The notes under the pieces: model-generated | Told to the model about the DNA's origin: nothing | The model's database searches: none | What the model saw: only the letters and a program-made list of their open reading frames with translations | Shown: piece by piece, positions 1-64,000 of the stretch | Position numbering within the stretch: the first letter of the stretch is position 1 | Layout: every line of letters starts with the position of its first letter | From: a virus | Virus record (IMG/VR): IMGVR_UViG_3300045988_119718 | Span: 160,001-224,000 of that record | DNA length: 64,000 nucleotides | Direction: 5' to 3' (one strand) | Program-made: the position numbers and the translations under genes

Positions 1-201
1 TCGCCTTTATACGCACCTGATTGAGATTCAGCATCAATATCACATTTAATAACCCTTACTGATTCTGGTGGAATAAAACTAAATGATGTTATACTATCAG
101 TGCTTTCAAACCTACTATCACTAGTTATTTGAGCTGTTGCGGGGCTAGCACTAAATACTACTACCCCCCCCCCGTATAGTTCCTTTTAAAGTTGTTGTCA
201 T
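1..201 (-). pseudogene. 5' portion of a gene running off the window start, with its frame interrupted 9 codons after the start by a G10 homopolymer (C10 on the + strand). Candidate phase-variable or homopolymer-miscalled structural gene
   Basis: GGAGGA-N6-ATG sits at 199-201 on the minus strand. The current frame reads MTTTLKGTIRGGGSSI-stop. Deleting one G opens the frame through to position 1 (at least 67 codons, ...VVVFSASPATAQITSDSRFESTDSITSFSFIPPESVRVIKCDIDAESQSGAYKG). Confidence 0.35.
164..173. repeat. C10/G10 homopolymeric tract
   Basis: Ten consecutive C on the + strand in a genome that is otherwise very AT-rich, lying inside the 5' end of a minus-strand ORF. Confidence 0.9.
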
Positions 202-341
202 AATGATTCCTCCTTTATTATTTATCTATATTTCAATTCTAATAATTCTTTAAAGTCATTACTTCTATAAAGAGTACCAATTACTAAAATAAATGAAATC
301 ATAGCTTTCCAAATAATAGTTTCCATATTACTTCATCCTTT

Positions 342-1742
342 CTATTGCTTATATGGTTTATATCCATTATTGGTCTTAAACCAAATAATCATATCCCCAA
401 TCATATCTTTATAGTTACCATATACTTCTGGGCATTTACAAATCATATCAGAAGGCAAAGATACAGATTCTGGCTTGATATAAGAATTTATATTATCAGA
501 TATAGTTGTAGTACCATCTGTAGTAACTCCACATTTAGCGATACCACCATATACTGTAGCACCAATTACACTACCATTTACAGTCTTACCACCAACTATC
601 TTACCATTGGTGATAGTACACTTCATACTAGTACCACCTTTAGTAATACCATTTTGAATTATATACGGAATATCATTAATCTTACCCGTAGCAGTACCAC
701 CAACTAAAGTTCCTCCAGTAATAGTACCACCATATGCAATATCACCAATTACTATAGCACCAGTAGTAACCATATCTTTGCCAGATCTAGTTCCTCCTAC
801 TACAGTAGATTTCTCTATAACTGGATTGATTACAGTTCCATCATATGCTTTAGAGCCAACTACATTACAATCAGTAGCAACTATAGTAGCATTACAAGAT
901 TCTACTATACATTTAGACATAATGGTTTTAGTACTATCATTACAATCACAAGTACAATTACCCTGACTAATAATAGTGTACTTTTCCATCTTACCACTCA
1001 TTATCTTACCAGTAGTAATAGTGCCTCCAATTACTTTAGCATTTGCTACTGTAATGAAGTTATTTAATGAGTTTACACCAGTAGCACAGCCATCTACAAT
1101 AATACATTGCTTATCATCTGCAACGCCTTTAGTGATAGTACCTGAATAGATATTACCATCTTCATCTATCGTAGCATCAGTAATAACAATAGCGTTTACT
1201 AAGCCTGCTACAGTAACACCACTAGAATGAGCATTAAGAATAGTGCTATCTTCATCAGCATGCTCTACATATGGCTGAATATCTCTAATGTTAGAAGTTC
1301 TAATATCTTCTACTACTGAAGAATAGTTAGTAGAAGCGTCTACTCTAATAATATAATCATTTACTCCAGAACAGCAATCACAAGAGCAATTAGAATTAGA
1401 GTTTACTTTACCAATTTTAGTAATTACTCCTACTAAAGTATTAAGTTCTCCATTAGCTAAGTATTGTACTTTGTATCTTTTTCCTTTTTCTAAAGCGTAA
1501 GTTTTAGACGTTCCATCTGAATAGTCTATAGTAATATCAATAGAATAATTAGCTTTAGCAGATACATTAGTAATCATCAAAGTAGCTCTTTGTAATTTCT
1601 CTACAGCATGATTGATATCATATGGCTGACAACAATCACAATTATGGATATTAGATAAATTATAAGAATTTTGAAATTGCTCAGTATAATGACCACAATA
1701 GGTGTCTAATGGGAATTCACCTTCACTATAATGAATAGGCAT
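342..1742 (-). CDS. Cys-rich glycine-rich beta-helix-like structural protein (tail fibre/spike candidate)
   Basis: 466-aa ORF with AAAGGAGG RBS upstream. Long G/T/I/V-rich runs (GGTITGGTLVGGTATGK, VGGTRSGK) are typical of beta-helical fibres. There are three copies of an N-C-(S/T)-C-D-C motif (NCDCCQ, NCSCDCCSG, NCTCDCND). Confidence 0.6.
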   Translation of the reverse strand: MPIHYSEGEFPLDTYCGHYTEQFQNSYNLSNIHNCDCCQPYDINHAVEKLQRATLMITNVSAKANYSIDITIDYSDGTSKTYALEKGKRYKVQYLANGELNTLVGVITKIGKVNSNSNCSCDCCSGVNDYIIRVDASTNYSSVVEDIRTSNIRDIQPYVEHADEDSTILNAHSSGVTVAGLVNAIVITDATIDEDGNIYSGTITKGVADDKQCIIVDGCATGVNSLNNFITVANAKVIGGTITTGKIMSGKMEKYTIISQGNCTCDCNDSTKTIMSKCIVESCNATIVATDCNVVGSKAYDGTVINPVIEKSTVVGGTRSGKDMVTTGAIVIGDIAYGGTITGGTLVGGTATGKINDIPYIIQNGITKGGTSMKCTITNGKIVGGKTVNGSVIGATVYGGIAKCGVTTDGTTTISDNINSYIKPESVSLPSDMICKCPEVYGNYKDMIGDMIIWFKTNNGYKPYKQ

Positions 1743-1804
1743 ATGTATACCTCCTTTTTTTAATACATAAATTATTAAAATGTTTTGTTTATTTTGAATA
1801 AGGT

Positions 1805-1838
1805 AAAAAATAAAAGGTCGAAAGACCTTTTATTTTCA
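1805..1838. terminator. Bidirectional intrinsic terminator between two minus-strand genes
   Basis: AAAAGGTC-GAAA-GACCTTTT perfect hairpin flanked by A-run and T-run (1812-1831). Confidence 0.6.
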
Positions 1839-1846
1839 GATGATGA

Positions 1847-2260
1847 TTAGAGGTCATCCTCGTCATCATCATCTCTCCAGTGATTATTGATCGCCTTGGA
1901 ATCTTTAGAATCTGTAGTATGACGAGATTCTTCATCAAAAGGAGGAGCAATATACTCCTTCCAGTTAGCCTCTTCCTGCTCAAAGAAGGAATCATCTTCT
2001 TTGGACTCCAGATAGCGAATCTTCTCGCTTTTCATGATAATCATGCGTTTATCCTCTACAATGCGGTGGATAAATGTCATAATCATATCTGACTCACGGA
2101 TATCGATAATATCGCCATGCAAGAGCATGGCGGAAACAATCTTCTTAAGGAATGTTTCCATATCGGAAACTAAAACCCTTGCACCGGTGTAATCTTTGTA
2201 ATCGATTCTCAAATCGATCAGCCTACACAAATCGGATACACTATTTGCGAATTTCATCAT
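1847..2260 (-). CDS. Small acidic protein (137 aa), remote paralog of 36339..36656
   Basis: ORF with acidic C-terminus (DDDDEDDL) and locally elevated GC. Its upstream leader is nearly identical to that of the 36339..36656 gene. A 6-codon uORF (MINEKQ-stop, 2260-2280) is coupled to the start by a TAATG overlap. Confidence 0.6.
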   Translation of the reverse strand: MMKFANSVSDLCRLIDLRIDYKDYTGARVLVSDMETFLKKIVSAMLLHGDIIDIRESDMIMTFIHRIVEDKRMIIMKSEKIRYLESKEDDSFFEQEEANWKEYIAPPFDEESRHTTDSKDSKAINNHWRDDDDEDDL

Positions 2261-2360
2261 TACTGTTTTTCATTAATCATGATTTGTCCTCCTTATAGAC
2301 AAAATGACTAGAGTTTATTTTCTCTAGTAACATAGTGAATTGGTAGATGTATTTCTACCA
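2261..2360 (-). promoter_or_regulatory. Conserved 5' leader (copy A): RBS block TGTCTATAAGGAGGACAAA plus two hairpins (CTAGAG...CTCTAG, GGTAGA...TCTACC)
   Basis: About 30 nt are identical to 36657-36690. The hairpin stems differ in sequence but keep their pairing when compared with copy B. Confidence 0.55.
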
Positions 2361-2418
2361 CGACTCACTATTATAATATATAACTATATATAACTAAGTA
2401 TTTTAGGAATTACAAAGT

Positions 2419-2446
2419 ATACTCTACCTTATATAAGGTAGAGTAT
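2419..2446. promoter_or_regulatory. 28-nt perfect palindrome ATACTCTACCTTATATAAGGTAGAGTAT (copy A)
   Basis: The core TACCTTATATAAGGTA is shared with the palindrome at 36778-36803. The flanks differ but remain palindromic. Confidence 0.55.
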
Positions 2447-2614
2447 ATTAAAAAGATATTAGTAAACGAATATTCAATTATATAATATTACAATGAGATA
2501 GTATAAATAGAAGTTAGAAATCTGAAGTTGGAGTTTTTATTTATACATATCTCGTACATATTTGTTTTCCTTTCTTGTATCAACAGTCTTTGTTTCTGCT
2601 GATACAGAGCACGC

Positions 2615-2685
2615 ATATATCTCACTATACCTAATATGGTATAGTGAGATATATTTTACATATTTTATTTTTTCTCTTTTTCTAA
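2615..2685 (+). terminator. Strong plus-strand intrinsic terminator with no plus-strand gene upstream (possible sRNA 3' end)
   Basis: 17-bp perfect stem ATATATCTCACTATACC / GGTATAGTGAGATATAT with loop TAATAT, followed by TTTACATATTTTATTTTTTCTCTTTTTC. There is no U-tract on the minus-strand side. Confidence 0.5.
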
Positions 2686-3489
2686 ATATTCTTTTACTTT
2701 ATCATAGTAATAGTCTTTATTTAAAAATGCTTTCTTAAATTCTTCTAAAGACCCAAATAGTTCTTGTAAATCTCTTCTGTTATCATATAAGTATTTTATC
2801 AAGTTCATATGTCTATCATAAAGTTTAGGATAATGCTGTTTTATTTTTTCTAAGTTTTCAGCAGTATTATATTGAATTGGACATATTAAGCAAGATCTAG
2901 TGAATCCTAAAGTATCATAATCTTTATTAAGCTTTATATTATTTTCCTTAATATACTCATAGCAGTCTTCATCTGTCCAATTAAATATAGGAGAAATTAT
3001 TTTTTTATTTCCTTCTTTTATGGTAATTGCAGATTTAACCCAAGTCTTAGTATTGTATAAATCGTCTTTTCTAACACCAGTGAAAAATATATCATATTTT
3101 TTTAATACTTTTGTTGTTGTTTGCCGTTTATATGAGCAGCAAGATAATAAAAATTTACTATTTATAATATTATTATCTTTGTATAATTTTTTGATATAAG
3201 AAGATAAAGCAAAACATTTATTTTCTTTCATATACTTTTCAGCATCTATACCAATAATAGTTACATCAGGTCTAGATTTAAGATAATCTAATATACCATC
3301 ATCTTCAAACCCAGTAGCAATATAATATTGATAAATAAAATCTCTTACTTTTAATTCTTTTAATAAATTATCGACGATTACACTATCTTTACCACAAGAA
3401 AATAGAAAACATGCATTATCGTCTTTAGAGTAATTATCTAAAATTATTTGTTTAGATTCTTTTATTTTTTCTTCTAGTTGATTAGTCAT
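2665..3489 (-). CDS. PAPS-reductase-like PP-loop ATP pyrophosphatase family protein
   Basis: FLFSCGKDS matches the SGGKDS PP-loop of the PAPS reductase/DndC-like family. There is a C-terminal CxxC. Confidence 0.55.
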   Translation of the reverse strand: MTNQLEEKIKESKQIILDNYSKDDNACFLFSCGKDSVIVDNLLKELKVRDFIYQYYIATGFEDDGILDYLKSRPDVTIIGIDAEKYMKENKCFALSSYIKKLYKDNNIINSKFLLSCCSYKRQTTTKVLKKYDIFFTGVRKDDLYNTKTWVKSAITIKEGNKKIISPIFNWTDEDCYEYIKENNIKLNKDYDTLGFTRSCLICPIQYNTAENLEKIKQHYPKLYDRHMNLIKYLYDNRRDLQELFGSLEEFKKAFLNKDYYYDKVKEYLEKEKK

Positions 3490-3504
3490 TCCGATTACCT
3501 TCTC

Positions 3505-6500
3505 TTATGTAATATTTTCTGTACCCGATGTTCCGGCATCTTTACCGCCGCCAAGGATATACCATGAAGCAACTACATTAGCAACTTTAACTGTTATGTC
3601 TTCGGTTAAAGTGTATGTAATATCAGATGTTGCATAGAAATACTTTACACTTTTATCTAAATTAGTAATAGTACATGGGATTTTAGTATCATTTATATAC
3701 ATATCGATAGTTTCAATACTGTCATATCCATTATCATCAGTTGGGGTTAATTTAAATCGTACTCTATATAATCTCCCATAACCCCATTTACTAGTTTGAT
3801 ATTCACTCTTATCAATTAATACATATAATGCAGCATCTGTATTGGTTAATTGAATTACATTTATAGTATATAAAATACCATCAGCAGATCCAGCATATAC
3901 TTCATCGTCTGATAATAGTATACCACTAGTTTTATTTAAAGTACCGGCATTATAACCTACATCAGGTTTAATACCTGCTGTCCATTTAGTACCATAATCT
4001 AATTTAACTGAAGAGGTATAAATTTTACCATTAGCCATTACAGCGATAGTTTGATGCTCAGACTGAGTAATAGTTAAAGTGAATTGCTTTATAGTAGCAG
4101 CTGTAGCACTAATACTGTCATTACCTGTTAAAGTACCACTAGTTTTATTTAAAGTACCAGCATTATAGCCTTCTGCTGGTTCTATAGCTACAGTATAAGT
4201 AGTTCCATATGGTAAAGCTACAGTATTGGTATATTTATTACCATTAGCTGTAACAGTAATAGTCTGATGCTCAGATTGAGCTATTGTAAGAGTACATTCA
4301 ATCTTCTTAGCTGCTGATTGAGCATAGATATATGTATCGCTAGTTAAAGTACCACTAGGTAAGTTTACCTCTCCAGCAGTGTATCCTGTTACACCTTCTG
4401 TATATGCTACCCATGTAGAACCATATGGGAAAGATTTAGTACCAGTTGTCCAAGTAATAACATGATTAATATCATCTGGATAAGTACATGTTACTGTAGT
4501 TATAGTATTTTCTGTCTGTTTTATAATTATTCTATAATTGATCTTATTAGCAGCACTAGTAGCATATACCGAATCATCTCCAGTTATAGTACCACTAGCC
4601 TTATTTAAAGTACCAGCGGTATAACCAGTATCTGCTGTAATAGTAGCAGTCCATTTAGTCCCATATGGCAAAGATACACTATTAGTATAAGTTTTACCAT
4701 TAGCATGAACTATGATAGTCTGATGTTCAGATTGAGTAATAGTTAAAGTAAATTGCTTTATAGTAGCAGGACTAGCACTTATAGAATCATTGCCAGTTAT
4801 AGTGTCACTAGTTTTAGACAAAGTACCAGCAGTATAACCAGTATCTGCTGTAATAGTAGCAGTCCATTTAGTCCCATATGGCAAAGATACACTATTAGTA
4901 TAAGTTTTACCATTAGCATGAACTGTGATAGTTTGATGATTACTTTGGTTAATACTAAGAATATAACCATAAGCTGTAGCATTAGTAGCTGAAATAGTAT
5001 GGTTACTATTGATATCGTTTATTTCAAAAGAATTATATAGTTTACCATCAAGTGTTATATATCCGCTTTTATATCCAATAGATGGAGTTATCTTTATATC
5101 GAGAGAATCTCCTTCTGTAGTCTCAAATGTGCTGGTATAATTTTGGTTATTTAATCTTGAATATACGGTAATAGTCTGATTGCTGGTCTGATTAATAGTA
5201 ATAGTATATTTCTTTTTAGCTATATATGTAGCTTCTGTAGCAAATATTGTATAATCCTGACTAATGTTATTAATAGAAGTATAATTCAATTTACCTGCTG
5301 CATAATTAGAATTAGTAGATACAATAGTACAAGTTATACTATCTCCTGACTCTACTTTAAAGCTATTAGTATATATAATACCATTATGGTATACTCTTAT
5401 TATTTGATTTTCTGATTGTTGTATAGTAATAGTATGGGTTCTTAAAGACGGTGGAACTATACCATTTTTATCATGTACATAATCATAGCTATTTTTATCA
5501 TCTATATCTTTAAATCCAGATTTAGTAGTACCAGCAAATGGTAAATAATATAAATCTTCCTTATTATTATGATCAAGATTAACTAATAAATGCGGTTCTG
5601 TAAGATACCAATCGTCATCATCATAGTCTGACAACGGTGTTATTTCCTTATTACCATCTAAATATTGTAAATAAAATACACCATCATTTATCTTATGTGC
5701 TGGTGTTATCTTGATTTCACTATCTTCTTTTAAGATAAAACTTCTTTTTATAGGAATATTAGAATCTATATCCACTGGTGGATATATCAATCTTCCTGGT
5801 ACATAAGTATTATCTTTAGGTGTAATAGTTATTCTGTATTCTGTAAGATAATCTAAACTTACAGCACTAGTATAAGTAGTTCCATTAGCTATTACTCTAA
5901 CGGCTTCATTATCCATTGTAGGTATAGTTATTTTATATTTCTTTTTAGTAGCATTAGTGCAAGTTATATTTAAACTAAAATCATTACTATTAACTAACGT
6001 ATTAGAGGCATTTAGCTTATACATAGTTAATTCAGTATGGTTAGAAGTGCCTTTATTATACCCATATATAGGATTGATTTCTATGCTGTATTCAGTATCA
6101 TAAGTAACATAAAAAGATTTACTTTTATTACCAGATTTCTGTATCGTATACATAGAATAAAAAGTTAAAGTTTGATTAATAGTAGCCGGTAAAGTAATTT
6201 TACACATCTTAGGTTCTGCATCTTTATCTACAGACAAATGTTTATTCTTATACATTATACCACTAGTAGAATTTAATGCTCCTTTGATGGTATAACCAGT
6301 ATCTGCTACTATTTCAGCATCAAATCTATCACCTATCTTACATTTAATGATTCTAGTATTTTCGTATACAGTTTCATTATTTATAGTAACTTTAATATGC
6401 TGATGATTATATTGATCTATTAATATATATAATGCATTGTTTATACTTTCACTAGCATATATAGAAATATCACTTTCTAGTATTCCATGTTCTTTATTTA

Positions 6501-6612
6501 ATCGACCTGATATATAGCCTTCATCTGCTTCTATAGAAGCAGACCATTCTGTCTTATTAGGTCGCTTTTGTGAGGAAGTATATTTTGAATGATCGCTCAT
6601 TTTACCCTCCAT
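3505..6612 (-). CDS. Giant structural protein with tandem Ig-like repeats (tail fibre/adhesin candidate)
   Basis: 1035 aa containing at least 10 copies of an ~80-aa module (..TITQSEHQTIxVxANGKTYTNSVSLPYGTKWTATITADTGYTAGTL..). Several copies are nearly identical at the DNA level. Confidence 0.65.
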   Translation of the reverse strand: MEGKMSDHSKYTSSQKRPNKTEWSASIEADEGYISGRLNKEHGILESDISIYASESINNALYILIDQYNHQHIKVTINNETVYENTRIIKCKIGDRFDAEIVADTGYTIKGALNSTSGIMYKNKHLSVDKDAEPKMCKITLPATINQTLTFYSMYTIQKSGNKSKSFYVTYDTEYSIEINPIYGYNKGTSNHTELTMYKLNASNTLVNSNDFSLNITCTNATKKKYKITIPTMDNEAVRVIANGTTYTSAVSLDYLTEYRITITPKDNTYVPGRLIYPPVDIDSNIPIKRSFILKEDSEIKITPAHKINDGVFYLQYLDGNKEITPLSDYDDDDWYLTEPHLLVNLDHNNKEDLYYLPFAGTTKSGFKDIDDKNSYDYVHDKNGIVPPSLRTHTITIQQSENQIIRVYHNGIIYTNSFKVESGDSITCTIVSTNSNYAAGKLNYTSINNISQDYTIFATEATYIAKKKYTITINQTSNQTITVYSRLNNQNYTSTFETTEGDSLDIKITPSIGYKSGYITLDGKLYNSFEINDINSNHTISATNATAYGYILSINQSNHQTITVHANGKTYTNSVSLPYGTKWTATITADTGYTAGTLSKTSDTITGNDSISASPATIKQFTLTITQSEHQTIIVHANGKTYTNSVSLPYGTKWTATITADTGYTAGTLNKASGTITGDDSVYATSAANKINYRIIIKQTENTITTVTCTYPDDINHVITWTTGTKSFPYGSTWVAYTEGVTGYTAGEVNLPSGTLTSDTYIYAQSAAKKIECTLTIAQSEHQTITVTANGNKYTNTVALPYGTTYTVAIEPAEGYNAGTLNKTSGTLTGNDSISATAATIKQFTLTITQSEHQTIAVMANGKIYTSSVKLDYGTKWTAGIKPDVGYNAGTLNKTSGILLSDDEVYAGSADGILYTINVIQLTNTDAALYVLIDKSEYQTSKWGYGRLYRVRFKLTPTDDNGYDSIETIDMYINDTKIPCTITNLDKSVKYFYATSDITYTLTEDITVKVANVVASWYILGGGKDAGTSGTENIT
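3970..4990. repeat. Intragenic tandem repeats of ~240 bp encoding Ig-like modules, about 4 copies, some near-identical
   Basis: For example, 4660-4740 and 4860-4925 share long identical strings (agtccatttagtcccatatggcaaagatacactattagtataagttttaccattagcatgaac). Confidence 0.7.
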
Positions 6613-6664
6613 TTAAAAATTATTACACATACCATTTACTGGTATGTGCAATAATACAAATATT

Positions 6665-9600
6665 TTATTTATAAGCAGAAGTTGCTCTAATAACCATATT
6701 ATCAGAAATAATACCAAATGTAGATACACCAATTATAGTGCCAGTCTTATAACCTTCGTTAGCTACTACGGAAATCATATACTCTAAGCCACCTTCGCAT
6801 TCAAAGCTGGATGTATGCGTTGTTCCATTGACAATAACTTGGATAGTCTGATTAGCACTTTGTTCAATCGTAATATTATACTTTCTAACTGTAGCTGCTG
6901 TAGCTGTAAATGTAGTATCAGCTTCAACAGATGGAACCTCTGTGATATTAAGCGTACCACAGTTATAGCTATCATTTGTAGGCTCAACTGTAGCTCTAAG
7001 ATGCGATTGAGCAAATGCTTTGAAGCTATCGAGATGGTCAATATTATCAGCCTCATCTGCAAATACTTCGGTAACAATAATACGCTGATTATCATACTTA
7101 GTAATAGTGATATTGTACTTATGGACTTCAACATTTGTAGCTTCAATAGTAATATCACTGGTTACTGTAGTAGAAGTTATATTCAGCTTACCAGCATCAA
7201 AGAATTTCGCTGTAGATCTAATACTTGCTGTAATAGCAGCACCATACGGAACAGTAAAGTCACTAGTGTATTCAGTACCATTGTAGGCAACAGTAATAAG
7301 CTGATTATTGGTCTGATTGATAGTAATATTAAACATTGCAGTGCTAGCTTCTGTTGTTGTAATTTCAATAGTAGTACCAACACCATCTGTAGATATACTA
7401 TCGTCAATTAAACCACTCATAGGAATATTCAATGTACCATTACTATATCCAGCATCAGCTACTAGTTCTACACTATATTCACTATCATACTGTACATCGG
7501 CTAATGTAATACTTGTATTAGGTTTAACCGTAGTTACTTTACCTTCATTAGTAAAGATTATGGTCTGATGTGCAGGTGCAGTAATAGTAACATTAAATGC
7601 CTTTGGCGTTGCATCACTGCATACAATTTGGGTATCCTCATTAATTATATAAGTATCTTTTAATGGTCTACCTGCTGCATACCCAGTATCTGCTACAACT
7701 CTTACATTTACTTCAGCATGAATAGGAACCTCAAAATCTTCAAAGTAATCTTTAAACTGATAAGTAGCAATTATAGTTTGGTGTTCAGTTTCAGCAAAAT
7801 ATACGGTAAAATATTTCAAAGTAGGTTTAGTTGCAGTAATAGTAATATGGTTATCTGTATCCATAATACTATCACTAAGTATACCACTCTTTTTAATATT
7901 TAATGTACCAGCATTATAATCGCTATGAGTACTTAGATAAACTACATATTTACTATTATAATCCTTAATTACCGTTTTAGTTTGGTTACTACCAACTGTT
8001 ACAGTTTCATCATCAAAGATTACTCTGATAGTAGTATTATCAGGTGCTTTAATATCAACAGTAACTTTCTTAGCTATAGGTTTTACAGCAGAAATCACTA
8101 TAGTATCTTCTTTTACTACAGCTGTAGTTTTAAGAGAAGTTAATGTAGTTCCATTTAATATTAAATTACCTGCAATATAACCATTATCAGCATAAGTTTC
8201 AAATTCTATATAAGAACCTGTCATAGCTTCAAACGATTTATCAATATATACTTTATCACCGTTAATGGCTTTAATATGAGCATGTTCTGGAACTATAACT
8301 TGGATAAATTGTGTTATAGGAGTAGCATCAGTAGCATATATATGCATATCATCATTCTCAGCTCTACCATATCTCATATTTAAATTACCTTCATTATAGT
8401 TTTCATCTGGTATTAAGTATGCAAAGAACTCTTCACCATATTTAAGAGTAAATTCAATATAATCAGTATTAAAATCTGTATCTAAGAATTTACTAAATTC
8501 AGTTACTTCTCTAGTATTCTTATCTTCTAATGTAAACCCAGATAAATCTTTACCTTCAAAGATAATAAATCTAGACATATCTATTGCATTATCTTTATTA
8601 AGTATAAAACTACCATAGGTTTGTAAATTAGGATTTTTCTTATAAGAATAATAATAAGTGATTAAACTTTCTTCACTAGTAGCTTTATCTTTAGCTAATA
8701 ATTCACCATGATAAATATTAGTAGAGTAAGTTTGACCAGTACTTGTTACTATAAAGATAGTCTGATTCTTAGTTACATCTACTCTAACTTTAATAATATT
8801 TGTAGTTGGTAAATTATTCTTCTTAGCATAATCCAAATACTTTTCGTTAATAGAATCTTCTATAGTAGTATCAAAATGAATGTGTTCTTTAAACCCAATA
8901 CTATCCGTGTAGTGTGTAAATACTTGCATTTCACTTCTTATACTATCAAGAGGATTTATACATTCATATTTATTTAATTCTACAAAGTTATCTTTTACAT
9001 CTACATATCTTAAAGTATTAAGCATTGGGTCTTTAGCATTAAATACTATATAATCCCCTTTGCTTCTCAATACTACTTTATATGACTTAAAGAAATTAAT
9101 TATAGTATATAGCATATCTAAGAATGCATTGCCACTTACTCCAGGTAAATGGTCAAATATATTCTGGAATTCTTTTAAATTCAAATACTCTTCCAATATA
9201 TATACTACATCAGAAATTCTATCTACAATAGCTTCATTTCTAGTTTCTTTATCAGTAATGTACTTTAGCCTCATATAATCATTATAAAGTTCAGTATCTT
9301 TATACTTTAAGAACTCAGTTAATGATTTAGCTATTCTAGTAGTACCATTCTCTTTAATATGATAATAATCAAATGTCTGTTTATAGGTCATCAAGGTATC
9401 AAATATCTTTTTCCAAATTTTAAAGATATCATAGTCTTGGGATTTATAAATACTTCTAACTATGAAGTTATAGATATCTCTATTAGTGACTTTACCATTG
9501 ACTAATTTACCAGTACTAAACATATCTGCTATTTCTTTAAGAGAATTAAATACATTATTTTCTCCTGGTTTAATATCAAAATCCCAAATCTTTTTAGTTC

Positions 9601-12600
9601 TATCCTCAGGCAATGGCACAGACATATTTTCATCCAATGGTCTTGGTTGATAGATAAATGTAGTATCAAAATTATTAGCATGCCTACGCTGATCTAATAT
9701 CCATTTCTTTAGTTTAGGTATATCTGCTTTAAAGTTAAATCCTTTAACGTACAATATTTTACCTGTTGTATCGATTATAGTATCATCTACACCAGAGTAT
9801 AAATATGCTAAAGCATTTAAATATGTAAAGAGATATGCTACATTAAATTGCTTATATGGAATAATAGAAGGCACTGATACTTTTACCTTATTTTCCTTAA
9901 ATACATCATCAAAGAAAATATTATAGAAATAAGCAATTTTTAAACTCATTTCTGCTATATCTAAGACATAGTTTATACCAAAATATTTAGTTCTCTCATA
10001 GTTAAATTCTTTAGCTAGTATTTGTTCCTTTACTTTAATATGATTCTTATTTTCATCATCATCAAATCCTACACCATCCCAATACTTATCAGCTAATGTA
10101 GTTTCATCATACGGAAGTAAATTAGTTCTTTTAATAATATTCTTATTAAAGAAAGTATCTTCTATAGGAACACCTACAAACTTCAAATCTATATCTTTCT
10201 TATAATCTTCTGTATAAGTTTTATATACATATCTTTCATTATCAAAATATATAAAATGGAAATTTATATTGCTATACTTTAGTATATCTTTAGAATTTAA
10301 GAATGATAAATGCCCATCAAATATATCATAAGTAGATTCATCTATAATATTATTATTCTCATCAGTAATAAACATTAACCATCCATTGTTATCATAATTA
10401 TCGAATGGGTATGGTATCTCAATCTGAACTTTATTATTTATATCAGTACTCTTTATCGTTTTAACTTCTTCTTTGATAAGATTCGTTCTATCATTGATGT
10501 ATTTATTATTATAAACAAATAAAATATCTATAGAATCGTTGTTAGTAAATATTTCATCAGGTATAGTAATTTCATCATTTGTAAGTTCAAATTTAGTTAC
10601 TACAGATGAATAGTTATTGCTAAAATTATGGAATACTATAGCACTTTGTTTAGTTTCTACATATGATTTAAATGGTATTTTTATTTTATATGTATTAGTA
10701 TTCTCTTTAGCTGCAATAGTTTCTCTTTTAATTTTCAAAGCAGTATTTGTAGTATTATTCATTACATAGGTTATATTGATACAATCTTTTTTACTAGGTA
10801 ATCTATTAAGATTCGTAATAGTCAAAGTTTTAGTAGCAGCATCAATATTATACTCATTAGATCTCAAGTACTTACCAGTTATATCTACAATTACATTATT
10901 ATTCATTTCAAAATAATCATTTGCTATATTTATATCTTTGAATTCACTTTGTTTATCTTTAGCAACTTCTATTCTTTGCTTACTACAAATAATATTAGAA
11001 GTATCTGGGCTGAATACATATGTTATAGTAACTTTCTGACCTTTTTGTAAACCAATAGCTTGGTCTTTAAGAGTGAGAGTATTATTAAATATATCATATA
11101 ATTCAGTGGATAAGTATTCTTTGTTTGAACGAAGTTTAGGATATGCCTTGTATCCTAAAGCAAAGAATTTTTTAAATGGAGGATTTAATTTAAAAGTAAC
11201 TTGGAAATTCTCAGTAGCAGTAATTTCTTCAGTACTTTCATTTATATAGATTCTATTATAAATAGAATTTTCAGAATAAATAAAGAATACTTTTATAACA
11301 GTATTATCATTAATAACTACATTATTATTGAGAGTAACAAGACCTTCATTAATAGTATAATCTGTAGAAGGAATAATAGATATTCTATTATCAGTACTAT
11401 CAGATTTGGTTATTAATACTTCATTTCCTCTTTCAAAGTATTTATCAAAAGGAAAATCTATAGAGAATTCTCTTTTAGCTTCTTTAGTAGATTCAGAATC
11501 ATTATCTATAAGCAAGCTTTCTCTTTGTTCATCTAATTTAACTATATTATCTTTATTATAAATATAGATTATAGTAGCAATAGAATCTTGTGGTATATCT
11601 TCTAATACTATTCTATTCTTAGATAAATCTATAGTATATCTAGTAAGCTCCTTAGTATTAATAAGTATATCACCATCTATACAAATCATTATCTGATTTC
11701 CATCAGTAAGATATGTAGGAGTTGGTAATTTCTTTAATTTTATAATATTAGTATCTAATACATCTGCTTCTTCTGTACTAATAATATATCCATTTTCTGT
11801 ATCAATATAAGGAGTTATATCTTCTTTATTATAGTAGAAATCAAATATTACATCTTTCTGTTTTACACCAGCTTTAGTTATGGTAATTTGTTTCTTATCA
11901 GAAGAGATAGTATAGTCTGTATCTTTAGTAAGAATAGCATTACCATAAACTACCTTCATAATATTATTCTGAAGATAATCGTCAAAAGGCTTATTATTAT
12001 ACTTAGGATAAGGAATATCAAAAGTAGAATTATTTAATCCTTTTCTGGTAAAATTAATTACAACAGAAGTATTATCTTTGCCTAAAGACATTGCATAATC
12101 CCATTCTTTAGGAGAAAGGTTATTAACTATTTCTTTAGATTTACGAGTTTGAATATCAGTTTCTACTAATCTACTATTTTCAATAGAATACCATTTATTA
12201 GTAGCTTCATTATAGAATAAATCTAAATTGATATCATAATATTCTATTTCAATATTATTTTTATCATTAATAGACAACTTATAATAGTTTTCTTTAACTA
12301 AAGAACTAGCATCATCATTATCGCCAGAAGTTACTACTTTATCTTCGGTAATAATATATGCATTATCAGAAGAATCATTGGTAAGTTTATAAATAGTAGT
12401 TGTAGTGGTACCATTCTGTTTTTTATCCTCTATAGGTACATTTATAGCTGTATCCAGATTGCTAGCTATATCGGATATAGTAACTTTAGATATACTACCA
12501 TCACTACCATTTAAATAAGCTATACCATCTTTAACTGTTAGAGTATACGTTCTAGTAAACTCTCTCTTTACTCTATCATGGAAAACAGTATCATTTAATT

Positions 12601-13945
12601 TACTAGATTTAGATTCTAGTTCATTAAAAATAATATCTCCCCATTTATCTACTTTTCTATCTCTAAGTATAAAATATCTAAATACTTCAATATTTGGAGC
12701 ACCAAATAGATCGATTAGATTAATCATACCTTGAGAGCAAGATTTAAATCTAATTAATTGATTTATATTCTTGCACATTCTATACTGGTATCTTAAAGGA
12801 ATGGTATTATAGTAAGGCATACCATACATTTCAAAGATATATTGGATACATCTTTTATCTAATAAATCAGTCTTAATAATATCTTGATGTACTTCTGATA
12901 AGATATCAGTTATAGTCATAATCATTATCATCATTCCTATAAAATTATCATAATAATCAGAAGTTTCTTTAAAAATATCATTGTAGAAAGTACTCATTAC
13001 AAATAATCTATTTTCTTCATACTTAGATTTAAATTTAGAAGTTACTACATAATCATCATCTACTGTAGGAGCATATAATAATTGGAAATTATATGCTTTT
13101 CTAGCTTTATATATTTTCTTAGCTCTGTAAATAGTGTTATCTTCAGATTCATCATAGTCTACAAAAGCATCAGCAATATAATCAAGATAATCAGCATTAG
13201 GATAATCGGCTCTAATTCTATCCATAATGCCTTTACTCTCTAAGTATTCTATCTGAGTTGGTGATAACTCATGAACATAAGTTACATTATCATTATTAAT
13301 AAATTCTTCAATAGTAGAAGCAGCTACTGGAATATATTCATAATCCATTATAGGAATACCATAATCCCCAATTTTTGGTAATCCTGCTAACATACGATAG
13401 TAGTTATTAAGCTCATTATAATTCGCTATATAAGATTGCTTGCCTTTTTCAGTTAATTCATCTCTAAGAGCATAAATACCTACAATCCTACCATCATCAA
13501 GTTTTTTAACTTTATAATTTCTAAAAGTTATTCCTCCACCAATAGTTTCTACTTTAAAATATTCACCAAATTTATACTTTACTTTATCAAAGTATCCACC
13601 TATTTCTTCTCCAGTTTCATCGTCTAAAGCTGGTTTAAGTTCTATCATATCATGTAAATCAGGTATATAAGTTTTATCTTCCATGCATTTAGAAAGATGA
13701 TAAGAGCCTGTTATACCAGCACTTTTAAGTAAACTTTCATCGTAATCAAATAACTCAAATACAGCAGTATTCTCAAAACAAGAAATAAGTATATCACCGG
13801 CTAATATACTTTCTTTAGTTTCATTTTTCATAGCTTCTTCTTCATTTTTTATTACCGAACCAAATGAAAGAAGTTTAGTATAATATAAGAGATAATCAAC
13901 GAATGGGTTATTAGAATAGGTTTTGCTTATTTCTATGCTACTCAA
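6665..13945 (-). CDS. Giant structural protein (2426 aa) with a C-terminal array of Ig-like repeats
   Basis: Uninterrupted 7.3-kb ORF. The C-terminal third carries the same N-x-T-I-x-Q..QTI.V..NG..YTS module family as the neighbouring 1035-aa protein. Confidence 0.65.
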   Translation of the reverse strand: MSSIEISKTYSNNPFVDYLLYYTKLLSFGSVIKNEEEAMKNETKESILAGDILISCFENTAVFELFDYDESLLKSAGITGSYHLSKCMEDKTYIPDLHDMIELKPALDDETGEEIGGYFDKVKYKFGEYFKVETIGGGITFRNYKVKKLDDGRIVGIYALRDELTEKGKQSYIANYNELNNYYRMLAGLPKIGDYGIPIMDYEYIPVAASTIEEFINNDNVTYVHELSPTQIEYLESKGIMDRIRADYPNADYLDYIADAFVDYDESEDNTIYRAKKIYKARKAYNFQLLYAPTVDDDYVVTSKFKSKYEENRLFVMSTFYNDIFKETSDYYDNFIGMMIMIMTITDILSEVHQDIIKTDLLDKRCIQYIFEMYGMPYYNTIPLRYQYRMCKNINQLIRFKSCSQGMINLIDLFGAPNIEVFRYFILRDRKVDKWGDIIFNELESKSSKLNDTVFHDRVKREFTRTYTLTVKDGIAYLNGSDGSISKVTISDIASNLDTAINVPIEDKKQNGTTTTTIYKLTNDSSDNAYIITEDKVVTSGDNDDASSLVKENYYKLSINDKNNIEIEYYDINLDLFYNEATNKWYSIENSRLVETDIQTRKSKEIVNNLSPKEWDYAMSLGKDNTSVVINFTRKGLNNSTFDIPYPKYNNKPFDDYLQNNIMKVVYGNAILTKDTDYTISSDKKQITITKAGVKQKDVIFDFYYNKEDITPYIDTENGYIISTEEADVLDTNIIKLKKLPTPTYLTDGNQIMICIDGDILINTKELTRYTIDLSKNRIVLEDIPQDSIATIIYIYNKDNIVKLDEQRESLLIDNDSESTKEAKREFSIDFPFDKYFERGNEVLITKSDSTDNRISIIPSTDYTINEGLVTLNNNVVINDNTVIKVFFIYSENSIYNRIYINESTEEITATENFQVTFKLNPPFKKFFALGYKAYPKLRSNKEYLSTELYDIFNNTLTLKDQAIGLQKGQKVTITYVFSPDTSNIICSKQRIEVAKDKQSEFKDINIANDYFEMNNNVIVDITGKYLRSNEYNIDAATKTLTITNLNRLPSKKDCINITYVMNNTTNTALKIKRETIAAKENTNTYKIKIPFKSYVETKQSAIVFHNFSNNYSSVVTKFELTNDEITIPDEIFTNNDSIDILFVYNNKYINDRTNLIKEEVKTIKSTDINNKVQIEIPYPFDNYDNNGWLMFITDENNNIIDESTYDIFDGHLSFLNSKDILKYSNINFHFIYFDNERYVYKTYTEDYKKDIDLKFVGVPIEDTFFNKNIIKRTNLLPYDETTLADKYWDGVGFDDDENKNHIKVKEQILAKEFNYERTKYFGINYVLDIAEMSLKIAYFYNIFFDDVFKENKVKVSVPSIIPYKQFNVAYLFTYLNALAYLYSGVDDTIIDTTGKILYVKGFNFKADIPKLKKWILDQRRHANNFDTTFIYQPRPLDENMSVPLPEDRTKKIWDFDIKPGENNVFNSLKEIADMFSTGKLVNGKVTNRDIYNFIVRSIYKSQDYDIFKIWKKIFDTLMTYKQTFDYYHIKENGTTRIAKSLTEFLKYKDTELYNDYMRLKYITDKETRNEAIVDRISDVVYILEEYLNLKEFQNIFDHLPGVSGNAFLDMLYTIINFFKSYKVVLRSKGDYIVFNAKDPMLNTLRYVDVKDNFVELNKYECINPLDSIRSEMQVFTHYTDSIGFKEHIHFDTTIEDSINEKYLDYAKKNNLPTTNIIKVRVDVTKNQTIFIVTSTGQTYSTNIYHGELLAKDKATSEESLITYYYSYKKNPNLQTYGSFILNKDNAIDMSRFIIFEGKDLSGFTLEDKNTREVTEFSKFLDTDFNTDYIEFTLKYGEEFFAYLIPDENYNEGNLNMRYGRAENDDMHIYATDATPITQFIQVIVPEHAHIKAINGDKVYIDKSFEAMTGSYIEFETYADNGYIAGNLILNGTTLTSLKTTAVVKEDTIVISAVKPIAKKVTVDIKAPDNTTIRVIFDDETVTVGSNQTKTVIKDYNSKYVVYLSTHSDYNAGTLNIKKSGILSDSIMDTDNHITITATKPTLKYFTVYFAETEHQTIIATYQFKDYFEDFEVPIHAEVNVRVVADTGYAAGRPLKDTYIINEDTQIVCSDATPKAFNVTITAPAHQTIIFTNEGKVTTVKPNTSITLADVQYDSEYSVELVADAGYSNGTLNIPMSGLIDDSISTDGVGTTIEITTTEASTAMFNITINQTNNQLITVAYNGTEYTSDFTVPYGAAITASIRSTAKFFDAGKLNITSTTVTSDITIEATNVEVHKYNITITKYDNQRIIVTEVFADEADNIDHLDSFKAFAQSHLRATVEPTNDSYNCGTLNITEVPSVEADTTFTATAATVRKYNITIEQSANQTIQVIVNGTTHTSSFECEGGLEYMISVVANEGYKTGTIIGVSTFGIISDNMVIRATSAYK

Positions 13946-14036
13946 AATTTTATCTCCTTTCTATATATAATATTATTAATACTATGTAAAACCTCTTTGC
14001 TTTTAGACATTATTATAAGAAAGGTGGTATATCTCT

Positions 14037-14750
14037 ATGACAAACGATACTATTAAACCATTGATAATAGATTCTAAATATCCAAAATTATTTACCTATA
14101 ATAATTTTAATCCTACTTTGTATTCTCCTAATTCTCCATATCAAATTATGTTTGCTCAAACTAAAGATTCTCTTATGGATGTAGATGTTTATAGAAATTT
14201 CTTATATTCTGCTATAACTAGATTTAGGCAATCTAATTTCTATAGACATTATAAAGCTCATTTAATGCAAATGGGTATGGATAGATGTCAATTACATCCA
14301 TACTTAATTTCTGATGAAGATGATTCTACTGCTACATTAGAAATGCATCATCATGTACTTACTATATTTGATATAGCATTAGTAATTACTGAGCATATTT
14401 TAAATACCTATGGATATATAACTTCTTTTGACTTAGCATATTTACTTAGGCAAGTTCATGAGCAACATAAAGTTTGCATTGTAATGCTTTGTAAAACTTG
14501 CCATCAGTTATATACAAACCATAATGATGAGTTTAAGATTCCATCTACCTTAGGCTTTGGTAAATGGTGGGAATTCTTGGATGAATATAAATATGGTATT
14601 ACTAGAGACTTAGCAGTTAAGATTTATTATATGCTTAAGAATGATTTACAAAATGCTGATGAACGAGATGAAAAAATAAAAAATATGCTGACTATTAGGG
14701 ATAAGATATTGGATTGGTCTGAATACAATGAAAAACTTACTAGAAAATAA
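14037..14750 (+). CDS. Hypothetical protein of the HHH-motif family (paralog of 25523..26245)
   Basis: RBS AAAGGTGG. LEMHHHVLTIFDIALVI and HQLYTNHNDEFKIP...GKWWEFLDEY align to IHIHHHPLTLFDIVSTI and HELVHNQYLFIPN...GNWKAFIEAY in the other copy. Confidence 0.6.
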   Translation: MTNDTIKPLIIDSKYPKLFTYNNFNPTLYSPNSPYQIMFAQTKDSLMDVDVYRNFLYSAITRFRQSNFYRHYKAHLMQMGMDRCQLHPYLISDEDDSTATLEMHHHVLTIFDIALVITEHILNTYGYITSFDLAYLLRQVHEQHKVCIVMLCKTCHQLYTNHNDEFKIPSTLGFGKWWEFLDEYKYGITRDLAVKIYYMLKNDLQNADERDEKIKNMLTIRDKILDWSEYNEKLTRK

Positions 14751-14806
14751 TAGGCTCTTTAACTCTATTATAATAATTCTATAAGTTTAAAAAAGGAGAC
14801 AGTATC

Positions 14807-15439
14807 ATGACAAATCCAATCGGTTCAGGGTTAATTAAAAAATACAGTTTTTATATTAAGGAATATTTTAGAAATCTAATTCCTAAAATTAATTCTATAA
14901 AAAATAAAATAGGTGATCTTATATCTATTTTTAAAGATAGCTTTAGTAAGAATCCATTTATTTATATTGCTATATTCTTTATTCTGTCTTTCTTAATTTG
15001 TGATTCTATTTATAAAATCTCATTTATTTTATTTTTAGTATCTTTAGTTGTAATTGCTAATAAGTTTGTTAATAATAAGCATGAAGAATTTATTCTAACT
15101 ACAGATTTCTCTATAGCAATTAAAGAATTAGATTCCCTTATTTCTGATTGTATCCAAGAATATATGGTTATGAATGGTTTAGCTAATACTACATATATCA
15201 ATGATAAACTAGAAACTCAAATAAGAAAAGAGACTACTAATCTAGTTACAGCTAAACTTAGTAATACTTTATTTAAGAAACTTTCATATCTTTATAATGA
15301 AGAATCAGTATATACCGTAATAGCAGCTAGAATCTATATCATTATTATGAACTTTACTATTCAGACTAATGAGAAAGCTAGAAATAATGAAGTAGTAACA
15401 GAGATTAATAAACAAAACAAACAAGTTTCATTATTTTAA
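14807..15439 (+). CDS. Membrane protein
   Basis: RBS AAGGAGA. Two long hydrophobic segments (FIYIAIFFILSFLICDSIY, ISFILFLVSLVVIANKF). Confidence 0.55.
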   Translation: MTNPIGSGLIKKYSFYIKEYFRNLIPKINSIKNKIGDLISIFKDSFSKNPFIYIAIFFILSFLICDSIYKISFILFLVSLVVIANKFVNNKHEEFILTTDFSIAIKELDSLISDCIQEYMVMNGLANTTYINDKLETQIRKETTNLVTAKLSNTLFKKLSYLYNEESVYTVIAARIYIIIMNFTIQTNEKARNNEVVTEINKQNKQVSLF

Positions 15440-15449
15440 CAAAAAATAA

Positions 15450-15490
15450 ATATAGTGTAAGCTCATATGAGCTTACACTATATTTCACAT
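15450..15490. terminator. Bidirectional terminator between convergent genes
   Basis: AGTGTAAGCTCATATGAGCTTACACT perfect palindrome with T-rich flank. Confidence 0.6.
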
Positions 15491-15493
15491 TAA

Positions 15494-16279
15494 CTATTTA
15501 TCATTATCCAAAGTAATCATTGTGGATAAATTAGAATCACCAGTAATTACTCTAGGCATTACTCCATTCCATTTATCAAGGAATTTTTCCATCAATACGT
15601 ATTTAGACAAACCTTCGTTTTTATACTTATTGGCTTCAGAATCCAATTGAGCTTTCTGCTTATTATATTCAGCTGTAATAGCAGCCTGTTCAGCAATCTT
15701 CTTCTGCTCAATAGCTTTGTCGTATTCATCAGAGAAATTGTGGTCTGTAATCAAGAAAGATTTTATGATAATACCATTATCAGAGAGACGAGTCTTAATA
15801 GAACTAGCAATCTTGTTACTAATTTCATCTCTCTTACTAATGAAATCTTCAATAGGATACTGAGCAATAGTAGCATTGATTACTTCAGCAACAGTAGGTT
15901 TAATAATAATAGATTCTATATTATTTCCATACTGTCTATAGATATCACCAACTTTATTAGTATCCAAAGAATATACTAATGACGATGCGATTTTAATAGT
16001 CTGGATATCACTACTAGATACTTCTACTTCAGAATTGTAACTAATATCTCTAACCTGAAGTTTTACTACTTTATCAATGAATGGAAACTTAAGATTAAAA
16101 CCTTCATTCAGATTATATTTATATTCACCTAAACGAAGTACTACACCTCTTTCACCTGTTTCAATAATTGTAAAAGAGTTGAATATTATAATACCACCAA
16201 CCAAAATACCAGCTACAAGTTTTCCTATCTTAAGTACCATAGATCCTTCATCTTCACCGGTTTCATAATTAAAGCCCAT
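15494..16279 (-). CDS. SPFH/band-7 (prohibitin/stomatin-like) domain protein
   Basis: N-terminal TM segment, then ETGERGVVLRLGEY...FPFIDKVVKLQVRD and a C-terminal coiled region (KAIEQKKIAEQAAITAEYNKQKAQLDSEA), all typical of HflK/C-type SPFH proteins. Confidence 0.65.
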   Translation of the reverse strand: MGFNYETGEDEGSMVLKIGKLVAGILVGGIIIFNSFTIIETGERGVVLRLGEYKYNLNEGFNLKFPFIDKVVKLQVRDISYNSEVEVSSSDIQTIKIASSLVYSLDTNKVGDIYRQYGNNIESIIIKPTVAEVINATIAQYPIEDFISKRDEISNKIASSIKTRLSDNGIIIKSFLITDHNFSDEYDKAIEQKKIAEQAAITAEYNKQKAQLDSEANKYKNEGLSKYVLMEKFLDKWNGVMPRVITGDSNLSTMITLDNDK

Positions 16280-16297
16280 ATTAAATCTCCTTTTTAT

Positions 16298-16786
16298 TTA
16301 AAAACCTTTATAGCCATCTTTTATAACAGCTATATTGTTTATAAAACTAATATCATCTAAAGCATCTTTATTATTCTCTATTACTTCAGGTGGGATAGAG
16401 GTATGCTTGTTTTCTTTTAGCCTTAGATAATGCTCATACAAATCCATGAATAATCTATTAAATAACATTTTACCGTTAAAGGTTAAAATATTATACCTCA
16501 ATACTTTCTCAGGAATAATACGTTCTCTTAATTTAGTATTGGTTACTTGGAAAATAGTTATTCTATACTTATTCAAATCCAGTTTGTAGATACGTATTCT
16601 AAAATACTTTTTAAGTTTTTCATCATACTTAAGCAATGCGAAGTTAATAATACCGCAAGATGCATCTCCATTTAAAACTGCCATATATTCAGTATTATTA
16701 TTATTAACTTTTAAAATAGTACTAGCTATTTGTGTCAACTGTATTACTACAGTTCTATCATTAGATTCATTTGTTGTATAATCCAT
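16298..16786 (-). CDS. Hypothetical protein
   Basis: ORF start trimmed to the internal ATG (MDYTTNE), which is preceded by GGGAGAGGG. The longer listed form would overlap the upstream gene. Confidence 0.45.
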   Translation of the reverse strand: MDYTTNESNDRTVVIQLTQIASTILKVNNNNTEYMAVLNGDASCGIINFALLKYDEKLKKYFRIRIYKLDLNKYRITIFQVTNTKLRERIIPEKVLRYNILTFNGKMLFNRLFMDLYEHYLRLKENKHTSIPPEVIENNKDALDDISFINNIAVIKDGYKGF

Positions 16787-16805
16787 ATAAACCCTCTCCC
16801 TTAAT

Positions 16806-17294
16806 TTAATTATTGTTGCTAATAAAATCCAAAATGAAAAATATTGAAATAAGGAATATAGGTAACGCTGCAATAGATAATCCAACAGATAAATACCTAA
16901 TGTACTTTTGATATTCTAAAGGTCTAATGTATTTCTTAATTTTTACTTTAGCTATTTTTTCCTTACAAGAATCTTGATGAAGTATTTCATCAAGAAAATC
17001 ATCCGCACATCGAATACTCGAAGAAAGAGTTGAATAAAACCCATCATAAATAAAACATTTATCTTGATATTTAAGAATATCGATTTTAACTATATGCACA
17101 TGACCGCTAGTAACTTCTACGTCATAAATTATAATATGGTCGTCTATACGCTCGTTCATAATCAGGAATGAGTTCCTAAATGAAGAACCATATGCGGTTA
17201 CATACTCACTATTATTTCTTAAATCACCCATTAAATAGTTTACGTTCTCTAAAAAAAGTAGATGGTTTATATTATTTCTATAGTGTATTTTCAT
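16806..17294 (-). CDS. Hypothetical protein with C-terminal TM anchor
   Basis: 162-aa ORF. The C-terminus GLSIAALPIFLISIFFILDFI is hydrophobic. Confidence 0.45.
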   Translation of the reverse strand: MKIHYRNNINHLLFLENVNYLMGDLRNNSEYVTAYGSSFRNSFLIMNERIDDHIIIYDVEVTSGHVHIVKIDILKYQDKCFIYDGFYSTLSSSIRCADDFLDEILHQDSCKEKIAKVKIKKYIRPLEYQKYIRYLSVGLSIAALPIFLISIFFILDFISNNN

Positions 17295-17299
17295 AGTAC

Positions 17300-18127
17300 T
17301 TATCCTCGTTCAAATGCAACAGATAATAGTATTTGATAGAATCTTTCCAGTATTCTTCTATTGTATTCGATATTTAGCATTACTGGATAACTATAATGCA
17401 TATCCATTAGACGATAATTAGCATTTTTAGATTGTATATTAAACTTAGATTCGCTATTAAATTCTCTATAATAGTTTAAGTCTAAATTTAGTTTTACATA
17501 ATCTATCAAAAAATTTTTAATAAAGTTTACTACATTAAACAAATCTGATTCTCTTTCAGCACCAATAATAATATCTTCAAATATATCTAATAAATATCCC
17601 TTATGATATTTTAAAGATTCTTTATCAATACCTTTGATATCAAGATATGTTTCTGTACGTATTTTGGAATTATTCATATATCTATACCCATATAAGAAAA
17701 CAAGATTAAAAATCTTGTAGTATGAAGTATAAACATTTTTCTCTTTGAAATGAATATGACCAAAATCTAAGTTATTTAGCTTTCTTGTAGTAAATATAGC
17801 ATCTTTTCTAATACTGATAATTTCAAACTCACTAATACTATTAGAAATTACTAAAGCTTTTCTAGCTCCAATAAATCCAGCTTTTAATGCTTCTGCTATT
17901 TCAGGGTTATCTCTTTGAAGTAAACCAATGCTAATCTCCCTATCTATCTTCGGGAGATTAGCATAATAGTTAAACTTACTTTCATCGATAATTCCTGTTT
18001 CTAATAGTATAGAAATATTGGCTTGCTTGATATCATATTCATAAATAGATTGATTGATTAAACAATCTACAGGTGCAGTATATGAATCATTATCCCATAT
18101 TTCCATAAGAACAATCCTCCATAGCAT
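17300..18127 (-). CDS. Hypothetical protein
   Basis: 275-aa ORF in the minus-strand gene series. Confidence 0.45.
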   Translation of the reverse strand: MLWRIVLMEIWDNDSYTAPVDCLINQSIYEYDIKQANISILLETGIIDESKFNYYANLPKIDREISIGLLQRDNPEIAEALKAGFIGARKALVISNSISEFEIISIRKDAIFTTRKLNNLDFGHIHFKEKNVYTSYYKIFNLVFLYGYRYMNNSKIRTETYLDIKGIDKESLKYHKGYLLDIFEDIIIGAERESDLFNVVNFIKNFLIDYVKLNLDLNYYREFNSESKFNIQSKNANYRLMDMHYSYPVMLNIEYNRRILERFYQILLSVAFERG

Positions 18128-18653
18128 CTAAATTATCAAGCAACTCTTTTTCTTTACCATTTATAGTTTGACTATAATACCATTCTTTATCATTCATGAA
18201 TCGCTGTATGCAATCATTAGATTTTACTTCTTTACTAGTATTGGCATTAAAGATACAATCATTCATATCTTCAATACAATTAATCATAATAGAATTACTA
18301 CCATATCTTCTATTAATAACTAATGCAACACATTCTAATACGTTACAACAATAATCACTTGATAAGTCTGTAAGTACTATAACATCGTTATTATAATACT
18401 CACCTAGTACTAAATCAATTAACGATAATAATGGCTTATAGCTCTCCAAATATTGCAAATAATAATATCTAAAAGTTTCCATATCATCAATCATAAAATA
18501 ATGCATAATCTCTTTAGGGGGATTTACATCATCTATAGGAATACCTTTAGACGCTATACCTATAGGAGCATAGATAGTTCGTATAGAATAATTAAATTTA
18601 TCTATAATTAATGCTATATAACTATCTAAATGATAATCTACAAAATAAATCAT
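18090..18653 (-). CDS. Hypothetical protein
   Basis: 187-aa ORF. The true start may be internal. Confidence 0.4.
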   Translation of the reverse strand: MIYFVDYHLDSYIALIIDKFNYSIRTIYAPIGIASKGIPIDDVNPPKEIMHYFMIDDMETFRYYYLQYLESYKPLLSLIDLVLGEYYNNDVIVLTDLSSDYCCNVLECVALVINRRYGSNSIMINCIEDMNDCIFNANTSKEVKSNDCIQRFMNDKEWYYSQTINGKEKELLDNLDAMEDCSYGNMG

Positions 18654-19417
18654 TTGTTATCACTATCCTTTGGTACACTAGAGATAACTCGACGATACTG
18701 TTTATTTGCTTCCATAATACCTTTATTAGTATTGCTTCTAATGCTTCTAGCATACCCATTCGCGAAATTAACAATATCTTCCATTGTAGGTGAAGGATTA
18801 TTACTATATCTAACAATATCCTCTAAAGTAATCTTATTATCAGCAATAATCTTATTCGCCATTGCTTCATTCATACGAATATTATCTGGGAAATGCATAC
18901 AGAGGTCAATAAACGAAAGATTATCATAAAGATACATACAATTCAGCATATTTGCAAATTGTACTTCATTAGGATTAGTAAAAGCACTCTGAGGATTTCT
19001 AATATCTCCAACTCTAACCCCAAATAAATTAAATAAATAATTTCCAAGTACTGGAATAAAATTAAGAGATGTAGCTTCATCTCTAGGGACAAATAATACG
19101 ATATTTCTACCTGTATAAAATAGTTTCAATAATACCGAAATAATATTTTGACAGGTGACATCATTATTCAAGAAATTACCATAAATATTTGCTCCAATAT
19201 CATATCTTCCTTCAAGATAAGCACTAATTGCTTCTGGTGGAGGAAGAAGTGAACTAAGCATTACTACGCCTTTTCTTGGCATTACTGATACTCCAAATTG
19301 ATTTCTAACTTTATATTTCTCTGGATTATCATCAATAATACCTAAACTAAAATTCTGATTATTTAAAACCATAAAATACTCATCTGCATTACTTGCAAAA
19401 TAACCTACTCCAAACAT
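18650..19417 (-). CDS. Hypothetical protein
   Basis: Start placed at MFGVGYF, which is preceded by GAAAGGAGAA. The upstream extension has no RBS. Confidence 0.45.
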   Translation of the reverse strand: MFGVGYFASNADEYFMVLNNQNFSLGIIDDNPEKYKVRNQFGVSVMPRKGVVMLSSLLPPPEAISAYLEGRYDIGANIYGNFLNNDVTCQNIISVLLKLFYTGRNIVLFVPRDEATSLNFIPVLGNYLFNLFGVRVGDIRNPQSAFTNPNEVQFANMLNCMYLYDNLSFIDLCMHFPDNIRMNEAMANKIIADNKITLEDIVRYSNNPSPTMEDIVNFANGYARSIRSNTNKGIMEANKQYRRVISSVPKDSDNK

Positions 19418-19547
19418 AATAAACACTTCTCCTTTCAAATATATAAATATAATAACTTTATATGGTTTCACTACTATAATATATATTTTATTTATACTTT
19501 ATGAAAAAATAAAAGTAGAGAATATTCTCTACTTTTATTTCTAATGA

Positions 19548-21191
19548 TTAGAATTCATCCTTAAACTGACCATACTGTTTAGCTGATACTTCGATTGCAT
19601 CTGAAGCATCAATTACTCCTTTTCCCAAAGGATTACTAGTGCCAGTAACATTCATAATCTTTTCTTCAGGTAATACTACTGATGTAACTGCTTCTTTATC
19701 TTTCTTAGGATTCTCAGAAGTAAATGATACAGATTTATCATTAGCAATTTCATTAATAGCATCAGCTAATGCATTATCGCTATGATCGGTATCTGTGGTT
19801 TCTTCTTTAACTTCTTCTTTTTCGTTCTCCTCGTCAAGATAACGTTCGTAAGCTTTTACGATACACTTAGTAAATCTTTCAATATTAATAATCGGTTTAG
19901 ATGGAATATACATATTGAAAGAACCCATATTTACTTCTGTAAATGCAGTTACATTTACTCCTGCATCTTCAGACAGTTTACTCTTAATGCTTTCTCTAAT
20001 CTCATCTGTAATCTCTGTTTCACTATCAAGAACTACAGAAGGGACAAGAATAAACTGATCATGATAAACGTCCAAATAATTGGCAATGTATTCGATTACC
20101 TTATTATTAAAATTGTCAATCTTATATTCAGCTTTAAGTTTTTCCAATGTTTTGCTATAAGCATTATTAAGACTGAATTTATTAATAAAATTATTTGGCT
20201 TCTTATCGTTTTTCTTTTTAATATTCTCAATGTACTTCTGCTTATCAGAATTTTTTGTGATATTTTCGGATACAGGATTATTGATGTAGTCTACACCATT
20301 ATCCGTAACAATATGAGTTACACTCTTATTACCTCTTGTGAATGTGAATTTGATTGGTTCCATTTTAAATACTTCCTTTCTTTTTAACTTCTGCATGAAA
20401 TCAATATCACTACCAACATCTTTTGCCCTATATACTTTTTTGCATACAGGGCAATATAGATGATTGAAGCCTTCATCATATATGATTCTACCTGGGCATC
20501 TAGCACCATTTTTAAATGTATTACAGTGCAATCTATCTCGGTTTAATCGATAAACATATGGGAAATCCAACAATACTGGACCAAATTCATCTCTTACACC
20601 CCAATTCATAAAATAATCTGTACCAATATCTTCCATTACTAACCCATGGTTTACCCAATAATCGGTTATCATAAAAGTCATTGGTGCATACTTTATAAAC
20701 GTTTCTCGATTCATAATAGGATGAACTTTCTCAATCATCTCTACTACTCCATCTGGAGAAATATCAAATATTTTAGGAACAAAAGGTTTAAGTTTTTGCT
20801 GGAGTTCAAATTCAGACCTATTATCATTAATACCAACTTTATCCATACCAATCTTCAGTAAAAAAGTATCATCGCTTAAATAACTATATACAACTCTATT
20901 AGTACCAGAGAATGATCTTACAAATCCTAATGGGTTTAAGATAGAATCGTATACATCATTTCTAACAAATTGATCGCTTACTGAAAATTTAGGATTAGTA
21001 GCAAATTGATATAAGACATAGAAATCTTCTCTTCTTAGATAATTCAGCAATGGTGCGTGATACATATTATCAAATGCGACGGTATATTTATCATCAATAG
21101 AAGGTTTATCGATTGATTCACCAATACTTTTGATACTAGTTCTTAGTGTTGAATACAGATTAGTATCTAAGGTATTTGTTTTCATAATCAA
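19548..21191 (-). CDS. Hypothetical protein with a possible atypical protein-kinase-like (RIO/Kdo-kinase-like) N-terminal half and a C4 zinc ribbon
   Basis: LLKIG (VAxK-like), HGLVMEDIGTDYFMN (HGDxxxxN-like catalytic loop) and LLDFPYV (DFG/DFPQ-like), followed by C-x8-C-x14-C-x2-C. Confidence 0.3.
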   Translation of the reverse strand: MIMKTNTLDTNLYSTLRTSIKSIGESIDKPSIDDKYTVAFDNMYHAPLLNYLRREDFYVLYQFATNPKFSVSDQFVRNDVYDSILNPLGFVRSFSGTNRVVYSYLSDDTFLLKIGMDKVGINDNRSEFELQQKLKPFVPKIFDISPDGVVEMIEKVHPIMNRETFIKYAPMTFMITDYWVNHGLVMEDIGTDYFMNWGVRDEFGPVLLDFPYVYRLNRDRLHCNTFKNGARCPGRIIYDEGFNHLYCPVCKKVYRAKDVGSDIDFMQKLKRKEVFKMEPIKFTFTRGNKSVTHIVTDNGVDYINNPVSENITKNSDKQKYIENIKKKNDKKPNNFINKFSLNNAYSKTLEKLKAEYKIDNFNNKVIEYIANYLDVYHDQFILVPSVVLDSETEITDEIRESIKSKLSEDAGVNVTAFTEVNMGSFNMYIPSKPIINIERFTKCIVKAYERYLDEENEKEEVKEETTDTDHSDNALADAINEIANDKSVSFTSENPKKDKEAVTSVVLPEEKIMNVTGTSNPLGKGVIDASDAIEVSAKQYGQFKDEF

Positions 21192-23943
21192 ACAACTCCC
21201 CTCTCTTCTTTCTCATAATCTTATTGATGTAATTCTGTGCTCTTACTTCTGGTGGATCAGATGGATTGATACTAATTGGTTCTGGATTATAGCTAGGATT
21301 ATCAGGATTATGATAAATATCATAAGCAAACTGATTTAATCCGCCATATTTTTCAAACTCTTTTTGTCTAGCATTTATTTCATGCATACAAGCCAATCCA
21401 CGTTCATTGGTATAAAAGCTATTGCGGTTTCTATATCTAACTCCTGCATTATAGTTATTAAAGAGGCAATTAGTTACATAATCAGCATCTGCAATAGTTT
21501 TTACATTCAGAATTCTACCATGAGTAAGTTTGATTAAGAAGTCGCTATGTTGTTTGATACGTTCTTTTACTACCTCTTCATAAGGAATAAGCTTTTTGTC
21601 AAGTTCTTCCCAATGATCATTTGCTAACTGCATCATTCTATCGACATATTTCTTTCTGTATTCTTTTTCAGATAATTTAGATGTTGGTTTAGTCCACCAT
21701 TTAAAGAATCTCCTTTCAAATGTTGCTGGATCTTTATCAGTCTTTCTCATAAACATTTTGAAGATATCGTAATTAGCTTTGTTCTGACCTTGAGCAATAT
21801 TAAGAGCTTTAATCATTTTCTTAAATGCTCCATATGCTACATCATCTTTTTCATCGATTACCCGAACATCTCTAAGATTCTGTAGATATTTAACTTTTTC
21901 TTCTACTGTATCATACTTATCGAGTTCAGATAAATCATATGAAACTTTCTTTCTAAGCTCTTCAATCTCTTCTAATGTTGTAGGCTTAGGCTGACCATAA
22001 ACTACTTTATCTCCAATAAAGAGTACGCAAGATTTATTATATGCAAATTCATCAGCATTTCTATAATGCATCAACTGATTCTGACAAAGATCAGTTAAAT
22101 TCTTACGTGCATTACGTGGTAAAATTGTAATAAACCACAAATAGTTATCTGCTACAAACTGATTATATCTAGACAATTCTGTAGCAAGATTAACTCCTTC
22201 ATCTTCTTCAGCTTGTTCTTGAGCAGATTTAAATACATCTGCAAACTGAGAGAAACTGCTAATATGTGGATCTTGGAAATCTTTTGGAGTGGATGACATA
22301 CCAATAGCAGCAAATTTATAGTCATCAGAAAACTGATGACTTGTATTAGCTTGCTTCTGATAATACTCATGTACTTCTTCTTTAGTAAGCTGATGTTTAT
22401 GAGTAGCATCATACATACTAATTTCTTTAGAACCATCTTCATTAGTTTTAGTTCTAATAAGATATACGATAGGTTCAGTATTTTTAGGTTCTTCTTTTTT
22501 CTTTGGCTTACGCTCTACCCCATTACTACAAATCAATTTACCATTTCTATACAGTTTAATGCCTACTTCTTCTCCATCATCAATTTCTTCTTGAGTTGGA
22601 GTTAAGTATAACCAGTTATCATTAAACCATTTAGTTGGTAATCCTTCTTTATCATGACTAAATACGTTCATGTAACCAGAACCTGGTCTATAATGCTGAT
22701 TAGCAAATAACTGCTGATTCTGCATGCAGTAGTTATAATAATTATTCCACTGCTGTGGGGTAGAATAGCTAGCAAGACCATTAGAGTTTGGTGTAAATGC
22801 TGGTGCTACTGGGGTTGTTTCAACAGGCTGGTTGTTGTCTTCTTTATCAAATTCATGGAATACATCTTCACCATTAGCCCATCTCTGGAATTCCTCATTA
22901 TTAGCACTCAATCCTCTTTCTTCACACTTAAATACATATTCAGTATACCCTAACATATCACGATCTTCTGGAGACCAATCTGGTCTTTTCTTAATCTTCT
23001 TAGGTGTATTTCTTGCTTCCTTGGCACTAAGAATAGCAGCTTTCTGCTGATTAAAGCCATCCATAATCTGCTGATAAGGATTACCAGTTTCATTATAAGT
23101 CATGGGTACTGGTGGCATATATGATGCATACTGTAAATACTGAGGATTAATACTTGGTGTAATAATACTATTATATCTACATTTATCATCATATGGATTT
23201 CTTGCTCTAATCTTGCAATCTTGATCTGGAGTAAGTTGGAATTTACGATTTTCTTTTTCTTTCTTCATCCTCATCTGATCTAAGAATTTATTATTCTCAG
23301 TTTCACTATTAAATGAATTATCTCTTTCATCATCTTCATCATGAGGAACACCATCTCTATCCAAAACGCCACCAGCTTTAGCTACTGTGTTTTTATCTTT
23401 CCAATACTGTTTAGCAATCTGATTTGGGTCGTTTACATATTGATTGGTGTGTCTCTGAAAATCAGCAATACGTTCATCATGTTTTCTTTCATTATTGAAC
23501 TGATATTCAGGAGTATACGGTCTTTGATTAAGATATGCTTGTCCTCTAGCTGCATTAACCTGATCCATATAGAGTTCATACGGCGTCTTAGGTCTTTGCT
23601 GAATATGAACATACATATCTTTTGTAGGGTCAAATGATCCTAGTGTATATTTCTTACCAAATTGAGGACTATAAATTGGTACAATGTTTGGGTCATTAGG
23701 ATGAACCTCTAAAGTACCATTAGTCGGAATTGCAGCAGGTATGTCTTGTTTAAATAACTTAGACATATCTGCTTCAGATTCATGAAATTCTTCTTCTTGT
23801 TTTTTACGAATTTTTGTAAGTGCATCTAAGAAATTAAAACTACTAGTTGTTTGTTCTTCTGTGTTAGATTGTTCGCTACAATGTAAATTACTCAATTCTC
23901 TGAAATCGTATGGATTTTTAAATACATAAGGCTCCATAGTCAT
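21160..23943 (-). CDS. Large hypothetical protein (927 aa) with a Q/N/Y/P-rich low-complexity N-terminal half
   Basis: Long ORF. Its start overlaps the RNase H stop (ATGA), and GGAGGTGA lies upstream. Confidence 0.5.
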   Translation of the reverse strand: MTMEPYVFKNPYDFRELSNLHCSEQSNTEEQTTSSFNFLDALTKIRKKQEEEFHESEADMSKLFKQDIPAAIPTNGTLEVHPNDPNIVPIYSPQFGKKYTLGSFDPTKDMYVHIQQRPKTPYELYMDQVNAARGQAYLNQRPYTPEYQFNNERKHDERIADFQRHTNQYVNDPNQIAKQYWKDKNTVAKAGGVLDRDGVPHDEDDERDNSFNSETENNKFLDQMRMKKEKENRKFQLTPDQDCKIRARNPYDDKCRYNSIITPSINPQYLQYASYMPPVPMTYNETGNPYQQIMDGFNQQKAAILSAKEARNTPKKIKKRPDWSPEDRDMLGYTEYVFKCEERGLSANNEEFQRWANGEDVFHEFDKEDNNQPVETTPVAPAFTPNSNGLASYSTPQQWNNYYNYCMQNQQLFANQHYRPGSGYMNVFSHDKEGLPTKWFNDNWLYLTPTQEEIDDGEEVGIKLYRNGKLICSNGVERKPKKKEEPKNTEPIVYLIRTKTNEDGSKEISMYDATHKHQLTKEEVHEYYQKQANTSHQFSDDYKFAAIGMSSTPKDFQDPHISSFSQFADVFKSAQEQAEEDEGVNLATELSRYNQFVADNYLWFITILPRNARKNLTDLCQNQLMHYRNADEFAYNKSCVLFIGDKVVYGQPKPTTLEEIEELRKKVSYDLSELDKYDTVEEKVKYLQNLRDVRVIDEKDDVAYGAFKKMIKALNIAQGQNKANYDIFKMFMRKTDKDPATFERRFFKWWTKPTSKLSEKEYRKKYVDRMMQLANDHWEELDKKLIPYEEVVKERIKQHSDFLIKLTHGRILNVKTIADADYVTNCLFNNYNAGVRYRNRNSFYTNERGLACMHEINARQKEFEKYGGLNQFAYDIYHNPDNPSYNPEPISINPSDPPEVRAQNYINKIMRKKRGELFDYENKYLRY

Positions 23944-24680
23944 TCACCTCCATTAATATATTCGCTAAATGTTTTCAAATCTTCTTTTGTAAGTTTTGTA
24001 TTATTAAGCTTCGGCTTAATATAATTACTATTATGATATATACTTGAAGACATGTTTTCCTTCATATTATATCTAGTAAAATTATCTACAAAAATATTAT
24101 AATAGCAAAGCTCAGCAGCTTCTGTATCTGTTATAAATATTCTGTTATTATTGAAAAACATTTCGATAATTTTGTTTAATTCTACTCTATCGCTCAAATT
24201 AGATTTTTTATTAAGCTTAATCTGAGCATGACCTTTAATGTGATATAGATTAACAGGTATCTTATACTTATTAACTATCTCTATAATTTTTCTAATAATA
24301 TCTTGATTGATTACTTCCTTATCATCATAAGTCTTTCTAATAATATTATCGAGAATATACCAGTTTTTAAAATTATTTCTTAGATTCTCAATACTACTAA
24401 GAGAATCGCTGAAAATATTTATAGGTGTATTGGAAGGCAATCTTCCACTAATAATTTCTCTGTATACGGCTTTAATACCCATTAGAATGGCGTATAATTC
24501 ACCGTATGAAGAATTAGTTTTATTGATAAATTTATTACCATACAATCTAATTATATTATTATAAACTATTACATATCCTGGACTGGATGTAATTTGATCG
24601 GTGCTAGTATAAGCATTTGTAGTACTAGCATCGGTATAGACATTAATAGAATTAAATAAATCCAACTGTTTCATTTTCAT
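23940..24680 (-). CDS. rnh: Ribonuclease H (RNase HI-like)
   Basis: VYTDAS (compare IFTDGS), GELYAILMGIKA (compare NRMELMAAIVAL), IFSDSLSSI (compare LSTDSQYV) and HIKGHAQ (compare VKGHAGH) appear in the canonical order. Confidence 0.65.
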   Translation of the reverse strand: MKMKQLDLFNSINVYTDASTTNAYTSTDQITSSPGYVIVYNNIIRLYGNKFINKTNSSYGELYAILMGIKAVYREIISGRLPSNTPINIFSDSLSSIENLRNNFKNWYILDNIIRKTYDDKEVINQDIIRKIIEIVNKYKIPVNLYHIKGHAQIKLNKKSNLSDRVELNKIIEMFFNNNRIFITDTEAAELCYYNIFVDNFTRYNMKENMSSSIYHNSNYIKPKLNNTKLTKEDLKTFSEYINGGE

Positions 24681-24964
24681 TCACCATCCTTTAATAATGG
24701 CTCTTTAAAATAATGATTAATAGACTCTTTACTACTTACAGCGATTACAATATCTTCTGTACTCATAGTTTTAAGTATTTCTTTAATAATCATTCGTTTT
24801 TTATAATAATACGACCTAGCTTCAGTTTCATCACTAAAGTAAGTATTAAGAATATAATCTTTTTTATTTTTTAGAATAACAGCTTTTTTAGCTACTTCTA
24901 ATTTAGGATTAAATTCTGCTAAATATTCTAAAATTACGTTTGCTGTAATATCTAATTTAGTCAT
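24677..24964 (-). CDS. Hypothetical protein
   Basis: 95-aa ORF coupled to the downstream gene by a 4-nt overlap. Confidence 0.4.
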   Translation of the reverse strand: MTKLDITANVILEYLAEFNPKLEVAKKAVILKNKKDYILNTYFSDETEARSYYYKKRMIIKEILKTMSTEDIVIAVSSKESINHYFKEPLLKDGE

Positions 24965-25162
24965 AACTTATTTTTCCTTTCTATTTAAAATTATAAGTGT
25001 AATTATCTCACAATTATAATATATTTTTTAATTAATTTTTACATTTATATCTCCTAGTTCATATGAACTAGGAGATATAAATGCTGCTTAGAAAGAGAGT
25101 TTAAGTGTACTGCAATTAGGGAAGTCATTGCATTACTTATATGTATACTCATATGTAGAAAA

Positions 25163-25489
25163 CTAAATACTTGTAAGCTCTTGTATTCTTCTGCATATAT
25201 ATTCGTTATTATAGACTTGGTTATTAATAATAAAACTTTTAGATTTTCCTATAAAAGGAGAATTACTATTAGCTTTTGCCAAACACATAAATTCTATTTC
25301 TTTTTTAGTATTAATTAAAACCTGAATAAATGCGTACTGATTTTCAGTTTCTATTTGTAAAGCATCATTAGAAAAAGAAAAAATATAAGGTGGATATTTA
25401 AAGTAACTAGATATATCTCTTGCTAAGTCTATAATTTCATTATCAAAGTCATTAGATAAGTTTTTTATATTATCTTCATTGGCAAACAT
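25163..25489 (-). CDS. Hypothetical protein
   Basis: 108-aa ORF. Confidence 0.4.
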   Translation of the reverse strand: MFANEDNIKNLSNDFDNEIIDLARDISSYFKYPPYIFSFSNDALQIETENQYAFIQVLINTKKEIEFMCLAKANSNSPFIGKSKSFIINNQVYNNEYICRRIQELTSI

Positions 25490-25522
25490 AGCAATCTCCT
25501 TTCTTATGATTTTTATAATCTC

Positions 25523-26245
25523 TTAGGCATCGGTTTTAGCTTTGATTTCATTTAAAGTCGTATTAATCTTTTCATACAATTTTTCTGTACTTGGTTGATA
25601 ATCGCTGTCATCAACCTGAACATGAACGAATCCATGATCCAATATCTTGGTATTGTCTTCATAGTCATATTCTTGGCTCATTTTTTCAGATTTTTCTATG
25701 TTACTGATGGTTTCTAATGGTATATAATCTTTATAGGCTTCTATAAAGGCTTTCCAATTACCAAATACTACATCATTAGGAATAAATAAATATTGATTGT
25801 GAACTAATTCATGTACTGTTTCTGATAATGGTATTAATCCTACTTTAAGGGTATAATGGTTATACATAACTTCTCTAGCTATTACATTTTCTTCAGTAGA
25901 TAAACCTTCTGCAATATTCTTATTTATAATAGTAGATACAATATCAAACAAAGTTAATGGATGATGATGGATATGTATTTTAACTCCTCTTTCTATCTCA
26001 TTAGAAATATTAGTCATTATACTACATTTGTTAAATCCAGCATAATCTCTTAGAAAAGAAATAAATGATTTATATTCATAGGAATTTCTACAAACTCTTT
26101 CGATTCTAATTACGTATTTCTTAAAATCTTTAGGATTAGATAAATCATAATCAGCGATATCAAAATTAGGAACATTTGATACTTCTATATCATGGTTAAG
26201 GTCTTCATCAATATTTGATTTAATTAATTCAGGATTACGAGCCAA
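25523..26245 (-). CDS. Hypothetical protein of the HHH-motif family (paralog of 14037..14750)
   Basis: See 14037..14750; alignable over about 120 aa. Confidence 0.55.
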   Translation of the reverse strand: MARNPELIKSNIDEDLNHDIEVSNVPNFDIADYDLSNPKDFKKYVIRIERVCRNSYEYKSFISFLRDYAGFNKCSIMTNISNEIERGVKIHIHHHPLTLFDIVSTIINKNIAEGLSTEENVIAREVMYNHYTLKVGLIPLSETVHELVHNQYLFIPNDVVFGNWKAFIEAYKDYIPLETISNIEKSEKMSQEYDYEDNTKILDHGFVHVQVDDSDYQPSTEKLYEKINTTLNEIKAKTDA

Positions 26246-26340
26246 TTAAATCAACTCCTTTCTGGTAATATAATAGTTATTATATAATTTAATAATTATT
26301 ACCTTAATGTGATTTATTAGAACCATATAAAGCAGACTAT

Positions 26341-26371
26341 ACCCCTCTGCCAGCACAAATGGCAGAGGGGT
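26341..26371. other. GC-rich hairpin with 12-bp perfect stem in a 330-bp non-coding gap
   Basis: ACCCCTCTGCCA-gcacaaa-TGGCAGAGGGGT. There is no flanking U-tract on either strand. Confidence 0.5.
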
Positions 26372-26473
26372 ATATCGCTTGTAAGGAGCCTGCGAGTTGA
26401 TTGATATAATAAATAAGTACACAAAATATAAATAACACTACTCTTGGACAGTAAGTATGGTATTTATATTTAT

Positions 26474-26503
26474 GATTGTTGTGGGCCTTGTAACACAACA
26501 ATC
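26474..26503. other. Second hairpin in the same non-coding gap
   Basis: GATTGTTGTG-ggccttgtaa-CACAACAATC. Confidence 0.45.
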
Positions 26504-26577
26504 ATACTGTAGCCTTGTATCCAGCATACTTTATTTATATATCAATATTATGTTCATCAGTTAATAATCAATATTAG

Positions 26578-27939
26578 TTAATTCTTAATCTGCTCTTTAT
26601 ATAATTCCACGAAAAGTTCATAAGAGTTCTTTAATACATCAATGTTATTGTAGAAATCTTTCTGGGATCTTTCAATAACATCTTCTAATTGCTTTGCTAA
26701 GCCTTGTACTTCCTGCTGTGCAAACTGACTATCTCTTACTTTAATAAAGTGAAGCATATTTTCCATTGTAAAAGTATACATAGCATTGGTAGTTACATTC
26801 ATAGGTAAGAATGCTCTAGCATCTTGGTTAATCATACCTTGCTGTTTAAGCTGAGGATAGAGTTTAATAATTTCTTCACCTAATTCTTCAGATGTCATAT
26901 TAAACTCTTTACCACCAAATTTGAATGCATACTTCTTATTGATATCAGGATATGCTTTAGGGTTAAATGGAAGAGGATCAACAAATAATGCTTTCTTAGA
27001 ATAATCTACATATCTCTGAGATTCTTGAGAAATAGCGCATAAGTGTCTATTTACCTGTTGAGAAATAGCTCTAGAGAAATTCTTCATTTTAAAGCTAACA
27101 GTAGTACATCTAAAGATAGCTTTCATAAAGAGTTTAGCCTGTTCTTTATTTAGTTTATACATTCCTTCAGGGTCAATAAGTTCAACATGATCTTCATAGT
27201 GATCAGCAATACGTACTAAGATATCATTATATATAGCAATGATATCAGGGTAATTATACATAAAAATATTTTTATTAGAATATAGACGACTTTCATCAGT
27301 AAATGAGTTATCAAGATAATATGGATATTTATACTTAAATTCATCCAAGTCTACATAATCCTTCATATCTTCAAAGAACTCTTTTTCAATACTGTGTTTA
27401 GCAATATCCAAAATAACTCTATACAGGTCAAAGTTAAAGTTAGTTTCATTCTCAGATACAATACTGTCTGGGAGAGTACTATTTTGAATAAAATATCTAA
27501 ATGCTCTGATAGACCCTGACATTAATACGAAATACTCTTTAGCATCTTTATTATGAATAAAGTCTAAAGGTACGATATTCATGAAGTGTAATGCTGATAA
27601 ACTGGTATAGATAGAAGATAAATCAAAATCAGAGAGAACTGTATTATTCGATTTAAAACACAGCAAAACCATAATATTGGAATGACCACAAATAGAATCA
27701 TGACCATATCCCATAACTCTTTTAATATGAGCTAAGCATTTATCATATGTATTTTCTGGTGCTAACCCATAGCATGTTCTAGCAGCCATACTACAAAGAA
27801 ATGCTGATTCAGTATTATCAATAATATCGTAGGTAATAACGATATTGCGATTAGATTCATTCTGTAATTGTTTATTCATCTTTGAAGAATCTTTATTAAA
27901 GAATTCTTTAAGTTTGTTACGATTAAAAATCATAGTCAC
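26578..27939 (-). CDS. thyX: Divergent ThyX-like (flavin-dependent thymidylate synthase family) protein, unusually long
   Basis: N-terminal AARTCYGL...GHDSICGHSNI (ThyX GHxSxxEH region) and C-terminal NRHLCAISQESQRY, which matches the ThyX RHRxxxxSQxSQRY signature except that the second Arg is missing. At 453 aa it is roughly twice the typical ThyX length. Confidence 0.55.
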   Translation of the reverse strand: MTMIFNRNKLKEFFNKDSSKMNKQLQNESNRNIVITYDIIDNTESAFLCSMAARTCYGLAPENTYDKCLAHIKRVMGYGHDSICGHSNIMVLLCFKSNNTVLSDFDLSSIYTSLSALHFMNIVPLDFIHNKDAKEYFVLMSGSIRAFRYFIQNSTLPDSIVSENETNFNFDLYRVILDIAKHSIEKEFFEDMKDYVDLDEFKYKYPYYLDNSFTDESRLYSNKNIFMYNYPDIIAIYNDILVRIADHYEDHVELIDPEGMYKLNKEQAKLFMKAIFRCTTVSFKMKNFSRAISQQVNRHLCAISQESQRYVDYSKKALFVDPLPFNPKAYPDINKKYAFKFGGKEFNMTSEELGEEIIKLYPQLKQQGMINQDARAFLPMNVTTNAMYTFTMENMLHFIKVRDSQFAQQEVQGLAKQLEDVIERSQKDFYNNIDVLKNSYELFVELYKEQIKN

Positions 27940-28423
27940 TTACCCTCCCAAATTGACTTTGATAAATATTATTGGTGCTATCTGGAGTATTAGTAGTTAC
28001 TTGTCTACTAATACCTCTATTATTATATTCTACTACAGGAATCAATAGTCTCTGTGCATATTGACACAGAGTAGTAGTTCCGTTAGAATGCTGGTTATCT
28101 CTAAAAACGAAAATCTTATCAGGTTTATAATTCAGTAATTGTAAAAACCATTGAGCTTCTTTAGATTGAGTCATAATATACTTTTTAGAACAATCGCATG
28201 GAATATCTAGTTTTATAAGATTTTCTTTAGGAATCTTTAATGATTCAGCATACTGTTCTACATGGTCTACTAATCTTGGTAAACCACCATATACAAATTT
28301 TGCTTTCTTATTATAATAAAGAATTGTATAAATATTTCCCATAGGTATCCCAATATCATAAACTAAATATGTTTGGTCAAATACAATTCCTATTACTACT
28401 TGTGAATTATCTTCTTCTTGCAT
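27923..28423 (-). CDS. Hypothetical protein in the nucleotide-metabolism module
   Basis: 166-aa ORF between the ThyX-like and Tmk-like genes, possibly a Rossmann-like fold (KIFVF...LLIPVVEY). No identification made. Confidence 0.4.
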   Translation of the reverse strand: MQEEDNSQVVIGIVFDQTYLVYDIGIPMGNIYTILYYNKKAKFVYGGLPRLVDHVEQYAESLKIPKENLIKLDIPCDCSKKYIMTQSKEAQWFLQLLNYKPDKIFVFRDNQHSNGTTTLCQYAQRLLIPVVEYNNRGISRQVTTNTPDSTNNIYQSQFGRVSDYDF

Positions 28424-28431
28424 AATATCAC

Positions 28432-29253
28432 CTATTTTCTCTTTGCTCTAGCAGAAAGAATAAGTTTAAATCTTCTCAGAGAAGGTTTAAGAGCAGTAAC
28501 AATTTCTTCTTTAATAGCTTCTCTATCTTTACCTTCTACATTGATATTAGTAATATTAGAATACTTACTGTTTACATACGGTGTAAAATCAGTATTATTA
28601 AAAGTATTTCTTACAAAGCCAAGATAGCAATCATCACTTTCATAACCATCTTTCTTGTTTCCTCTAATATTAAGTTTCTTATTAATATCATCAATATTAT
28701 TATTATGAAGATTAATCAGGATATCAGTTACAGGAAGCTTATAATAAACATGAGCCATATTAAATACAGTTTTCTGACATTTCTTAATAAACTCTTCTAG
28801 TTCTTTAAGATGTACTTTATCAATAGTACCCTGAATATCTTTAGTAAGATAATAGAGCATAGAATACCAATATCTATCAAAGATAATGATAGTAGGTTTA
28901 GAGAATACTTTATTCACTCTCATACTTTCATACCAATCATACATATCAAGCAAAAACAGATTAGATACAAACTTAAGATAATCCATAGATTCTGGATTAA
29001 TATCTACTTTTGGATGATCTACAAACTTATTAGCTAAATGACGTTTAACAAAATAAGATGCTTCAGATTTATATCTAGGAAAAGATACAATCTTAATCTG
29101 TAAATCAACTGAATCAATATATTTCTTAAAATCTTCTTTAAGATAACTAGCAATAGCTTTAGCATTAGTTTCCTTATAAGTAGCATCTAATCCTTCTAAT
29201 GTAATAAAAAGATTATACTTACTATAATCTGGAAGAATAGGTTGTCTTTTCAT
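28432..29253 (-). CDS. tmk: Thymidylate kinase-like (dNMP kinase family) protein with degenerate P-loop
   Basis: FITLEGLDATYKET occupies the position of the Tmk IxxEGxDGxGKxT P-loop but the glycines are replaced. DRYWYS matches the Tmk DRY motif. The start is set at MKRQP, which is preceded by AAAGGAGAG. Confidence 0.5.
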   Translation of the reverse strand: MKRQPILPDYSKYNLFITLEGLDATYKETNAKAIASYLKEDFKKYIDSVDLQIKIVSFPRYKSEASYFVKRHLANKFVDHPKVDINPESMDYLKFVSNLFLLDMYDWYESMRVNKVFSKPTIIIFDRYWYSMLYYLTKDIQGTIDKVHLKELEEFIKKCQKTVFNMAHVYYKLPVTDILINLHNNNIDDINKKLNIRGNKKDGYESDDCYLGFVRNTFNNTDFTPYVNSKYSNITNINVEGKDREAIKEEIVTALKPSLRRFKLILSARAKRK

Positions 29254-29491
29254 AATAAACTCTCCTTTGCATAAAAACACTTATGAAAAAAGCCTTTTAT
29301 TCTAAAGTGATTATAATTTTATATATCTATTTTCTATAAATAACGCATAGAAGATTTTCTATATGTCCGGAAAATTAACAAAGGTTTTTAAACTGGAATA
29401 GTTCAAAAGTGTAATAGACTTCTACAACTTTATAAACTATTCTTTACTGAAGAAGTGTAAAACTTTTATTTTTATTGAAAGGAGAAAACTT

Positions 29492-29596
29492 TATGAACTC
29501 TATTATTGAAAAAAGTATATATGCTATTTTACTATTTCTCTGGAGTATTATTATCTACGATATTATTTCTGGTAATATTATTGAAGAACTTTTATA
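29492..29596 (+). CDS. Possible 34-aa hydrophobic peptide
   Basis: GAAAGGAGAAAACTTT-ATG. MNSIIEKSIYAILLFLWSIIIYDIISGNIIEELL is one TM-like helix. Confidence 0.25.
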
Positions 29597-29699
29597 AACT
29601 TTCTTAACTTCTATAACTTTATTGGAGTTTTTAACTATTAGGTTGATTCTAGGAAAGGATTTGTGCGACTGAAAGGAGCAACAAAACTTTCCGCCATTA

Positions 29700-29765
29700 A
29701 AAATGGGTTCTAACCCCCGTGAGGGGGTGGTGATTGTAGATTCCTACCCCCTGGAGGTAGACTAG
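29700..29765 (+). other. GC-rich structured element (two adjacent hairpins) in an AT-rich background
   Basis: CCCCC-gtga-GGGGG and CTACC-ccctgga-GGTAG. No tRNA cloverleaf could be built. Confidence 0.3.
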
Positions 29766-29811
29766 CTTTTAAACTTTTACCAAGTTTTATACTTTATAAA
29801 CTTTTTTAATT

Positions 29812-29837
29812 ACCATCTTCGGTATATACCGAAGATG
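29812..29837. terminator. 26-nt perfect palindrome CCATCTTCGGTATATACCGAAGATGG, candidate terminator for the 29470-29840 plus-strand unit
   Basis: Perfect self-complement with TATA centre, followed by TTATATTCTTT. Confidence 0.4.
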
Positions 29838-30233
29838 GGTTATATTCTTTAAAAACTGTATTTTTAGAAAGAATTCTTAATATATCAATACACTTATATT
29901 GAATTAAGGTTTAGAACTCTTATATTAAAAAATGCAGTGTTATATTTCTATTATATTGGATAGGTTTAGAACAGTATTATTTTGAAAAATACTTATAAAC
30001 TTGTTTTTATTGGTATTTTATTTACACTTCTTAATTGAAGAGGTTTTATAACTCTTTTCAATTAAAAATAAAATTATAAACTCGTAGTTTATAAAGTTTA
30101 GAAAAAGTTTATAATTATAGTATTTTTTCAATAAATTCTTTTTTGTTATTATTTAATAATTCATGTACATTTTCGTAATGAAATTTTTTTGACTACTTTT
30201 ATAGTTTGTATTCTTTTTTCTTTCCCTCTTTTT

Positions 30234-30280
30234 GGAGGGAAAGGGGGATGGGGGTTCTAGGGGGTAGGGGGGGGAAGGGA
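30234..30280. repeat. G-rich tract (GGAGGGAAAGGGGGATGGGGGTTCTAGGGGGTAGGGGGGGGAAGGG), G-quadruplex candidate
   Basis: G runs of 5, 5, 5 and 8 within 45 nt, flanked by mirror-image pyrimidine runs (TTTCCCTCTTTTT / CCTTTTTCTCCCTTTC). Confidence 0.8.
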
Positions 30281-30689
30281 ACCTTTTTCTCCCTTTCTTT
30301 TTTCAACTTCATAAAAATGTATAGATTCTTTTCTATCTTTATAAGTTGTATTTCAATGTATTCTAATAGAAATATGGCTATTCAGTAGTAAAAAATAAAA
30401 CGATTTTTCTTATAACTTCAGTGTAAAAACAAGGGTATGAGATTGATTCTCATACCCATATCTTACCTCGTATATTGCTTTCATACAAAAAATGCTATAT
30501 CTCAAAATATAGTATCGTATTCCTATTAAAAATAATAGTCATAGGAGCATGGTTTAAAAATACAACATTACATACTTCCTATAGAAAAATGATTTTTTCA
30601 TGGATTTTTACCTAAATATCAATAATTTCTGTCTAAATGCGAATCATTCGCATTTGTTAGAAAAAGTTTATAATTATAAACTGAAAAAA

Positions 30690-30940
30690 TCGCTAATTTT
30701 TTAGTTAAAAATTAAAAATCAACTAACATACCCTTTTTTCGCTATTTTCGTATTCCTATTAGTTTTAATGGAAATATGACTTTCTCATACCTTGCTAAAA
30801 ATTTAGTTAAAATTGAAAAACCAATTAACATACACTTTTTTAGCCATATTCGTATTCCCATTGGTTCTAATGGAAATACGACTTTTCAATTTTTTCTAAA
30901 AATTTAGTTAAAATTGAAATACCAATTAACATGTGGTCAC
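30690..30940. repeat. Tandem direct repeats of ~105 bp (2.4 copies)
   Basis: AAAAATTTAGTTAAAATTGAAA(A/T)ACCAATTAACAT... occurs at ~30796 and ~30899, with a degenerate copy at ~30700. Each unit contains TTCGTATTCC(T/C)ATT(A/G)GTT..AATGGAAATA. Confidence 0.75.
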
Positions 30941-31022
30941 TACGAAATTATAAACAAAAGTTTATAATTAGTTTATAATTTATTTTTAAAGAAAATAAAA
31001 AACATGATAAAAGACAGCAGAA

Positions 31023-31049
31023 ACCCAGTACAGGATAAACCTGTACTGA
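31023..31049 (-). terminator. Hairpin downstream of the 1448-aa gene
   Basis: CAGTACAGG-ataaa-CCTGTACTG, followed on the minus strand by GGTTTCTGCTGTCTTTTATC. Confidence 0.4.
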
Positions 31050-31096
31050 GTATTCACGCTATCTTCAGTTGGTATACTATAATGTAGGTAAAAATA

Positions 31097-34000
31097 TTAA
31101 TCATGAAGATTATCTACATTAGTAAGGTTATTCCACTTTATACCAAGTTTTTCCTTACACTGTCTAGATAATTCCATAAGTACTTTGTTCAATGAACCAC
31201 TACTAATGATAGAAGCTGTCATACGAGCATTAACCGATGCTGAAGTTAATAAAGCATCTATTGGTTCATCAGGTCTAAAATCAGTATATGGTTCTTTACC
31301 TTTAGGCATAATATCTTTTACTACACCTTTGATTGCAGTGTTGTAAGTCAGCTTATCACCAACGCCCATCTTATCTTCACACTTGATGTAGAAGCAGAAC
31401 ATTACACCTTTTTCCAAGTTCTTGAATTTGCCTTCTGGTAATAACTTTTCTGTAGAAGGTACTGATTCATTAATTTCTATATCTGTTACTCCGTTATCTT
31501 TAAGATATTTCTTTTCTTTCTTTATAGAATTTTCATACTTAGAAACTATCTTCTTTAATGATGGAGATAATTCATCTAATTCACAAGTTCTAAATATTTT
31601 AATATCTTGAAGAGTACCAGTAATCTTAGAATGAACTTGAATTCTACCAAAGTCTGTAGCTAATTCTAATTCATCATCAGAAATATTCTTCATTAAAGTA
31701 TTAGCTTCATCATCAGTAAATGCATTCTGGAAGATTATTAATGGAGAACCTTCTTCTATAGGTTTACCTTTTTCAGCTAAGAAGAATACATTAGAACCAG
31801 CATCTAAAGAACATGTTTTTTCTACACAATAGAATGAAGTAAGAGCATCTGAAATACGTTCATCTATAATAGAAGAATCTTCATATGCTTCATCTGTACA
31901 CATTATAGCTATTTTAGCCATAGTACCAATGTTAAATGCAACGTTTTTATTATCAGCGTTATGCCCTATAGAGGGACTGAACGAAGTTGGGTCATATGCT
32001 AAGATATCATTATACTTTAAGGTTTGACCTTTCTTTACAAAAGGTTTAAGTTTAACTGTTACATAGAAACCACCATCAGAGTTCTTCTGTGTTTTCTCTC
32101 TTAAATCTACAGAATGCTTGGATTTATTACCGTCTTTATCTACTTCTTCAAAGATAATAAAGTCATCAGTAATATTTAAAACTTTTCCTTTTACTCCTTT
32201 AAATTTATAAGAAAAAATATTAGAAGTAAAGTAAGGTAATGCCTCATCCATGCCATAAGTAATAAAATTCGGAGATGAAGATTTAACTCTCATAATATGC
32301 TTAGTAGTCTGAATATAGCCCATTGCAGTACGAATTGGGTCATCATGTGTAGTAGCATAAGGAGCCATAGCTTCATAAACAGACATACCATTCAATGTAT
32401 TCAATTTAGATTTATCATTACTTACTTTAAGTATACCTCTGCCATCAGCTATGGAAGAATTAATAGTAGCCTGTCTAGTAATACCTACATTACCAGCAAA
32501 CCCAGTAGACATAGATAAGATACCTAACATGGAATCGTCATATACACGTTTATCTAATGTATAAGCTCTATCAGCATTCATACCAGATAAGCCTTTGAAT
32601 GAGTATGTATTAATAGCTTCAGCTTCTAATAATGGAGAAGATACCGAAAGATCAGATATACCAGGGTCTTTCATAACTGCATCTATAAGAGCAGACTGTT
32701 TAATGGTAAACTTAACTCCTCTACCAGTTCTCTTCGATTTATTAGCATATTGACCATATGCATTAGCAATAGCTTGATATAAATAACCAGCTAATATTTC
32801 ATTAGAACGTAATCTATTACCAGAGATATCTGCATGCTTATTATAAGAAGTAGAAGCTAATAAGCTACTAGCATAAGCTAATGCTTCTATATAATCGTAT
32901 GGAATATCGTACTTCTTGCAAATATCAATAGTCATAGGATCAAATTCGCAATCATAGAAGTTATCAAAACCATCAGCTTTAATTCTACCACCAAATTCAT
33001 CTAAGATATCTAACCACATATTTTTTGTGTTGATATCTTTAATAGAGAATCTAGATAAATCAGTTTTAGCTAATCCTGCCATTAATAATGAATCTTCTGG
33101 CTTCTCATCATTATAAACTAAATATCCATCACTAAATCTAATTACAGATTCTGTTTCAGTTACCTTAGGTCTAGTATCAGAGAATCTGTATTTAATCTTA
33201 GCTTTATCCATAGACTTCTGTAAACCTTCAGAAAAAGCCATAAGAATAATAACTGGAATTTTAGTATTCATGATAGATGCTTGAGAGTAAGAAAGTTTAT
33301 TAGATGGTTTAGCTAAAGCATAAGTTTCTGCAAATACTTTATCTTTAGAAGCTAAGAATTTACCAATAGTATAAGCTGCATTTTCTTTATTAGAATAGAT
33401 AGCTTTTTTAGTTTTACTATCATACCCAATTAAGATATCAGTTTTTTCATTAAATTTTTTATCTACAGGAAGTTTCTTTAATGCATCATAGTCAAAAGCT
33501 ATATAACTTCCATCAGCTGTAGTAATTTTAGAGTATAAAGCACCTAAGTCTTTAAATTCTATCGGCATATCATACTTGGAAAGAATAAAAGTATTATCAC
33601 CGATATAAACTTTAACTTTAGAATCTGTGTCTTTTAAGTTCTTTAAAGCTTTAGTAAGTTTAGATACACCTTTAGTAGACTTAGTACCACCAGAAGGATT
33701 AACTCTTGAAATAAATATTTTATGATAAGAGGTAACTATCTGAGTTGTATCCTCTTCTGTTTTAATTATAGGAAGTAAAAGAATCTGTCCAGCTATAGTT
33801 TTAGTATTTCCTCTTAATTTCATAAATCTATGATTTATAAATTTAGGAATATCTATAGCTATATTTGATCTAGTACCATTAATATCTTCTAATTGTACTC
33901 TTAAAGTATAAATATAATCTTCATTAGTAGATTCATCTGTCATTTCCATACTAGCAACACATAATGGCCTAGACTTATTTCTAAGAGATTTAAATATAGC

Positions 34001-35443
34001 AATAATATCTTCATCTATATCATAGGATTTATTAAAGTCTAAAGCTGTTACATCTTTCCATTCTTCATTAATAGAATCAATGGGAATAGTTTCAGGCTTT
34101 AATTCTCTTTTCTTAGTATAGTAATTCTTTAATACATCTCCTACTTTTTTACCATGGATTACAGTTTTATCAAAATCTTTATCTAACTGCTCCATTCTCT
34201 TTTTTCTAGCTTCAGTTATTTTAGTAATAGGAGGATTATCTAAATCTAATATTACATCCTTGATATAATCTTCATCATTATCTACTGTAATTTCTTTTAA
34301 TTCTTTTTCTTGAGATTCTTCTTCTTGTTCTTCCTCGGATTTTTCTTTAGGAGTCTCATCATCGTTGAATCCATCGTCATCTAAATCATCTGGATTAAAA
34401 GAAGCTTTAGCTGAAATAGAATCAGAATTATTTTTCTTTTTAGATTTAGTAGCACCAAATCTATTATCCATAACTATTGAATCAGAAGAATCTGGATTAA
34501 TCTCAGCATCATCTGCATTAGATAAGTCATTCTTTATTAATTTTTTAGTAAAGAATACAAATCTAATTAAATCTTTAATATCGAAATTAGAGAAGTCTAC
34601 TTTGAAGTATGCATTTTTAGAAGCGATAATAAAGTCTATACCACTCCAATAATTAGATATAATCTGTCTTTGTCTAACTAATCTATAAATCATAGAAAAT
34701 GGGTTTATAGAATTATTAAAATCAAATATATCGCAGCCTTTAGGAATCCATGATTCTACAGGAATGATACAGGTCTTTCTAGAATAATATTGATTAATTC
34801 TAGAATCATCTAAGTATCTAGTGATAATATGATGAAGTAAGTCTAATCCTCTATCTCTTTGATAAACTTTATTATTTTTCAAGAATATATTTATATAATG
34901 GGATAAATCTACGATAAGATTCTTTCTATTATATTGCTTTAGATTAACAAAAGTATTTCTAATAAATGGAACTTTAGCTTTAACTTTACTATAGATTTCA
35001 AATATTTCTTTTTGGTTTTTTATTCTTTCATTATAAAGAAGATTTCTAAATATACTTGGATAGTTTTGATTCATTCTAAAATCTTCATTTAATATTTCAT
35101 CTACTTTATCAGGAAAGAATACTCTACTATCATCTAAGTCATAATATAAATCATTATTATCACCATCAAATTTAGACTCTAACATAGTCTTCATAAACGG
35201 TTCATTTATAGTAGAAGCTTCATTAGTGAAAAATGTGAAATCCTTTTCTGTATAATATGAAATAAAAGTATTTCTATTAACAAGAAACTTATTATTATTT
35301 AAAAAGCTAATAGTATCATCAATATCCTTGGTTAATATAAACAAAGCACTATTATGATAAATATCATTTTGCGTATATGCTGGGTAAAATAGTTTTGTTT
35401 TCATTAACCTTAAAGGAATGAGTTTTTCTATCGTATATGGCAT
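31097..35443 (-). CDS. Multisubunit-RNA-polymerase beta-subunit homolog (C-terminal conserved regions) with a long unique N-terminal extension
   Basis: SPLLE...[31 protein letters not shown] aligns to RpoB NPLSE..[43 protein letters not shown]...[16 protein letters not shown] aligns to [52 protein letters not shown]...ARM aligns to [25 protein letters not shown]...SRMN. The three blocks occur in the same order as in RpoB. Confidence 0.6.
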   Translation of the reverse strand: [1448 protein letters not shown]

Positions 35444-35587
35444 GGCTATTTTCCTTTCTTTACAAAAAGTAAAATTTTAATTAAGTGTTTCTCTATTCAC
35501 ATTAGAATTAATGGGTATAGAAATTAAAAGTTTATATTCCTATTAACTTACATAGTAATAGAAATAGTTTAGAAAGGGTTATAAAGT

Positions 35588-35728
35588 ATGGAAAAACAAG
35601 AGTTCTTAGAAATAGTTAAGGGTTTCTCTAGAGAAGATTTTAAGAAATACCTATATAGAGAAATTAATAAAAAAAGAAAATTATTAGTTGTTATTAAAAG
35701 AGTAACTAAATCTAATAATAAAAAATAA
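35588..35728 (+). CDS. Possible small basic protein (46 aa)
   Basis: GAAAGGGTTATAAAGT-ATG; MEKQEFLEIVKGFSREDFKKYLYREINKKRKLLVVIKRVTKSNNKK. Confidence 0.3.
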   Translation: MEKQEFLEIVKGFSREDFKKYLYREINKKRKLLVVIKRVTKSNNKK

Positions 35729-35751
35729 AGTTATTTTTAGGAGGAAATATC

Positions 35752-36291
35752 ATGGAAATGGAAAAGAAAGAACCTACTGTTACAGAACTGCTTAATATCA
35801 TTAAACAGGCATCTACTTGCACCGCATCTAAGAAAGATGAAACTAGAGTAATGAAAGCAATGCTTAATGATACAAGCTATTCAGTAGATGTATACGCTGG
35901 TACAGGTAAAATTGGAGAATTTAATCCATCTAAAGAAATGAGAAGTATGTGTACTTCTATTCTTAGTTCTGCCGCATCTATTCCATTGGCTGAAGCAAAT
36001 AGCCTTATGGAGAAATATACTTTTAAGAAATCTGAAGCTACCAGTATGGTTAATATCAGTAAAGAATTTGTAAACACATACATTCATAGTGGTAGAAAGC
36101 TTAATCTTGGTGGTAGAGAAAAATCTAATATTTCTCTTGCATTGAAAGAAGTACCAGCAGGAGAAAGAACTTATCCTCAGTGTACTGGAACAGATAAAAA
36201 AGGTAATAAGATTTATACCACTGGTAAAACTTATGTAAAAGGTTATGAAAGTATTAAAGTAACTGCACCTTCTCCAGAATGGGTAAAATAA
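35752..36291 (+). CDS. Hypothetical protein
   Basis: 179-aa ORF with AGGAGG RBS; terminator follows. Confidence 0.5.
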   Translation: MEMEKKEPTVTELLNIIKQASTCTASKKDETRVMKAMLNDTSYSVDVYAGTGKIGEFNPSKEMRSMCTSILSSAASIPLAEANSLMEKYTFKKSEATSMVNISKEFVNTYIHSGRKLNLGGREKSNISLALKEVPAGERTYPQCTGTDKKGNKIYTTGKTYVKGYESIKVTAPSPEWVK

Positions 36292-36294
36292 CAA

Positions 36295-36332
36295 AAAAAT
36301 AAAAGGTGCTCATATGAGTACCTTTTATTTCG
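36295..36332. terminator. Bidirectional terminator between convergent genes
   Basis: AAAAGGTGCTCATATGAGTACCTTTT (one mismatch) followed by ATTTCGTC. Confidence 0.55.
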
Positions 36333-36338
36333 TCTGAC

Positions 36339-36656
36339 TTATTTCTTAATTTCGGTGAAATATTTCTCACCGAGTTTCTGAGCATCTTTAACGATGCTCT
36401 TGCTGAGAGACATAATTGTCTTTACAGCATTAATGACTGGTTCATAGTAGCGTTCAACCAGATCACACGCCTCCTCAATGAAGTTCTGTTTGAACTTGAA
36501 AGAGACGAAGAAGAAGTCGCTCGTCTCAATCATGTTGCCTCTGAACCCAAGGGATTCAAATGAAGCCGACTTGCATTTCCTGAGAGCCAGCTTTGGGAAC
36601 CTTTTAGAAATGAAATTCTTGGTTTCCTGATCGATAGTAACGTTGATTGTGATCAT
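36339..36656 (-). CDS. Small protein (105 aa), remote paralog of 1847..2260
   Basis: The start is ATG (MITINVTID) 8 nt after GGAGGA. The listed longer form uses a TTG inside the RBS. Locally elevated GC. ETSDFFFVSF aligns to ESDMIMTFIH in the paralog. Confidence 0.55.
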   Translation of the reverse strand: MITINVTIDQETKNFISKRFPKLALRKCKSASFESLGFRGNMIETSDFFFVSFKFKQNFIEEACDLVERYYEPVINAVKTIMSLSKSIVKDAQKLGEKYFTEIKK

Positions 36657-36745
36657 AATGTTTGTCCTCCTTATAGACAAATGACTAGAACTTTTTGTTC
36701 TAGTAACATAGATAAATGAATACTTGATATGTATTCATTGTTATA
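36657..36745 (-). promoter_or_regulatory. Conserved 5' leader (copy B): RBS block TGTCTATAAGGAGGACAAAC plus hairpins CTAGAAC-aaaaa-GTTCTAG and AATGAATAC-ttgatat-GTATTCATT
   Basis: Shares the TTTGTCCTCCTTATAGACAAA(A)TGACTAGA block and the TAACATAG block with copy A. The hairpin stems differ in sequence but stay paired. Confidence 0.55.
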
Positions 36746-36777
36746 TTATACAACTATAAAATACGAGTATTACAAAT

Positions 36778-36803
36778 TAGACTACCTTATATAAGGTAGT
36801 CTA
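36778..36803. promoter_or_regulatory. 26-nt perfect palindrome TAGACTACCTTATATAAGGTAGTCTA (copy B) in a divergent intergenic region
   Basis: Same TACCTTATATAAGGTA core as 2419-2446. It sits between the leftward small gene and the rightward 2767-aa gene. Confidence 0.55.
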
Positions 36804-36858
36804 ATCCACCGCATTTGTGTTAGAATGAGCTTCCTCAACATATCATTAAACCTTACCT

Positions 36859-39800
36859 ATGAAAGGAGGAAATTCTATTTTGGATAAACTACCGAAAGTT
36901 AATAACTATATGAAAAACTTAGGAAAGTCTATTAAGTATGTAGCTATTAACGAAATACGAGAAACCTTGCCAATAGTATTTGAAACTAAAGAAACTAATG
37001 AAGAAGCTATTAGTTCAATACGTGCAAGTTTTCGTAATAAAAATAAATTAAAGACTATATCTACTATTGCTAAAGATAGCGAATTCTATAAAACTGGAAA
37101 TGATATATATAAGAACTTAAAGTCTTCTATAAAGACTGGGAATTTTTATTCTCAAAAAAGACAAGATAAAGCTGATAATGAATTTATGAAAAGCTTTATG
37201 GGAGAAGATTTTAACTTTGATGATGATTTCAAAGATGAAGAAGGCTTTGATGAGAGTGAAGATTCATTAAATGAAAATGCTGATAGCTTAAATGAATTAA
37301 ATAATGATCTTAATTCTGGATTTGAAGCTAGTGCTACTGCTATATCTAATACTACTATAGAATCTGCTAGATATGTAGGAGAGACAGTAAAAGCTAGTGC
37401 TGCTATGGCATATGCACAGAATAGTGAACAAACTTTTTTAATGAGAACTGGCTTTAAGAGTTTAGATGATGGATTAAAGAAATTAGTTCATTTTAATTCT
37501 GATATTCTTCAAAAGCATATTCAAAACTCTACTACATTCTTTGATAATACAAGCAAACTTTTAGCTGAGCAAAATGCTATGATGAAAGAAATGCTTGAAA
37601 TGCAGAGAAACGTATATAAAGCTAATCAAGCTAATGAAAATAAAACTGATTTTAATAAATACGCTAATATAGTTTCATCTGGTGGTGTAGTTAATTTATC
37701 TGAATACTTTAAAAATATTAAGTCCAACTTTAGTGAATGGTCAGAACCAATAATGATGATGCTTAACATGATAAAAGCAAATCCATTGGAAATGCTCATT
37801 CAAGGTGGATTAAGCGTTTTAGGCTCAGATAGTATGAAAAAAGCTGGAGCCGATTTAAATAAAACTTTATCTGGTACATTTGGTAAGTATTTATCATTTT
37901 TAGAAAAGCAAGCTAAAAAGAATGGTGGTATTTGGGATACATTAAATGATATATTTGGTGTAAGAAACAGTAAAAAATTTGATATTGATACAGGCAATTA
38001 TCAAAAAGGGCCTATGCAATTTAATGGTATTGCTAATAGGGCTATTACTGAAGTAATTCCTGGGTACTTAGCTAGAATCGAATCTGCATTAACCGGTGGA
38101 GAAGAAAGATTCTATGATTTTGCTGGTGGTAGATGGACTAATGCCAAAAAGATACGTAATAAATATGATAAAGAAATAAATAATGCTAGAGAAAATGCTG
38201 GGTTATCTGATTTATTTAGTGAGATAGGTAGTTCTTTAAATAAAATAAATTTTGATAATTATAATGGTACTAAAATAAGCTCTAAAGATAAAGATGAAAT
38301 ATTTAATAAAATAATGCAAACCATTGTTGATAATAATGGTGATATGGATGATAAATTCATCGTTAAACGAAAAGGTAAGAATGGTGAAGGTAATATAGAT
38401 TTTAAAGCTTTTTATAAAGCTTTTGGGTTTACACCTTCACAACTTACAGAATCCCAAAAGGCTATGATCAATGTAATGGCTACAGCATTAGCTAATACTT
38501 CTACATCTACTAGAGCTAGTTTAAATAATAGTGTAAGACAAGCTAAAGGTTCTGATTCACGGTTCAAGCAAGAAATAGAAAATGATCCAAATAGTGTATA
38601 TAGAAATATAGTTAATGGTCAATTATCTGGTTCTAGATTTGTACAATATGCTGCTGCATTTGGTGAAGGATCTATGGAAGCACCAGATAGATATATTCCT
38701 AGTGATAATTTAATAGAGGCTAATGGTAAAAATAAGAAAAACAAAGGAAGAAAATCTAATGATATTTCTAATACTTCTATAGTTGCTAGAAAGAATAAAC
38801 CAGTAGATTATGCTAAACAAGTATTTTATAAAATAAGTACTGTAGATGAATTTATAGAACTGCATCCTTCTAATGCTGAACCTATCATACGAGCAATGAT
38901 TGGTTACTTCAATGGGTTAAAGTCTATAGAAGAACTGAATGAAAAAGATGAACCTATCGCTAATTTTATTTCTATGGCTAGAACATTAGACTCTTATGAT
39001 TATCGATCTGATTGTAAACAGTATGCTGATTTTATTGATCTAAAAAAAGGAAGAGGAAAATTTTCTATTAAAGAAAGTCAATATAATGAATTACCTTTAG
39101 TATGTAAAAACTTCTATACGTTTATTATGAGCTTAGTATCTAAAGAAACTATTAGTACTTCTGAAGGATTGGCTAAGAGTGTTGATGATGCTCATAATAC
39201 TAAACAAGAATATAGCTACGATAAATATAAAGGTAATGGATTATTTGATAAATTAGATAAAGCTAAAGGTATAGATAAACTCGGTGTATTAATGAGCTAT
39301 AGTAAGAAATTAACTAGTATGCCATTTGATATACTTGGTAGTGTAATAGCTAAAACCGATAAAATTATCTATGATATGTTTTTTGGTAATGAGCAAATGA
39401 CTGATAAAAATACTGGTAAAAAAATTACTGGATTCTTTCAGTTAATGACTTCTAAAATTGGTGATACTGTAGAAAACTTATATAATGATATTAAAAAACG
39501 TATTTGGGGTAAAGAGCAGTGGAATACCTATAAAAATACTGTTTATGGTGCTTTTTCATCTATGGTAAATTATGGTAAGAGTTTTTTCGATGATGATGAA
39601 GAAGAAAATACTAATACTGAAGAAGCAAAAACCGATGAAAATGCAGAGACTGCTGCTGAAACATCTAAAAATAAAGTTAATAAGAATAATAGAAAAAACT
39701 CTAGAAGAGCTGCAAGACGAAGAAGAAAGCGTAGAAATCGTAGGAGAGTAAGAGGTGCGGCATTTGGTTTAGGAATGGTTCCTGAAACTGATATCTATAC

Positions 39801-42800
39801 TCTTCATAAGGGTGAAGCAGTAATTCCAGCATATATGAATCCATCCTATACTGGAACTGATATAGACCCAAATAAACACGCTAAAGATGAAGCGGCTGTA
39901 GCTAAGGAATATGGTTTAAATGTAAAAGGTTATGCTAAAGGTACTGTAGACGACGAATCTAAAAGAGAGAAAAAAGATAAAGAGTCTATGTTTAAAGTAC
40001 TAAAGGAAAAATATCCAGCAGCTTTAGGTGAAAGTACTGTAGGTGGTATATTAGGTACTATTATAGCAGGCCCATTTGGTTTAATAGGTGGTGCTACATT
40101 AGGTGCTGCTAACTATATTCTTAAGAATTCTACTACTGCTAATAAATTCTTATTTGGTGATACTGATAAAAAAAGCTTATTAACTAGAACTAAATCTGGT
40201 TTAAGAAAAATATTACCTAAGAGTATAACTAACTTTTTTGATGAACAGACTAAAAAAGTTAAAGATATTGGTAAGTTTACTATTGCTGGTGGTTTAGGTG
40301 GCGTAGTATTAGGAGCTGTAGGCGGTCCAGTTGGTTTAATGGGCGGCTTAATGTTAGGTGCTACTACTGGGTTGCTTAAAAATTATGAAGGTGCTCAAAA
40401 CTTAATGTTTGGCAACCACAATGTAAAAGGTAATATAGATAAAATATTAGATAAGAAGTATCTTAAATCTATAGGATTAGGGGCATTAGCTGGTGGCGTA
40501 TTAGGTGGCCCGTTAGGGATGCTTGGCGGTGCTATGCTTGGTGTAGCTGGTAAATACGCTTCTGATTCTGAAAAGTTTAAAGACTTTTTGTTTGGTAAGA
40601 GAAATAAAAAAGGTAAAAGAAATTATAAAAATGGTTTCTTAGGTAAGATTGGTGAAAAGATATTAGCTCCATTAGGCACATTAAAAGATGATATTGTTAA
40701 ATATATGGATAAGAATGTATTCCAGCCAATTAGTAGAGCTTTAACACCTTTAACCAGAATTACTCAGTTAGGTATGAGAAAGTTATTTAGAGGTCTTCAA
40801 AAAGGGTTCGATGCCATTACAAATCCTTCTTTAAAAATGAGATGGTATGCTAATCTTCCTACTTTAATGAAAGGACCAGCTGGTAGATATATAGGTCATG
40901 GCTTAGCTGGTGCAGCAGGTGGGTTTATGTATGGTGGTCCATTAGGTGCATTGATTGGCGGTGTACTAGGCGGAGCATCTGCATTTAAAGTTAAAGATAA
41001 GACTATAGCAAGTTGGTTAGGAAAAGGCATAGCTACTATTGGTACTGTACCTGGTAAAGCTTTAGATTTCGTTACTAGAAAACTTGATAAGAAATTAATA
41101 GCTAAAGGTAATATGGATTCTATTTCTATGAGTGCTAAAGACAGAGTAGACTTCATGGAAAAACATGGGTATGCATATGCTAAAGAAGAGTATAAGCAGA
41201 ACGATATAACTTTAAGAGATTCATCTGCAAGTCAGTTACAAGCTATGAAAAGTACTATTGAGATAATTAAAGAGAACAAAAAGAAGTCTAATTATGATAG
41301 AGGTAAAATAGAAAAAGAAATTAAGAATGTAGTTAAATCCATTCCTAACTTGGATTTATCTGGAATGCAGAAAATCTTAAAGATTATCAGAAATGCTATT
41401 AAGAGTAAAGATGAAAGATCTGTGCCAGAAGCTATTGATAAAATATCTAACTATCTACGCTTAAGAGGCTTAAGTGACGATCAAATAGAAAGTTATATTA
41501 GACCTTTAAGAATAGGTATGTCTGGGTTATCCGCTAATAAAGCAGTTAAGAATGCCATGGAACAGGATACTGCTAATAGAAGTGAATATCTTAAAAAGAA
41601 TTTCAATTTTAACGTAGTAGATGGTGATATAGATAAAGCTCTTGAGCAAGTTGATAGTGAATTACAGAGTAGAAAGAGTAAAGGTGAAACAGTAGAAAAA
41701 GAATCACTTGATAAAGGCGATGCTGCTATTGTAGAATCCACTAATAAAGTCAATGATTCGATAAGATTAAGTAATATATATTTATCTGCTATTACTGATT
41801 ATTTAAAATACGGTAAAGTATCAGATGAAACAGAAAGAAAACTTAAAAAGTTTACTGCTATGGATGGCGGTAATATAGTAGCTAAAACTGATAGTAAAGA
41901 CAGCATGGAAGACTCAACTTATCAATTCTCTCAGAGAACTGGTACTATGGTTAAGATGGCTAAGACTTCTGATGGTGGATATAAACCTGATACAACTGAT
42001 AAAGATACTAAAGAAGCTATTGAAAAAGCAGATGCAGAACGCGATGCTATAATGTCTTTAGGTCAGTACGCTAAATCAAAACTTAAAAGTATTAAAAAGT
42101 CATTAAAGAATCGAGCCTCTAAATTTAAAAACTCAGCAATATTTGGTGGATTTAAAGACATATTTAAAAGTATATTTGGAACACCTTTAGGCATAGTAGG
42201 AGATATACTTGGTATGATTCCAGGTGCTAATCTTCTTAAAGGCAAATTAGCAAGATTTGCTGGTAATAAATTAGGTGGTTGGGCTGATAAATTAGCTAAT
42301 AAAGCTCAAAACTTAAAAGGTACTGGTAAATTCTTAGGTAAAGTAGGCGGAAAGCTTTTAGGTGTTGGTTCATTCTTACTTAAGAATGTGGCTGATGCTG
42401 CTAGTGCTGCTGCTGATGCAGAAGAATCTACTCCTGAATTTGAAACTGAATTAGAAGCATTTAATTATATGGCTAGAAAGATTTCTGGTGTTGAAGCTGC
42501 TGTAGTAGCTATAGATCAGTTTACAAACAACCAGATGCCTAATGCTTTAAAAGCTCCTGGTAGTATACATACTACAATAGATCCTAAAACTGGTAAACCT
42601 GTTAATGCTAAAACTGGAAAAGGCTTCCTTGGTGGATGGTTATCTTCAGCATGGACTGGTGTTACTGGAGTTGCATCCTCAGTATGGAATGGCGTAAAAG
42701 CAGTTAGTTCTAAAGCTATGTCTGCTGTTGGCTCAGTAATAGGCTGGGTACAAAATGGGTTAAAGAAAGTATTCAATTTTGCAGCTAAATTCTTACCATC

Positions 42801-45162
42801 TAATATTGGTAATAAAATATCTTCATTTGGTTCTGCAATATTAAAGAAAGTATCTAATCCTAAAGTAGCAGTTAAAGTAGCTGAAAAAGCTTCTAGTAAA
42901 GGTATACAATTAGGATTAGGGCCTATAGGTTGGGCTTTCTTAGCAGGTAGTATTGCAGTTAGCTTCTATCAAGGATATAATAATGCTGAAACCATTTGGA
43001 AGGGTGGATCTGCTAATACCTCTTCTGATGAAGATTTATCAATGGGTGATAAAGCAATATGCGGTGTTTGCTCAGTCGTAGCTAATGAATTACTTATGGG
43101 AATAATGACCCCATCTGAAGTACTTGGTATTGCTAAATCTATATTTGGTAAGATAAAAGGTGTTACTGATACTATTAAAGAAAAAGCATCTAGTATTATG
43201 AGTACTATTTCAGGATATAAAGATAAACTTCTTAATACCGGTAAAGAAATGTGGGATAAAGTTAAGACATCATTCGGTAATGTTTGGGATGGTATTAAGA
43301 ATACAGTAGGAAATGCTATTCAAACTATTAAAGATACATTTGAAAAGTTTAAAAAAATTGGATATGATACATTAGTAGAAATTCTTAAATCTCCTATTGA
43401 TTGGATAAAGAAGAAAGCTAGTTCTTTATTTGGCTTTGGTGGAGATGATAAGAAAACATCAACTCCTGCTACTAATAAAACATATACTTCTCCTAAACCA
43501 ACAGCAGCTGCAATTCCAGCTGATACTAGTAAAGTTGATCCTAATGTAGACCCAGATAACGGTATAGGTACAGGTGAAAATGGAACCAATACGACAAAGA
43601 CTTGGAGAGAAAAGTATGACGGTATTTATGTAAGAGGTAAGAAAGTTGCTACAGGTGGGCCATTGTCTGGTAATAGCTTACTTAGATATAGATTAGCTAG
43701 TATCGGCGGTGGAGATATGACACCAGCTGCAATCTGGGATATTCTTACTACCAAATATCATTATTCTAACCAAGCTGCCGCTGCAATTATGGGTAGTATG
43801 CAACAGGAATCTTCATTTGATCCTAATGCTAGTCAGAACGGTGGTGGCATTGAAGCTTCTATTGCACAGGGTGAAGGTACAAACGGATTTGGTCTTTGCC
43901 AGTGGACTGGTTCTAGAACACAAGCATTAGTAAACTTCTGTAGTTCTAATAATCTTGATCCTACTACTGCTGAAGGACAGATTGCTTTCATGAACTATGA
44001 AATGGGACAAAGAGGTTCTAACGCTGCATTCAATAGTGCTGGTTCAGTAGATGATGCACTTAAAGTAATGCAACAATATGAGGGATATGGCGAAGTAGGT
44101 AATAGAGACAATTATGCTAGACAAATATTCCAGAACCAAGGTAGAGGTATAACTACTTCTGGTTCAGCTAGTGGAGGCTCTGGTAGTAAATCTTCTGGAG
44201 ATAATTCTATATTTGGTAGAATTGATAAATTATTTGATAAAGCATTTGCTCCATTTACATCTATTTTTGGTAATATATTCGGTGGCTCTTCGGATAGTAA
44301 TAGTAACTCTAGTGGTAGTGGTGGAGCAGGTAGTGCTGCGACAGATATGTCTGGAACTATAGACTCTGGTTCTACTGCTGATAAGTTGCTTGCTAATCTT
44401 AAGTCTGAAGCTGGGGGAGACGCAGTAGTAAGTGCTCCATATGGTGAAGCAAATCACCAGGGTCATACTCATGGTGGTATTGATATAGCTGCACCAGAAG
44501 GAACCCCTATTAAATCTCCAATAGCTGGTACTGTAATAGATAATCGCTATGGTGGTGGATATGGTAACTATGTTCAAATTAAAGATAAGAACAACATGGA
44601 TCACTTATTCCCACATATGGTATCTCCATCTCCGTTAAAAGAAGGTACAGAAGTATCAGTTGGCGATACTGTAGGGTATATTGGTTCTACTGGTAATTCA
44701 ACTGGTCCTCATGTCCATTATGAAATAGATGATGATGCTGTAAATAGAGGTGCTGAAACTTCTAAACCACATATAAATCCTGGTAAATATATGGGTGGTC
44801 CATTATCTGGTGATAGTACACTTAAGTTTAGAAAGAAAGTTAATGATCTTGCTAATGCTGGTAATAGAGCTGCTATCAAAGCACTTAAGAAAGGATACGG
44901 CACTGATAATGTCGGTGTTGGAGGCCCATTACCTGGAGATAACTTAGTTAATAACAATATAGCAGTTAAAGACTACTCAGATCAGTTAAATCAAATTATT
45001 TCATTACTCAGTATAATTGCAGGTGCGGTACAATCTCAAGCTTCTACCCCAGTTGCAGCAGCTAATGTACCAACTAACATGAGTGATACTATGAGTACTA
45101 CAACTCCTAATACTTCATTATTAAATATAGTAAAGAGTATGATGAATATTGCATCTCATTAA
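36859..45162 (+). CDS. Tape-measure-like giant virion protein (2767 aa) with lysozyme-like and M23-peptidase domains
   Basis: Coiled-coil-rich N-terminal part and four glycine-zipper repeats (GGPxGLxGGxxLG). GLCQWTGSR...LD...Q.AF lysozyme-like block near residue 2330. M23 motifs HGGIDIA...GSTGNSTGPHVHYE near 2550. The start is probably the TTG at 36880, 9 nt after GGAGGA. Confidence 0.6.
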   Translation: MKGGNSILDKLPKVNNYMKNLGKSIKYVAINEIRETLPIVFETKETNEEAISSIRASFRNKNKLKTISTIAKDSEFYKTGNDIYKNLKSSIKTGNFYSQKRQDKADNEFMKSFMGEDFNFDDDFKDEEGFDESEDSLNENADSLNELNNDLNSGFEASATAISNTTIESARYVGETVKASAAMAYAQNSEQTFLMRTGFKSLDDGLKKLVHFNSDILQKHIQNSTTFFDNTSKLLAEQNAMMKEMLEMQRNVYKANQANENKTDFNKYANIVSSGGVVNLSEYFKNIKSNFSEWSEPIMMMLNMIKANPLEMLIQGGLSVLGSDSMKKAGADLNKTLSGTFGKYLSFLEKQAKKNGGIWDTLNDIFGVRNSKKFDIDTGNYQKGPMQFNGIANRAITEVIPGYLARIESALTGGEERFYDFAGGRWTNAKKIRNKYDKEINNARENAGLSDLFSEIGSSLNKINFDNYNGTKISSKDKDEIFNKIMQTIVDNNGDMDDKFIVKRKGKNGEGNIDFKAFYKAFGFTPSQLTESQKAMINVMATALANTSTSTRASLNNSVRQAKGSDSRFKQEIENDPNSVYRNIVNGQLSGSRFVQYAAAFGEGSMEAPDRYIPSDNLIEANGKNKKNKGRKSNDISNTSIVARKNKPVDYAKQVFYKISTVDEFIELHPSNAEPIIRAMIGYFNGLKSIEELNEKDEPIANFISMARTLDSYDYRSDCKQYADFIDLKKGRGKFSIKESQYNELPLVCKNFYTFIMSLVSKETISTSEGLAKSVDDAHNTKQEYSYDKYKGNGLFDKLDKAKGIDKLGVLMSYSKKLTSMPFDILGSVIAKTDKIIYDMFFGNEQMTDKNTGKKITGFFQLMTSKIGDTVENLYNDIKKRIWGKEQWNTYKNTVYGAFSSMVNYGKSFFDDDEEENTNTEEAKTDENAETAAETSKNKVNKNNRKNSRRAARRRRKRRNRRRVRGAAFGLGMVPETDIYTLHKGEAVIPAYMNPSYTGTDIDPNKHAKDEAAVAKEYGLNVKGYAKGTVDDESKREKKDKESMFKVLKEKYPAALGESTVGGILGTIIAGPFGLIGGATLGAANYILKNSTTANKFLFGDTDKKSLLTRTKSGLRKILPKSITNFFDEQTKKVKDIGKFTIAGGLGGVVLGAVGGPVGLMGGLMLGATTGLLKNYEGAQNLMFGNHNVKGNIDKILDKKYLKSIGLGALAGGVLGGPLGMLGGAMLGVAGKYASDSEKFKDFLFGKRNKKGKRNYKNGFLGKIGEKILAPLGTLKDDIVKYMDKNVFQPISRALTPLTRITQLGMRKLFRGLQKGFDAITNPSLKMRWYANLPTLMKGPAGRYIGHGLAGAAGGFMYGGPLGALIGGVLGGASAFKVKDKTIASWLGKGIATIGTVPGKALDFVTRKLDKKLIAKGNMDSISMSAKDRVDFMEKHGYAYAKEEYKQNDITLRDSSASQLQAMKSTIEIIKENKKKSNYDRGKIEKEIKNVVKSIPNLDLSGMQKILKIIRNAIKSKDERSVPEAIDKISNYLRLRGLSDDQIESYIRPLRIGMSGLSANKAVKNAMEQDTANRSEYLKKNFNFNVVDGDIDKALEQVDSELQSRKSKGETVEKESLDKGDAAIVESTNKVNDSIRLSNIYLSAITDYLKYGKVSDETERKLKKFTAMDGGNIVAKTDSKDSMEDSTYQFSQRTGTMVKMAKTSDGGYKPDTTDKDTKEAIEKADAERDAIMSLGQYAKSKLKSIKKSLKNRASKFKNSAIFGGFKDIFKSIFGTPLGIVGDILGMIPGANLLKGKLARFAGNKLGGWADKLANKAQNLKGTGKFLGKVGGKLLGVGSFLLKNVADAASAAADAEESTPEFETELEAFNYMARKISGVEAAVVAIDQFTNNQMPNALKAPGSIHTTIDPKTGKPVNAKTGKGFLGGWLSSAWTGVTGVASSVWNGVKAVSSKAMSAVGSVIGWVQNGLKKVFNFAAKFLPSNIGNKISSFGSAILKKVSNPKVAVKVAEKASSKGIQLGLGPIGWAFLAGSIAVSFYQGYNNAETIWKGGSANTSSDEDLSMGDKAICGVCSVVANELLMGIMTPSEVLGIAKSIFGKIKGVTDTIKEKASSIMSTISGYKDKLLNTGKEMWDKVKTSFGNVWDGIKNTVGNAIQTIKDTFEKFKKIGYDTLVEILKSPIDWIKKKASSLFGFGGDDKKTSTPATNKTYTSPKPTAAAIPADTSKVDPNVDPDNGIGTGENGTNTTKTWREKYDGIYVRGKKVATGGPLSGNSLLRYRLASIGGGDMTPAAIWDILTTKYHYSNQAAAAIMGSMQQESSFDPNASQNGGGIEASIAQGEGTNGFGLCQWTGSRTQALVNFCSSNNLDPTTAEGQIAFMNYEMGQRGSNAAFNSAGSVDDALKVMQQYEGYGEVGNRDNYARQIFQNQGRGITTSGSASGGSGSKSSGDNSIFGRIDKLFDKAFAPFTSIFGNIFGGSSDSNSNSSGSGGAGSAATDMSGTIDSGSTADKLLANLKSEAGGDAVVSAPYGEANHQGHTHGGIDIAAPEGTPIKSPIAGTVIDNRYGGGYGNYVQIKDKNNMDHLFPHMVSPSPLKEGTEVSVGDTVGYIGSTGNSTGPHVHYEIDDDAVNRGAETSKPHINPGKYMGGPLSGDSTLKFRKKVNDLANAGNRAAIKALKKGYGTDNVGVGGPLPGDNLVNNNIAVKDYSDQLNQIISLLSIIAGAVQSQASTPVAAANVPTNMSDTMSTTTPNTSLLNIVKSMMNIASH

Positions 45163-45174
45163 AGTATAAAATGT

Positions 45175-45215
45175 TTGAGAAGCTCTATTTTAGAGCTTCT
45201 CAACATATATTTAAA
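45175..45215 (+). terminator. Intrinsic terminator
   Basis: GAGAAGCTCTATTTTAGAGCTTCTC followed by a T-rich tract. Confidence 0.55.
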
Positions 45216-45243
45216 ATTTTAAACTATAAAGAAAGGAGTTATT

Positions 45244-47427
45244 ATGGATTTTATTTTAACTAAAAACGCCAAAGTATATACTGATTGCTCATTTGATTCT
45301 AAAGTAATTGATGAGATAAAACAGAATACTACTTTACATAAATTATATTCAAATGGACCGTGGTTAAGAATAAAATATAATGATACTTTAGTATGGCTGT
45401 ATCCATTTGATAAAAATAAATTAATAATAAATCCTATTAATGTAGAAATAAATAAAGATAATGATTTAAAGATAGGAACTGTAGTATATATAAAGCCTAA
45501 TCAAAATGAAAATAAATATTTGACTAAAGATAATAAGCTTATAGAAGTAATTGCAGAACGAGATAGAAGAAAGTTTTTTGTAATAGATAGTGTAAAAACA
45601 ATAGATGGGTATTACAAAGTTAAAGCTGAAGATAATACATATTTCTTTGTAGATGAATCAGATATTGATGATTCAATAGAAGATGATACGTCAAATATGA
45701 TATCCACTTATTTTTTAGGGTTTTTTGAAGATGATGATAAGAAAGATAAGGAAAATGAAGAAGACCCTAATAAAAAATCCCCATACGCAATAGAAGAAGT
45801 AACTGGGTTTGGTGAATATAATACAGTATTAAAAGATGCTTATAATCAACGGGTTAATACTAAATACAAAAATGCTGTGGATTTAGCTAAAGTTAATCTA
45901 ACTAATCTTAGAACTGTATTTGGTATGCCATATCAATATATGCCTAATGCAGATTTACGAATGGATCCTGATGGTAGTACTTCTCCTAAATTAAAAACTT
46001 CAGAACTACAAGCTATAGGTATGAAGTATAGAGAAAAAATATTATCAAGAATGCCTTTATTAGTAATGATGCCTGGTATAGTAAACTTTATGCCTAACTA
46101 TGGTTATCAAGCTAAAGAAAAAGCTATTCAAAATTTGATGTCTAATAGTGAAGATAGCTATGTAAATAATAAAGCTTTTGATTTTCTTGTAAATAAGCAA
46201 GCTAAATCCCGTAGCAGTTATTATACATTCTATCCAGCATGGACTGAATATTTTAACTATGTAAATAAAATGTGTGCAGCTGCTGCTGTATTTATGGGTG
46301 TAGCCGATGTAAGGTTTCCATATGCTGATGGTAGTAAATCTGATACTTTAGGAAGTTATAGATGGCAGGATGCTTTACCGTCTTCACTTAATTCCACTTT
46401 TTATAAAGGGTCTTGTGCATTCTATGTAAATTCTGAAACACAAATATCTGAAACATACAGTAACTCTACTACACAATCACAATTAGCAAGTAAAGTAAAC
46501 TCTTATTCAGAAAAAGCTAGAGAATTAACTTTCTTATCTGGAGGTGTTTCAGATGCTGCTTCCGCATTAGGTAATATTGCATCAAGTGCAGCAACGATGT
46601 TTAGTGGAGTTACTGCTAAAGCAGAACAGATTGCGAGCCGTATAGCTGTAGGTGAATATGCATCTAAATTTAGATCTCAAGGTGTAATACAAGCTATAAT
46701 GGGTGGTATAGGTAATTCAGTTACTGGTGCTAAAATGCAATTCCCTGAATTATGGCAAGACTCTACTTTTTCTAGAGACTATAGTGCTACCATAAAATTA
46801 GATTCCCCCGATAATGATCCATTATCGGTATTCTTAAATATAATTGTCCCGTTAATTCATCTTACGGCATTTGCTGCCCCTAGATCTACTGGTTTGACTA
46901 CATATGCTTCACCATTCTTAGTGAGAGCATATTATCAAGGATTTTTTAATGTAAATATGGGTATTATATCTAGTATGGAAATTTCTAAGGGTGCTGAAGG
47001 TGCATGGACGTATAATAATATTCCTACTGTAGTTGAAGTAAGGTTAAGTATACATGATTTATTTGCTACTCAAACTATAACAATAGATGCAAATAATAAT
47101 AGTAATCTTCTTGATAGTTTAACTAATCTTGATATGCTTACAAATCAACCATTAATGGAATACTTAGCTAACTTATGCGGTGTAAACTATAATGAACCTG
47201 AATGGAACAGATTAATAGATTTAGCTATTACATTAGAAAAGAGAAAACCAATAGATTTCTTAAATAGAATTGAAGATTCTATTATTCAAGGATGGAATAA
47301 TAGCGTTAATAATATTTATAATAATGCTATCAATAGTACTAAATTTGGTATGGTATCTTTAATGGGTAACTATTTGGCGGATAAAGCAGCTAATAAAATT
47401 AAAAATGCTATAACTGGTAGTCAGTAA
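45244..47427 (+). CDS. Hypothetical structural protein (727 aa)
   Basis: RBS AAAGGAG. It lies directly after the tape-measure-like gene. No specific motif recognised. Confidence 0.5.
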   Translation: MDFILTKNAKVYTDCSFDSKVIDEIKQNTTLHKLYSNGPWLRIKYNDTLVWLYPFDKNKLIINPINVEINKDNDLKIGTVVYIKPNQNENKYLTKDNKLIEVIAERDRRKFFVIDSVKTIDGYYKVKAEDNTYFFVDESDIDDSIEDDTSNMISTYFLGFFEDDDKKDKENEEDPNKKSPYAIEEVTGFGEYNTVLKDAYNQRVNTKYKNAVDLAKVNLTNLRTVFGMPYQYMPNADLRMDPDGSTSPKLKTSELQAIGMKYREKILSRMPLLVMMPGIVNFMPNYGYQAKEKAIQNLMSNSEDSYVNNKAFDFLVNKQAKSRSSYYTFYPAWTEYFNYVNKMCAAAAVFMGVADVRFPYADGSKSDTLGSYRWQDALPSSLNSTFYKGSCAFYVNSETQISETYSNSTTQSQLASKVNSYSEKARELTFLSGGVSDAASALGNIASSAATMFSGVTAKAEQIASRIAVGEYASKFRSQGVIQAIMGGIGNSVTGAKMQFPELWQDSTFSRDYSATIKLDSPDNDPLSVFLNIIVPLIHLTAFAAPRSTGLTTYASPFLVRAYYQGFFNVNMGIISSMEISKGAEGAWTYNNIPTVVEVRLSIHDLFATQTITIDANNNSNLLDSLTNLDMLTNQPLMEYLANLCGVNYNEPEWNRLIDLAITLEKRKPIDFLNRIEDSIIQGWNNSVNNIYNNAINSTKFGMVSLMGNYLADKAANKIKNAITGSQ

Positions 47428-47479
47428 ATAAATCCATTATTATATTTGAATATACATTTTAATAATAAATAGAATATAT

Positions 47480-47516
47480 TCATCAGAAGGGAATATATTC
47501 CCTTCTGATTTTAATT
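47480..47516 (+). terminator. Intrinsic terminator
   Basis: ATCAGAAGGGAATATATTCCCTTCTGAT followed by TTTAATT. Confidence 0.6.
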
Positions 47517-47533
47517 AAGGATAAATTATAAAC

Positions 47534-48244
47534 ATGAAAAAAAGAAAAGATAAACAAAAAAAATACGATAAGTTATTTAATAATATACCTAGAGACTATA
47601 ATGAACGATTAGAATGGTTATCTAATAATCTTCATTTAAATTCTATGAAGATGGATACTATTGTAGGTAAATATAATACTATGAAAGAAAGATTATATTT
47701 TAAAAGATTCTTTATAGTATTATATGAAATTCCAGAGGGTTCTCCTAGACCTAGATTTAGATTAGTAAATAGAAAGAATCTAAGGAATATGGCTATTGCT
47801 AATCCTAATTTTATCCATGTATATTCTCCAGTAGGAGCTGAAGATAATAAGTACATGAAGCGTTTACTTACTAAAGATGAATTTAAAGAATTTAGCAATT
47901 TAATTTATACACCTTGTATTGTAGATTATAAAGCTTTTTTTAAAACTCCATCTAGCTTTAATTCTGTAGAAAAATATTTAGCAGAATTAGGAGTATACAC
48001 TCCTATTAGTAAACCAGATTGGGATAATATTGGTAAGAAGTATTGTGATATGACTAATGAGAATCTATGGGTAGATGATAGATTAGTAATTCAAGGAACT
48101 GTAGAGAAATTATATTCTGTACTTCCTAGAGTAGAAATTACCATAGATTTTTTAAACATGCTACAAAATAGGCATCAAGCAGAATCAATAAGAAAAATAT
48201 ATAAAGATGATATTAGGTATTTCGATGATGGGAGAGACGAATAA
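47534..48244 (+). CDS. rusA: RusA-like Holliday-junction resolvase family protein
   Basis: EIPEGSPRPRFRL (RusA P..PRPR block) and KPDWDNIGKKYCDMTNENLWVDDRLV (RusA DxDN..K...D......DD..V catalytic block). Confidence 0.55.
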   Translation: MKKRKDKQKKYDKLFNNIPRDYNERLEWLSNNLHLNSMKMDTIVGKYNTMKERLYFKRFFIVLYEIPEGSPRPRFRLVNRKNLRNMAIANPNFIHVYSPVGAEDNKYMKRLLTKDEFKEFSNLIYTPCIVDYKAFFKTPSSFNSVEKYLAELGVYTPISKPDWDNIGKKYCDMTNENLWVDDRLVIQGTVEKLYSVLPRVEITIDFLNMLQNRHQAESIRKIYKDDIRYFDDGRDE

Positions 48245-48646
48245 ATGTATAATAACACCATAATAGAAAACGGTAATGAGCTTAAAAAATGTTTAGCAGA
48301 AAAAAATAAATTAAAACAAATTCATTTTTTTAATGATAATCATCTAAATCATTTATTTGAAATTTTGGAATTTCATAATCAATTAAAGAGTTATCTTAGT
48401 ACTCTAACTATTAATGAGAACTATATAAAAGCTACTTTTAGAAAAACATATTTTAAAAAATTTAATTTTAGTTTCGATTCTATGATGTTTTACAATATGA
48501 TTAATGAAAGTTTGTTAATTTTATTGCAAGAAGAAAGTGATAATTTAAAATTTACTGAAGAAGAAATGAATACTATTTATAGTAATATTTCAAATCTATA
48601 TACTATAACAAGACCTAATGAAAATACAATTATAATTACATTTTAA
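48245..48646 (+). CDS. Hypothetical protein
   Basis: 133-aa ORF abutting the rusA-like stop codon. Confidence 0.4.
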   Translation: MYNNTIIENGNELKKCLAEKNKLKQIHFFNDNHLNHLFEILEFHNQLKSYLSTLTINENYIKATFRKTYFKKFNFSFDSMMFYNMINESLLILLQEESDNLKFTEEEMNTIYSNISNLYTITRPNENTIIITF

Positions 48647-48649
48647 AAA

Positions 48650-48690
48650 TATAGAGTAGAGCTATATAGCTCTACTCTAATAAAGGTTAT
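48650..48690. terminator. Bidirectional terminator between convergent genes
   Basis: AGAGTAGAGCTATATAGCTCTACTCT perfect palindrome followed by TTATTTTTGTTTT. Confidence 0.6.
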
Positions 48691-49601
48691 TTTTGTTTTA
48701 ATGAAGCAATATAAGCATCTGCTAATTTATTTGCATCTAAGAATCCAAATACGTTGCATTCTTCTAATACCGTATAAATAGCAGCAGTATCATCAATAAT
48801 AGCATCCATATTTAATCCAGAAGATTCATTCATATATCTAGATTGTAAATTTGGATTAATCATAGCAGCACTAGTTAAAGCTTCTACCATAGATTCAAAT
48901 AAAGATTTTTGAGATTCTCTAATTTCTAATACTTGTCTACTAGCAGATTCCTCAACTCTCCGTTTAGCCTCATCACTAAATTTAGGATTAGCTGCAAACG
49001 ATTTAGCTTTTTGATAGATATCTTTAATCTTTTCAATCTTAGCATTTCTATTATCAATAAAATTAGTAGTAGCTTTTTCTACTCTATCTGCAATAGTATC
49101 ATTAATCTTAGATGGAGTAAATTTGCTAATAGTATCATTAAATTTATCAACAATACCTTCATGAGCAAGAGTAGTAGAGTCTTCTCTAATACCTTGAACA
49201 CCATTTAATTCATAATTTAGACTACGAAGTTCTTTAGCATAATCTTCCATGATAGAAGCATATGTGTATTCAATAACACTAGTTTCTTCACTATTAGTAC
49301 TTAATGCTTTATAATGAGATTTATTTACCTCATCAGTAGATTTATCAATAATGGATTGAATAAAGTTAGCACCAGTATTTTTAGATTTTTGGTCTAATCT
49401 AAGTTTATTAGCAATTTTAATAAAGTTATTATATAATGCTTCTTTCATAAGTTCATCATATGCACTTACATCTTTAGCAGATTTAACTACTGGTTCTGGA
49501 CTAGAAACCATAGAATTGGCATTGTAGTCATTACCCATAATATAAGCATTATTTTGTTTATTGATTTTTTTCATTAAATTTATTGTATCATTAATATTCA
49601 T
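48687..49601 (-). CDS. Hypothetical protein
   Basis: Start trimmed to MNINDT, which is preceded by GGTGGTGAAAGC. Confidence 0.45.
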   Translation of the reverse strand: MNINDTINLMKKINKQNNAYIMGNDYNANSMVSSPEPVVKSAKDVSAYDELMKEALYNNFIKIANKLRLDQKSKNTGANFIQSIIDKSTDEVNKSHYKALSTNSEETSVIEYTYASIMEDYAKELRSLNYELNGVQGIREDSTTLAHEGIVDKFNDTISKFTPSKINDTIADRVEKATTNFIDNRNAKIEKIKDIYQKAKSFAANPKFSDEAKRRVEESASRQVLEIRESQKSLFESMVEALTSAAMINPNLQSRYMNESSGLNMDAIIDDTAAIYTVLEECNVFGFLDANKLADAYIASLKQK

Positions 49602-49620
49602 GCTTTCACCACCAATTCTA

Positions 49621-50694
49621 TTAGAATAAAGAATCATGATAATTTGGTTCATCTACTTCACCTTTAGATAAAGTAGTAACCTTATCTTCAGCTGTTTTCT
49701 TTAATGCTTTCTTTTCAGCTGGTACATATTCTACTGCTAACATATTAGCAATTTTACCCATTCTATTAGCCCATTCTAATTGGGATTTAGCTATTTCTTG
49801 GTAATCTTTATCACTAGTACTCTTTAAAGATTTAAGTCTTAAAGCATTAGCTTCCAGTAAATCATGTTGAATAGCAAACCAATCAGATAAATGAGTTCTA
49901 AATGAGAAGAAGAGATATGCTAAGTCTCTAAGTATAGGAAGAATAGCATTAATAATAATAAAGAATACCCCACCAATAATAGCAGCAGGAATAAAGATAG
50001 CCATCTTACCTACAGATTTAGCAGTATCAACAAAGTCTTCATTATAATTATTAATTTCTACAGCTTCAAACTTAACACCTTGCATTTTATTATTATTCAA
50101 TACTTTAAATGCTTTTTCAATCTGACCTTTATCACAAGCAGTATTGAATGCTATTAAGTTCTTATGTACTAAATAGAATTTAGATTTATATTGCTGAAGA
50201 TTATTAATTTCTAATGATACCGTAGAGTTAGGATTCTTAAAGAATTCTACACATACAGTAGTCATAAATCCAATATCAGAAATAAGTGCTAATACAATAC
50301 TATCATAGAAATATTTAATCATTTCTACATTATGTTTAAACCCATCTGTAAATACTGGTTTAAGCTTGATAATATTATATAAAGCTTTATCCATTTCATT
50401 TACTTCATCAATACCAGAGTTAGATTCTCTAGCAATTTGGGTTAATACTTCAATGGAATCTTTAATCTGCTTATACTGTTTTAATTTAGTAATATCACCT
50501 TTAGAAACCTCTATTTCTTTAAAATCTGTATTTTCTAATTTATCAACAATCATTCTATAAAGCTTATTAGCAAGAATAACTATACCATTCTTCTGCTCAG
50601 CTTCAGTAAAAGAAGCTACAGTTCTAAATGTAACTAAATTAGAAAAATCTAACGATTCAGAATATATCTGTTCTATTTCTTTGGTAATAAACAT
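49621..50694 (-). CDS. Hypothetical protein with one TM segment
   Basis: 357 aa; MAIFIPAAIIGGVFFIIINAILPIL is hydrophobic. Confidence 0.45.
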   Translation of the reverse strand: MFITKEIEQIYSESLDFSNLVTFRTVASFTEAEQKNGIVILANKLYRMIVDKLENTDFKEIEVSKGDITKLKQYKQIKDSIEVLTQIARESNSGIDEVNEMDKALYNIIKLKPVFTDGFKHNVEMIKYFYDSIVLALISDIGFMTTVCVEFFKNPNSTVSLEINNLQQYKSKFYLVHKNLIAFNTACDKGQIEKAFKVLNNNKMQGVKFEAVEINNYNEDFVDTAKSVGKMAIFIPAAIIGGVFFIIINAILPILRDLAYLFFSFRTHLSDWFAIQHDLLEANALRLKSLKSTSDKDYQEIAKSQLEWANRMGKIANMLAVEYVPAEKKALKKTAEDKVTTLSKGEVDEPNYHDSLF

Positions 50695-50709
50695 GCTTTA
50701 TCTCCTTTC

Positions 50710-51918
50710 TTATTTACCTGCTAAAAGATTGATTACCTTTTTATACTGGTTTTTATCTTCGCGCTCAAGGGAAGAATAAGAAAGCGTTTCAAAAGATAAA
50801 TCATTATCATCAAATAACATCTGTACTTTTTCAGTTACATCATTAGCAATAATGAATCCCATAGCACTATAATCAGTCATAATATTAATAAGTTTACCAG
50901 TATTTCTTTGATTAAAGTTATGCTCTTTTTTAAGAATATCCATAGTATCTTGAGATACTAATAAAGTTGCTATAGCAGTACCAGCACCATTATTATTATT
51001 AAAGAAGCTATTAGTTCTACTTACATTAGCTCTTCTTTCCAATAATTTCCAAATAGGAGAAGACTTAGCAGATTTAGAGAAGATATCTAATTTAGCTCTA
51101 TCTAATGCAAACATGAAATCTTTAAACATAGAAATTTCACCGGTAGTAGCTTTTAAGAACTCAAACAATCTATTTTGATCTCCAGATTTAAGAATAATTC
51201 TTTCAATCATATCTGCCTGATTTACATAAATAAGTTTTACTTTAACACCAATTACAGCAGTACCATCAACTTTATCATTATCACCTGATCTAAATTTAAT
51301 CACCATTATTGATGGAACAGCTTCATTTGCTTTTTTAATTTCTGGCTGATCCAGTTTAGTATCGAATAAGGTTTCATCTTTTTTCTTATTAGTATTACCA
51401 TCTTTATCTAACGGTGGATTTATCCTATTAACAAGAGTCGCACGATCTTCTTTTATAATTCTAACTAAATCATTATTAATTTCATTAAAGTCTAAATTCA
51501 CTGATTCTTTATATGGCATACTATCCATTTTATTAATATATGATAATACATCATCAGATGTAATGTTTTTATGAATTTTACTTACGAAATCAAATGCATT
51601 TTTGTTATTAGTAACACTAATAGCTGAGAATAGCATTTGAAGCATTAATACAATTTTCTTTTCTACTGCTTTAGAAATCATACTAGCAGTTTCAATAGAT
51701 ACAGAATCGTCAACGATCATTGGAAATGTAAGAATTAAATTTGAAGTAGCTCTAGAAATATTTCTAAAGTATTTACTTGAACCTACTCTATCATTTATCA
51801 TTTTGCCAATAAATGATGTAGAATTACTAGGATTAATAATTCCATCCACATTATCTGAAAGAATTTCAACAATATCACGTAAAACTCCTTCTTGCATTGC
51901 AGAACTACGTTTTATCAT
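50710..51918 (-). CDS. Hypothetical protein (402 aa)
   Basis: ORF with AGGAGG RBS (rc of 51919-51930). Confidence 0.5.
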   Translation of the reverse strand: MIKRSSAMQEGVLRDIVEILSDNVDGIINPSNSTSFIGKMINDRVGSSKYFRNISRATSNLILTFPMIVDDSVSIETASMISKAVEKKIVLMLQMLFSAISVTNNKNAFDFVSKIHKNITSDDVLSYINKMDSMPYKESVNLDFNEINNDLVRIIKEDRATLVNRINPPLDKDGNTNKKKDETLFDTKLDQPEIKKANEAVPSIMVIKFRSGDNDKVDGTAVIGVKVKLIYVNQADMIERIILKSGDQNRLFEFLKATTGEISMFKDFMFALDRAKLDIFSKSAKSSPIWKLLERRANVSRTNSFFNNNNGAGTAIATLLVSQDTMDILKKEHNFNQRNTGKLINIMTDYSAMGFIIANDVTEKVQMLFDDNDLSFETLSYSSLEREDKNQYKKVINLLAGK

Positions 51919-51993
51919 TTATGCCTCCTATATTATAAAAAATAAATTATTAAAATGTTTTTAGCAAAAAAATAATCTTTTATCCCTTCCTTA

Positions 51994-52033
51994 TAGTTAT
52001 TTAATCTAATGTGATTATGATTAAATAACTATA
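51994..52033. promoter_or_regulatory. 14-bp perfect inverted repeat ATAGTTATTTAATC / GATTAAATAACTAT with 12-nt spacer
   Basis: Lies between two same-strand genes, upstream of 50710..51918. Confidence 0.4.
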
Positions 52034-52100
52034 GATTTAGCTTGGTTACGCACTATACAGCCGAAGGATTTATATATCTTAAAGTATTTTATTTGTGGTT

Positions 52101-52376
52101 TCATTTATTGATTTTTCTATTGCGGTTACGTTTAATAGCTGGTTTATAATTGCTATTATTGGAACTAATCATAATGACAGTTCTAAGCTGTCCTTCAATA
52201 TTACTTACTTTATTGGATAAACGGTCATACTTATGGGTAAGACTATTAATATCTCCAACTAATTCGTTAATTTTATCAATAACTTCAGATAATGACTGTC
52301 TAAAAGTTTGCCATTCTTCCTCTTTTCTATTGCGTTCATCTACTGCATTTTCCCAATTAAATTTATCAATAAGCAT
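52101..52376 (-). CDS. Small coiled-coil protein (91 aa)
   Basis: ORF; heptad-like sequence, basic C-terminus. Confidence 0.4.
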   Translation of the reverse strand: MLIDKFNWENAVDERNRKEEEWQTFRQSLSEVIDKINELVGDINSLTHKYDRLSNKVSNIEGQLRTVIMISSNNSNYKPAIKRNRNRKINK

Positions 52377-52490
52377 AAATAATAATCTCCTTTAAAATTA
52401 TATTAACTTATTTTACTAAGTCATAAATATAATATACAATTAAAATTTATTTAAAGACATTTTAGTAAAGTTAAGGAGGGGTTAAAGATA

Positions 52491-53753
52491 ATGGATATAC
52501 AAGACGTTATTAATATGAGTAAGAAAACAACTGTTACCAATAACTCTCAATACGATGGAGATAATAAAATACAAGGTACTGATGATGTACGTGATAAATT
52601 AATACGAGATACTTTAGATAGAATGAAATACCCTGCAACCAAAGTTATAGTAGATGCTGCTGCTGATGCAGCAGATCAAGCTCAATTTGGTGTTACTTCT
52701 AGAGGGACTTCAGATAAAGATAATTTACACGATTTATTAAATGCCAATGGTATATTTAGACCAGAAGATTATGATGATTACAATAGCTTTTATGTGTTTC
52801 CTAGAAATGATCCATATAAAATGCTTGGCGGTACTAGAGAATATATATTTATAACTAAACCAGATCTTCATATATTCGGTGCTAGAGGTAAAAATAATGG
52901 TGTTCCAGATTATAATAGAGAAACACCATTGACCAATAATTATGATTTAAATCCTGAATTAAGATCTGTTCCATTTTTCTTGGATTTATATAATAGAGGC
53001 TATAGATCAGTACTTACTAGTTTACAAAAATCTGCACTTCCTTTAGACGGAGAGGTTAGATCTCCATTTGTAAACATACTGTCTAATTATAAAACGTCTA
53101 ATCTTGATTTATCGGATATTACTGTAGGGGAAGAAGAAACAGCTTCAAATATCTATGCTACTAAAATATTTTATAGAAAACCTTCTGATAGTGCGGATGA
53201 AGATAATGAATTTAGTATAGAATTTAAAGATAATAAGTACTTAAGTTGTTATCTATGGTTTAAAGCATATGATTTGTATGAACAACAGAAATACCATGGT
53301 ATGGTTACTCCTACAGATATAAACTATATTGTTTATAAGATACTTTCTGATCAAATGACAGTATTTAAATTTATTGTAGGAGAAGATGGAGAAACTTTGA
53401 TATATTGGGCATGCTTATGGGGTTGCTACCCTAAGTCTGTACCTAGATCTACATTTTCTGATTTACCTACAGATGGTAATTTAAAGTTTACTGTAAATTG
53501 GAAAGCTACCTTCCAACAAGACATGGATCCTATGATATTAACCCATTTTGATAATTTATGCAAAGAAGCTATAGCTGCTAACCAAGGTCAGTTTGTTGAA
53601 ATGAATTTATATGATAGTAATATAGGTGCAATAACTGGTAGAAAAGCTACTATACCTGGAATATTAAAAACTCAATCTAGAGTATCTAGTGATGGGTATG
53701 ACTTTAAACCTAAGTATGATTACTTACTTAAATGGTATTATTTAGATGAATAA
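52491..53753 (+). CDS. Hypothetical structural protein (420 aa)
   Basis: RBS AAGGAGGGG; first gene of a rightward block. Confidence 0.5.
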   Translation: MDIQDVINMSKKTTVTNNSQYDGDNKIQGTDDVRDKLIRDTLDRMKYPATKVIVDAAADAADQAQFGVTSRGTSDKDNLHDLLNANGIFRPEDYDDYNSFYVFPRNDPYKMLGGTREYIFITKPDLHIFGARGKNNGVPDYNRETPLTNNYDLNPELRSVPFFLDLYNRGYRSVLTSLQKSALPLDGEVRSPFVNILSNYKTSNLDLSDITVGEEETASNIYATKIFYRKPSDSADEDNEFSIEFKDNKYLSCYLWFKAYDLYEQQKYHGMVTPTDINYIVYKILSDQMTVFKFIVGEDGETLIYWACLWGCYPKSVPRSTFSDLPTDGNLKFTVNWKATFQQDMDPMILTHFDNLCKEAIAANQGQFVEMNLYDSNIGAITGRKATIPGILKTQSRVSSDGYDFKPKYDYLLKWYYLDE

Positions 53754-53770
53754 GAAAGGAGAAGTGAGAA

Positions 53771-56650
53771 ATGTCTGAATCATTAATAAATATTAACCCT
53801 AATGATTTACAAGATCCAAAGGATTCTTTAACTATACAAGAAGAGACTCAATCTCCTCTTACTAGTAATATATATGAAATAGCTTCTTATGTAGACACAT
53901 TAAAAAATAAGTATTTTGATGGTATTCCTACTGATACTTTAGCTATGGGTTTGTTTGGCTATATATCAGAATTAGGAACAAACATACTTGAAAATACTGC
54001 TATAATGTCTGCTGAGTATGCTAATGAAGCAGTGCCTACTCAAGCTAAATTTGAACGAAATGTATTATGTCATGCATTATCTTTAGGTATTAATAAGATT
54101 AGAGCTACACCAGCTAAAATGACTATCAATATTGCTATACCAGAAGATAGATTAATCGAAAACATGGTAGATAATGAATTTATTTTAGATAAGAGTATTG
54201 ATATTAATATAGGTGTAACTAATGGTTCTTATACATATCACTTAGATCATGATATAAAAATTAGAAGAAACAAACTCCCTAATGGTAAATGGATATATAC
54301 AGCTATGTATTTAATGTATACTCATTATGATATGGGTGATGTAAATACTAATGAAATATCTGATATTACTAATCCATATTTACCAGCTATAGGAACTATT
54401 AGTATTAGTAATACTAATATGATTGTTTTAACTACAAATATTAGGCAAACTAATCATTATGAAATTTATGAAAAAATATTAGTAGATAATCCATTAGAAA
54501 ATAAATCATTATCATTTACTTTTACAGACCAATTAGCATATTTCTATGTAGAAGTAGTAGAGCATACTACAGGTGGAGATGTAACTCATTATTTACAATG
54601 CTTATATGATGGATTATATAATACCGGTAGTGATTGGGAATACTGTAATTATCAATATATTGATGAATCTACAATTAGAATTGTATTTAATAGAGACTCA
54701 TATCAGCCTAGAGAAAACGCTGATGTAACTGTACATGTATTTACTACTAAAGGTAGTGAATGTAATTTCACATATAATAAGAACACAGTTTATGATTTAA
54801 CTTCTAGTAGATATTCATATAATAATATCTATATGGTAGTTATACCACAATCTAATTCAGAATATGGGGTAGATAAAAAATCAGTAGATGAATTAAAAGA
54901 AATGATTCCTAAGCAAATGCTTATGAGAAATAGTATAACCACATATACTGATTTAAATAATTTCTTTAACTCATTAAACACTGATAATATTAGATTGTAC
55001 TTTTTACAGAAGATTCATAACCAGATTCAAAGAATATTCTTTTGCTATATGCTATTGAAGGATGAGAATAATAATAATATTATTCCTACAAATACTTTAG
55101 ATGTAAAAGTAACAAGAGATATGTTTAGTAATATTAATAGAATAAATTATGTTCTACCAGCTGGTTCTTTATTCTATTTAGAGAATGGTGGTACTGAAGC
55201 TACTGGTTTACCATTAGGAAGCTCAGCTAATAATGAAGATTTAAAAGCTAAAGAGAATAATGGATTCTTATATATCAATCCATTTTTAACGGTTATAAAC
55301 AAAGAACCATTTGTATTAAATTATTATTTAAATATATTAAACTATTCTAAACTTGCTGATTTTGATTACATCAATGATGAATCAGAATTACAATTTATTT
55401 GTACTAGTACTACATCTAGCCCTATAGTAGTAGAGAAACCATTCTATCCAGAAACTGAGAGAGACTACTATACAATCAGCACTTTATTTACACAAAATAT
55501 TTCTACTGATTTTGATTTGGTTAGTACTGATGAGAATGGTCATATTATAAAGAATAATCTTAGAGTTATAGGTGTATTCTATAATAAAGATGAAGATGGT
55601 AATTATCAGCCATTTAGATACACCGAAGCAGAATTAGATGATGCTGATTATAGCTCAGTAGATTATTCATATAATTATAAATTTAGGCTTCATACTAATA
55701 ATATTATAAACAAAGATATTAAACTTTGTATAGATGATGGAATATATTATGTAGGAACTAGAACTAAAGCTATTACATATTTGCCTAATAATGTAAGATT
55801 TAAAATATTTATATTAGCTAAATTTGACCAGCAATATGGTTCTCTTAAAGCTAATAATAATGATGAAGATGATATTTCATATATAGTACCAGGATTATAT
55901 GAAGAAAAATACACATTGTGTAATATTTATGAAGTTAAGACTGGTTTAGATATGTTTATCGACTACACCAATATAATGGAATCTTATGCTAATTTATCTA
56001 GTGCTTCTAACGGAGATTTAGATTTCCATATAAAGAGAATGCCATTAGTTAGATACAGCTATTTCTGGAATTTTGGTATAGACCCAACTGAAGATTATTC
56101 TGACGGAATACAACCATACGGTATGAGAGATAGAGTAGATACGTTTATTCAATCTATTGATTATAGAAGAATTTATATTCAATCTGCATTATTATTACTT
56201 GAAGATAGTTTCGGTATTGATATGAAATTCTTTAATACATATGGGCCATCTAGGTTATACAATGTAGGATATGAAAAAGTTTCTATGCCAATAGATAGAA
56301 TTAATATATCTCTTAAATTTGAAGTTAAATATCAAACTTCAGCTGATAAGAATTGTGAAAATGATATTATAAATTATATTAAGACTTATATGGAAAATAT
56401 GAATTATATATCAGACTTGCATATACCAAATCTTATTACAGCAATAAAGAATAAGTTCTATAAACAAATAGTTTATATTAAATTCATTGGATTGAATGAT
56501 TATGGGTATATCTATCAAAGTATATATAAGAATAATGAAAACGATGATTATCTATACTCTACTACAGTTCCAGAATTTATTAATATAAATATAGCCAAAG
56601 ATTCTATAGGCAATGATATACCAGATATTCAAATAGAAGGAGTAGAATAA
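53771..56650 (+). CDS. Hypothetical structural protein (959 aa)
   Basis: RBS GAAAGGAGAAG; long ORF. Confidence 0.5.
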   Translation: MSESLININPNDLQDPKDSLTIQEETQSPLTSNIYEIASYVDTLKNKYFDGIPTDTLAMGLFGYISELGTNILENTAIMSAEYANEAVPTQAKFERNVLCHALSLGINKIRATPAKMTINIAIPEDRLIENMVDNEFILDKSIDINIGVTNGSYTYHLDHDIKIRRNKLPNGKWIYTAMYLMYTHYDMGDVNTNEISDITNPYLPAIGTISISNTNMIVLTTNIRQTNHYEIYEKILVDNPLENKSLSFTFTDQLAYFYVEVVEHTTGGDVTHYLQCLYDGLYNTGSDWEYCNYQYIDESTIRIVFNRDSYQPRENADVTVHVFTTKGSECNFTYNKNTVYDLTSSRYSYNNIYMVVIPQSNSEYGVDKKSVDELKEMIPKQMLMRNSITTYTDLNNFFNSLNTDNIRLYFLQKIHNQIQRIFFCYMLLKDENNNNIIPTNTLDVKVTRDMFSNINRINYVLPAGSLFYLENGGTEATGLPLGSSANNEDLKAKENNGFLYINPFLTVINKEPFVLNYYLNILNYSKLADFDYINDESELQFICTSTTSSPIVVEKPFYPETERDYYTISTLFTQNISTDFDLVSTDENGHIIKNNLRVIGVFYNKDEDGNYQPFRYTEAELDDADYSSVDYSYNYKFRLHTNNIINKDIKLCIDDGIYYVGTRTKAITYLPNNVRFKIFILAKFDQQYGSLKANNNDEDDISYIVPGLYEEKYTLCNIYEVKTGLDMFIDYTNIMESYANLSSASNGDLDFHIKRMPLVRYSYFWNFGIDPTEDYSDGIQPYGMRDRVDTFIQSIDYRRIYIQSALLLLEDSFGIDMKFFNTYGPSRLYNVGYEKVSMPIDRINISLKFEVKYQTSADKNCENDIINYIKTYMENMNYISDLHIPNLITAIKNKFYKQIVYIKFIGLNDYGYIYQSIYKNNENDDYLYSTTVPEFININIAKDSIGNDIPDIQIEGVE

Positions 56651-56885
56651 AATGAAACAAGTTTCAATAGTAGAAAATTATATTTTAACAGAAAATTTTA
56701 TTATAATACATTTTTAGAAAGTAGTGAAGAGATTGAAGGAATCGATGAAGCTTCAGTACTCGATGGGATTATTAGTAAGATTAAATCAATTCCTAAAGGA
56801 ACTAAACTCGAAATTAAAAAGAGAACTCCAGAAGAACAAAAGAAGTTCAAAGAAACCAAGCAATATAAAAACTTAAAAGCTAAGC

Positions 56886-57281
56886 TTGAAAAAAAGAGCA
56901 GCTAAAACTATTGCTAAAGAATCTAAATCAAAAGAATTTAACCTGAATGACCCAGAAGCAATGAAGAAGCATAAATTATTCATGCTAGTATCGGGGTTTT
57001 TAGAACTTATAGCTGTATTTTATTGTGTTTTAGCTTTACCTCCTGTTAGTGGACTTATAGGGTTACTTGGTATTTTAGCATATCAAGCATTAAGATCTAC
57101 TGAAACATTTAGTAAATTTTTGGATGCATGTAATGCACTTGTAAAATCTAAAACTCCATCAATATGGGAATGGTTAAACAAAGTAGAAAAAAATATTTTA
57201 GAAGCTGCTAAGAACGCTGCTAAGAATGAAAATGAAATCTCTGGTAAAGATGAGTCGTATACATTCGTATTAGATTACTAA
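56886..57281 (+). CDS. Small membrane protein (2 TM), start uncertain
   Basis: LFMLVSGFLELIAVFYCVLALPPVSGLIGLLGILAYQAL. The listed TTG start has no RBS and lies inside an A7 run. The upstream 235 nt contain only short overlapping frames. Confidence 0.4.
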   Translation: MKKRAAKTIAKESKSKEFNLNDPEAMKKHKLFMLVSGFLELIAVFYCVLALPPVSGLIGLLGILAYQALRSTETFSKFLDACNALVKSKTPSIWEWLNKVEKNILEAAKNAAKNENEISGKDESYTFVLDY

Positions 57282-57289
57282 TATACATA

Positions 57290-57322
57290 TAGAAAGGGTA
57301 GTGTATACTACCCTTTCTATAT
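57290..57322 (+). terminator. Intrinsic terminator
   Basis: GAAAGGGTAGTGTATACTACCCTTTC followed by TATATTATTG. Confidence 0.55.
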
Positions 57323-57378
57323 TATTGATTAATAAAACATTAATATAATATTTTATTTATTTGAAAGGAGATATAAAT

Positions 57379-59760
57379 ATGGACTCTCAACTCTCTTTAG
57401 GAGATGTAACTAAGAGTGTATTTACTCCTGATTTCTCTAGTACGTATAAGAGTTTATCAGCTGGTAGTACACTTTGCAATATGCTTACAACCAATACAAT
57501 TAAACAATCCATATCTGTAGATAGTTCTAATAAATCTGAAATTAAAGAATCTGAATATAAGATTAAAGAAGCAGAAAAGATTATTTCTAAAAATATTCTT
57601 TTTGCTATTTATAACTTTAATGTTTCTTCAAAGTATTCTACATATTCTTCATATTTAGGGAAAAATATTCATACTTACGATTATACTAACTTAGATAATC
57701 CTGAAGTACCATCTTTTAAGAAATTAAATCTTTATTTAGAACAAATTGATATCATTCTTGGTAATCATAGTAATATTGTAGCAAGTAAAGATACTGGCAA
57801 TCAACTGTATAATTCTCTTCAAGAATTTATTACTGAAATTAAATCCTCTACTGAAAATATCTATTCTATAGTAATGGATAATAGAATTTCTAATGTAACA
57901 GATGATGATTTCATTATTAATGCAGAAAAACTGTTTAAAGGTGAATCTTCATTTAAGACTAAGAAGTTTACCGGAAATAAGCAGAATATTGCTTCTTACT
58001 TTAATTCTGTTAAAGGTAAATACTTAGAAATTGCTAAATCTGTAGCAGGGTATAATGAAGGCTTACAGAAAACTTTAATTAAGTTTAATTCTGTTATGAA
58101 TAAATTAGCTACTAAATACAATTCTAGTTATTCTCAAGTAGTTATGCAAGTAGAATATAAAAAAGAAGAATTAAGAAATGTATTATATACATTTGCTATG
58201 AAGTATCTTAACATTGCTAATATTTTATATTCTATTAAAGCAGAATGCATTAAAGAATATTTACAACCAAGCTATTCTGATTATGATGAATTAATTACTA
58301 TGAAAGAAGATAATTCATTAGACGAATATTATGATGATGAAGATTTCTTTAATAAATCAACGGATGTATTTGATGATGAAGTTATTTCTGGTGATGATAG
58401 ACAGGTAGATTTCTCTTATAGAACCATTGAATTAGAAGAAGCTTTCTTTGCTTATACCATCAAATCATTATTAGAAGCAGAGGAAGGAAATACCCCAGCT
58501 CCTACTGTATCTGTAGCAAAAGATAAAGACGAGCAATCCCCTACTGGTACTGAAACAAAACCAGCTGATGCTACTAAGAAAGTAGCTGGGACTAAAGATA
58601 ATCCTGCTTCTGCTGATAAAGAAGATCACTTTGATCCAGGTGGTAAAGTTGAAGGTTTTGGTAAGACATTAAAAGAGCTTTGGAATAAAATAATGGAGTT
58701 TATGCAGAAACTTATTGAAAAAGTACAATTTTCTGTAAGTAATAGCAAGGATAAATTACTTGCTATTATTAATGATCTTGAATCTGTAAAGAAAATTAAT
58801 GAAAATCTTAACAATAGTGATGATGGATTTACATTTAGAGTTTATAATGGTGGTGCTAAAACTATTAATGGTCTTATTAATAATATTGGTTTAGATTCTG
58901 TTGATACTATTGTTGGTATCAAGGATGCTAATGATGTAAAGAATTTTAATGTAGAAACCAAACAACAAGAATTTACTAGGATTATTAATGATATGAATAA
59001 AGGTATAATGGATTATTTTAAACCATTTACTGATATTAAGGTTTTAGATAACAATGCATACTTTAGTTCAAAAGAGGCTAAAATAGTATTAAAAAATTAT
59101 TTTGCTGGTAATAACGCTGCTGATGTAAAAAATGCTTTTAAAGATATCGAAAATAATACTGAAGGCAAAGCTAAGAATAATATTTTAGCATCTACTATGA
59201 ATATTGCAAAGATTAAACAAGATTCTGTAAACGCTATTATTAATAATATCAAAACTATTCGCATAGATTCTTTAATAAATCAGTATAAGAATATTAAAAC
59301 GAATGGAGCTAATTACGTTAATAAATTAGCTTCGTTCTATGACGCTCCTAATGCACAAGCTGAAGCTGCTAAAGTTACTATGGAGTCTGTAATGGCTGAA
59401 TATTTCAGTGATGTTATGCACGAAGATCCGGTTAAATCAGTGGAACAACCGAAGAACACTGAAACTAAAGTTGATATCAAGCCTGTTACTACATTATTGA
59501 ATGCGTATATCAATAATTATGCGATTCCGATCTTTACCTGTGCTAGTTGGGCATATAGCAATATGTGTGATAACTATTACAATATTTTTAATGCTTTATT
59601 AACTGCTCCAGTAAAAGTTGGGGAAGGTAATAAACCAGAAGAAAATAAAAAAGAAGAACAGTCTGACGCTAATCCGCAGACTCCTACAGCTAATGCAGCA
59701 CCTCCGCAAGATGAAAAAAAAAATAACGGCGTTCCTAATAAAAATATAAGCGGTCAATAA
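57379..59760 (+). CDS. Coiled-coil-rich protein with Pro-rich C-terminus (scaffold-like?)
   Basis: The start is ATG 57379, preceded by GAAAGGAG. The listed form starts at a TTG inside the RBS. Confidence 0.5.
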   Translation: MDSQLSLGDVTKSVFTPDFSSTYKSLSAGSTLCNMLTTNTIKQSISVDSSNKSEIKESEYKIKEAEKIISKNILFAIYNFNVSSKYSTYSSYLGKNIHTYDYTNLDNPEVPSFKKLNLYLEQIDIILGNHSNIVASKDTGNQLYNSLQEFITEIKSSTENIYSIVMDNRISNVTDDDFIINAEKLFKGESSFKTKKFTGNKQNIASYFNSVKGKYLEIAKSVAGYNEGLQKTLIKFNSVMNKLATKYNSSYSQVVMQVEYKKEELRNVLYTFAMKYLNIANILYSIKAECIKEYLQPSYSDYDELITMKEDNSLDEYYDDEDFFNKSTDVFDDEVISGDDRQVDFSYRTIELEEAFFAYTIKSLLEAEEGNTPAPTVSVAKDKDEQSPTGTETKPADATKKVAGTKDNPASADKEDHFDPGGKVEGFGKTLKELWNKIMEFMQKLIEKVQFSVSNSKDKLLAIINDLESVKKINENLNNSDDGFTFRVYNGGAKTINGLINNIGLDSVDTIVGIKDANDVKNFNVETKQQEFTRIINDMNKGIMDYFKPFTDIKVLDNNAYFSSKEAKIVLKNYFAGNNAADVKNAFKDIENNTEGKAKNNILASTMNIAKIKQDSVNAIINNIKTIRIDSLINQYKNIKTNGANYVNKLASFYDAPNAQAEAAKVTMESVMAEYFSDVMHEDPVKSVEQPKNTETKVDIKPVTTLLNAYINNYAIPIFTCASWAYSNMCDNYYNIFNALLTAPVKVGEGNKPEENKKEEQSDANPQTPTANAAPPQDEKKNNGVPNKNISGQ

Positions 59761-59770
59761 TTTAGTACAT

Positions 59771-59805
59771 AATAGACTACTCTTATATAGAGTAGTCTAT
59801 TTCTC
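59771..59805 (+). terminator. Intrinsic terminator
   Basis: ATAGACTACTCTTATATAGAGTAGTCTAT followed by TTCTCTTTATATT. Confidence 0.55.
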
Positions 59806-59864
59806 TTTATATTGGTATTTTAAAAACATACTTATAATTATTCATTATAAAAGGAGGTTCTAAA

Positions 59865-60725
59865 ATGCTTAATACAGATAAACCTGTAGCATATATTATA
59901 AATGAATCATTAGAAGATGCTATTAGCTTTGATATAGTAGATGAAAACAAAACAACTGGCTTTGTTACTGCTGAAGGTATTATTCAGCAAGCTGGTAAGA
60001 TGAATCGTAATAGGAGATATTATACTCAAGAAGATCTTCATAAAGAGATTTATTCTGATAGACTTAGAGAATTGATTACGACTGGTAACTTTAAAGGTGA
60101 AGCTGGTCATCCATTAGATATGAATCTTTCTAGACAGCAGAAAGTAGATCCAACATTAGAACAAGTTTGGTATACTAAAGTATGGATGGATGGGGATTAT
60201 GTAAAAGCTCAATTTAGAGGAACTAATAATGAATTAGGTAAAGCCTTTAATGAAGATTTAAAATGTGGTCAGAAACCATCATTCTCTTTAAGATCTCTTG
60301 GTTCTATTAGAATTGTAAATGGTAAGTCCAATGTAACTAACCTTAGAATTATTACCTATGATAGAGTATATTATCCATCATATGACAATGCATACACTGA
60401 AAGAATAGTATCTGAATCTACAGATTACAAACCATCTTCTTATCCATATGAAGAATACTTAAATTCTATGGGTAATAAACAAGTTATAGAAGAATCAGCA
60501 GATTCTATTGCTCCTATTTTGAATAAAGATGTAACTGATTTATTACTTAGAGAAAATTATAGCTTTAATCAGATTTGTGAAGACTTCTCTCCTATCTATA
60601 AATCTATTAAACTTTCTGATGATAAGAAGAAAGTAGTTATGGTAGATGAATCTTATAATACTATTATAGTTCCTATTGATAGATATGTAACTAATAAGAT
60701 TGATGAATTCTGCTCTAGATTATAA
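59865..60725 (+). CDS. Possible T4-type prohead core protease (gp21-like)
   Basis: RBS AAAGGAGG. NRNRRYYTQEDL and GEAGHP resemble the NGRVYP and GE(L/A)DHP blocks of T4 gp21-family prohead proteases. Confidence 0.4.
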   Translation: MLNTDKPVAYIINESLEDAISFDIVDENKTTGFVTAEGIIQQAGKMNRNRRYYTQEDLHKEIYSDRLRELITTGNFKGEAGHPLDMNLSRQQKVDPTLEQVWYTKVWMDGDYVKAQFRGTNNELGKAFNEDLKCGQKPSFSLRSLGSIRIVNGKSNVTNLRIITYDRVYYPSYDNAYTERIVSESTDYKPSSYPYEEYLNSMGNKQVIEESADSIAPILNKDVTDLLLRENYSFNQICEDFSPIYKSIKLSDDKKKVVMVDESYNTIIVPIDRYVTNKIDEFCSRL

Positions 60726-60737
60726 AAAATAAAAATA

Positions 60738-60775
60738 TATACTTAGACCCATATGGGTCTAAGTATATATTTTTA
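60738..60775. terminator. Bidirectional terminator between convergent genes
   Basis: ACTTAGACCCATATGGGTCTAAGT followed by ATATATTTTTAC. Confidence 0.6.
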
Positions 60776-60788
60776 CATAAGTAAATTA

Positions 60789-61463
60789 TTACTTATTTTT
60801 TTGCTCTTGCTGTAGAGCTTCATTCATGAAAGCAACTAAAAGTTTCTCCATGCAATGATCTCCTACGGACTTAATCTCTTCTGCTGTAAATGTTCTTGTA
60901 TACAGTTTAGAATTAGGAAAATCAATAGGCTCTTCTTCACCATTTTCGTAGAAATCTAAGTCATCGTCATCAGCATATGGATTCCATAAAATGAAATCAA
61001 TAGAACCGTCTTTCTTAATATATACAGTAACGGCAAGAGGTCCACAGTGCCGATAAGAACTTGTGCTAGATTCGATTCTAACATCATTAAAATCGATAGA
61101 GCAGATATATTTATCGGTCATTTCATACAAATATAAGAACTGATTGACATCAGTATCTGAAGGATCAATAGTAAACTCCCTATCTTCATTAGTAATGACT
61201 CTTTTACTTGATTGCATTGGCTGCTGAGGAGGCATAAACGGATTGCATGGAAACTGCTGCTGAACAGTGGAAGGATGCCACCAATAAGTTGGCTGATACA
61301 TTGGCTGCTGAGGTGGAACAGGTACACCTGGGTTATATGGAAACGGCCACGGCTGATACGGTGGGTATGGAACACAGTTTTGAGGCATACACGGCGGATA
61401 TGGCTGTGGCATAGTATTTGGTCTTTCCTCTTGACGGGTTGTGAACTTGTAATTAGTGTTCAT
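60789..61463 (-). CDS. Protein with P/Q/Y-rich low-complexity N-terminal 90 aa and a globular C-terminal domain
   Basis: PQPYPPCMPQNCVPYPPYQPWPFPYNPGVPVPPQQPMYQPTYWW. The N-terminal coding region is conspicuously GC-rich (61200-61430). Confidence 0.5.
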   Translation of the reverse strand: MNTNYKFTTRQEERPNTMPQPYPPCMPQNCVPYPPYQPWPFPYNPGVPVPPQQPMYQPTYWWHPSTVQQQFPCNPFMPPQQPMQSSKRVITNEDREFTIDPSDTDVNQFLYLYEMTDKYICSIDFNDVRIESSTSSYRHCGPLAVTVYIKKDGSIDFILWNPYADDDDLDFYENGEEEPIDFPNSKLYTRTFTAEEIKSVGDHCMEKLLVAFMNEALQQEQKNK

Positions 61464-61549
61464 GATATTTTCTCCTTTGGAAATAAAACATTATTATGGA
61501 TAGCTAAATTGCTATCCATAATAATAGTATACAATCGTATTTCTATTTA

Positions 61550-61831
61550 TTAATACCCATTCATAGCAGCATCAGGATACATTTTTTCTCTTAAATTGGC
61601 TTCGCCTAATACATAAATTAATAAAATAGTAATTAAATCCTTCCCATATATATCGTAGAATATCTCAACTCTATCGGATTGAAATACTCTACGATGTACA
61701 TATAAAAATTCATCATTACCATCGGTATCTTTATCTTTTTGGTTTACATATATCTCAATAGAGTGGTCTTTATTCAAAGTCACATTCGCAAATATAGGTT
61801 CATTTTGAAGTAGGCCATTTTTATATTTCAC
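61550..61831 (-). CDS. Hypothetical protein
   Basis: 93-aa ORF. Confidence 0.4.
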   Translation of the reverse strand: MKYKNGLLQNEPIFANVTLNKDHSIEIYVNQKDKDTDGNDEFLYVHRRVFQSDRVEIFYDIYGKDLITILLIYVLGEANLREKMYPDAAMNGY

Positions 61832-61963
61832 AGAAAAAGTAAGCGTTAAAGCTTTATCATAGTTGTCTGTGTCATACTCAGTAGCCTCTGAATTAAGTGT
61901 ATTAACTTCAAAATCTTTATGCCTTATAGGTTTATAATATACTTTTATTTCAATTCACCTTTA

Positions 61964-62644
61964 TTACTTAATTCTAAATACAGGGCTACTCATAATTGCA
62001 TCGATAGCTTTGTCATTATATACATGATATTTTTTAAGACGTTTAAATAATCTATTAGCTCTTTCCCCTGTTTTATTTAAAACGAGTTTATAGCAATTCA
62101 TATATCTACCATATTCATGTACCCCTACTGAAGCTAATTTACTAAATTCAATAGTATCAGAACGATACATTTTGGTAATTACAAAAGCAATATAAATATC
62201 ATTGCTATTTTTTGGAGAAATAGTACTCATAAAAACATCAGAATCATTATCTCTACAAGTTGTATTCACAATATCTAATTTATCTTTATATGAGAGCTGT
62301 ACTTCATCAAGCATTCCTTCTAATTCTTGAATATAAAGCTCGAATAATAAGGATGAGGATACATCTAATAATTTAATTTTATTAAAAGTTTTATGACCTA
62401 AACAAAAGAATTCATAAATAGCATCAGAGATATCGTTACCTGGGTCAGCGATTGCTAAAGAAATAAATGTAATTAATATAGGAAGTTTAAATTTATTAAC
62501 TGTTGTGCTTAATTCTGGAAATTCTTTTCCACCAGCAACCATTATTCTTGTAATAACAAATGGAGCATCAAAATCGTCTCTTTCAATTATAATTGAATAC
62601 TGATCAATATTGCTTCCCTTATCTTTAGGCATAATATTAATCAT
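61964..62644 (-). CDS. Hypothetical protein
   Basis: 226-aa ORF. Confidence 0.45.
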   Translation of the reverse strand: MINIMPKDKGSNIDQYSIIIERDDFDAPFVITRIMVAGGKEFPELSTTVNKFKLPILITFISLAIADPGNDISDAIYEFFCLGHKTFNKIKLLDVSSSLLFELYIQELEGMLDEVQLSYKDKLDIVNTTCRDNDSDVFMSTISPKNSNDIYIAFVITKMYRSDTIEFSKLASVGVHEYGRYMNCYKLVLNKTGERANRLFKRLKKYHVYNDKAIDAIMSSPVFRIK

Positions 62645-62783
62645 TACTCCTTTTGGAAGTTCATCGTTTTCAGATGAAGTTGGTAAAGCTACTACTGTAA
62701 TTCCATCAAATTTAATAACTTTATCTTTTTTAATTTTTTCATAAATTTGTTAAAGCTAATCTGGTTGTTATCGGTTTTCATTT

Positions 62784-63200
62784 TCATTTCTCCTTATAAT
62801 TATCCACTATATACTGCATACCACTAAATTTATGAGTATCAATATACCCATAATTATTTATAAAATATTGTTTATTAGATTCTATAATTTTAATAGTATG
62901 AATATCACAATCTGCTTCAATATTACCAACCATAAGTTGGTTAATATGGCATAACTCATGACCTACTATACGTAATATGAAAGCTCTAATTTCTTCTTCA
63001 GATTCTAATCTTTTGGTTTCATAGAGATATTTTATCATACCATATAGATTAAATACAATAGAATTATCACTATCATATTTGACAGCAATAAAATCTGCAT
63101 ATTCATTATTGATAATACTAATCTTTACAGCACTAATATCTAAATTAATAAGATTAGAAAAGCTATGTATAGCTCTAGGTATTACGTTCTGTAATAACAT
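62784..63200 (-). CDS. Putative Zn-metallopeptidase (HExxH, SprT/ImmA-like)
   Basis: RIVGHELCHINQ. The start is set at MLLQNV, preceded by GAGGT. The longer form overlaps the upstream gene. Confidence 0.45.
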   Translation of the reverse strand: MLLQNVIPRAIHSFSNLINLDISAVKISIINNEYADFIAVKYDSDNSIVFNLYGMIKYLYETKRLESEEEIRAFILRIVGHELCHINQLMVGNIEADCDIHTIKIIESNKQYFINNYGYIDTHKFSGMQYIVDNYKEK

Positions 63201-63582
63201 TTTTACCTCGATATAAATTTTCAGATAAAACTTCATCAATAAATTCATACAGCCAATCGTAAAAACGACTATCGCTATTAAATGAGGGGTCAATGCCATT
63301 AGTATTTGCAAAGTATCTAGAAAATGATTTGCTATTACCATCATAGAAAGTAAATTTCATATACTGATATTCATATGGATCATAAGCTGGCATATTAAAG
63401 CCAGATAGTGGTTTTTTAAAAACACTAATAAAGCCTTTTTTACCTGCTAAATCACCTTTCTTAAAATAAATAGTGTATCTGCCTTCAGAGTTTTTTCTTA
63501 AATATACTTCGTAAGTATGCTTGTAATCTGTAAAAACTTTTTCACCATTCTTATAAAGAATCTGATAAAAATCATAATTCAT
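63175..63582 (-). CDS. Hypothetical protein
   Basis: 135-aa ORF with AGGAGG RBS (rc of 63583-63595). Confidence 0.45.
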   Translation of the reverse strand: MNYDFYQILYKNGEKVFTDYKHTYEVYLRKNSEGRYTIYFKKGDLAGKKGFISVFKKPLSGFNMPAYDPYEYQYMKFTFYDGNSKSFSRYFANTNGIDPSFNSDSRFYDWLYEFIDEVLSENLYRGKNVITERNT

Positions 63583-63724
63583 TTTAATTTCCTCCTTATA
63601 AAAGAAACAATAATAAAATTAACTTAGACTAAATATCTAAGTCATAATAATAATATATAATTTTAAAGTTTATTAAAATATGCGAATTTTAGTTTAAAAC
63701 AATAATATAAGTGAGGTGATTATA

Positions 63725-64000
63725 ATGCCGATGTCTAATAGGGTTTCTCGTTTATTAGATTTAATAGAAATGCGTTTAGGAACTAAACAGCTTAATCTAC
63801 CAGAATCTTTAGATAAAGATACATGGATGCATGTTATAGATATATCTACTTTAAATACATTTTCTAGATATTTTCCAGTTAAGATGCCATACTATCTTAC
63901 TAATGATAGAAGAAAAGGCCCTTATTATTTAATAGATGAAAAGACTGCTGCATCTGTAGATATTATAGGTGTAGGGGATATAGATTGGCATCTGTTATCT
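63725..64000 (+). CDS. Hypothetical protein, 5' part (runs off the window end)
   Basis: GTGAGGTGATTATA-ATG; 92 open codons (MPMSNRVSRLLDLIEMRLGTKQL...) to the window edge. Not in the supplied ORF track because no stop is reached. Confidence 0.5.
   Translation, partial: MPMSNRVSRLLDLIEMRLGTKQLNLPESLDKDTWMHVIDISTLNTFSRYFPVKMPYYLTNDRRKGPYYLIDEKTAASVDIIGVGDIDWHLLS

What the first reader, a model, noticed from the sequence alone, without database searches (positions are those of the whole stretch)
2261..2446. Paralogous structured leaders upstream of two GC-elevated small genes
The 137-aa gene (1847..2260) and the 105-aa gene (36339..36656) are weakly similar to each other (ESDMIMTFIH versus ETSDFFFVSF). 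Both are noticeably more GC-rich than their surroundings. Both are preceded, in the same order, by:
- a perfect palindrome with the core TACCTTATATAAGGTA, 28 nt and 26 nt long, whose differing flanks still pair
- a hairpin at the same relative position with an unrelated sequence (GGTAGA/TCTACC in one copy, AATGAATAC/GTATTCATT in the other)
- a block TAACATAG
- a hairpin CTAGAG/CTCTAG in one copy and CTAGAAC/GTTCTAG in the other
- a 30-nt near-identical block ending in GGAGGACAAA

Hairpins that change sequence but stay paired argue for a conserved secondary structure in the mRNA or DNA rather than only a sequence-specific operator. This could be an attenuator, an RNase-processing site, a translational operator or a promoter for the phage RNAP.
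Basis: seen in the sequence. Interest (0 to 1): 0.7.

Follow-up and report, generated by a model that had tools for sequence, protein, structure and literature searches.

The report
Repeated early-gene cassette of a jumbo phage
The two look-alike "leaders" are copies of a reusable expression cassette (insulating hairpin, phage-polymerase early promoter, three-hairpin mRNA leader) that a giant gut phage and its relatives place in front of small, unusually GC-rich genes of unknown function; it is a tidy variant of a known design, not a new kind of element.

Summary
The nucleotide features are real, on the minus strand at both sites. The claimed similarity between the two proteins is not. The window is a 29% GC jumbo phage with a multisubunit RNA polymerase, about 30% identical to PBS1/AR9-type and Staphylococcus/Listeria jumbo phages.

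This block, AGTTRTATAWTAT-N6-G, matches the mapped AR9 virion-RNAP early promoter AAATATATATTAT-N6-G(+1). So the palindrome lies upstream of the predicted start (G 2366 and G 36736) and is not part of this leader.

The predicted 83-89 nt leader folds into three hairpins:
- HP1 starts at +1.
- HP2 is the middle hairpin.
- HP3 brackets the ribosome-binding site.

Relatives from IMG/VR and metagenomes give about 30 copies at five or more loci.
- The palindrome flanks, HP2 and HP3 show compensatory changes.
- Modules are reassorted between loci.
- Some copies have an ordinary terminator ending in TTTTGTAAY where the palindrome plus TTTGTAAT lies.
- Every cassette gene is GC3-rich (0.21-0.58, mostly 0.31-0.58, against about 0.16).

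Best reading: a terminator / early-promoter / structured-leader cassette, analogous to the T4-type PeSL. All function is inferred from sequence. It has no Rfam match. I rate it a new variant of a known kind, of moderate interest.

The parts
2418..2447 (-). Copy 1: 30-nt perfect palindrome (TATACTCTACCTTAT/ATAAGGTAGAGTATA). Predicted insulating or terminator hairpin upstream of the promoter.
   Evidence: z = -5.1; flank covariation; flagged as terminator-like; position-equivalent to canonical terminators in other copies.
2409..2416 (-). Copy 1: TTTGTAAT. Nearly invariant in all copies. Read as the tail of the U-tract after the hairpin.
2376..2396 (-). Copy 1 only: 10-nt tandem duplication (TAGTTATATA x2) that moves the palindrome 10 nt further from the promoter.
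2366..2385 (-). Copy 1: AR9-type virion-RNAP early promoter AGTTATATATTAT-AATAGT-G. Predicted +1 = G 2366.
2337..2366 (-). Copy 1 HP1: hairpin that begins at the predicted +1 (core GGTAGA/TCTACC at 2342-2359).
2307..2328 (-). Copy 1 HP2: ACTAGAG-loop-CTCTAGT, followed by CATTTTGTCT. Preceded by the conserved linker CTATGTTA (2328-2335).
2283..2304 (-). Copy 1 HP3: UUUUGUC/GACAAA stem with the Shine-Dalgarno AAGGAGG (2288-2294) in and next to the loop.
2260..2280 (-). Copy 1: 6-codon uORF MINEKQ*. It is a frameshifted remnant of the gene's N-terminus. Its stop overlaps the next ATG (TAATG).
1847..2260 (-). 137-aa cassette gene. GC3 0.46. Predicted helical bundle with a disordered acidic tail. 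ORFan family limited to this phage lineage.
1805..1836 (-). Canonical hairpin plus T-run terminator that closes the copy-1 unit.
   Evidence: read directly.
36776..36805 (-). Copy 2: 30-nt perfect palindrome (ATTAGACTACCTTAT/ATAAGGTAGTCTAAT). It lies between the divergent early (-) promoter and the late-type (+) promoter.
   Evidence: (z = -6.0).
36769..36776 (-). Copy 2: TTTGTAAT.
36736..36755 (-). Copy 2: early promoter AGTTGTATAATAT-AACAAT-G. Predicted +1 = G 36736.
36718..36736 (-). Copy 2 HP1: GAAUAC-loop-GUAUUC, starting at +1.
36684..36704 (-). Copy 2 HP2: ACTAGAAC-loop-GTTCTAGT, followed by CATTTGTCTA.
36661..36681 (-). Copy 2 HP3: UUUGUC/GACAAA around the SD (36666-36672).
36339..36656 (-). 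105-aa cassette gene. GC3 0.55. ORFan limited to this phage lineage.
36297..36330 (.). Bidirectional hairpin terminator shared by the 105-aa gene (-) and the 179-aa gene (+).
36837..36848 (+). AACATATCATTA, which matches the AR9 late-promoter consensus AACA-N6-TA. It lies on the other side of the copy-2 palindrome, 13 nt before the SD of the 2767-aa virion gene.

Best explanation
Each site is one copy of a composite early-gene expression cassette of a jumbo phage that transcribes itself with AR9/PBS1-like multisubunit RNA polymerases.

Order on the minus strand:
1. A strong hairpin (the palindrome) plus TTTGTAAT. It insulates the unit by stopping or attenuating transcription that arrives from outside.
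2. The AT-rich promoter AGTTRTATAWTAT-N6-G for the injected virion RNA polymerase. The start is predicted at G 2366 and G 36736.
3. An 83-89 nt 5'UTR with three hairpins. HP1 starts at the first transcribed base and most likely protects the 5' end from decay. HP2 has no settled role. HP3 has arms that bracket the Shine-Dalgarno sequence, so it sets how the ribosome-binding site is presented.
4. A small accessory gene with atypical codon use (GC3-rich).
5. A canonical terminator.

The cassette was spread by duplication and is kept similar by recombination between copies. It therefore also serves as a portable linker for gaining, losing and swapping small early genes, as PeSL elements do in T4-type phages.

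Shown from sequence: the elements, their order, their conservation and covariation, module reassortment, and gene presence/absence.
Inferred: promoter activity and start site (by analogy with AR9), termination at the palindrome, and the roles of HP1-HP3.
For: Phage type:
- The 1448-aa ORF at 31097-35443 matches PHROG RNA polymerase beta families at 1e-136. It is about 30% identical to the beta subunits of PBS1, Staphylococcus and Listeria jumbo phages.

Promoter:
- AR9 early promoters were mapped as AAATATATATTAT-(6N)-G+1 and late promoters as AACA-(6N)-TA/G (PMC5312081).
- Copy 1 matches 11 of 13 positions plus the G. Copy 2 matches 9 of 13 plus the G. A third site, at 19469(-), matches exactly.
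- The core pattern TTRTATAWTAT-N5-TG occurs 5 times in the window against 0.26 expected. All 5 are intergenic.
- The late motif lies 22-46 nt upstream of 9 of 42 genes, against 2.3 expected.
- No sigma-70-type promoter was found in either cassette.

5' hairpin:
- In 5 of 8 predicted early RNAs the +1 G is the first paired base. A sixth pairs from +1 in a longer hairpin. The first 32 nt fold better than background (p about 0.001).
- In relative L124, HP1 is a perfect 13-bp stem starting from +1.

Structure:
- The same three hairpins are the minimum-energy fold in nearly all of 17 copies.
- Palindrome: 94% of cells paired, 6 of 14 pairs changed on both sides, and 0 of 500 shuffles reach the observed score. 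One relative has lost the central TATA yet remains a perfect palindrome with new compensated flanks.
- HP2 and HP3: 99% of cells paired, with A-U/G-U/G-C series.

Terminator role:
- Cassette copies without the palindrome carry an AAAAGGTC..GACCTTTT hairpin and T-run ending in TTTTGTAA(T/C) at exactly that place.
- In relatives the palindrome follows a same-strand stop codon by 10-35 nt.
- Other early promoters in the window are also preceded by hairpins.

Mobility:
- HP2 and HP3 variants occur in all four combinations, and orthologous loci carry different modules.
- The type B and C cassettes and their genes are absent from the window.
- The 105-aa unit is deleted in L116, L093 and L117.
- All cassette genes but one have GC3 of 0.31-0.58.
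Against: - There are no transcript data. Promoter use and +1 rest on analogy with a phage whose polymerase is only about 30% identical.
- Copy 2 deviates from the AR9 consensus at 4 of 13 positions.
- The palindrome has a poor U-tract (CUUUGUAAUU). The scan flagged it as terminator-like only in copy 1.
- In both window copies no same-strand gene ends just upstream of the palindrome, so there is nothing obvious for it to terminate.
- The palindrome is kept in relatives that have lost the promoter and the gene. Its inner 14-18 nt are almost invariant. Both points hint at a sequence-specific role.
- Perfect palindromes can also be maintained by template-switch repair, without any selection.
- The covariation comes from few independent lineages, and part of it was counted on an alignment fitted to the model.
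- Only two copies lie in this 64-kb window.
Confidence: 0.6

Rival explanations
1. Leader attenuator. HP2 plus the following U-rich run (UCAUUUUGUCU) is an intrinsic terminator inside the 5'UTR. It prematurely stops most early transcripts unless a factor or an alternative fold allows read-through.
For: - The consensus scan calls HP2 terminator-like in both copies. It finds 3 and 1 such sites against 0.2 expected in the two regions.
- The stem covaries and the U-rich tail is conserved.
Against: - No conserved mutually exclusive (antiterminator) fold appears in 17 minimum-energy folds.
- The stem is only 7-8 bp with 3 G-C pairs, and the U-run is interrupted.
- The same U's form the 5' arm of HP3.
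- The leader is short (83-89 nt), and it matches no Rfam family.
Confidence: 0.1
2. Operator. The palindrome is the binding site of a dimeric DNA-binding regulator, or of a structure-specific protein, that controls the divergent promoters on either side. It is not a terminator.
For: - The inner core CTACCTTATATAAGGTAG is almost invariant across loci and genomes, while the neighbouring sequence varies.
- It is retained where the early promoter and the gene are deleted.
- Its centre lies 55-67 nt from a predicted start on each side.
- The identical 16-mer sits between TTGACT and TATAAT in unrelated phages of about 42 kb, like an operator.
Against: - The flanks covary to keep pairing, which a duplex-DNA binder does not need.
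- One relative has lost 4 central bp. That would change half-site spacing, yet it stays a perfect hairpin.
- Other copies of the cassette use an unrelated ordinary terminator at that place.
Confidence: 0.12
3. Shared translational operator. The conserved single-stranded linkers and HP3 around the SD are bound by one phage repressor (RegA-like) or by the cassette products themselves, giving coordinated shut-off of all cassette genes.
For: - The same leader precedes at least five unrelated or diverged genes.
- The linkers CUAUGUUACU and AGUCAUUU are more conserved than the hairpin loops.
- HP3 partly pairs the SD.
Against: - High conservation can equally come from recent duplication and gene conversion.
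- No candidate repressor was identified.
- The SD lies mostly in the loop, which should favour ribosome access rather than block it.
Confidence: 0.08
4. Host-transcribed 'moron'. The AT-rich block is a host sigma-A promoter (TATAAT with TTGTAA upstream), and the cassette is read by the bacterial polymerase.
For: TATAAT or TATAAC and TTGTAA are present. Strong SD sequences point to a Firmicutes-type host.
Against: - The scan finds no sigma-70-type hexamer pair with 16-18 nt spacing in either cassette.
- TTGTAA-to-TATAAT spacing is 19, 21-24 and 34 nt in different copies.
- The TATAAT register differs between copies. The AR9-type motif and its G align without gaps and at a fixed distance from HP1.
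Confidence: 0.06

Closest known systems
Early (virion-RNAP) promoters of Bacillus jumbo phage AR9/PBS1 and phiKZ-related phages (Lavysh et al. 2017, PMC5312081)
   Same: - An extended AT-rich element ...TATATATTAT followed by a conserved start G six nt downstream.
- Many copies per genome in front of small early genes.
- The phage encodes multisubunit RNAP subunits.
- A companion late motif AACA-N6-TA.
- Long 5'UTRs. That paper notes an unexplained motif in early 5'UTRs.
   Different: - The first three positions are AGT or ART rather than AAA, and copy 2 has further changes.
- The polymerase is only about 30% identical.
- No start-site data exist here.
- The AR9 description does not include a fixed upstream hairpin or a conserved three-hairpin leader.
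PeSL (promoter-early stem-loop) mobile regulatory cassettes of T4-type phages (Arbiol et al. 2010, PMC2839356; Comeau et al. 2014, PMC4122927)
   Same: - A composite stem-loop terminator, early promoter, SD and ATG, conserved over about 100 bp or more.
- Repeated in front of ORFans.
- Indels and replacements of the associated genes between close relatives.
- Evidence of exchange between copies.
- The stem-loop keeps a conserved sequence motif.
   Different: - The promoter is of the phage virion-RNAP type, not sigma-70-like.
- The stem-loop always lies upstream of the promoter.
- The unit is longer (about 150-190 nt) and includes a conserved structured 5'UTR.
- There are only 2 copies in this window and 3-5 seen per relative, against dozens in T4-type phages.
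- Mini-circles were not tested.
- The cassette genes are GC3-rich.
5'-terminal stem-loop mRNA stabilisers of Gram-positive bacteria and their phages (aprE leader, ermC, SP82 early RNA; from my own knowledge, not checked in the library)
   Same: A hairpin within 0-2 nt of the 5' end, plus a strong SD in the leader.
   Different: No half-life data here. The host and its RNases are unknown.
Phage 'morons' (a gene with its own promoter and terminator inserted between other genes; as summarised in PMC2839356)
   Same: A self-contained promoter-gene-terminator unit with atypical base composition, set among late structural genes.
   Different: Here the flanking regulatory sequence is itself conserved and repeated. 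Morons do not need conserved flanks.
Hairpin promoters of the phage N4 virion RNAP (from my own knowledge)
   Same: A DNA hairpin is associated with early genes read by an injected polymerase.
   Different: - N4 uses a single-subunit polymerase.
- The N4 hairpin is a 5-7 bp stem located at the start site.
- Here the palindrome lies 55-67 nt upstream and is replaceable by an ordinary terminator.
- Rejected as a model.

Membership tests
AR9-type virion-RNAP early promoter | AT-rich 13-nt element matching AAATATATATTAT | tested here: met
   Copy 1 matches 11 of 13 positions and copy 2 matches 9 of 13. The site at 19469(-) matches 13 of 13. In 17 cassette copies the block aligns without gaps.
AR9-type virion-RNAP early promoter | Conserved G (+1) six nt downstream of the element | tested here: met
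   The G is present in all copies. A hairpin starts at that G in 5-6 of 8 predicted RNAs.
AR9-type virion-RNAP early promoter | Genome encodes phiKZ/AR9-like multisubunit RNAP | tested here: met
   Beta-like subunit at 31097-35443: phrog_3148 at 1e-136, and tblastn hits to the PBS1, Staphylococcus and Listeria jumbo-phage beta subunits.
AR9-type virion-RNAP early promoter | Motif over-represented and intergenic | tested here: met
   5 exact matches against 0.26 expected, all intergenic. With 1 mismatch allowed there is no enrichment: 10 against 5.9.
AR9-type virion-RNAP early promoter | Primary 5' ends appear early, independent of protein synthesis and of host RNAP | not testable with these tools
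   Needs RNA from infected cells.
PeSL-type mobile regulatory cassette | Composite stem-loop, early promoter, SD and ATG, conserved as one unit and repeated | tested here: met
PeSL-type mobile regulatory cassette | Sigma-70-like -35/-10 early promoter | tested here: not met
   No sigma-70-type match in the cassettes. The promoter is AR9-type.
PeSL-type mobile regulatory cassette | Associated ORFans gained, lost or replaced between close relatives, with exchange between copies | tested here: met
PeSL-type mobile regulatory cassette | Mini-circles formed by recombination between flanking copies | not testable with these tools
   Needs inverse PCR on infected cells.
Intrinsic (rho-independent) terminator, for the palindrome | Stable stem-loop followed at once by a U-tract | tested here: inconclusive
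   The stem is stable: -17 to -19 kcal/mol, z = -5 to -6. The tail is CUUUGUAAUU in copy 1 and (A)AUUUGUAAU in copy 2. Only copy 1 passes the scan.
Intrinsic (rho-independent) terminator, for the palindrome | Lies just after the end of a same-strand gene | tested here: inconclusive
   Met in relatives at loci A and B, 10-35 nt after the stop. Not met at either window copy.
Transcription attenuator (leader terminator with alternative fold) | Conserved mutually exclusive antiterminator structure | tested here: not met
   None recurs among the 17 folds.
Any Rfam family | Score at or near the gathering threshold | tested here: not met
   No match at gathering threshold in the window, and none at E <= 1 in 1800-2750.

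The most novel reading that the evidence does not exclude
Gut jumbo phages with their own RNA polymerases may carry an integron- or PeSL-like gene-cassette system. In this reading:
- the conserved hairpin (core TACCTTATATAAGGTA) is a dedicated recombination or insulator site recognised by a phage protein;
- the three-hairpin leader is a shared post-transcriptional operator;
- the GC3-rich ORFans are horizontally circulating immediate-early anti-host genes that are plugged in and out through these cassettes.
Probability: 0.15. Interest if true: 0.7.

Novelty: new variant of a known kind. Interest (0 to 1): 0.45.

Why it matters
If the predictions hold, the window yields three useful things.
- A ready-made promoter map (early and late motifs) for an uncultured family of 230-260 kb gut phages.
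- Evidence that the terminator-promoter-cassette way of shuffling accessory genes, known from T4-type phages that use host polymerase, also evolved in phages that bring their own multisubunit polymerase.
- A compact leader (a hairpin at +1 and an SD-bracketing hairpin) that could be tested as a portable expression and stability element.

The consistent GC3 excess of the cassette genes also marks a small set of candidate immediate-early host-takeover genes.

Tried and rejected
- blastn of the 1-kb region against 50,697 phage records: no match.
- IMG/VR scan for the 3' block: no match.
- IMG/VR scan for CTAGTCATTT..AGGAGGA: only the known relative plus chance hits, and the other loci were not inspected.
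- IMG/VR scan for the 16-mer palindrome: mostly unrelated small phages.
- Pfam and PHROGs for both small proteins: nothing.
- Profile search of 1.84 billion representatives with the 137-aa family: 8 hits. Most are from this family or its paralogues; the weakest, a repeat-like hit to a 5291-aa protein at E = 9e-5, is probably spurious.
- AlphaFold model of the 137-aa protein: pLDDT 73, three to four helices and a disordered acidic tail. It has no significant fold match in BFVD.
- Paralogy of the two proteins: rejected.
- A coding uORF starting at the conserved CTATG: rejected. Frame and length differ between copies and two copies lack the ATG (sequences).
- Copy-1 uORF as a recombination chimera: replaced by a simpler reading. 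It is a 1-nt deletion of the intact N-terminus MINEKGPVMTKF... seen in most homologues.
- A long-range helix between CUAUGNUAC and the start-codon region: matching changes in only three copies, mismatches in most. Left as unexplained.
- RNase III site at HP2: unlikely for a 7-8 bp stem (my own knowledge).
- N4-type hairpin promoter: rejected on position and on replaceability.
- Sigma-70 promoter: not found.
- MAFFT alignment of whole cassettes misaligns HP1 and HP3. So sub-alignments and a covariance model were used, and the model-fitted alignments lean towards the model.

Full report
WHAT IS IN THE SEQUENCE

Both sites read 5'->3' on the minus strand. Aligned, the two upstream regions are 77% identical. 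The order at each site is:
- a perfect 30-nt palindrome (2418-2447; 36776-36805)
- TTTGTAAT
- an AT-rich block, AGTTATATATTATAATAGTG in copy 1 and AGTTGTATAATATAACAATG in copy 2
- hairpin HP1, with unrelated sequences in the two copies
- CTATGTTA
- hairpin HP2
- TCATTT(T)GTCTATAAGGAGGACAAA
- ATG

Copy 1 also has a 10-nt tandem duplication. Its SD-ATG opens a 6-codon uORF whose stop overlaps the start of the 137-aa gene.

Both genes have GC3 of 0.46 and 0.55, in a window where almost all genes have 0.12-0.24. The two proteins share no detectable similarity. So the nucleotide observation holds, and the protein claim does not.

WHAT THE GENOME IS

The window is 29% GC and carries giant ORFs, virion proteins and a 1448-aa RNA polymerase beta-like subunit (phrog_3148, 1e-136). 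Its best relatives, at about 30% identity, are the beta subunits of Listeria, Staphylococcus, Bacillus PBS1 and Fusobacterium jumbo phages. No phage record matches at the DNA level. Close relatives exist only as metagenome contigs of 227-263 kb.

THE PROMOTER

For AR9, the studied phage of this kind, early promoters were mapped as AAATATATATTAT-(6N)-G+1 and late promoters as AACA-(6N)-TA/G (PMC5312081).
- The AT-rich block of both cassettes fits the early consensus with the G in place. A third site, at 19469(-), fits it exactly.
- The core pattern occurs 5 times against 0.26 expected, always between genes. With one mismatch allowed there is no enrichment, so only the near-exact sites count.
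- The late motif lies 22-46 nt upstream of 9 of 42 genes against 2.3 expected. These include the 2767-aa gene divergent from copy 2 and the 466-aa gene downstream of copy 1.
- No sigma-70-type promoter is found in the cassettes.

I therefore place the start at G 2366 and G 36736. This makes the palindrome upstream DNA and leaves a leader of 83-89 nt. The start is inferred, not shown.

THE LEADER

From the predicted +1, both window RNAs fold into three hairpins (z = -3.3 and -4.0). The same fold is the minimum-energy structure in nearly all of 17 copies from relatives.
- HP1 starts at the first nucleotide. The same is true for 5 of 8 predicted early RNAs in the window, and a sixth pairs from +1 in a longer hairpin. 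In relative L124, HP1 is a perfect 13-bp stem from +1.
- HP2 is a 7-8 bp stem.
- HP3 has arms on either side of AAGGAGG. The arms occur as UUGUC/GACAA, AGUUC/GAACU and UUUUC/GAAAA.
- A covariance model of HP2 plus HP3 finds only the two copies in the window (84 and 72 bits). It also gives weak hits to the leaders of two other predicted early genes.
- Rfam has no match.

MORE COPIES, COVARIATION AND MOSAICISM

Scans of IMG/VR and metagenomes, plus gene-neighbourhood look-ups, gave 30 leader copies in 17 sequences. They sit at five or more kinds of locus:
- in front of the 137/147-aa gene
- a second paralogue after it
- right after the 35-aa gene that follows the 466-aa gene (types B and C, absent from the window)
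- next to the giant virion gene

Evidence for conserved pairing:
- The palindrome flanks occur as ATACTC/GAGTAT, ATTCTC/GAGAAT, TTAGAC/GTCTAA and ATCTCC/GGAGAT, with one half-changed intermediate. Six of 14 pairs changed on both sides, 94% of cells are paired, and 0 of 500 shuffles reach the observed score.
- One relative has lost the central TATA but is again a perfect palindrome with new flanks.
- HP2 shows A-U/G-C and A-U/G-U/G-C series, and HP3 shows G-C/U-A. Overall 99% of cells are paired. Part of this was counted on a model-fitted alignment.

Evidence for exchange between copies:
- Variants of the upstream hairpin, promoter, HP1, HP2 and HP3 are combined differently at orthologous loci. 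The same variants recur at different loci.
- HP2 and HP3 variants occur in all four combinations. This indicates recombination between cassettes.

Evidence that the genes are dispensable:
- The 105-aa unit is deleted in three contigs. One breakpoint lies inside the promoter.
- The uORF of copy 1 is a 1-nt deletion of the N-terminus that is intact in most homologues.

THE PALINDROME

Five cassette copies lack the palindrome. At exactly that place they have an ordinary AAAAGGTC..GACCTTTT hairpin with a T-run ending in TTTTGTAA(T/C). In relatives the palindrome follows a same-strand stop codon by 10-35 nt. Other early promoters in the window are also preceded by hairpins. This is why I read it as the terminator or insulator part of the cassette.

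Points against this reading:
- Its U-tract is poor, and only copy 1 passes the terminator scan.
- Neither window copy has a same-strand gene ending upstream.
- Its core is nearly invariant.
- It survives loss of the promoter and the gene.

A sequence-specific role (operator or recombination site) therefore remains possible.

THE GENES

Both proteins have homologues only in this phage lineage and have no Pfam or PHROG family. The 137-aa protein is predicted as a helical bundle with a disordered acidic tail and has no fold match. Of 19 full-length cassette genes examined in relatives, all but one have GC3 of 0.31-0.58. I cannot explain this. Candidate explanations are adaptation to host codon use for immediate-early expression, or horizontal circulation of the genes.

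COMPARISON AND VERDICT

In function the unit is closest to the PeSL cassettes of T4-type phages: stem-loop terminator, early promoter, SD, repeated before ORFans and mediating their shuffling (PMC2839356, PMC4122927). It is not a member of that family, because the promoter is not sigma-70-like and the phage is unrelated.

The promoter meets the sequence criteria of AR9-type early promoters. Its activity is untested.

I rate this a new variant of a known kind, with interest 0.45 and confidence 0.6 in the cassette model. The attenuator, operator, translational-operator and host-promoter readings are less likely rivals.

Noticed in passing
window 2476-2672 (+): A second early-type promoter, AATTATATAATATTACAATG (+1 G 2495), faces away from copy 1 across the palindrome. 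The next 178 nt or so have no convincing ORF. They fold into three hairpins, the last followed by a U-rich tail (MFE -53.5, z = -7.1). The promoter and hairpins are conserved in four relatives, with indels that break any reading frame. This is a candidate early small RNA with no Rfam match.
   Followed up: partly
window 29281-31096: A 1.8-kb stretch without ORFs of 80 aa or more, just downstream of the 3' end of the RNAP beta-like gene. It contains a 102-nt tandem repeat (2.3 copies, 85% matches, 30700-30932). No tRNA genes were found anywhere in the window.
   Followed up: no
window, upstream of genes starting at 1742(-), 35443(-), 36859(+), 45244(+), 51918(-), 57361(+), 59865(+): AACA-N6-T(A/G), mostly AACAT-N5-TA, lies 22-46 nt before the start codon of 8 genes, many of them virion genes. 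A ninth match lies 107 nt upstream of the gene at 61964..62644(-). That is 9 of 42 genes against 2.3 expected. It matches the AR9 late-promoter consensus.
   Followed up: partly
window 164-173: A run of 10 G on the minus strand (C on the plus strand) lies near the start of the ORF that follows the 35-aa gene. The ORF stops a few codons later. A G10 run is odd in a 29% GC genome. It could be an assembly error, a frameshift site or a variable tract.
   Followed up: no
window 60789-61534 (-): The 224-aa gene at 60789..61463 is the only other clearly GC-elevated gene (GC3 0.33). It also has an early-type promoter (+1 G 61517), a hairpin from +1 and an SD-bracketing hairpin. Its leader is a weak hit to the cassette model (18 bits).
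   Followed up: partly
window 36859-36882 (+): The ATG at 36859 of the 2767-aa gene has no SD upstream. AAAGGAGG at 36862-36869 precedes a TTG at 36880, which is the more likely start.
   Followed up: no
L036, L038, L043, L052, L060 and others (IMG/VR contigs of about 8-46 kb): The identical 16-mer TACCTTATATAAGGTA sits between TTGACT and TATAAT in a family of unrelated smaller phages, like an operator inside a sigma-A promoter. Its relation to the jumbo-phage palindrome is unknown, and it may be coincidence.
   Followed up: no
L004-L033 (IMG/VR): The exact 21-mer AGTTATATATTATAATA(A/G)TGA occurs in about 15 independent, otherwise unrelated phage contigs, many of 90-330 kb. It is typically just after a terminator and 20-100 nt before SD-ATG. 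This suggests the same promoter class is widespread in low-GC phages. Some of the hits may be chance.
   Followed up: partly
window 59790-59815 (+): Another palindrome with a related sequence, AGACTACTCTTATATAGAGTAGTCT, follows the 799-aa gene. It differs from the cassette core at symmetric positions (context).
   Followed up: no

What the first reader, a model, noticed from the sequence alone, without database searches (positions are those of the whole stretch)
26578..29253. Atypical nucleotide-metabolism module: long ThyX-like protein lacking the second Arg of RHR, plus a Tmk-like protein with glycine-less P-loop
The ThyX-like protein carries an N-terminal GH.S..(E/G)H block and a C-terminal ..RH-LCAISQESQRY. 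The latter matches the ThyX RHRxxxxSQxSQRY signature but with one residue missing, so the second, phosphate-binding Arg is absent. The protein is also about twice normal length.

The adjacent kinase is recognisable as thymidylate-kinase family by EG.D...K.T and DRYxxS. Its P-loop, however, reads GLDATYKET instead of GxDGxGK(S/T)T.

Together these suggest a pathway acting on a non-standard pyrimidine nucleotide, i.e. a modified-base DNA. Alternatively one or both enzymes may be inactive regulatory paralogs. The PAPS-reductase-like PP-loop gene at 2665..3489 would fit a DNA- or nucleotide-modification theme.
Basis: partly seen in the sequence, partly recalled or inferred. Interest (0 to 1): 0.6.

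Follow-up and report, generated by a model that had tools for sequence, protein, structure and literature searches.

The report
Two-domain ThyX plus odd thymidylate kinase
A giant uncultured phage carries a three-gene operon for making thymidine nucleotides, in which the thymidylate synthase is a fused double version of the normal enzyme with its catalytic residues split between the two halves, and the kinase has a nucleotide-binding loop that breaks the usual rule; both look functional, and nothing shows that the phage DNA carries a modified base.

Summary
The 451/453-aa protein is a genuine Thy1/ThyX homologue reading RHL-X6-SQRY where the ThyX motif is RHR-X7-S. Family alignment shows the second Arg is substituted, not deleted: same-length relatives read RHR. 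According to a review, that Arg binds FAD phosphates, not dUMP.

The double length is best explained by two ThyX-like domains in tandem.
- The N-domain keeps only GHxS and the GSxR arginine, the residues a neighbouring subunit gives to FAD.
- The C-domain keeps RH, SQRY and the two dUMP arginines, and lacks what the N-domain keeps.
- I infer that a dimer is a pseudo-tetramer with two active sites instead of four.

The kinase belongs to the thymidylate-kinase fold. Its Walker A reads G-x4-Y-K-E-T, and Y or F precedes the Lys in every relative examined. It also has Met at the conserved thymine-binding Arg.

The two genes and a small unknown gene form one operon, syntenic across relatives of 25-40% identity. 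The host is a jumbo phage whose RNA polymerase is nearest to uracil-DNA phages.

The most likely function is dTMP/dTDP supply. A modified-pyrimidine pathway is not excluded (about 0.2). Inactive paralogues are unlikely. The PAPS-reductase gene is unrelated to the module.

The parts
28432..29253 (-). Tmk-like gene (273 aa from ATG 29253; ORF listed from GTG 29280 as 282 aa). First gene of the operon.
   Evidence: ORF. SD AAAGGAGA 8 nt upstream of ATG 29253. Homologues start MKRQP. The family profile hits solved thymidylate kinases at E=4e-15. The AF2 model (pLDDT 82) matches TMPK structures with TMt up to 0.80. As a single sequence, Pfam PF02223 scores only 16 bits, below the 27-bit cut-off.
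29167..29196 (-). Deviant Walker A / P-loop EGLDATYKET. Tyr stands where the second Walker-A Gly should be, and Glu where the Mg-binding Ser/Thr should be.
   Evidence: Translation. Column-for-column alignment to EGLDRSGKST of P. falciparum and Candida TMPK. [YF]-K at this position in all 23 family members aligned and in 7 further loci.
28942..28944 (-). Met113 (282-aa numbering) at the TMPK 'F-x3-R' position that holds the thymine-binding Arg.
   Evidence: The profile alignment puts 'flldM' opposite 'FSANR' of PfTMPK. M or Q in the window clade, R in P0135/6, P0146/8/9, L008 and L011. The role of that Arg (H-bond to thymine O4) is from my own knowledge of TMPK structures and was not checked here.
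27923..28423 (-). Small conserved ORF (166 aa) of unknown function between the two enzymes.
   Evidence: ORF. 33% identical to the syntenic 153-aa gene of L001. Its family has only 25 representative clusters among 1.84 billion proteins. No Pfam, PHROG or PDB sequence match. Present in 6 of 10 related loci.
26578..27933 (-). Long ThyX-like gene (451 aa from ATG 27933; ORF listed from GTG 27939 as 453 aa). Last gene of the operon; it overlaps the small ORF by 11 nt.
   Evidence: Pfam Thy1 E=2e-28, two stretches. PHROG thymidylate synthase families. PDB ThyX sequence hits. AF2 model pLDDT 86, pTM 0.85. Foldseek hits to ThyX structures.
27268..27852 (-). N-domain (aa 30-224). A degenerate ThyX-like domain that keeps GHDSICGH (H80, S82) and SGSIRAFRYF (R145). 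It has no RHR, SxRY or dUMP-binding arginines.
   Evidence: A profile of this half alone hits M. tuberculosis and C. glutamicum ThyX in two collinear stretches, Mtb 35-93 and 177-247. The sub-profile of aa 128-192 beats 2000 of 2000 shuffles of the Mtb and Cg fragments and 1997 of 2000 for PBCV-1, but does not stand out against H. pylori or T. thermophilus. H80, S82 and R145 are invariant in 63 sequences.
26581..27267 (-). C-domain (aa 225-453). A ThyX domain that keeps R298-H299, S307-Q-R309-Y310, R375 and R402. It lacks the GHxS block and has Glu393 where H. pylori ThyX has Arg165.
   Evidence: HMMER alignments to 3ah5, 2cfa and 6j61. The Foldseek alignments are 219-250 columns long against ThyX chains of 179-220 residues, so I infer one contiguous stretch of the query covers a whole ThyX chain. 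Invariant columns.
27010..27048 (-). ThyX motif variant RHLCAISQESQRY (RHL-X6-SQRY instead of RHR-X7-S).
   Evidence: Translation. Family table of this segment. Canonical spacing is visible in the H. pylori and PBCV-1 alignments. Motif definition RHRX7S as quoted in PMC2826268.
26338..26374 (-). Terminator-like hairpin (15-bp stem, 8 G-C pairs) about 200 nt downstream of the ThyX-like stop codon; probable operon end.
   Evidence: Terminator scan.

Best explanation
This is a phage operon that supplies thymidine nucleotides for replicating a thymine-containing genome. The gene order is tmk-like, small unknown gene, tandem thyX.

**ThyX-like protein**
- It is an active flavin-dependent dUMP C5-methylase made of two ThyX-derived domains in one chain.
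- In ordinary ThyX, four identical subunits build four active sites. Each site uses RHR from one subunit, a Ser and an Arg from a second, and a dUMP site from a third.
- Here the N-domain keeps only the 'second-subunit' residues (H80, S82, R145).
- The C-domain keeps only the other two sets (R298-H299, S307/R309/Y310, R375, R402).
- A dimer of this protein would therefore be a pseudo-tetramer with two complete sites and two dead ones. This step is inferred, not shown.
- The second Arg of RHR is a contact to the FAD phosphates. In this clade it has been lost and the position now drifts freely. I expect this to change flavin binding rather than substrate choice.

**Tmk-like protein**
- It is an active nucleoside-monophosphate kinase of the thymidylate-kinase lineage.
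- It would carry the product on to the diphosphate, and may also act on other dNMPs.
- It does so with a remodelled phosphate-donor loop (G-x4-[Y/F]-K-E-T) and a relaxed base pocket (Arg to Met).

**Small middle gene**
- It is an accessory of unknown role.
For: **Shown**
- Thy1 membership and a confident ThyX-like model.
- The positions aligned to H. pylori R74, H75, R165 and R174 are visible; those aligned to M. tuberculosis S71-region and R190 are visible.
- In 63 sequences down to 24% identity, the columns of H80, S82, R145, H299, S307, R309, R375 and R402 are invariant, and R298 and Y310 are at least 90% conserved.
- The N-half alone matches both ends of ThyX but not its middle. The C-half has Glu at the H. 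pylori R165 position and no GHxS block.
- The review PMC6514825 assigns RHR to subunit A, and Ser71/Arg190 (Mtb) = Ser50/Arg165 (Hp) to subunit B of the same FAD site.
- The Tmk-like family profile hits TMPKs at E=4e-15 and shares their fold. E29, G30, D32, K36, T38, SFP, DR and the lid-region Glu are invariant.
- Gene order is conserved in relatives of 34-46% identity. There is an SD-ATG start, an 8-nt gap, an 11-nt overlap and a downstream terminator.
- A related locus carries a dUTPase next to the module.
- Iyer et al. 2021 state that most jumbo phages carry a TS or ThyX, and that uracil-DNA requires their absence.

**Inferred**
- The equivalences to T. maritima residue numbers (H53, T55, R78, H79, S88, R90, Y91, R147, R165, R174) rest on my own alignment to a TM0449 sequence recalled from memory.
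- The two-site pseudo-tetramer follows from the review's subunit assignment combined with D2 symmetry.
- The identity of the product (dTMP).
- That the kinase is active despite its Walker A.
Against: - No activity data exist for any member of either family.
- The ThyX motif RHRX7S is not met.
- A profile comparison of the N-half against the C-half finds no similarity. The second N-half match to ThyX is weak on a database-wide scale (i-E 1.5) and absent against H. pylori and T. thermophilus fragments.
- I could not inspect model coordinates or model a dimer with ligands.
- A Tyr or Phe in place of the Walker-A Gly, and Glu in place of the Mg-binding Ser/Thr, are positions described as strictly conserved in P-loop NTPases. 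The P-loop is also the least confident part of the model's core. A kinase with ATP as donor is therefore not guaranteed.
- In the window's clade three changes coincide: loss of the second RHR Arg, loss of the kinase's base-binding Arg, and gain of the small ORF. A plain dTMP pathway does not explain this.
Confidence: 0.55

Rival explanations
1. Modified-pyrimidine pathway. The ThyX-like enzyme releases a C5-modified dUMP instead of dTMP, for example 5-hydroxymethyl-dUMP formed by hydration of the exocyclic-methylene intermediate. The kinase, with its opened base pocket, phosphorylates that nucleotide. The small ORF is a further pathway component. The phage DNA then carries a thymidine replacement.
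For: - In the window's clade three changes coincide: the second RHR Arg is lost, the TMPK base-binding Arg is M or Q, and the small ORF is present (6 of 6 loci). Two outgroup loci keep both arginines and lack the small ORF.
- ThyX chemistry passes through an exocyclic methylene that a nucleophile could trap (discussion in PMC8989533).
- ThyX paralogues with altered specificity exist, such as PolB (PMC5954106).
- The phage's RNA polymerase is nearest to phages with non-canonical (uracil) DNA.
Against: - All mapped dUMP-binding and catalytic residues of ThyX are conserved.
- The lost Arg contacts FAD, not the substrate.
- P0068/L009 has RHR but is otherwise window-like, so the changes are not strictly linked.
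- The co-variation is confounded by phylogeny, since it amounts to essentially one clade against another.
- No known hypermodification gene was seen among the window ORFs scanned with Pfam or PHROGs.
- Known 5-hmdU phages use ThyA-family enzymes.
Confidence: 0.2
2. One or both proteins are catalytically dead. They would act as nucleotide-binding, regulatory or scaffolding subunits, or the genes are decaying.
For: - The RHRX7S motif is not met.
- Walker A lacks both its second Gly and its Mg-binding Ser/Thr.
- The single-sequence Pfam score for the kinase is below the cut-off.
Against: - Both families keep the remaining catalytic residues invariant down to about 25-30% identity over dozens of clusters.
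- The genes are intact, translationally coupled and syntenic in many contigs.
- The deviant residues are themselves conserved ([YF]-K, T38), which is not the pattern of decay.
Confidence: 0.08
3. Uracil-DNA phage. Like its nearest RNA-polymerase relatives, this phage replaces T by U. The ThyX-like and Tmk-like proteins are then repurposed, for example as a dUMP kinase with a dTMP- or dUMP-sequestering protein.
For: - The RNAP beta-like protein is 27-30% identical to those of Listeria LPJP1, Staphylococcus S6 and relatives, Bacillus PBS1 and Yersinia phiR1-37. That several of these carry uracil-DNA is partly from the papers listed and partly from my own knowledge.
- One Tmk-like relative (P0141) is fused to a dCMP-deaminase domain.
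Against: - Iyer et al. 2021 list absence of TS/Thy1 and of dUTPase as prerequisites for uracil-DNA. This phage has a Thy1 with an intact dUMP site, and a relative has a dUTPase nearby.
- tblastn finds neither protein in PBS1-like phages.
- The characterised dU-phage enzymes belong to other families: Dcd is a dCMP-deaminase relative, Dtm is a nucleotidase or an HD hydrolase, and a dTTP pyrophosphatase (Dtt) serves in phiR1-37.
Confidence: 0.05

Closest known systems
Canonical flavin-dependent thymidylate synthase ThyX (T. maritima TM0449, M. tuberculosis, H. pylori, PBCV-1; Pfam PF02511)
   Same: Same fold and family. Same His, Ser, Arg and Tyr residues at the flavin and dUMP sites, so presumably the same chemistry.
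   Different: - One chain holds two ThyX-derived domains (about 450 aa against 190-260).
- The site residues are partitioned between the domains.
- RHL-X6-S replaces RHR-X7-S.
- Two active sites per pseudo-tetramer are predicted instead of four.
Other long phage ThyX-like proteins in BFVD (A0A8S5THH6, Myoviridae sp. ctIty1, 502 aa; Brevibacillus phage Jenst, 346 aa; crAss-like phages, 303-334 aa)
   Same: Foldseek aligns them over the whole length of the query, 419-466 columns. They are annotated simply as thymidylate synthase.
   Different: Only 11-22% identical. None is characterised. I did not check whether they share the complementary residue partition.
PolB, a ThyX paralogue of polyoxin biosynthesis
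   Same: It is a ThyX-family enzyme whose role has diverged from housekeeping dTMP synthesis (PMC5954106). It is a precedent for neofunctionalisation.
   Different: PolB is a single-domain paralogue in Streptomyces that methylates UMP and dUMP. No sequence comparison was made here.
Thymidylate kinases, type I (human, yeast, P. falciparum, vaccinia) and type II (E. coli, M. tuberculosis, A. aeolicus); Pfam PF02223
   Same: Same fold (TMt up to 0.80). The EGxD, FPxY/R, stacking Phe, DRY and lid 'YE' elements all align.
   Different: - Walker A is G-x4-[Y/F]-K-E-T instead of G-x4-G-K-[ST]-T.
- There is no P-loop Arg.
- The base-binding Arg is Met in this clade.
- It is about 60 residues longer, with insertions and a basic C-terminal helix.
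Phage dNMP kinases (T4 gp1, T5 dNMP kinase)
   Same: Possible functional analogue: a phage-encoded kinase that rephosphorylates several dNMPs. This comparison is from my own knowledge.
   Different: These belong to different sequence families, and no homology was detected here.

Membership tests
ThyX / Thy1 (PF02511) | Significant match to the family profile | tested here: met
   99.9 bits against a 24.8-bit cut-off, E=2e-28. PDB ThyX sequence hits. Foldseek probability 1.00.
ThyX / Thy1 (PF02511) | ThyX motif RHR-X7-S | tested here: not met
   The sequence reads RHL-X6-S. Motif as quoted in PMC2826268. The first Arg and the His are kept.
ThyX / Thy1 (PF02511) | dUMP-binding and catalytic residues (T. 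maritima S88, R90, Y91, R147, R174 equivalents) | tested here: met
   S307, R309, R375 and R402 are invariant, and Y310 is at least 90% conserved, in 63 sequences. Alignments. The mapping to T. maritima numbers is by my own alignment to a sequence recalled from memory.
ThyX / Thy1 (PF02511) | FAD contacts from the neighbouring subunit (Mtb Ser71 and Arg190) | tested here: met
   Present as S82 and R145, but in the N-domain and not in the domain that carries RH.
ThyX / Thy1 (PF02511) | Homotetramer with four composite active sites | not testable with these tools
The residue partition predicts two sites.
ThyX / Thy1 (PF02511) | dUMP to dTMP activity with flavin, CH2-THF and NAD(P)H | not testable with these tools
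   Needs an enzyme assay.
Thymidylate kinase (PF02223) | Significant match to the family profile or fold | tested here: met
   The single sequence is below the Pfam cut-off (16 against 27 bits). The family profile hits TMPKs at E=4e-15, and the model matches TMPK structures.
Thymidylate kinase (PF02223) | Walker A GxxxxGK[ST] | tested here: not met
   The sequence is G-LDAT-Y-K-E-T. [YF] precedes the Lys in all relatives.
Thymidylate kinase (PF02223) | DR[YFH] motif and FPxY/R motif | tested here: met
   D135-R136-Y137 and S66-F67-P68-R-Y70 are invariant or nearly so.
Thymidylate kinase (PF02223) | Stacking Phe plus base-binding Arg four residues later | tested here: not met
   F109 is present, but M113 stands at the Arg position. 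Arg is retained in a sister subfamily.
Thymidylate kinase (PF02223) | dTMP phosphorylation | not testable with these tools
   Needs an enzyme assay.
Uracil-DNA phage nucleotide toolkit (PBS1 type) | Absence of thymidylate synthase / Thy1 | tested here: not met
   A Thy1 gene with an intact dUMP site is present. Criterion from PMC7824862.
5-hmdU thymidine-hypermodification systems | ThyA-family dUMP hydroxymethylase, 5-hmdU DNA kinase and aGPT-Pplase genes | tested here: not met
   None was found among the window ORFs scanned with Pfam or PHROGs. Only 64 kb of a genome likely larger than 200 kb was seen, and not every ORF was scanned.

The most novel reading that the evidence does not exclude
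This clade of gut jumbo phages has rebuilt thymidylate metabolism around a different nucleotide or cofactor.
- The tandem ThyX has lost the second RHR Arg and, by my reading, the Glu of the GHxSxxEH block. It might then use a differently bound flavin and release a C5-modified dUMP rather than dTMP.
- The kinase, with a Tyr/Phe Walker A and no thymine-reading Arg, would be specific for that product.
- The clade-restricted small protein would be a third pathway enzyme.
- The result would be a flavin-dependent (ThyX-based) route to a thymidine replacement in DNA. I found no description of such a route in the papers searched.
Probability: 0.15. Interest if true: 0.85.

Novelty: new variant of a known kind. 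Interest (0 to 1): 0.5.

Why it matters
- **ThyX as a natural experiment.** ThyX is an antibacterial target whose active site is built from three subunits. A natural single-chain version that assigns each residue set to a different domain shows which contacts belong to which subunit role. It would also give an asymmetric scaffold in which one site can be mutated without touching the other.
- **The kinase and the P-loop rule.** The kinase family challenges the rule that the Gly before the Walker-A Lys and the Ser/Thr after it are indispensable. If it is active, it defines a new way to hold the phosphate donor.
- **Phage biology.** The module marks a large, uncultured lineage of low-GC jumbo phages. 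These are related by RNA polymerase to uracil-DNA phages but carry a thymidylate synthase. That bears on how the uracil-DNA lifestyle arose.
- **If the product is not dTMP.** It would be a new DNA-modification route.

Tried and rejected
- **Close DNA relatives.** Megablast of the region against GenBank phages found none.
- **Homologues in isolated phages.** tblastn of the ThyX-like protein found only C-terminal matches to ordinary phage ThyX, none covering 80% of the query. The Tmk-like protein gave one partial hit in an unannotated faecal contig.
- **Internal duplication by sequence.** hhalign of the N-half against the C-half found nothing. The two-domain reading therefore rests on matches of each half to ThyX, not to each other.
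- **Arg148 as a relocated replacement for the lost RHR Arg.** Dropped. M. tuberculosis ThyX has the same R-x-x-R, and the correlation is confounded by phylogeny.
- **The small ORF as compensation for the lost Arg.** Weakened. L009 has both RHR and the small ORF.
- **Identity of the small ORF.** Pfam, PHROGs, PDB profile searches and a full representative-library search gave no informative match.
- **Foldseek against AFDB50.** Unavailable.
- **Mutational data on the RHR arginines.** Ulmer et al. 2008 is not in the held library. Two ThyX papers contain no mention of the T. maritima residue names I searched.
- **Literature on tandem ThyX or Walker-A-deviant TMPKs.** Searches found nothing.
- **RNA genes.** Rfam and tRNA scans of the window were empty.


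Full report
**What is at the coordinates.** Three minus-strand ORFs fill 26578-29280.
- A Tmk-like gene. The likely start is ATG 29253, 8 nt after AAAGGAGA. This gives 273 aa, as in its homologues.
- A ThyX-like gene. The likely start is ATG 27933, giving 451 aa as in its homologues.

The gaps between them are 8 nt and minus 11 nt (an overlap). A strong terminator-like hairpin lies at 26374-26338. This looks like one operon. Residue numbers below follow the ORFs as listed from their GTG codons (453 and 282 aa).

**Genomic setting.** The window has about 28% G+C. It carries:
- virion structural genes and a head protease;
- a 2767-aa protein whose C-terminal part matches tape-measure and peptidase families;
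- a 1448-aa multisubunit-RNA-polymerase beta-like protein.

The closest relatives of that polymerase, at 27-30% identity, are jumbo phages Listeria LPJP1, Staphylococcus S6/SA1/MarsHill, Bacillus PBS1 and Yersinia phiR1-37. Several of these are known uracil-DNA phages (and my own knowledge). No GenBank phage is close at the DNA level. Homologues of the module come from ENA and Logan metagenome contigs of up to about 250-290 kb. The element is therefore an uncultured jumbo phage.

**The ThyX-like protein: checking the observation.** Pfam Thy1 matches at E=2e-28 in two stretches.

Pairwise alignments disagree on where the one-residue gap falls. HMMER puts it at the second Arg against H. pylori ThyX, but after the Glu against PBCV-1 ThyX. 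The family alignment resolves this:
- All long-form proteins have six residues between RH[R/x] and SQRY.
- P0068 and P0114-P0120 read RHR at that length.
- So the spacer is one residue shorter family-wide, and in the window's clade the second Arg is substituted.
- That position is free to vary (L, M, Q, D, H, F, N, E).

According to the review PMC6514825, the RHR residues H-bond the AMP phosphate, ribityl and FMN phosphate of FAD. Ser71 and Arg190 of a neighbouring subunit (M. tuberculosis numbering; Ser50 and Arg165 in H. pylori) contact the same groups. The lost Arg is thus a cofactor contact, not the dUMP-phosphate contact the finding implied.

**Why the protein is twice as long.**
- The AF2 model is confident: pLDDT 86, pTM 0.85.
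- Against solved ThyX chains of 179-220 residues, Foldseek gives alignments of only 219-250 columns. I take this to mean that one contiguous stretch of the query, the C-half, covers a whole ThyX chain.
- The N-half (aa 30-224) searched alone as a profile hits M. tuberculosis and C. glutamicum ThyX in two collinear stretches. These are Mtb 35-93, which contains GHFSVLEH, and Mtb 177-247, which contains GNYRAWRHF.
- The N-half therefore spans both ends of a ThyX domain but lacks its middle.
- The second stretch is weak database-wide (i-E 1.5). A sub-profile of aa 128-192 nevertheless outscores 2000 of 2000 shuffles of the Mtb and Cg fragments and 1997 of 2000 for PBCV-1. It does not stand out against H. 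pylori or T. thermophilus.
- N-half and C-half profiles show no similarity to each other. Any duplication is old, or the halves have diverged beyond recognition.

**Complementary residue sets.** The following holds across 63 sequences, down to 24% identity.
- N-domain invariants: H80 and S82 (the GHxS block, aligned to the Mtb Ser71 region) and R145 (aligned to Mtb Arg190).
- C-domain invariants or near-invariants: R298-H299, S307, R309, Y310, R375 and R402.
- The C-domain has no GHxS block. It has Glu393 exactly where H. pylori has Arg165, and that column varies freely.
- The N-domain has no RHR, no SxRY and no equivalent of the two dUMP arginines.

I combined the review's subunit assignment (RHR from subunit A, Ser and Arg from B, a third subunit C at the flavin and dUMP) with the D2 symmetry of a tetramer. 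The four sites then use the role triples (A,B,C), (B,A,D), (C,D,A) and (D,C,B). If the two C-domains occupy positions A and C, and the two N-domains occupy B and D, then exactly two sites are complete. Each domain has lost precisely the residues that would serve only the two dead sites.

This is my inference. It fits the data closely but needs a dimer model or a structure. I found no paper describing such a ThyX. BFVD does hold other long phage proteins annotated as thymidylate synthase that align over the whole model.

**Is the ThyX-like protein active, and on what?** Conservation of every mapped substrate and catalytic position argues for an active enzyme acting on dUMP. Loss of the second RHR Arg should affect flavin binding. 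The window's clade also has G or A where the RHR-type relatives keep the Glu of GHxSxxEH. I did not find a source for that Glu's role. Nothing in the sequence tells whether the product is dTMP.

**The Tmk-like protein.**
- As a single sequence it is below the Pfam cut-off.
- A profile of 23 relatives hits solved thymidylate kinases at E=4e-15.
- The model (pLDDT 82) matches TMPK structures with TMt up to 0.80.
- The P-loop aligns column for column with EGLDRSGKST. The Gly before the Lys is Tyr, and is Tyr or Phe in every relative. The Ser after the Lys is Glu; Q, L, N or Y occur in a few relatives. The following Thr is invariant.
- A comparative study of P-loop NTPases describes the Ser/Thr after the Walker-A Lys as strictly conserved and Mg-coordinating.
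- SFPRY, DRY and the lid element 'D-x-Y-E', preceded by basic residues, are conserved.
It is M or Q throughout the window's clade, but Arg in a sister subfamily and in loci L008 and L011. From my knowledge of TMPK structures, this Arg reads thymine O4.
- This could mean a broader dNMP kinase or a different preferred base.
- One relative, P0141, is fused to a dCMP-deaminase domain, which fits pyrimidine deoxynucleotide metabolism.

**Linkage across relatives.** I examined ten loci.
- The [Y/F]-K kinase sits immediately upstream of the tandem ThyX in eight of the ten, including three of the five loci with RHR-type ThyX.
- The small ORF is present in six loci. These are exactly the loci whose kinase lacks the base-binding Arg.
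- L009 has RHR together with the small ORF, so loss of the ThyX Arg is not tied to it.
- The order continues with a phrog_12252 protein and an RNase H in several loci.
- L008 has a dUTPase close by.
- The small ORF's family is tiny, 25 representative clusters in 1.84 billion proteins. It matches nothing known.

**Interpretation.** The most economical reading is a phage dTMP/dTDP-supply operon with two structurally unusual but functional enzymes (confidence 0.55).
- *Uracil-DNA lifestyle.* The presence of a Thy1 argues against it, despite the polymerase kinship.
- *Modified-pyrimidine pathway.* It is not supported by any direct evidence. It is kept alive by the coincident changes in this clade: the kinase's base-binding Arg, the small ORF, and the flavin contacts. 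I give it about 0.2.
- *Dead paralogues.* Unlikely, given the conservation.
- *The PAPS-reductase-like gene at 2665-3489.* It is a common phage family 23 kb away and plays no visible part.

**Verdict.** This is a new variant of known enzyme kinds: a single-chain, half-of-sites ThyX and a Walker-A-deviant TMPK lineage in an uncultured jumbo-phage clade. It is of moderate interest now, and of high interest if biochemistry shows a non-dTMP product.

Noticed in passing
window 29281-31096: A 1.8-kb stretch between the Tmk-like gene and the RNA-polymerase gene with no ORF above 60 aa. It holds three ~101-bp tandem repeats (about 30690-30990) and several G+C-rich hairpins. Six of the window's seven copies of AAGTTTATAA fall here, on both strands (1.7 expected in the whole window). 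It may be a promoter or regulatory hub, or an origin.
   Followed up: partly
window 31097-35443 (-): A 1448-aa multisubunit RNA polymerase beta-like protein. Its nearest relatives (27-30% identity) are jumbo phages LPJP1, S6/SA1/MarsHill, PBS1 and phiR1-37, several of which have uracil-DNA. Yet this phage encodes a ThyX.
   Followed up: partly
window 25523-26245 (-) and 14037-14750 (+): Two paralogues of the uncharacterised phage family phrog_12252. The first is rich in conserved His residues. It follows the ThyX gene in distant relatives too (46% identity to the L001 copy).
   Followed up: partly
window 6665-13945 (-) and 36859-45162 (+): Two giant ORFs of 2426 and 2767 aa. The first matches nothing in PHROGs or Pfam. 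The second matches tape-measure and metallopeptidase/endolysin families only in its last ~850 residues.
   Followed up: no
protein P0141 (relative of the Tmk-like protein, 409 aa): The Tmk-like domain is fused to a cytidine/dCMP deaminase domain (PF00383). This links the deviant-P-loop kinase family to dCMP-to-dUMP conversion.
   Followed up: no
proteins P0103 and P0104 (521-535 aa): Tandem ThyX relatives with an extra insertion of roughly 65-80 residues at the junction between the two domains. This suggests the linker tolerates added modules.
   Followed up: no
L008 8273-9486: In a locus with an RHR-type tandem ThyX, a Fer4_12 protein and a dUTPase lie just downstream. This is consistent with a conventional dUTP-to-dUMP-to-dTMP flow in that relative.
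   Followed up: no
window 15494-16279 (-) and 23940-24680 (-): An SPFH/Band-7 domain protein and an RNase H homologue. The RNase H recurs a few genes from the ThyX module in most related loci.
   Followed up: no

What the first reader, a model, noticed from the sequence alone, without database searches (positions are those of the whole stretch)
29281..31096. 1.8-kb gene-free hub with iterons, palindromes and tandem repeats
This is the largest non-coding stretch in the window, sitting between two leftward operons. It contains:
- at least 9 copies of the 9-mer TTATAAACT or its complement
- two copies of that 9-mer arranged as perfect palindromes (TTATAAACTcgtAGTTTATAA at ~30081; AGTTTATAATTATAAACT at ~30665)
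- a direct doublet AGTTTATAATT-AGTTTATAATT at ~30960
- ~105-bp tandem repeats
- a G5/G5/G5/G8 tract
- several perfect hairpins (29812-29837, 30432-30456, 30644-30664)

This architecture is what replication origins (iterons plus an AT-rich region), centromere-like partition sites or packaging regions look like. It could also be the promoter cluster for the phage RNAP.
Basis: seen in the sequence. Interest (0 to 1): 0.75.

Follow-up and report, generated by a model that had tools for sequence, protein, structure and literature searches.

The report
Conserved non-coding repeat hub in gut jumbo phage
A 1.8-kb stretch with almost no genes in an uncultured human-gut giant phage carries eleven copies of a short DNA box, several hairpins and a rare G-rich block that are kept unchanged across many phage genomes, so it is functional DNA, most likely a cluster of small transcription cassettes rather than a proven replication origin.

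Summary
Window 29254-31096 is the largest intergenic stretch, at 1843 bp. It holds 11 of the window's 15 TTATAAACT copies (P=1e-14), along with the palindromes, the doublet, 102-bp tandem repeats, hairpins and the only G-quadruplex motif in 64 kb.

The window belongs to an uncultured AR9/PBS1-like jumbo phage (~255 kb) that is common in human gut metagenomes. Twelve genomes of this lineage carry the same hub. Among them the boxes (1/99 sites variable), the G-block (1/78) and the hairpins are far less variable than 4-fold sites (14.5%). The spacers evolve neutrally.

The hub sits in a hypervariable slot between RNAP beta and a thymidylate-kinase-like gene. Relatives carry unrelated ORFs there, but one sister clade keeps the G-block, inverted.

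Rearrangements between strains have their junctions at boxes. Box orientation matches convergent intrinsic terminators, and one box precedes a conserved 34-aa ORF.

My best reading (confidence 0.4) is a PeSL-like array of box-plus-stem-loop regulatory cassettes that drive short, mostly non-coding transcripts.

A replication origin (0.2) is not excluded: the most AT-rich 200 bp lies next to the central boxes. However, the boxes match neither the AR9-type early nor late promoters found elsewhere. The GC skew turns at 35 kb, not in the hub. Function remains untested.

The parts
29254..29420 (-). Upstream/leader region of the thymidylate-kinase-like operon (gene start ATG 29253). Contains a 58-nt invariant block at 29287-29344.
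   Evidence: SD and ATG seen; gene called at this start in public contigs; invariant block among 12 genomes.
29430..29438 (+). Box 1 (TTATAAACT), 55 nt upstream of the micro-ORF start. Embedded in a 69-nt invariant block (29399-29467).
29493..29597 (+). 34-aa hydrophobic micro-ORF (MNSIIEKSIYAILLFLWSIIIYDIISGNIIEELL) with an AAGGAG ribosome-binding site. Its stop codon lies inside box 2.
   Evidence: Sequence. Intact in the 7 genomes retrieved by the pattern search, including L006; population changes are about 3 synonymous and 2 non-synonymous. Called as a gene in L172.
29592..29600 (+). Box 2. A cassette junction in the window/L006 rearrangement.
29640..29765 (+). Candidate structured RNA. 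It has a long stem-loop presenting an invariant GAAAGGAG loop, followed by a G/C hairpin (ACCCCC-GTGA-GGGGGT / CTACCCCC).
   Evidence: Fold z = -4.5; the + strand is 9 kcal/mol more stable than the - strand. The stem is kept in three sequence variants, and variable sites fall in linkers and loops. 6/126 sites segregate. No Rfam family.
29794..29802 (+). Box 3, 10 nt upstream of the palindromic hairpin. A cassette junction.
29813..29838 (.). Perfect 26-bp palindrome / 11-bp-stem hairpin (CCATCTTCGGTATATACCGAAGATGG).
   Evidence: Invariant in 12 genomes (0/26). Present twice in L006.
29993..30001 (+). Box 4, at the 3' end of a 53-nt invariant block (29947-29999).
29974..30173 (.). The most AT-rich 200 bp of the window (15.5% GC). 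It spans the central box cluster and a neutrally evolving spacer.
30074..30114 (.). Central box cluster: box 5 (+, 30074), box 6 (-, 30086) and box 7 (-, 30106). Boxes 5 and 6 form the 21-bp palindrome TTATAAACTcgtAGTTTATAA.
30218..30299 (+). Pyrimidine-purine-pyrimidine block holding the G5/G5/G5/G8 quadruplex motif (30237-30274). On the + strand it folds into two strong hairpins followed by a T-run, so it is terminator-like.
   Evidence: 1/78 sites segregate. The core G5-A(T)-G5-TTYTA-G5-(T)A-G5 is shared with the sister clade L002/3/5/19 in the same slot, in inverted orientation.
30425..30457 (-). Intrinsic terminator on the - strand (GGGTATGAGA-loop-TCTCATACCC followed by TTGTTTTT).
   Evidence: Invariant block 30423-30456.
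30644..30664 (.). Hairpin AAATGCGAA-TCA-TTCGCATTT next to the box palindrome.
   Evidence: A compensatory G-C to A-T change is seen in L006.
30665..30682 (.). Boxes 8 (-) and 9 (+), forming the 18-bp palindrome AGTTTATAATTATAAACT.
   Evidence: Invariant in the 12 genomes but absent in L006.
30700..30932 (.). 102-bp tandem repeats (2.3 copies). Each carries a ~13-bp-stem hairpin (CGTATTCCCATTAG..CTAATGGAAATACG). Degenerate hairpin copies lie at ~30346 and ~30515.
   Evidence: They evolve at the neutral rate (15% segregating), yet stem pairing is kept through G-C/G-T/A-T changes.
30959..30980 (-). Boxes 10 and 11 as a direct doublet (AGTTTATAATT x2), inside a 72-nt invariant block.
   Evidence: Part of a ~40-55-nt segment missing in L006.
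31027..31049 (-). Hairpin just downstream of the RNAP beta stop codon; the likely terminator of that gene.

Best explanation
The hub is the lineage-specific, mostly non-coding cargo of a hypervariable slot. The slot lies between two conserved genes of an uncultured AR9/PBS1-like gut jumbo phage: RNAP beta and a thymidylate-kinase-like gene.

The hub is built from short cassettes. Each is bounded by a ~20-30-bp box (core TTATAAACT, usually followed by a T-run) and often by a stem-loop. In this it resembles the composite promoter/terminator 'PeSL' cassettes of the hyperplastic regions of T4-like phages.

The boxes are most likely protein-recognition sites that start or control transcription of short units:
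- rightward units in the left half, containing the 34-aa micro-ORF and a ~125-nt structured RNA, which end at the 29813-38 hairpin and the G-rich block;
- leftward units in the right half, which end at the 30433-57 terminator.

The same boxes serve as homology patches at which cassettes are duplicated, lost or moved.

Shown here: the anatomy, the confinement to this locus, purifying selection on boxes, hairpins and G-block, neutral spacers, and rearrangement junctions at boxes.

Inferred, not shown: that the boxes are promoters or operators, that the units are transcribed, and which polymerase or factor reads the boxes.
For: 1. **Selection.** Among 12 genomes, box positions vary at 1/99 sites. 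The rest of the hub varies at 167/1744 (Fisher P=7e-4) and 4-fold sites of RNAP beta at 66/455. The G-block varies at 1/78, the hairpin at 0/26 and the spacers at 8-21%.
2. **Footprint.** Constraint covers the 20 nt upstream of each box plus the box itself (about 1-3% variable). The 10 nt downstream are near neutral (9%). Each box sits in a 30-70-nt invariant block.
3. **Orientation and terminators.** Terminator-like sites number 8 against 0.5 expected. They lie on the + strand at 29813-38 and 30266-96 and on the - strand at 30457-33. Every one has same-strand boxes upstream. In L006, ten of eleven boxes point towards the G-block.
4. **A real downstream gene.** Box 1 lies 55 nt upstream of a conserved micro-ORF with a ribosome-binding site.
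5. **Rearrangements.** The window reads ORF-box-RNA-box-X-box. L006 reads ORF-box-X-box-RNA-box-X-box, so all junctions are at boxes.
6. **A hypervariable slot.** Relatives at 50-72% RNAP identity carry unrelated opposite-strand ORFs there, with no trace of them in the hub.
7. **Precedent.** PeSLs are repeated promoter-plus-stem-loop motifs, often with polyG/polyC stems. They lie in hyperplastic regions and mediate modular shuffling (PMC2839356, PMC4122927).
Against: - The boxes match no promoter class recognisable in this phage. AR9-type early (WATATATTATARTWGTG) and late (AACA-N6-TA) motifs sit upstream of real genes elsewhere. The hub contains them only at the chance level, and sigma-70-like sites are not enriched.
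- A promoter class would be expected at several loci, but the boxes are confined to this one.
- Box 3 is only 10 nt from a hairpin, an awkward place for a transcription start.
- The conserved upstream flanks differ between boxes, so they may be the 3' parts of the preceding units rather than promoter elements.
- Only one cassette holds an ORF.
- There are no expression data.
- Between the window and L006, the hub as a whole diverges about as fast as 4-fold sites: 14.5% against 12%.
Confidence: 0.4

Rival explanations
1. Replication origin. The boxes would be iterons bound by a phage initiator, and the AT-rich 29974-30173 segment would be the unwinding element. In a transcription-primed variant, a box-driven rightward transcript runs into the G-rich block. 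There an R-loop or G-quadruplex stalls it and leaves a primer, as in T4 oriF/oriG, T7, ColE1 or the mitochondrial LSP-CSBII (comparison from general knowledge).
For: - The box array is specific to one locus.
- The boxes are under purifying selection.
- The most AT-rich 120-200 bp of the window abuts the three central boxes.
- The window's only G4 motif lies ~130 nt further on the same strand. It is nearly invariant and shared with a sister clade.
- A lineage-specific box sequence is what co-evolution with an initiator would give.
Against: - Box spacing is irregular and wide: 162, 202, 199, 81, 12, 20, 559, 9, 285 and 11 nt.
- Five boxes are missing and others are duplicated in L006.
- Relatives have no box array in the slot.
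- The neighbours are RNAP beta and nucleotide-metabolism genes, not a recognisable initiator.
- The cumulative GC-skew minimum is at ~35 kb, at the divergent strand switch. This is weak evidence, because skew tracks gene orientation throughout the window.
- The terminators, the micro-ORF and the unique conserved flanks are not needed by this model.
Confidence: 0.2
2. Selfish or neutral recombination scar. The boxes would simply be the homology patches of short duplicating cassettes, and the hub would be decaying DNA without a function for the phage.
For: - Cassette duplication in L006 with junctions at boxes.
- A 22-nt identical patch at 30098 and 30657, which suggests conversion.
- A hairpin-loop inversion in L021.
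- Spacers and the 102-bp repeats evolve at the neutral rate.
- Overall window/L006 divergence is about equal to that of 4-fold sites.
Against: - Variation in boxes, their upstream flanks, the G-block and the hairpins is strongly depleted across 12 genomes, while the adjacent spacers vary freely.
- The hub is kept at 1832-1845 bp in all 12 genomes.
- The G-block is retained in a clade with ~65% RNAP identity.
Confidence: 0.12
3. Nucleoprotein assembly site of another kind: a partition (centromere-like) site or a packaging (pac) site read by a box-binding protein.
For: - Repeated boxes in both orientations at a single locus.
- One 227-kb contig (L022) ends exactly in the G-block.
- Several contigs of the sister clade end within ~500 nt before their G-block.
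Against: - The hub is internal, at variable distances from contig ends, in at least 12 long contigs.
- Contig breaks at G-rich or homopolymer sequence, or at a strain-variable slot, are expected assembly artefacts.
- No terminase or partition genes are adjacent.
- Many unrelated viral contigs also end in G-rich runs.
Confidence: 0.06
4. Anti-defence non-coding RNAs. An example would be a solitary CRISPR-repeat mimic (RNA anti-CRISPR) at 29707-29741, or antitoxin-like repeats.
For: - Weak full-length Rfam alignments to CRISPR repeat families (DR37 at 19.5 bits, DR32 at 18 bits), sharing the CCCCGUGAGGGG hairpin.
- RNA anti-CRISPRs of this type are known in phages (PMC10651486, abstract seen).
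Against: - The scores are far below the gathering thresholds of 40 and 48 bits.
- Two scans of 185,579 species-representative genomes found no matching array; only Herpetosiphon was hit, and that is the source of the DR32 family itself.
- L006 changes positions that would matter for repeat mimicry.
Confidence: 0.05

Closest known systems
PeSL cassettes (promoter-early stem-loop) of the hyperplastic regions of T4-like phages (Arbiol et al. 2010, PMC2839356; Comeau et al. 2014, PMC4122927)
   Same: - A short repeated AT-rich box is paired with stem-loops, some with polyG/polyC stems.
- The elements are concentrated in a variable region between conserved core genes.
- Indels and duplications between close relatives have their junctions at the motif.
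   Different: - The box is not sigma-70-like and matches neither promoter class seen elsewhere in this phage.
- All copies sit in one 1.8-kb locus rather than many.
- Only one cassette carries an ORF, of 34 aa.
- Promoter and terminator activity are untested.
Iteron-type replication origins (lambda ori, P4 ori/crr, plasmid iterons) and transcription-primed origins (T4 oriF/oriG, T7, ColE1, mitochondrial LSP-CSBII); named from general knowledge
   Same: A single locus holds repeated boxes next to the most AT-rich DNA. A G-rich, quadruplex-capable block lies downstream on the same strand.
   Different: - Box spacing is wide and irregular.
- The box complement differs between sister strains.
- No initiator gene is adjacent.
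- There is no positional conservation in relatives.
- There is no replication evidence.
AR9 early and late promoters (Lavysh et al. 2017, PMC5312081)
   Same: - The phage is a distant AR9/PBS1 relative.
- It carries AR9-like early (ATATATTAT-6N-G) and late (AACA-6N-TA) motifs upstream of genes.
- The hub boxes are likewise extended, AT-rich and highly conserved.
   Different: The box sequence TTATAAACT(T)n is neither consensus. The hub holds those consensus motifs only at the chance level.
Herpesvirus lytic origins (oriLyt); from general knowledge
   Same: Both are kilobase-sized ORF-poor regions that combine repeats, AT-rich palindromes, G-rich tracts and non-coding transcription.
   Different: There is no homology and the virus realm is different in practice. 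The resemblance is architectural only and untested.

Membership tests
AR9-type early (virion RNAP) promoter | Consensus AAATATATATTAT-(6N)-G (PMC5312081) | tested here: not met
   The pattern [AT]ATATATTAT-6N-[GA] occurs at 2382, 19485, 25025 and 63659 (all intergenic and gene-oriented) and at 55741. None lies in the hub.
AR9-type late (non-virion RNAP) promoter | AACA-(6N)-TA/G | tested here: not met
   There are 3 matches in the hub (30005-, 30428+, 30953+) against roughly 4 expected by composition. They are in different registers relative to the boxes.
Sigma-70-type promoter | TTGACA-16..18-TATAAT above chance | tested here: not met
   14 sites found against 12.4 +/- 3.6 in shuffles.
Iteron replication origin | Three or more copies of a repeated binding box at a single locus | tested here: met
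   11 of 15 copies lie in 1.84 kb, P=1.4e-14. None occurs in a further 17 kb.
Iteron replication origin | Adjacent AT-rich unwinding region | tested here: met
   29974-30173 is the most AT-rich 200 bp of the window, at 15.5% GC. Other AT minima of the window are ordinary promoter regions, so this feature is not specific to origins.
Iteron replication origin | Tightly clustered, regularly phased repeats | tested here: not met
   Spacings are 162, 202, 199, 81, 12, 20, 559, 9, 285 and 11 nt, in mixed orientation.
Iteron replication origin | Replication starts there (marker frequency, skew inflection) | tested here: inconclusive
   The cumulative GC-skew minimum is at ~35 kb, not in the hub. However, skew follows gene orientation throughout the window. 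Read-depth data are not available with these tools.
PeSL-like regulatory cassette | Repeated composite of a promoter-like box and a stem-loop, in a variable region between core genes | tested here: met
   Box followed by a hairpin at 29794/29813-38 and at 30665(-)/30664-44. The G/C hairpin and the G-block add further stem-loops. The slot is variable among relatives.
PeSL-like regulatory cassette | Rearrangements between close relatives have junctions at the motif | tested here: met
   The ~290-bp segment 29793-30082 is present twice in L006, and every junction is at a TTTTATAAAC box.
PeSL-like regulatory cassette | The box is a functional promoter and the stem-loop a functional terminator | not testable with these tools
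   No expression data. The box matches no known consensus.
Described RNA families (Rfam 15) | Match at the gathering score | tested here: not met
   No match at gathering threshold in the 64-kb window. Only sub-threshold hits in the hub.
RNA anti-CRISPR (solitary repeat unit) | Close mimic of a CRISPR repeat of the host | tested here: inconclusive
   DR37 scores 19.5 bits against a gathering score of 40; DR32 scores 18 against 48. Two pattern scans of species-representative genomes found no matching array. The host is unknown.
Packaging site / genome terminus | Fixed physical end at the site | tested here: inconclusive
   The hub is internal in at least 12 long contigs, at varying offsets from the ends. 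One contig (L022) ends in the G-block. Read-level data are not available.
G-quadruplex motif | Four runs of G>=3 with loops of 1-7 nt | tested here: met
   30237-30264 is the only such motif on either strand of the window. It is near-invariant and shared with the L002/3/5/19 clade. Folding in vivo was not testable.

The most novel reading that the evidence does not exclude
The hub could be the replication origin, or a recombination-initiation site, of a jumbo phage that works through transcription. A box-driven transcript from the AT-rich centre would run into the conserved G5-G5-G5-G5+ block. There an RNA/DNA quadruplex or R-loop would stop the phage's multisubunit polymerase and leave a primer or a nick. 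The retention of this G-block in a sister clade, inverted but in the same slot, would mark it as the ancient core of the element. It could also explain why the slot is a hot spot of cargo turnover.
Probability: 0.15. Interest if true: 0.75.

Novelty: new variant of a known kind. Interest (0 to 1): 0.45.

Why it matters
Jumbo phages with their own multisubunit RNA polymerases have no mapped replication origins. Their non-coding DNA is also almost unexplored.

This hub is a clear case of non-coding phage DNA under purifying selection in a phage that is common in human gut metagenomes. The neighbouring 166-aa protein is on record in 176 blocks of the public assembly collection.

The hub offers three concrete things:
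- a defined set of cis-elements (a ~20-30-bp box, a perfect palindrome and a quadruplex-capable block) that can be tested for protein binding, promoter or terminator activity and origin function;
- a PeSL-like mechanism of cassette shuffling outside the T4-like phages;
- a G-rich block that is conserved across clades in an otherwise ~28% GC genome, and at which several assemblies break.

If the function turns out to be only local regulation of a few small transcripts, the finding is of modest interest.

Tried and rejected
- **Phage database searches.** Megablast and blastn of the hub against 50,697 phage records gave no match.
- **tRNA/tmRNA and Rfam.** Nothing at threshold.
- **Pseudogene remnants.** The ORFs that fill the slot in relatives give no tblastn signal in the hub or elsewhere in the window.
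- **Hub derived from the RNAP beta upstream region.** Local alignment is no better than shuffles: 33 against a mean of 28.6 and a maximum of 41. The ATATAA(A)CTTTTAA element conserved upstream of RNAP beta in three clades resembles the box, but one such match is expected by chance.
- **Genome-wide box distribution.** A 22-mer and the 26-bp palindrome found only a chance coding hit (L015) and the L006 contig.
- **Solitary CRISPR repeat idea.** Sub-threshold Rfam hits and two empty genome scans.
- **Distribution of the G-block.** The strict pattern found only the L003 contig.
- **G-block as a conserved terminator.** It is predicted as a terminator in the window but not in L003, where the T-tail is too short. 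What is conserved is the G-run pattern.
- **Strand of the 102-bp-repeat hairpins, judged from wobble pairs.** Four positions favour the + strand and one the - strand, which is not decisive.
- **Homology search of the 34-aa peptide.** BLASTP against a second 34-aa peptide of the window gave no alignment.
- **Weak self-similarity of the hub** (~60% identity). It is not separable from AT-rich background.
Full report
**What the window is**

The 1448-aa ORF at 31097-35443 (- strand) is a multisubunit RNA-polymerase beta subunit (PHROG E=1e-136; Pfam Rpb2_6). Its best matches among cultured phages are Listeria, Staphylococcus and Bacillus jumbo phages of the PBS1/AR9 type, at only ~30% identity.

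The window has ~28% GC, no tRNA genes and no Rfam family at threshold.

Sequences upstream of genes carry motifs like the two AR9 promoter classes described in PMC5312081:
- WATATATTATARTWGTG at 2382, 19485, 25025 and 63659;
- AACA-N6-TA upstream of, among others, a virion-protein gene and the RNAP beta gene.

Public assemblies show a ~252-265-kb phage that is frequent in human gut metagenomes. One contig, ERZ27229725:k119_143398, is identical to the window across the hub.

**Check of the observation**

The non-coding stretch is 29254-31096, 1843 bp. It is the largest in the window.

TTATAAACT occurs 15 times against 4.3 expected, and 11 copies lie here. The binomial P is 1.4e-14, and it is the most hub-enriched 9-mer. 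The other four copies are inside ORFs. None occurs in ~17 kb beyond the window ends.

The following are all present:
- the two palindromes and the doublet;
- a 102-bp tandem repeat (2.3 copies, 85% matches);
- the G5/G5/G5/G8 tract;
- the three hairpins.

The G tract is the only canonical quadruplex motif on either strand of the 64 kb.

One correction is needed. A 34-aa hydrophobic ORF with an AAGGAG site lies at 29493-29597 on the + strand. It was found intact in the 7 genomes retrieved by a pattern search, including the divergent L006, and it was called as a gene in one public contig.

**Comparative picture**

Protein-anchored searches gave three kinds of relatives.

1. *Same lineage.* Twelve genomes including the window carry the hub at 1832-1845 bp and 95-100% identity. 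All eleven boxes are in place in 11 of the 12; L175 has lost one.
2. *Sister strain L006* (RNAP 95% aa). Its hub is 2184 bp and ~85% identical. Ten boxes point rightward and one leftward. Boxes 8-11 are absent. A ~290-bp segment is present twice.
3. *More distant clades* (RNAP 50-72% aa). The slot between RNAP beta and the thymidylate-kinase-like gene holds unrelated ORFs on the opposite strand. These clades have no box array, and no protein-level trace of those ORFs remains in the hub.

The hub is therefore lineage-specific cargo of a hypervariable slot.

**Selection**

Among the 12 genomes, 66 of 455 four-fold sites of RNAP beta segregate (14.5%). Within the hub:

| Element | Segregating sites |
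|---|---|
| Five spacers | 8-21% |
| 102-bp repeats | 15% |
| Boxes | 1/99 (Fisher P=7e-4 against the rest of the hub) |
| G-rich block | 1/78 |
| 26-bp palindrome | 0/26 |
| Minus-strand terminator | 1/33 |
| Structured element | 6/126 |

Constraint extends ~20 nt upstream of each box but not downstream. Each box lies in a 30-70-nt invariant block whose sequence differs from box to box.

The hub is thus a mosaic of constrained islands in neutral DNA. That explains why its overall divergence from L006 (14.5%) is close to that of four-fold sites (12%).

Compensatory changes keep two stems: the 30644-64 hairpin (GCGAA/TTCGC to GCAAA/TTTGC) and the repeat hairpins (G-C, G-T, A-T).

**Anatomy that bears on mechanism**

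Terminator-like sites are enriched, at 8 against 0.5 expected. They lie on the + strand at 29813-38 and 30266-96, and on the - strand at 30457-33. The two halves therefore converge on ~30300-30430.

Boxes in the left half point right. Those in the right half mostly point left. In L006 nearly all boxes point towards the G-block.

Box 1 lies 55 nt upstream of the micro-ORF. Box 2 overlaps its stop codon and precedes a ~125-nt element. That element:
- folds far better than shuffles (z=-4.5), and better on the + strand;
- keeps its main stem in three sequence variants;
- varies in loops and linkers.

Box 3 and box 8 are each followed within ~10 nt by a hairpin.

Comparing the window with L006 gives this order of cassettes:
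- window: ORF-box-RNA-box-X-box;
- L006: ORF-box-X-box-RNA-box-X-box.

All junctions fall at boxes.

**The G-block**

The block at 30218-30299 is a pyrimidine-purine-pyrimidine arrangement. On the + strand it folds into two strong hairpins before a T-run (-44 kcal/mol, against -24 for the other strand).

Its core, G5-A(T)-G5-TTYTA-G5-(T)A-G5, recurs in clade L002/L003/L005/L019 (RNAP ~65% aa). There it lies in the same slot, ~140 nt upstream of the kinase-like gene, and is the only G4 motif in 24 kb. Relative to the flanking genes it is on the opposite strand.

In L003 it is not predicted as a terminator. What is conserved is the G-run pattern itself.

One window-type contig (L022) ends in the block. 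Six contigs of the sister clade end 0-500 nt before theirs. This is probably a sequencing or assembly effect of extreme composition, or of strain variation in the slot. Unrelated viral contigs also often end in G-runs.

**Interpretation**

The closest known analogue is the PeSL cassette of T4-like phages. PeSLs are repeated promoter-plus-stem-loop motifs, often with polyG/polyC stems. They lie in hyperplastic regions between core genes and act as both regulatory signals and recombination patches (PMC2839356, PMC4122927).

I favour this reading at confidence 0.4. The hub would be an array of such cassettes that drive short, mostly non-coding transcripts closed by intrinsic terminators.

Its main weaknesses are these:
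- the box matches none of the promoter classes visible in this phage;
- the box is confined to one locus;
- nothing is known about expression.

A replication origin (0.2) remains possible. It would use the same facts differently: a locus-unique set of boxes, the most AT-rich 200 bp of the window at the central boxes, and a conserved G4 block downstream. Against it stand the irregular spacing, the turnover of boxes between sister strains, the lack of any equivalent in relatives, the absence of an initiator gene nearby, and a skew minimum at 35 kb.

The other readings score lower:
- Pure junk is contradicted by the selection data.
- A packaging terminus is contradicted by the many contigs that span the hub.
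- A CRISPR-repeat mimic is unsupported.

**Verdict**

The hub is a new variant of a known kind of phage regulatory or recombination region. It is of moderate interest, with a smaller chance of being something more fundamental.

Noticed in passing
window 164-173 (- strand ORF starting ~199): A run of ten G (C10 on the + strand) sits 10 codons into an ORF that has a good ribosome-binding site. With G10 the frame stops after 16 codons. With G9 it stays open to the window edge. This could be phase variation, slippage or a homopolymer assembly error.
   Followed up: no
window 2382, 19485, 25025, 63659 (-); 1784, 35489, 45202, 51959, 57336, 59825: AR9-like early (WATATATTATARTWGTG) and late (AACA-N6-TA) promoter motifs lie upstream of genes. 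A late-type motif ~45 nt upstream of RNAP beta is conserved in all relatives examined. This suggests an AR9-like transcription scheme and possibly uracil-containing DNA.
   Followed up: partly
window 35444-35600 and L003/L039 ~9850-9930: A block TATTACTATnTAAGTT-N7-ATATAA(A)CTTTTAA is conserved ~95 nt upstream of RNAP beta across clades with 59-66% RNAP identity. It lies between RNAP beta and a divergent 46-aa gene. It resembles the hub box, but the link is unproven.
   Followed up: partly
L001, L004, L017, L018, L020, L023 (sister clade) and L022: Seven contigs end in, or within ~500 nt before, the G-rich block of the slot, while long contigs span it. The cause may be a coverage drop at extreme composition, strain variation, or a real DNA end.
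   Followed up: partly
L003 17130-17375: In the sister clade the G-block is preceded by a ~250-nt C-rich stretch that stands out from the AT-rich genome. It has no Rfam match and folds no better than shuffles (z=0).
   Followed up: partly
L208 2130-2215 (IMGVR_UViG_3300026549_000895, 240 kb, 32% GC): A non-coding stretch contains CCCCGCGCCAGCGGGG, which I recall (not checked here) as the hairpin of type I-E CRISPR repeats. It is followed by G5AG5-CTAT-G5AG5 and a T-run. This could be an RNA anti-CRISPR candidate, and a second example of the G-block motif.
   Followed up: no
L182 (ERZ28568765 scaffold_3078, 10.2 kb): Phage genes identical to the window's left end are joined to MatE, GHMP-kinase and GntR genes. 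This is either a chimeric contig or a junction with host DNA that could hint at the host.
   Followed up: no
window 30345-30370 versus L021: A ~25-bp hairpin-loop inversion distinguishes L021 from the other genomes.
   Followed up: no
window ~220-324 (- strand): A second 34-aa hydrophobic ORF (METIIWKAMISFILVIGTLYRSNDFKELLELKYR) is called as a gene in public contigs. By eye it resembles the hub micro-ORF at its N-terminus, but BLASTP finds no alignment.
   Followed up: partly
L179 9155-9992: In one genome the thymidylate-kinase-like gene next to the hub is split into 98-aa and 170-aa ORFs. Between the window and L006 this gene is also unusually divergent: 30% at 4-fold sites, against 12% for its neighbours.
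   Followed up: no
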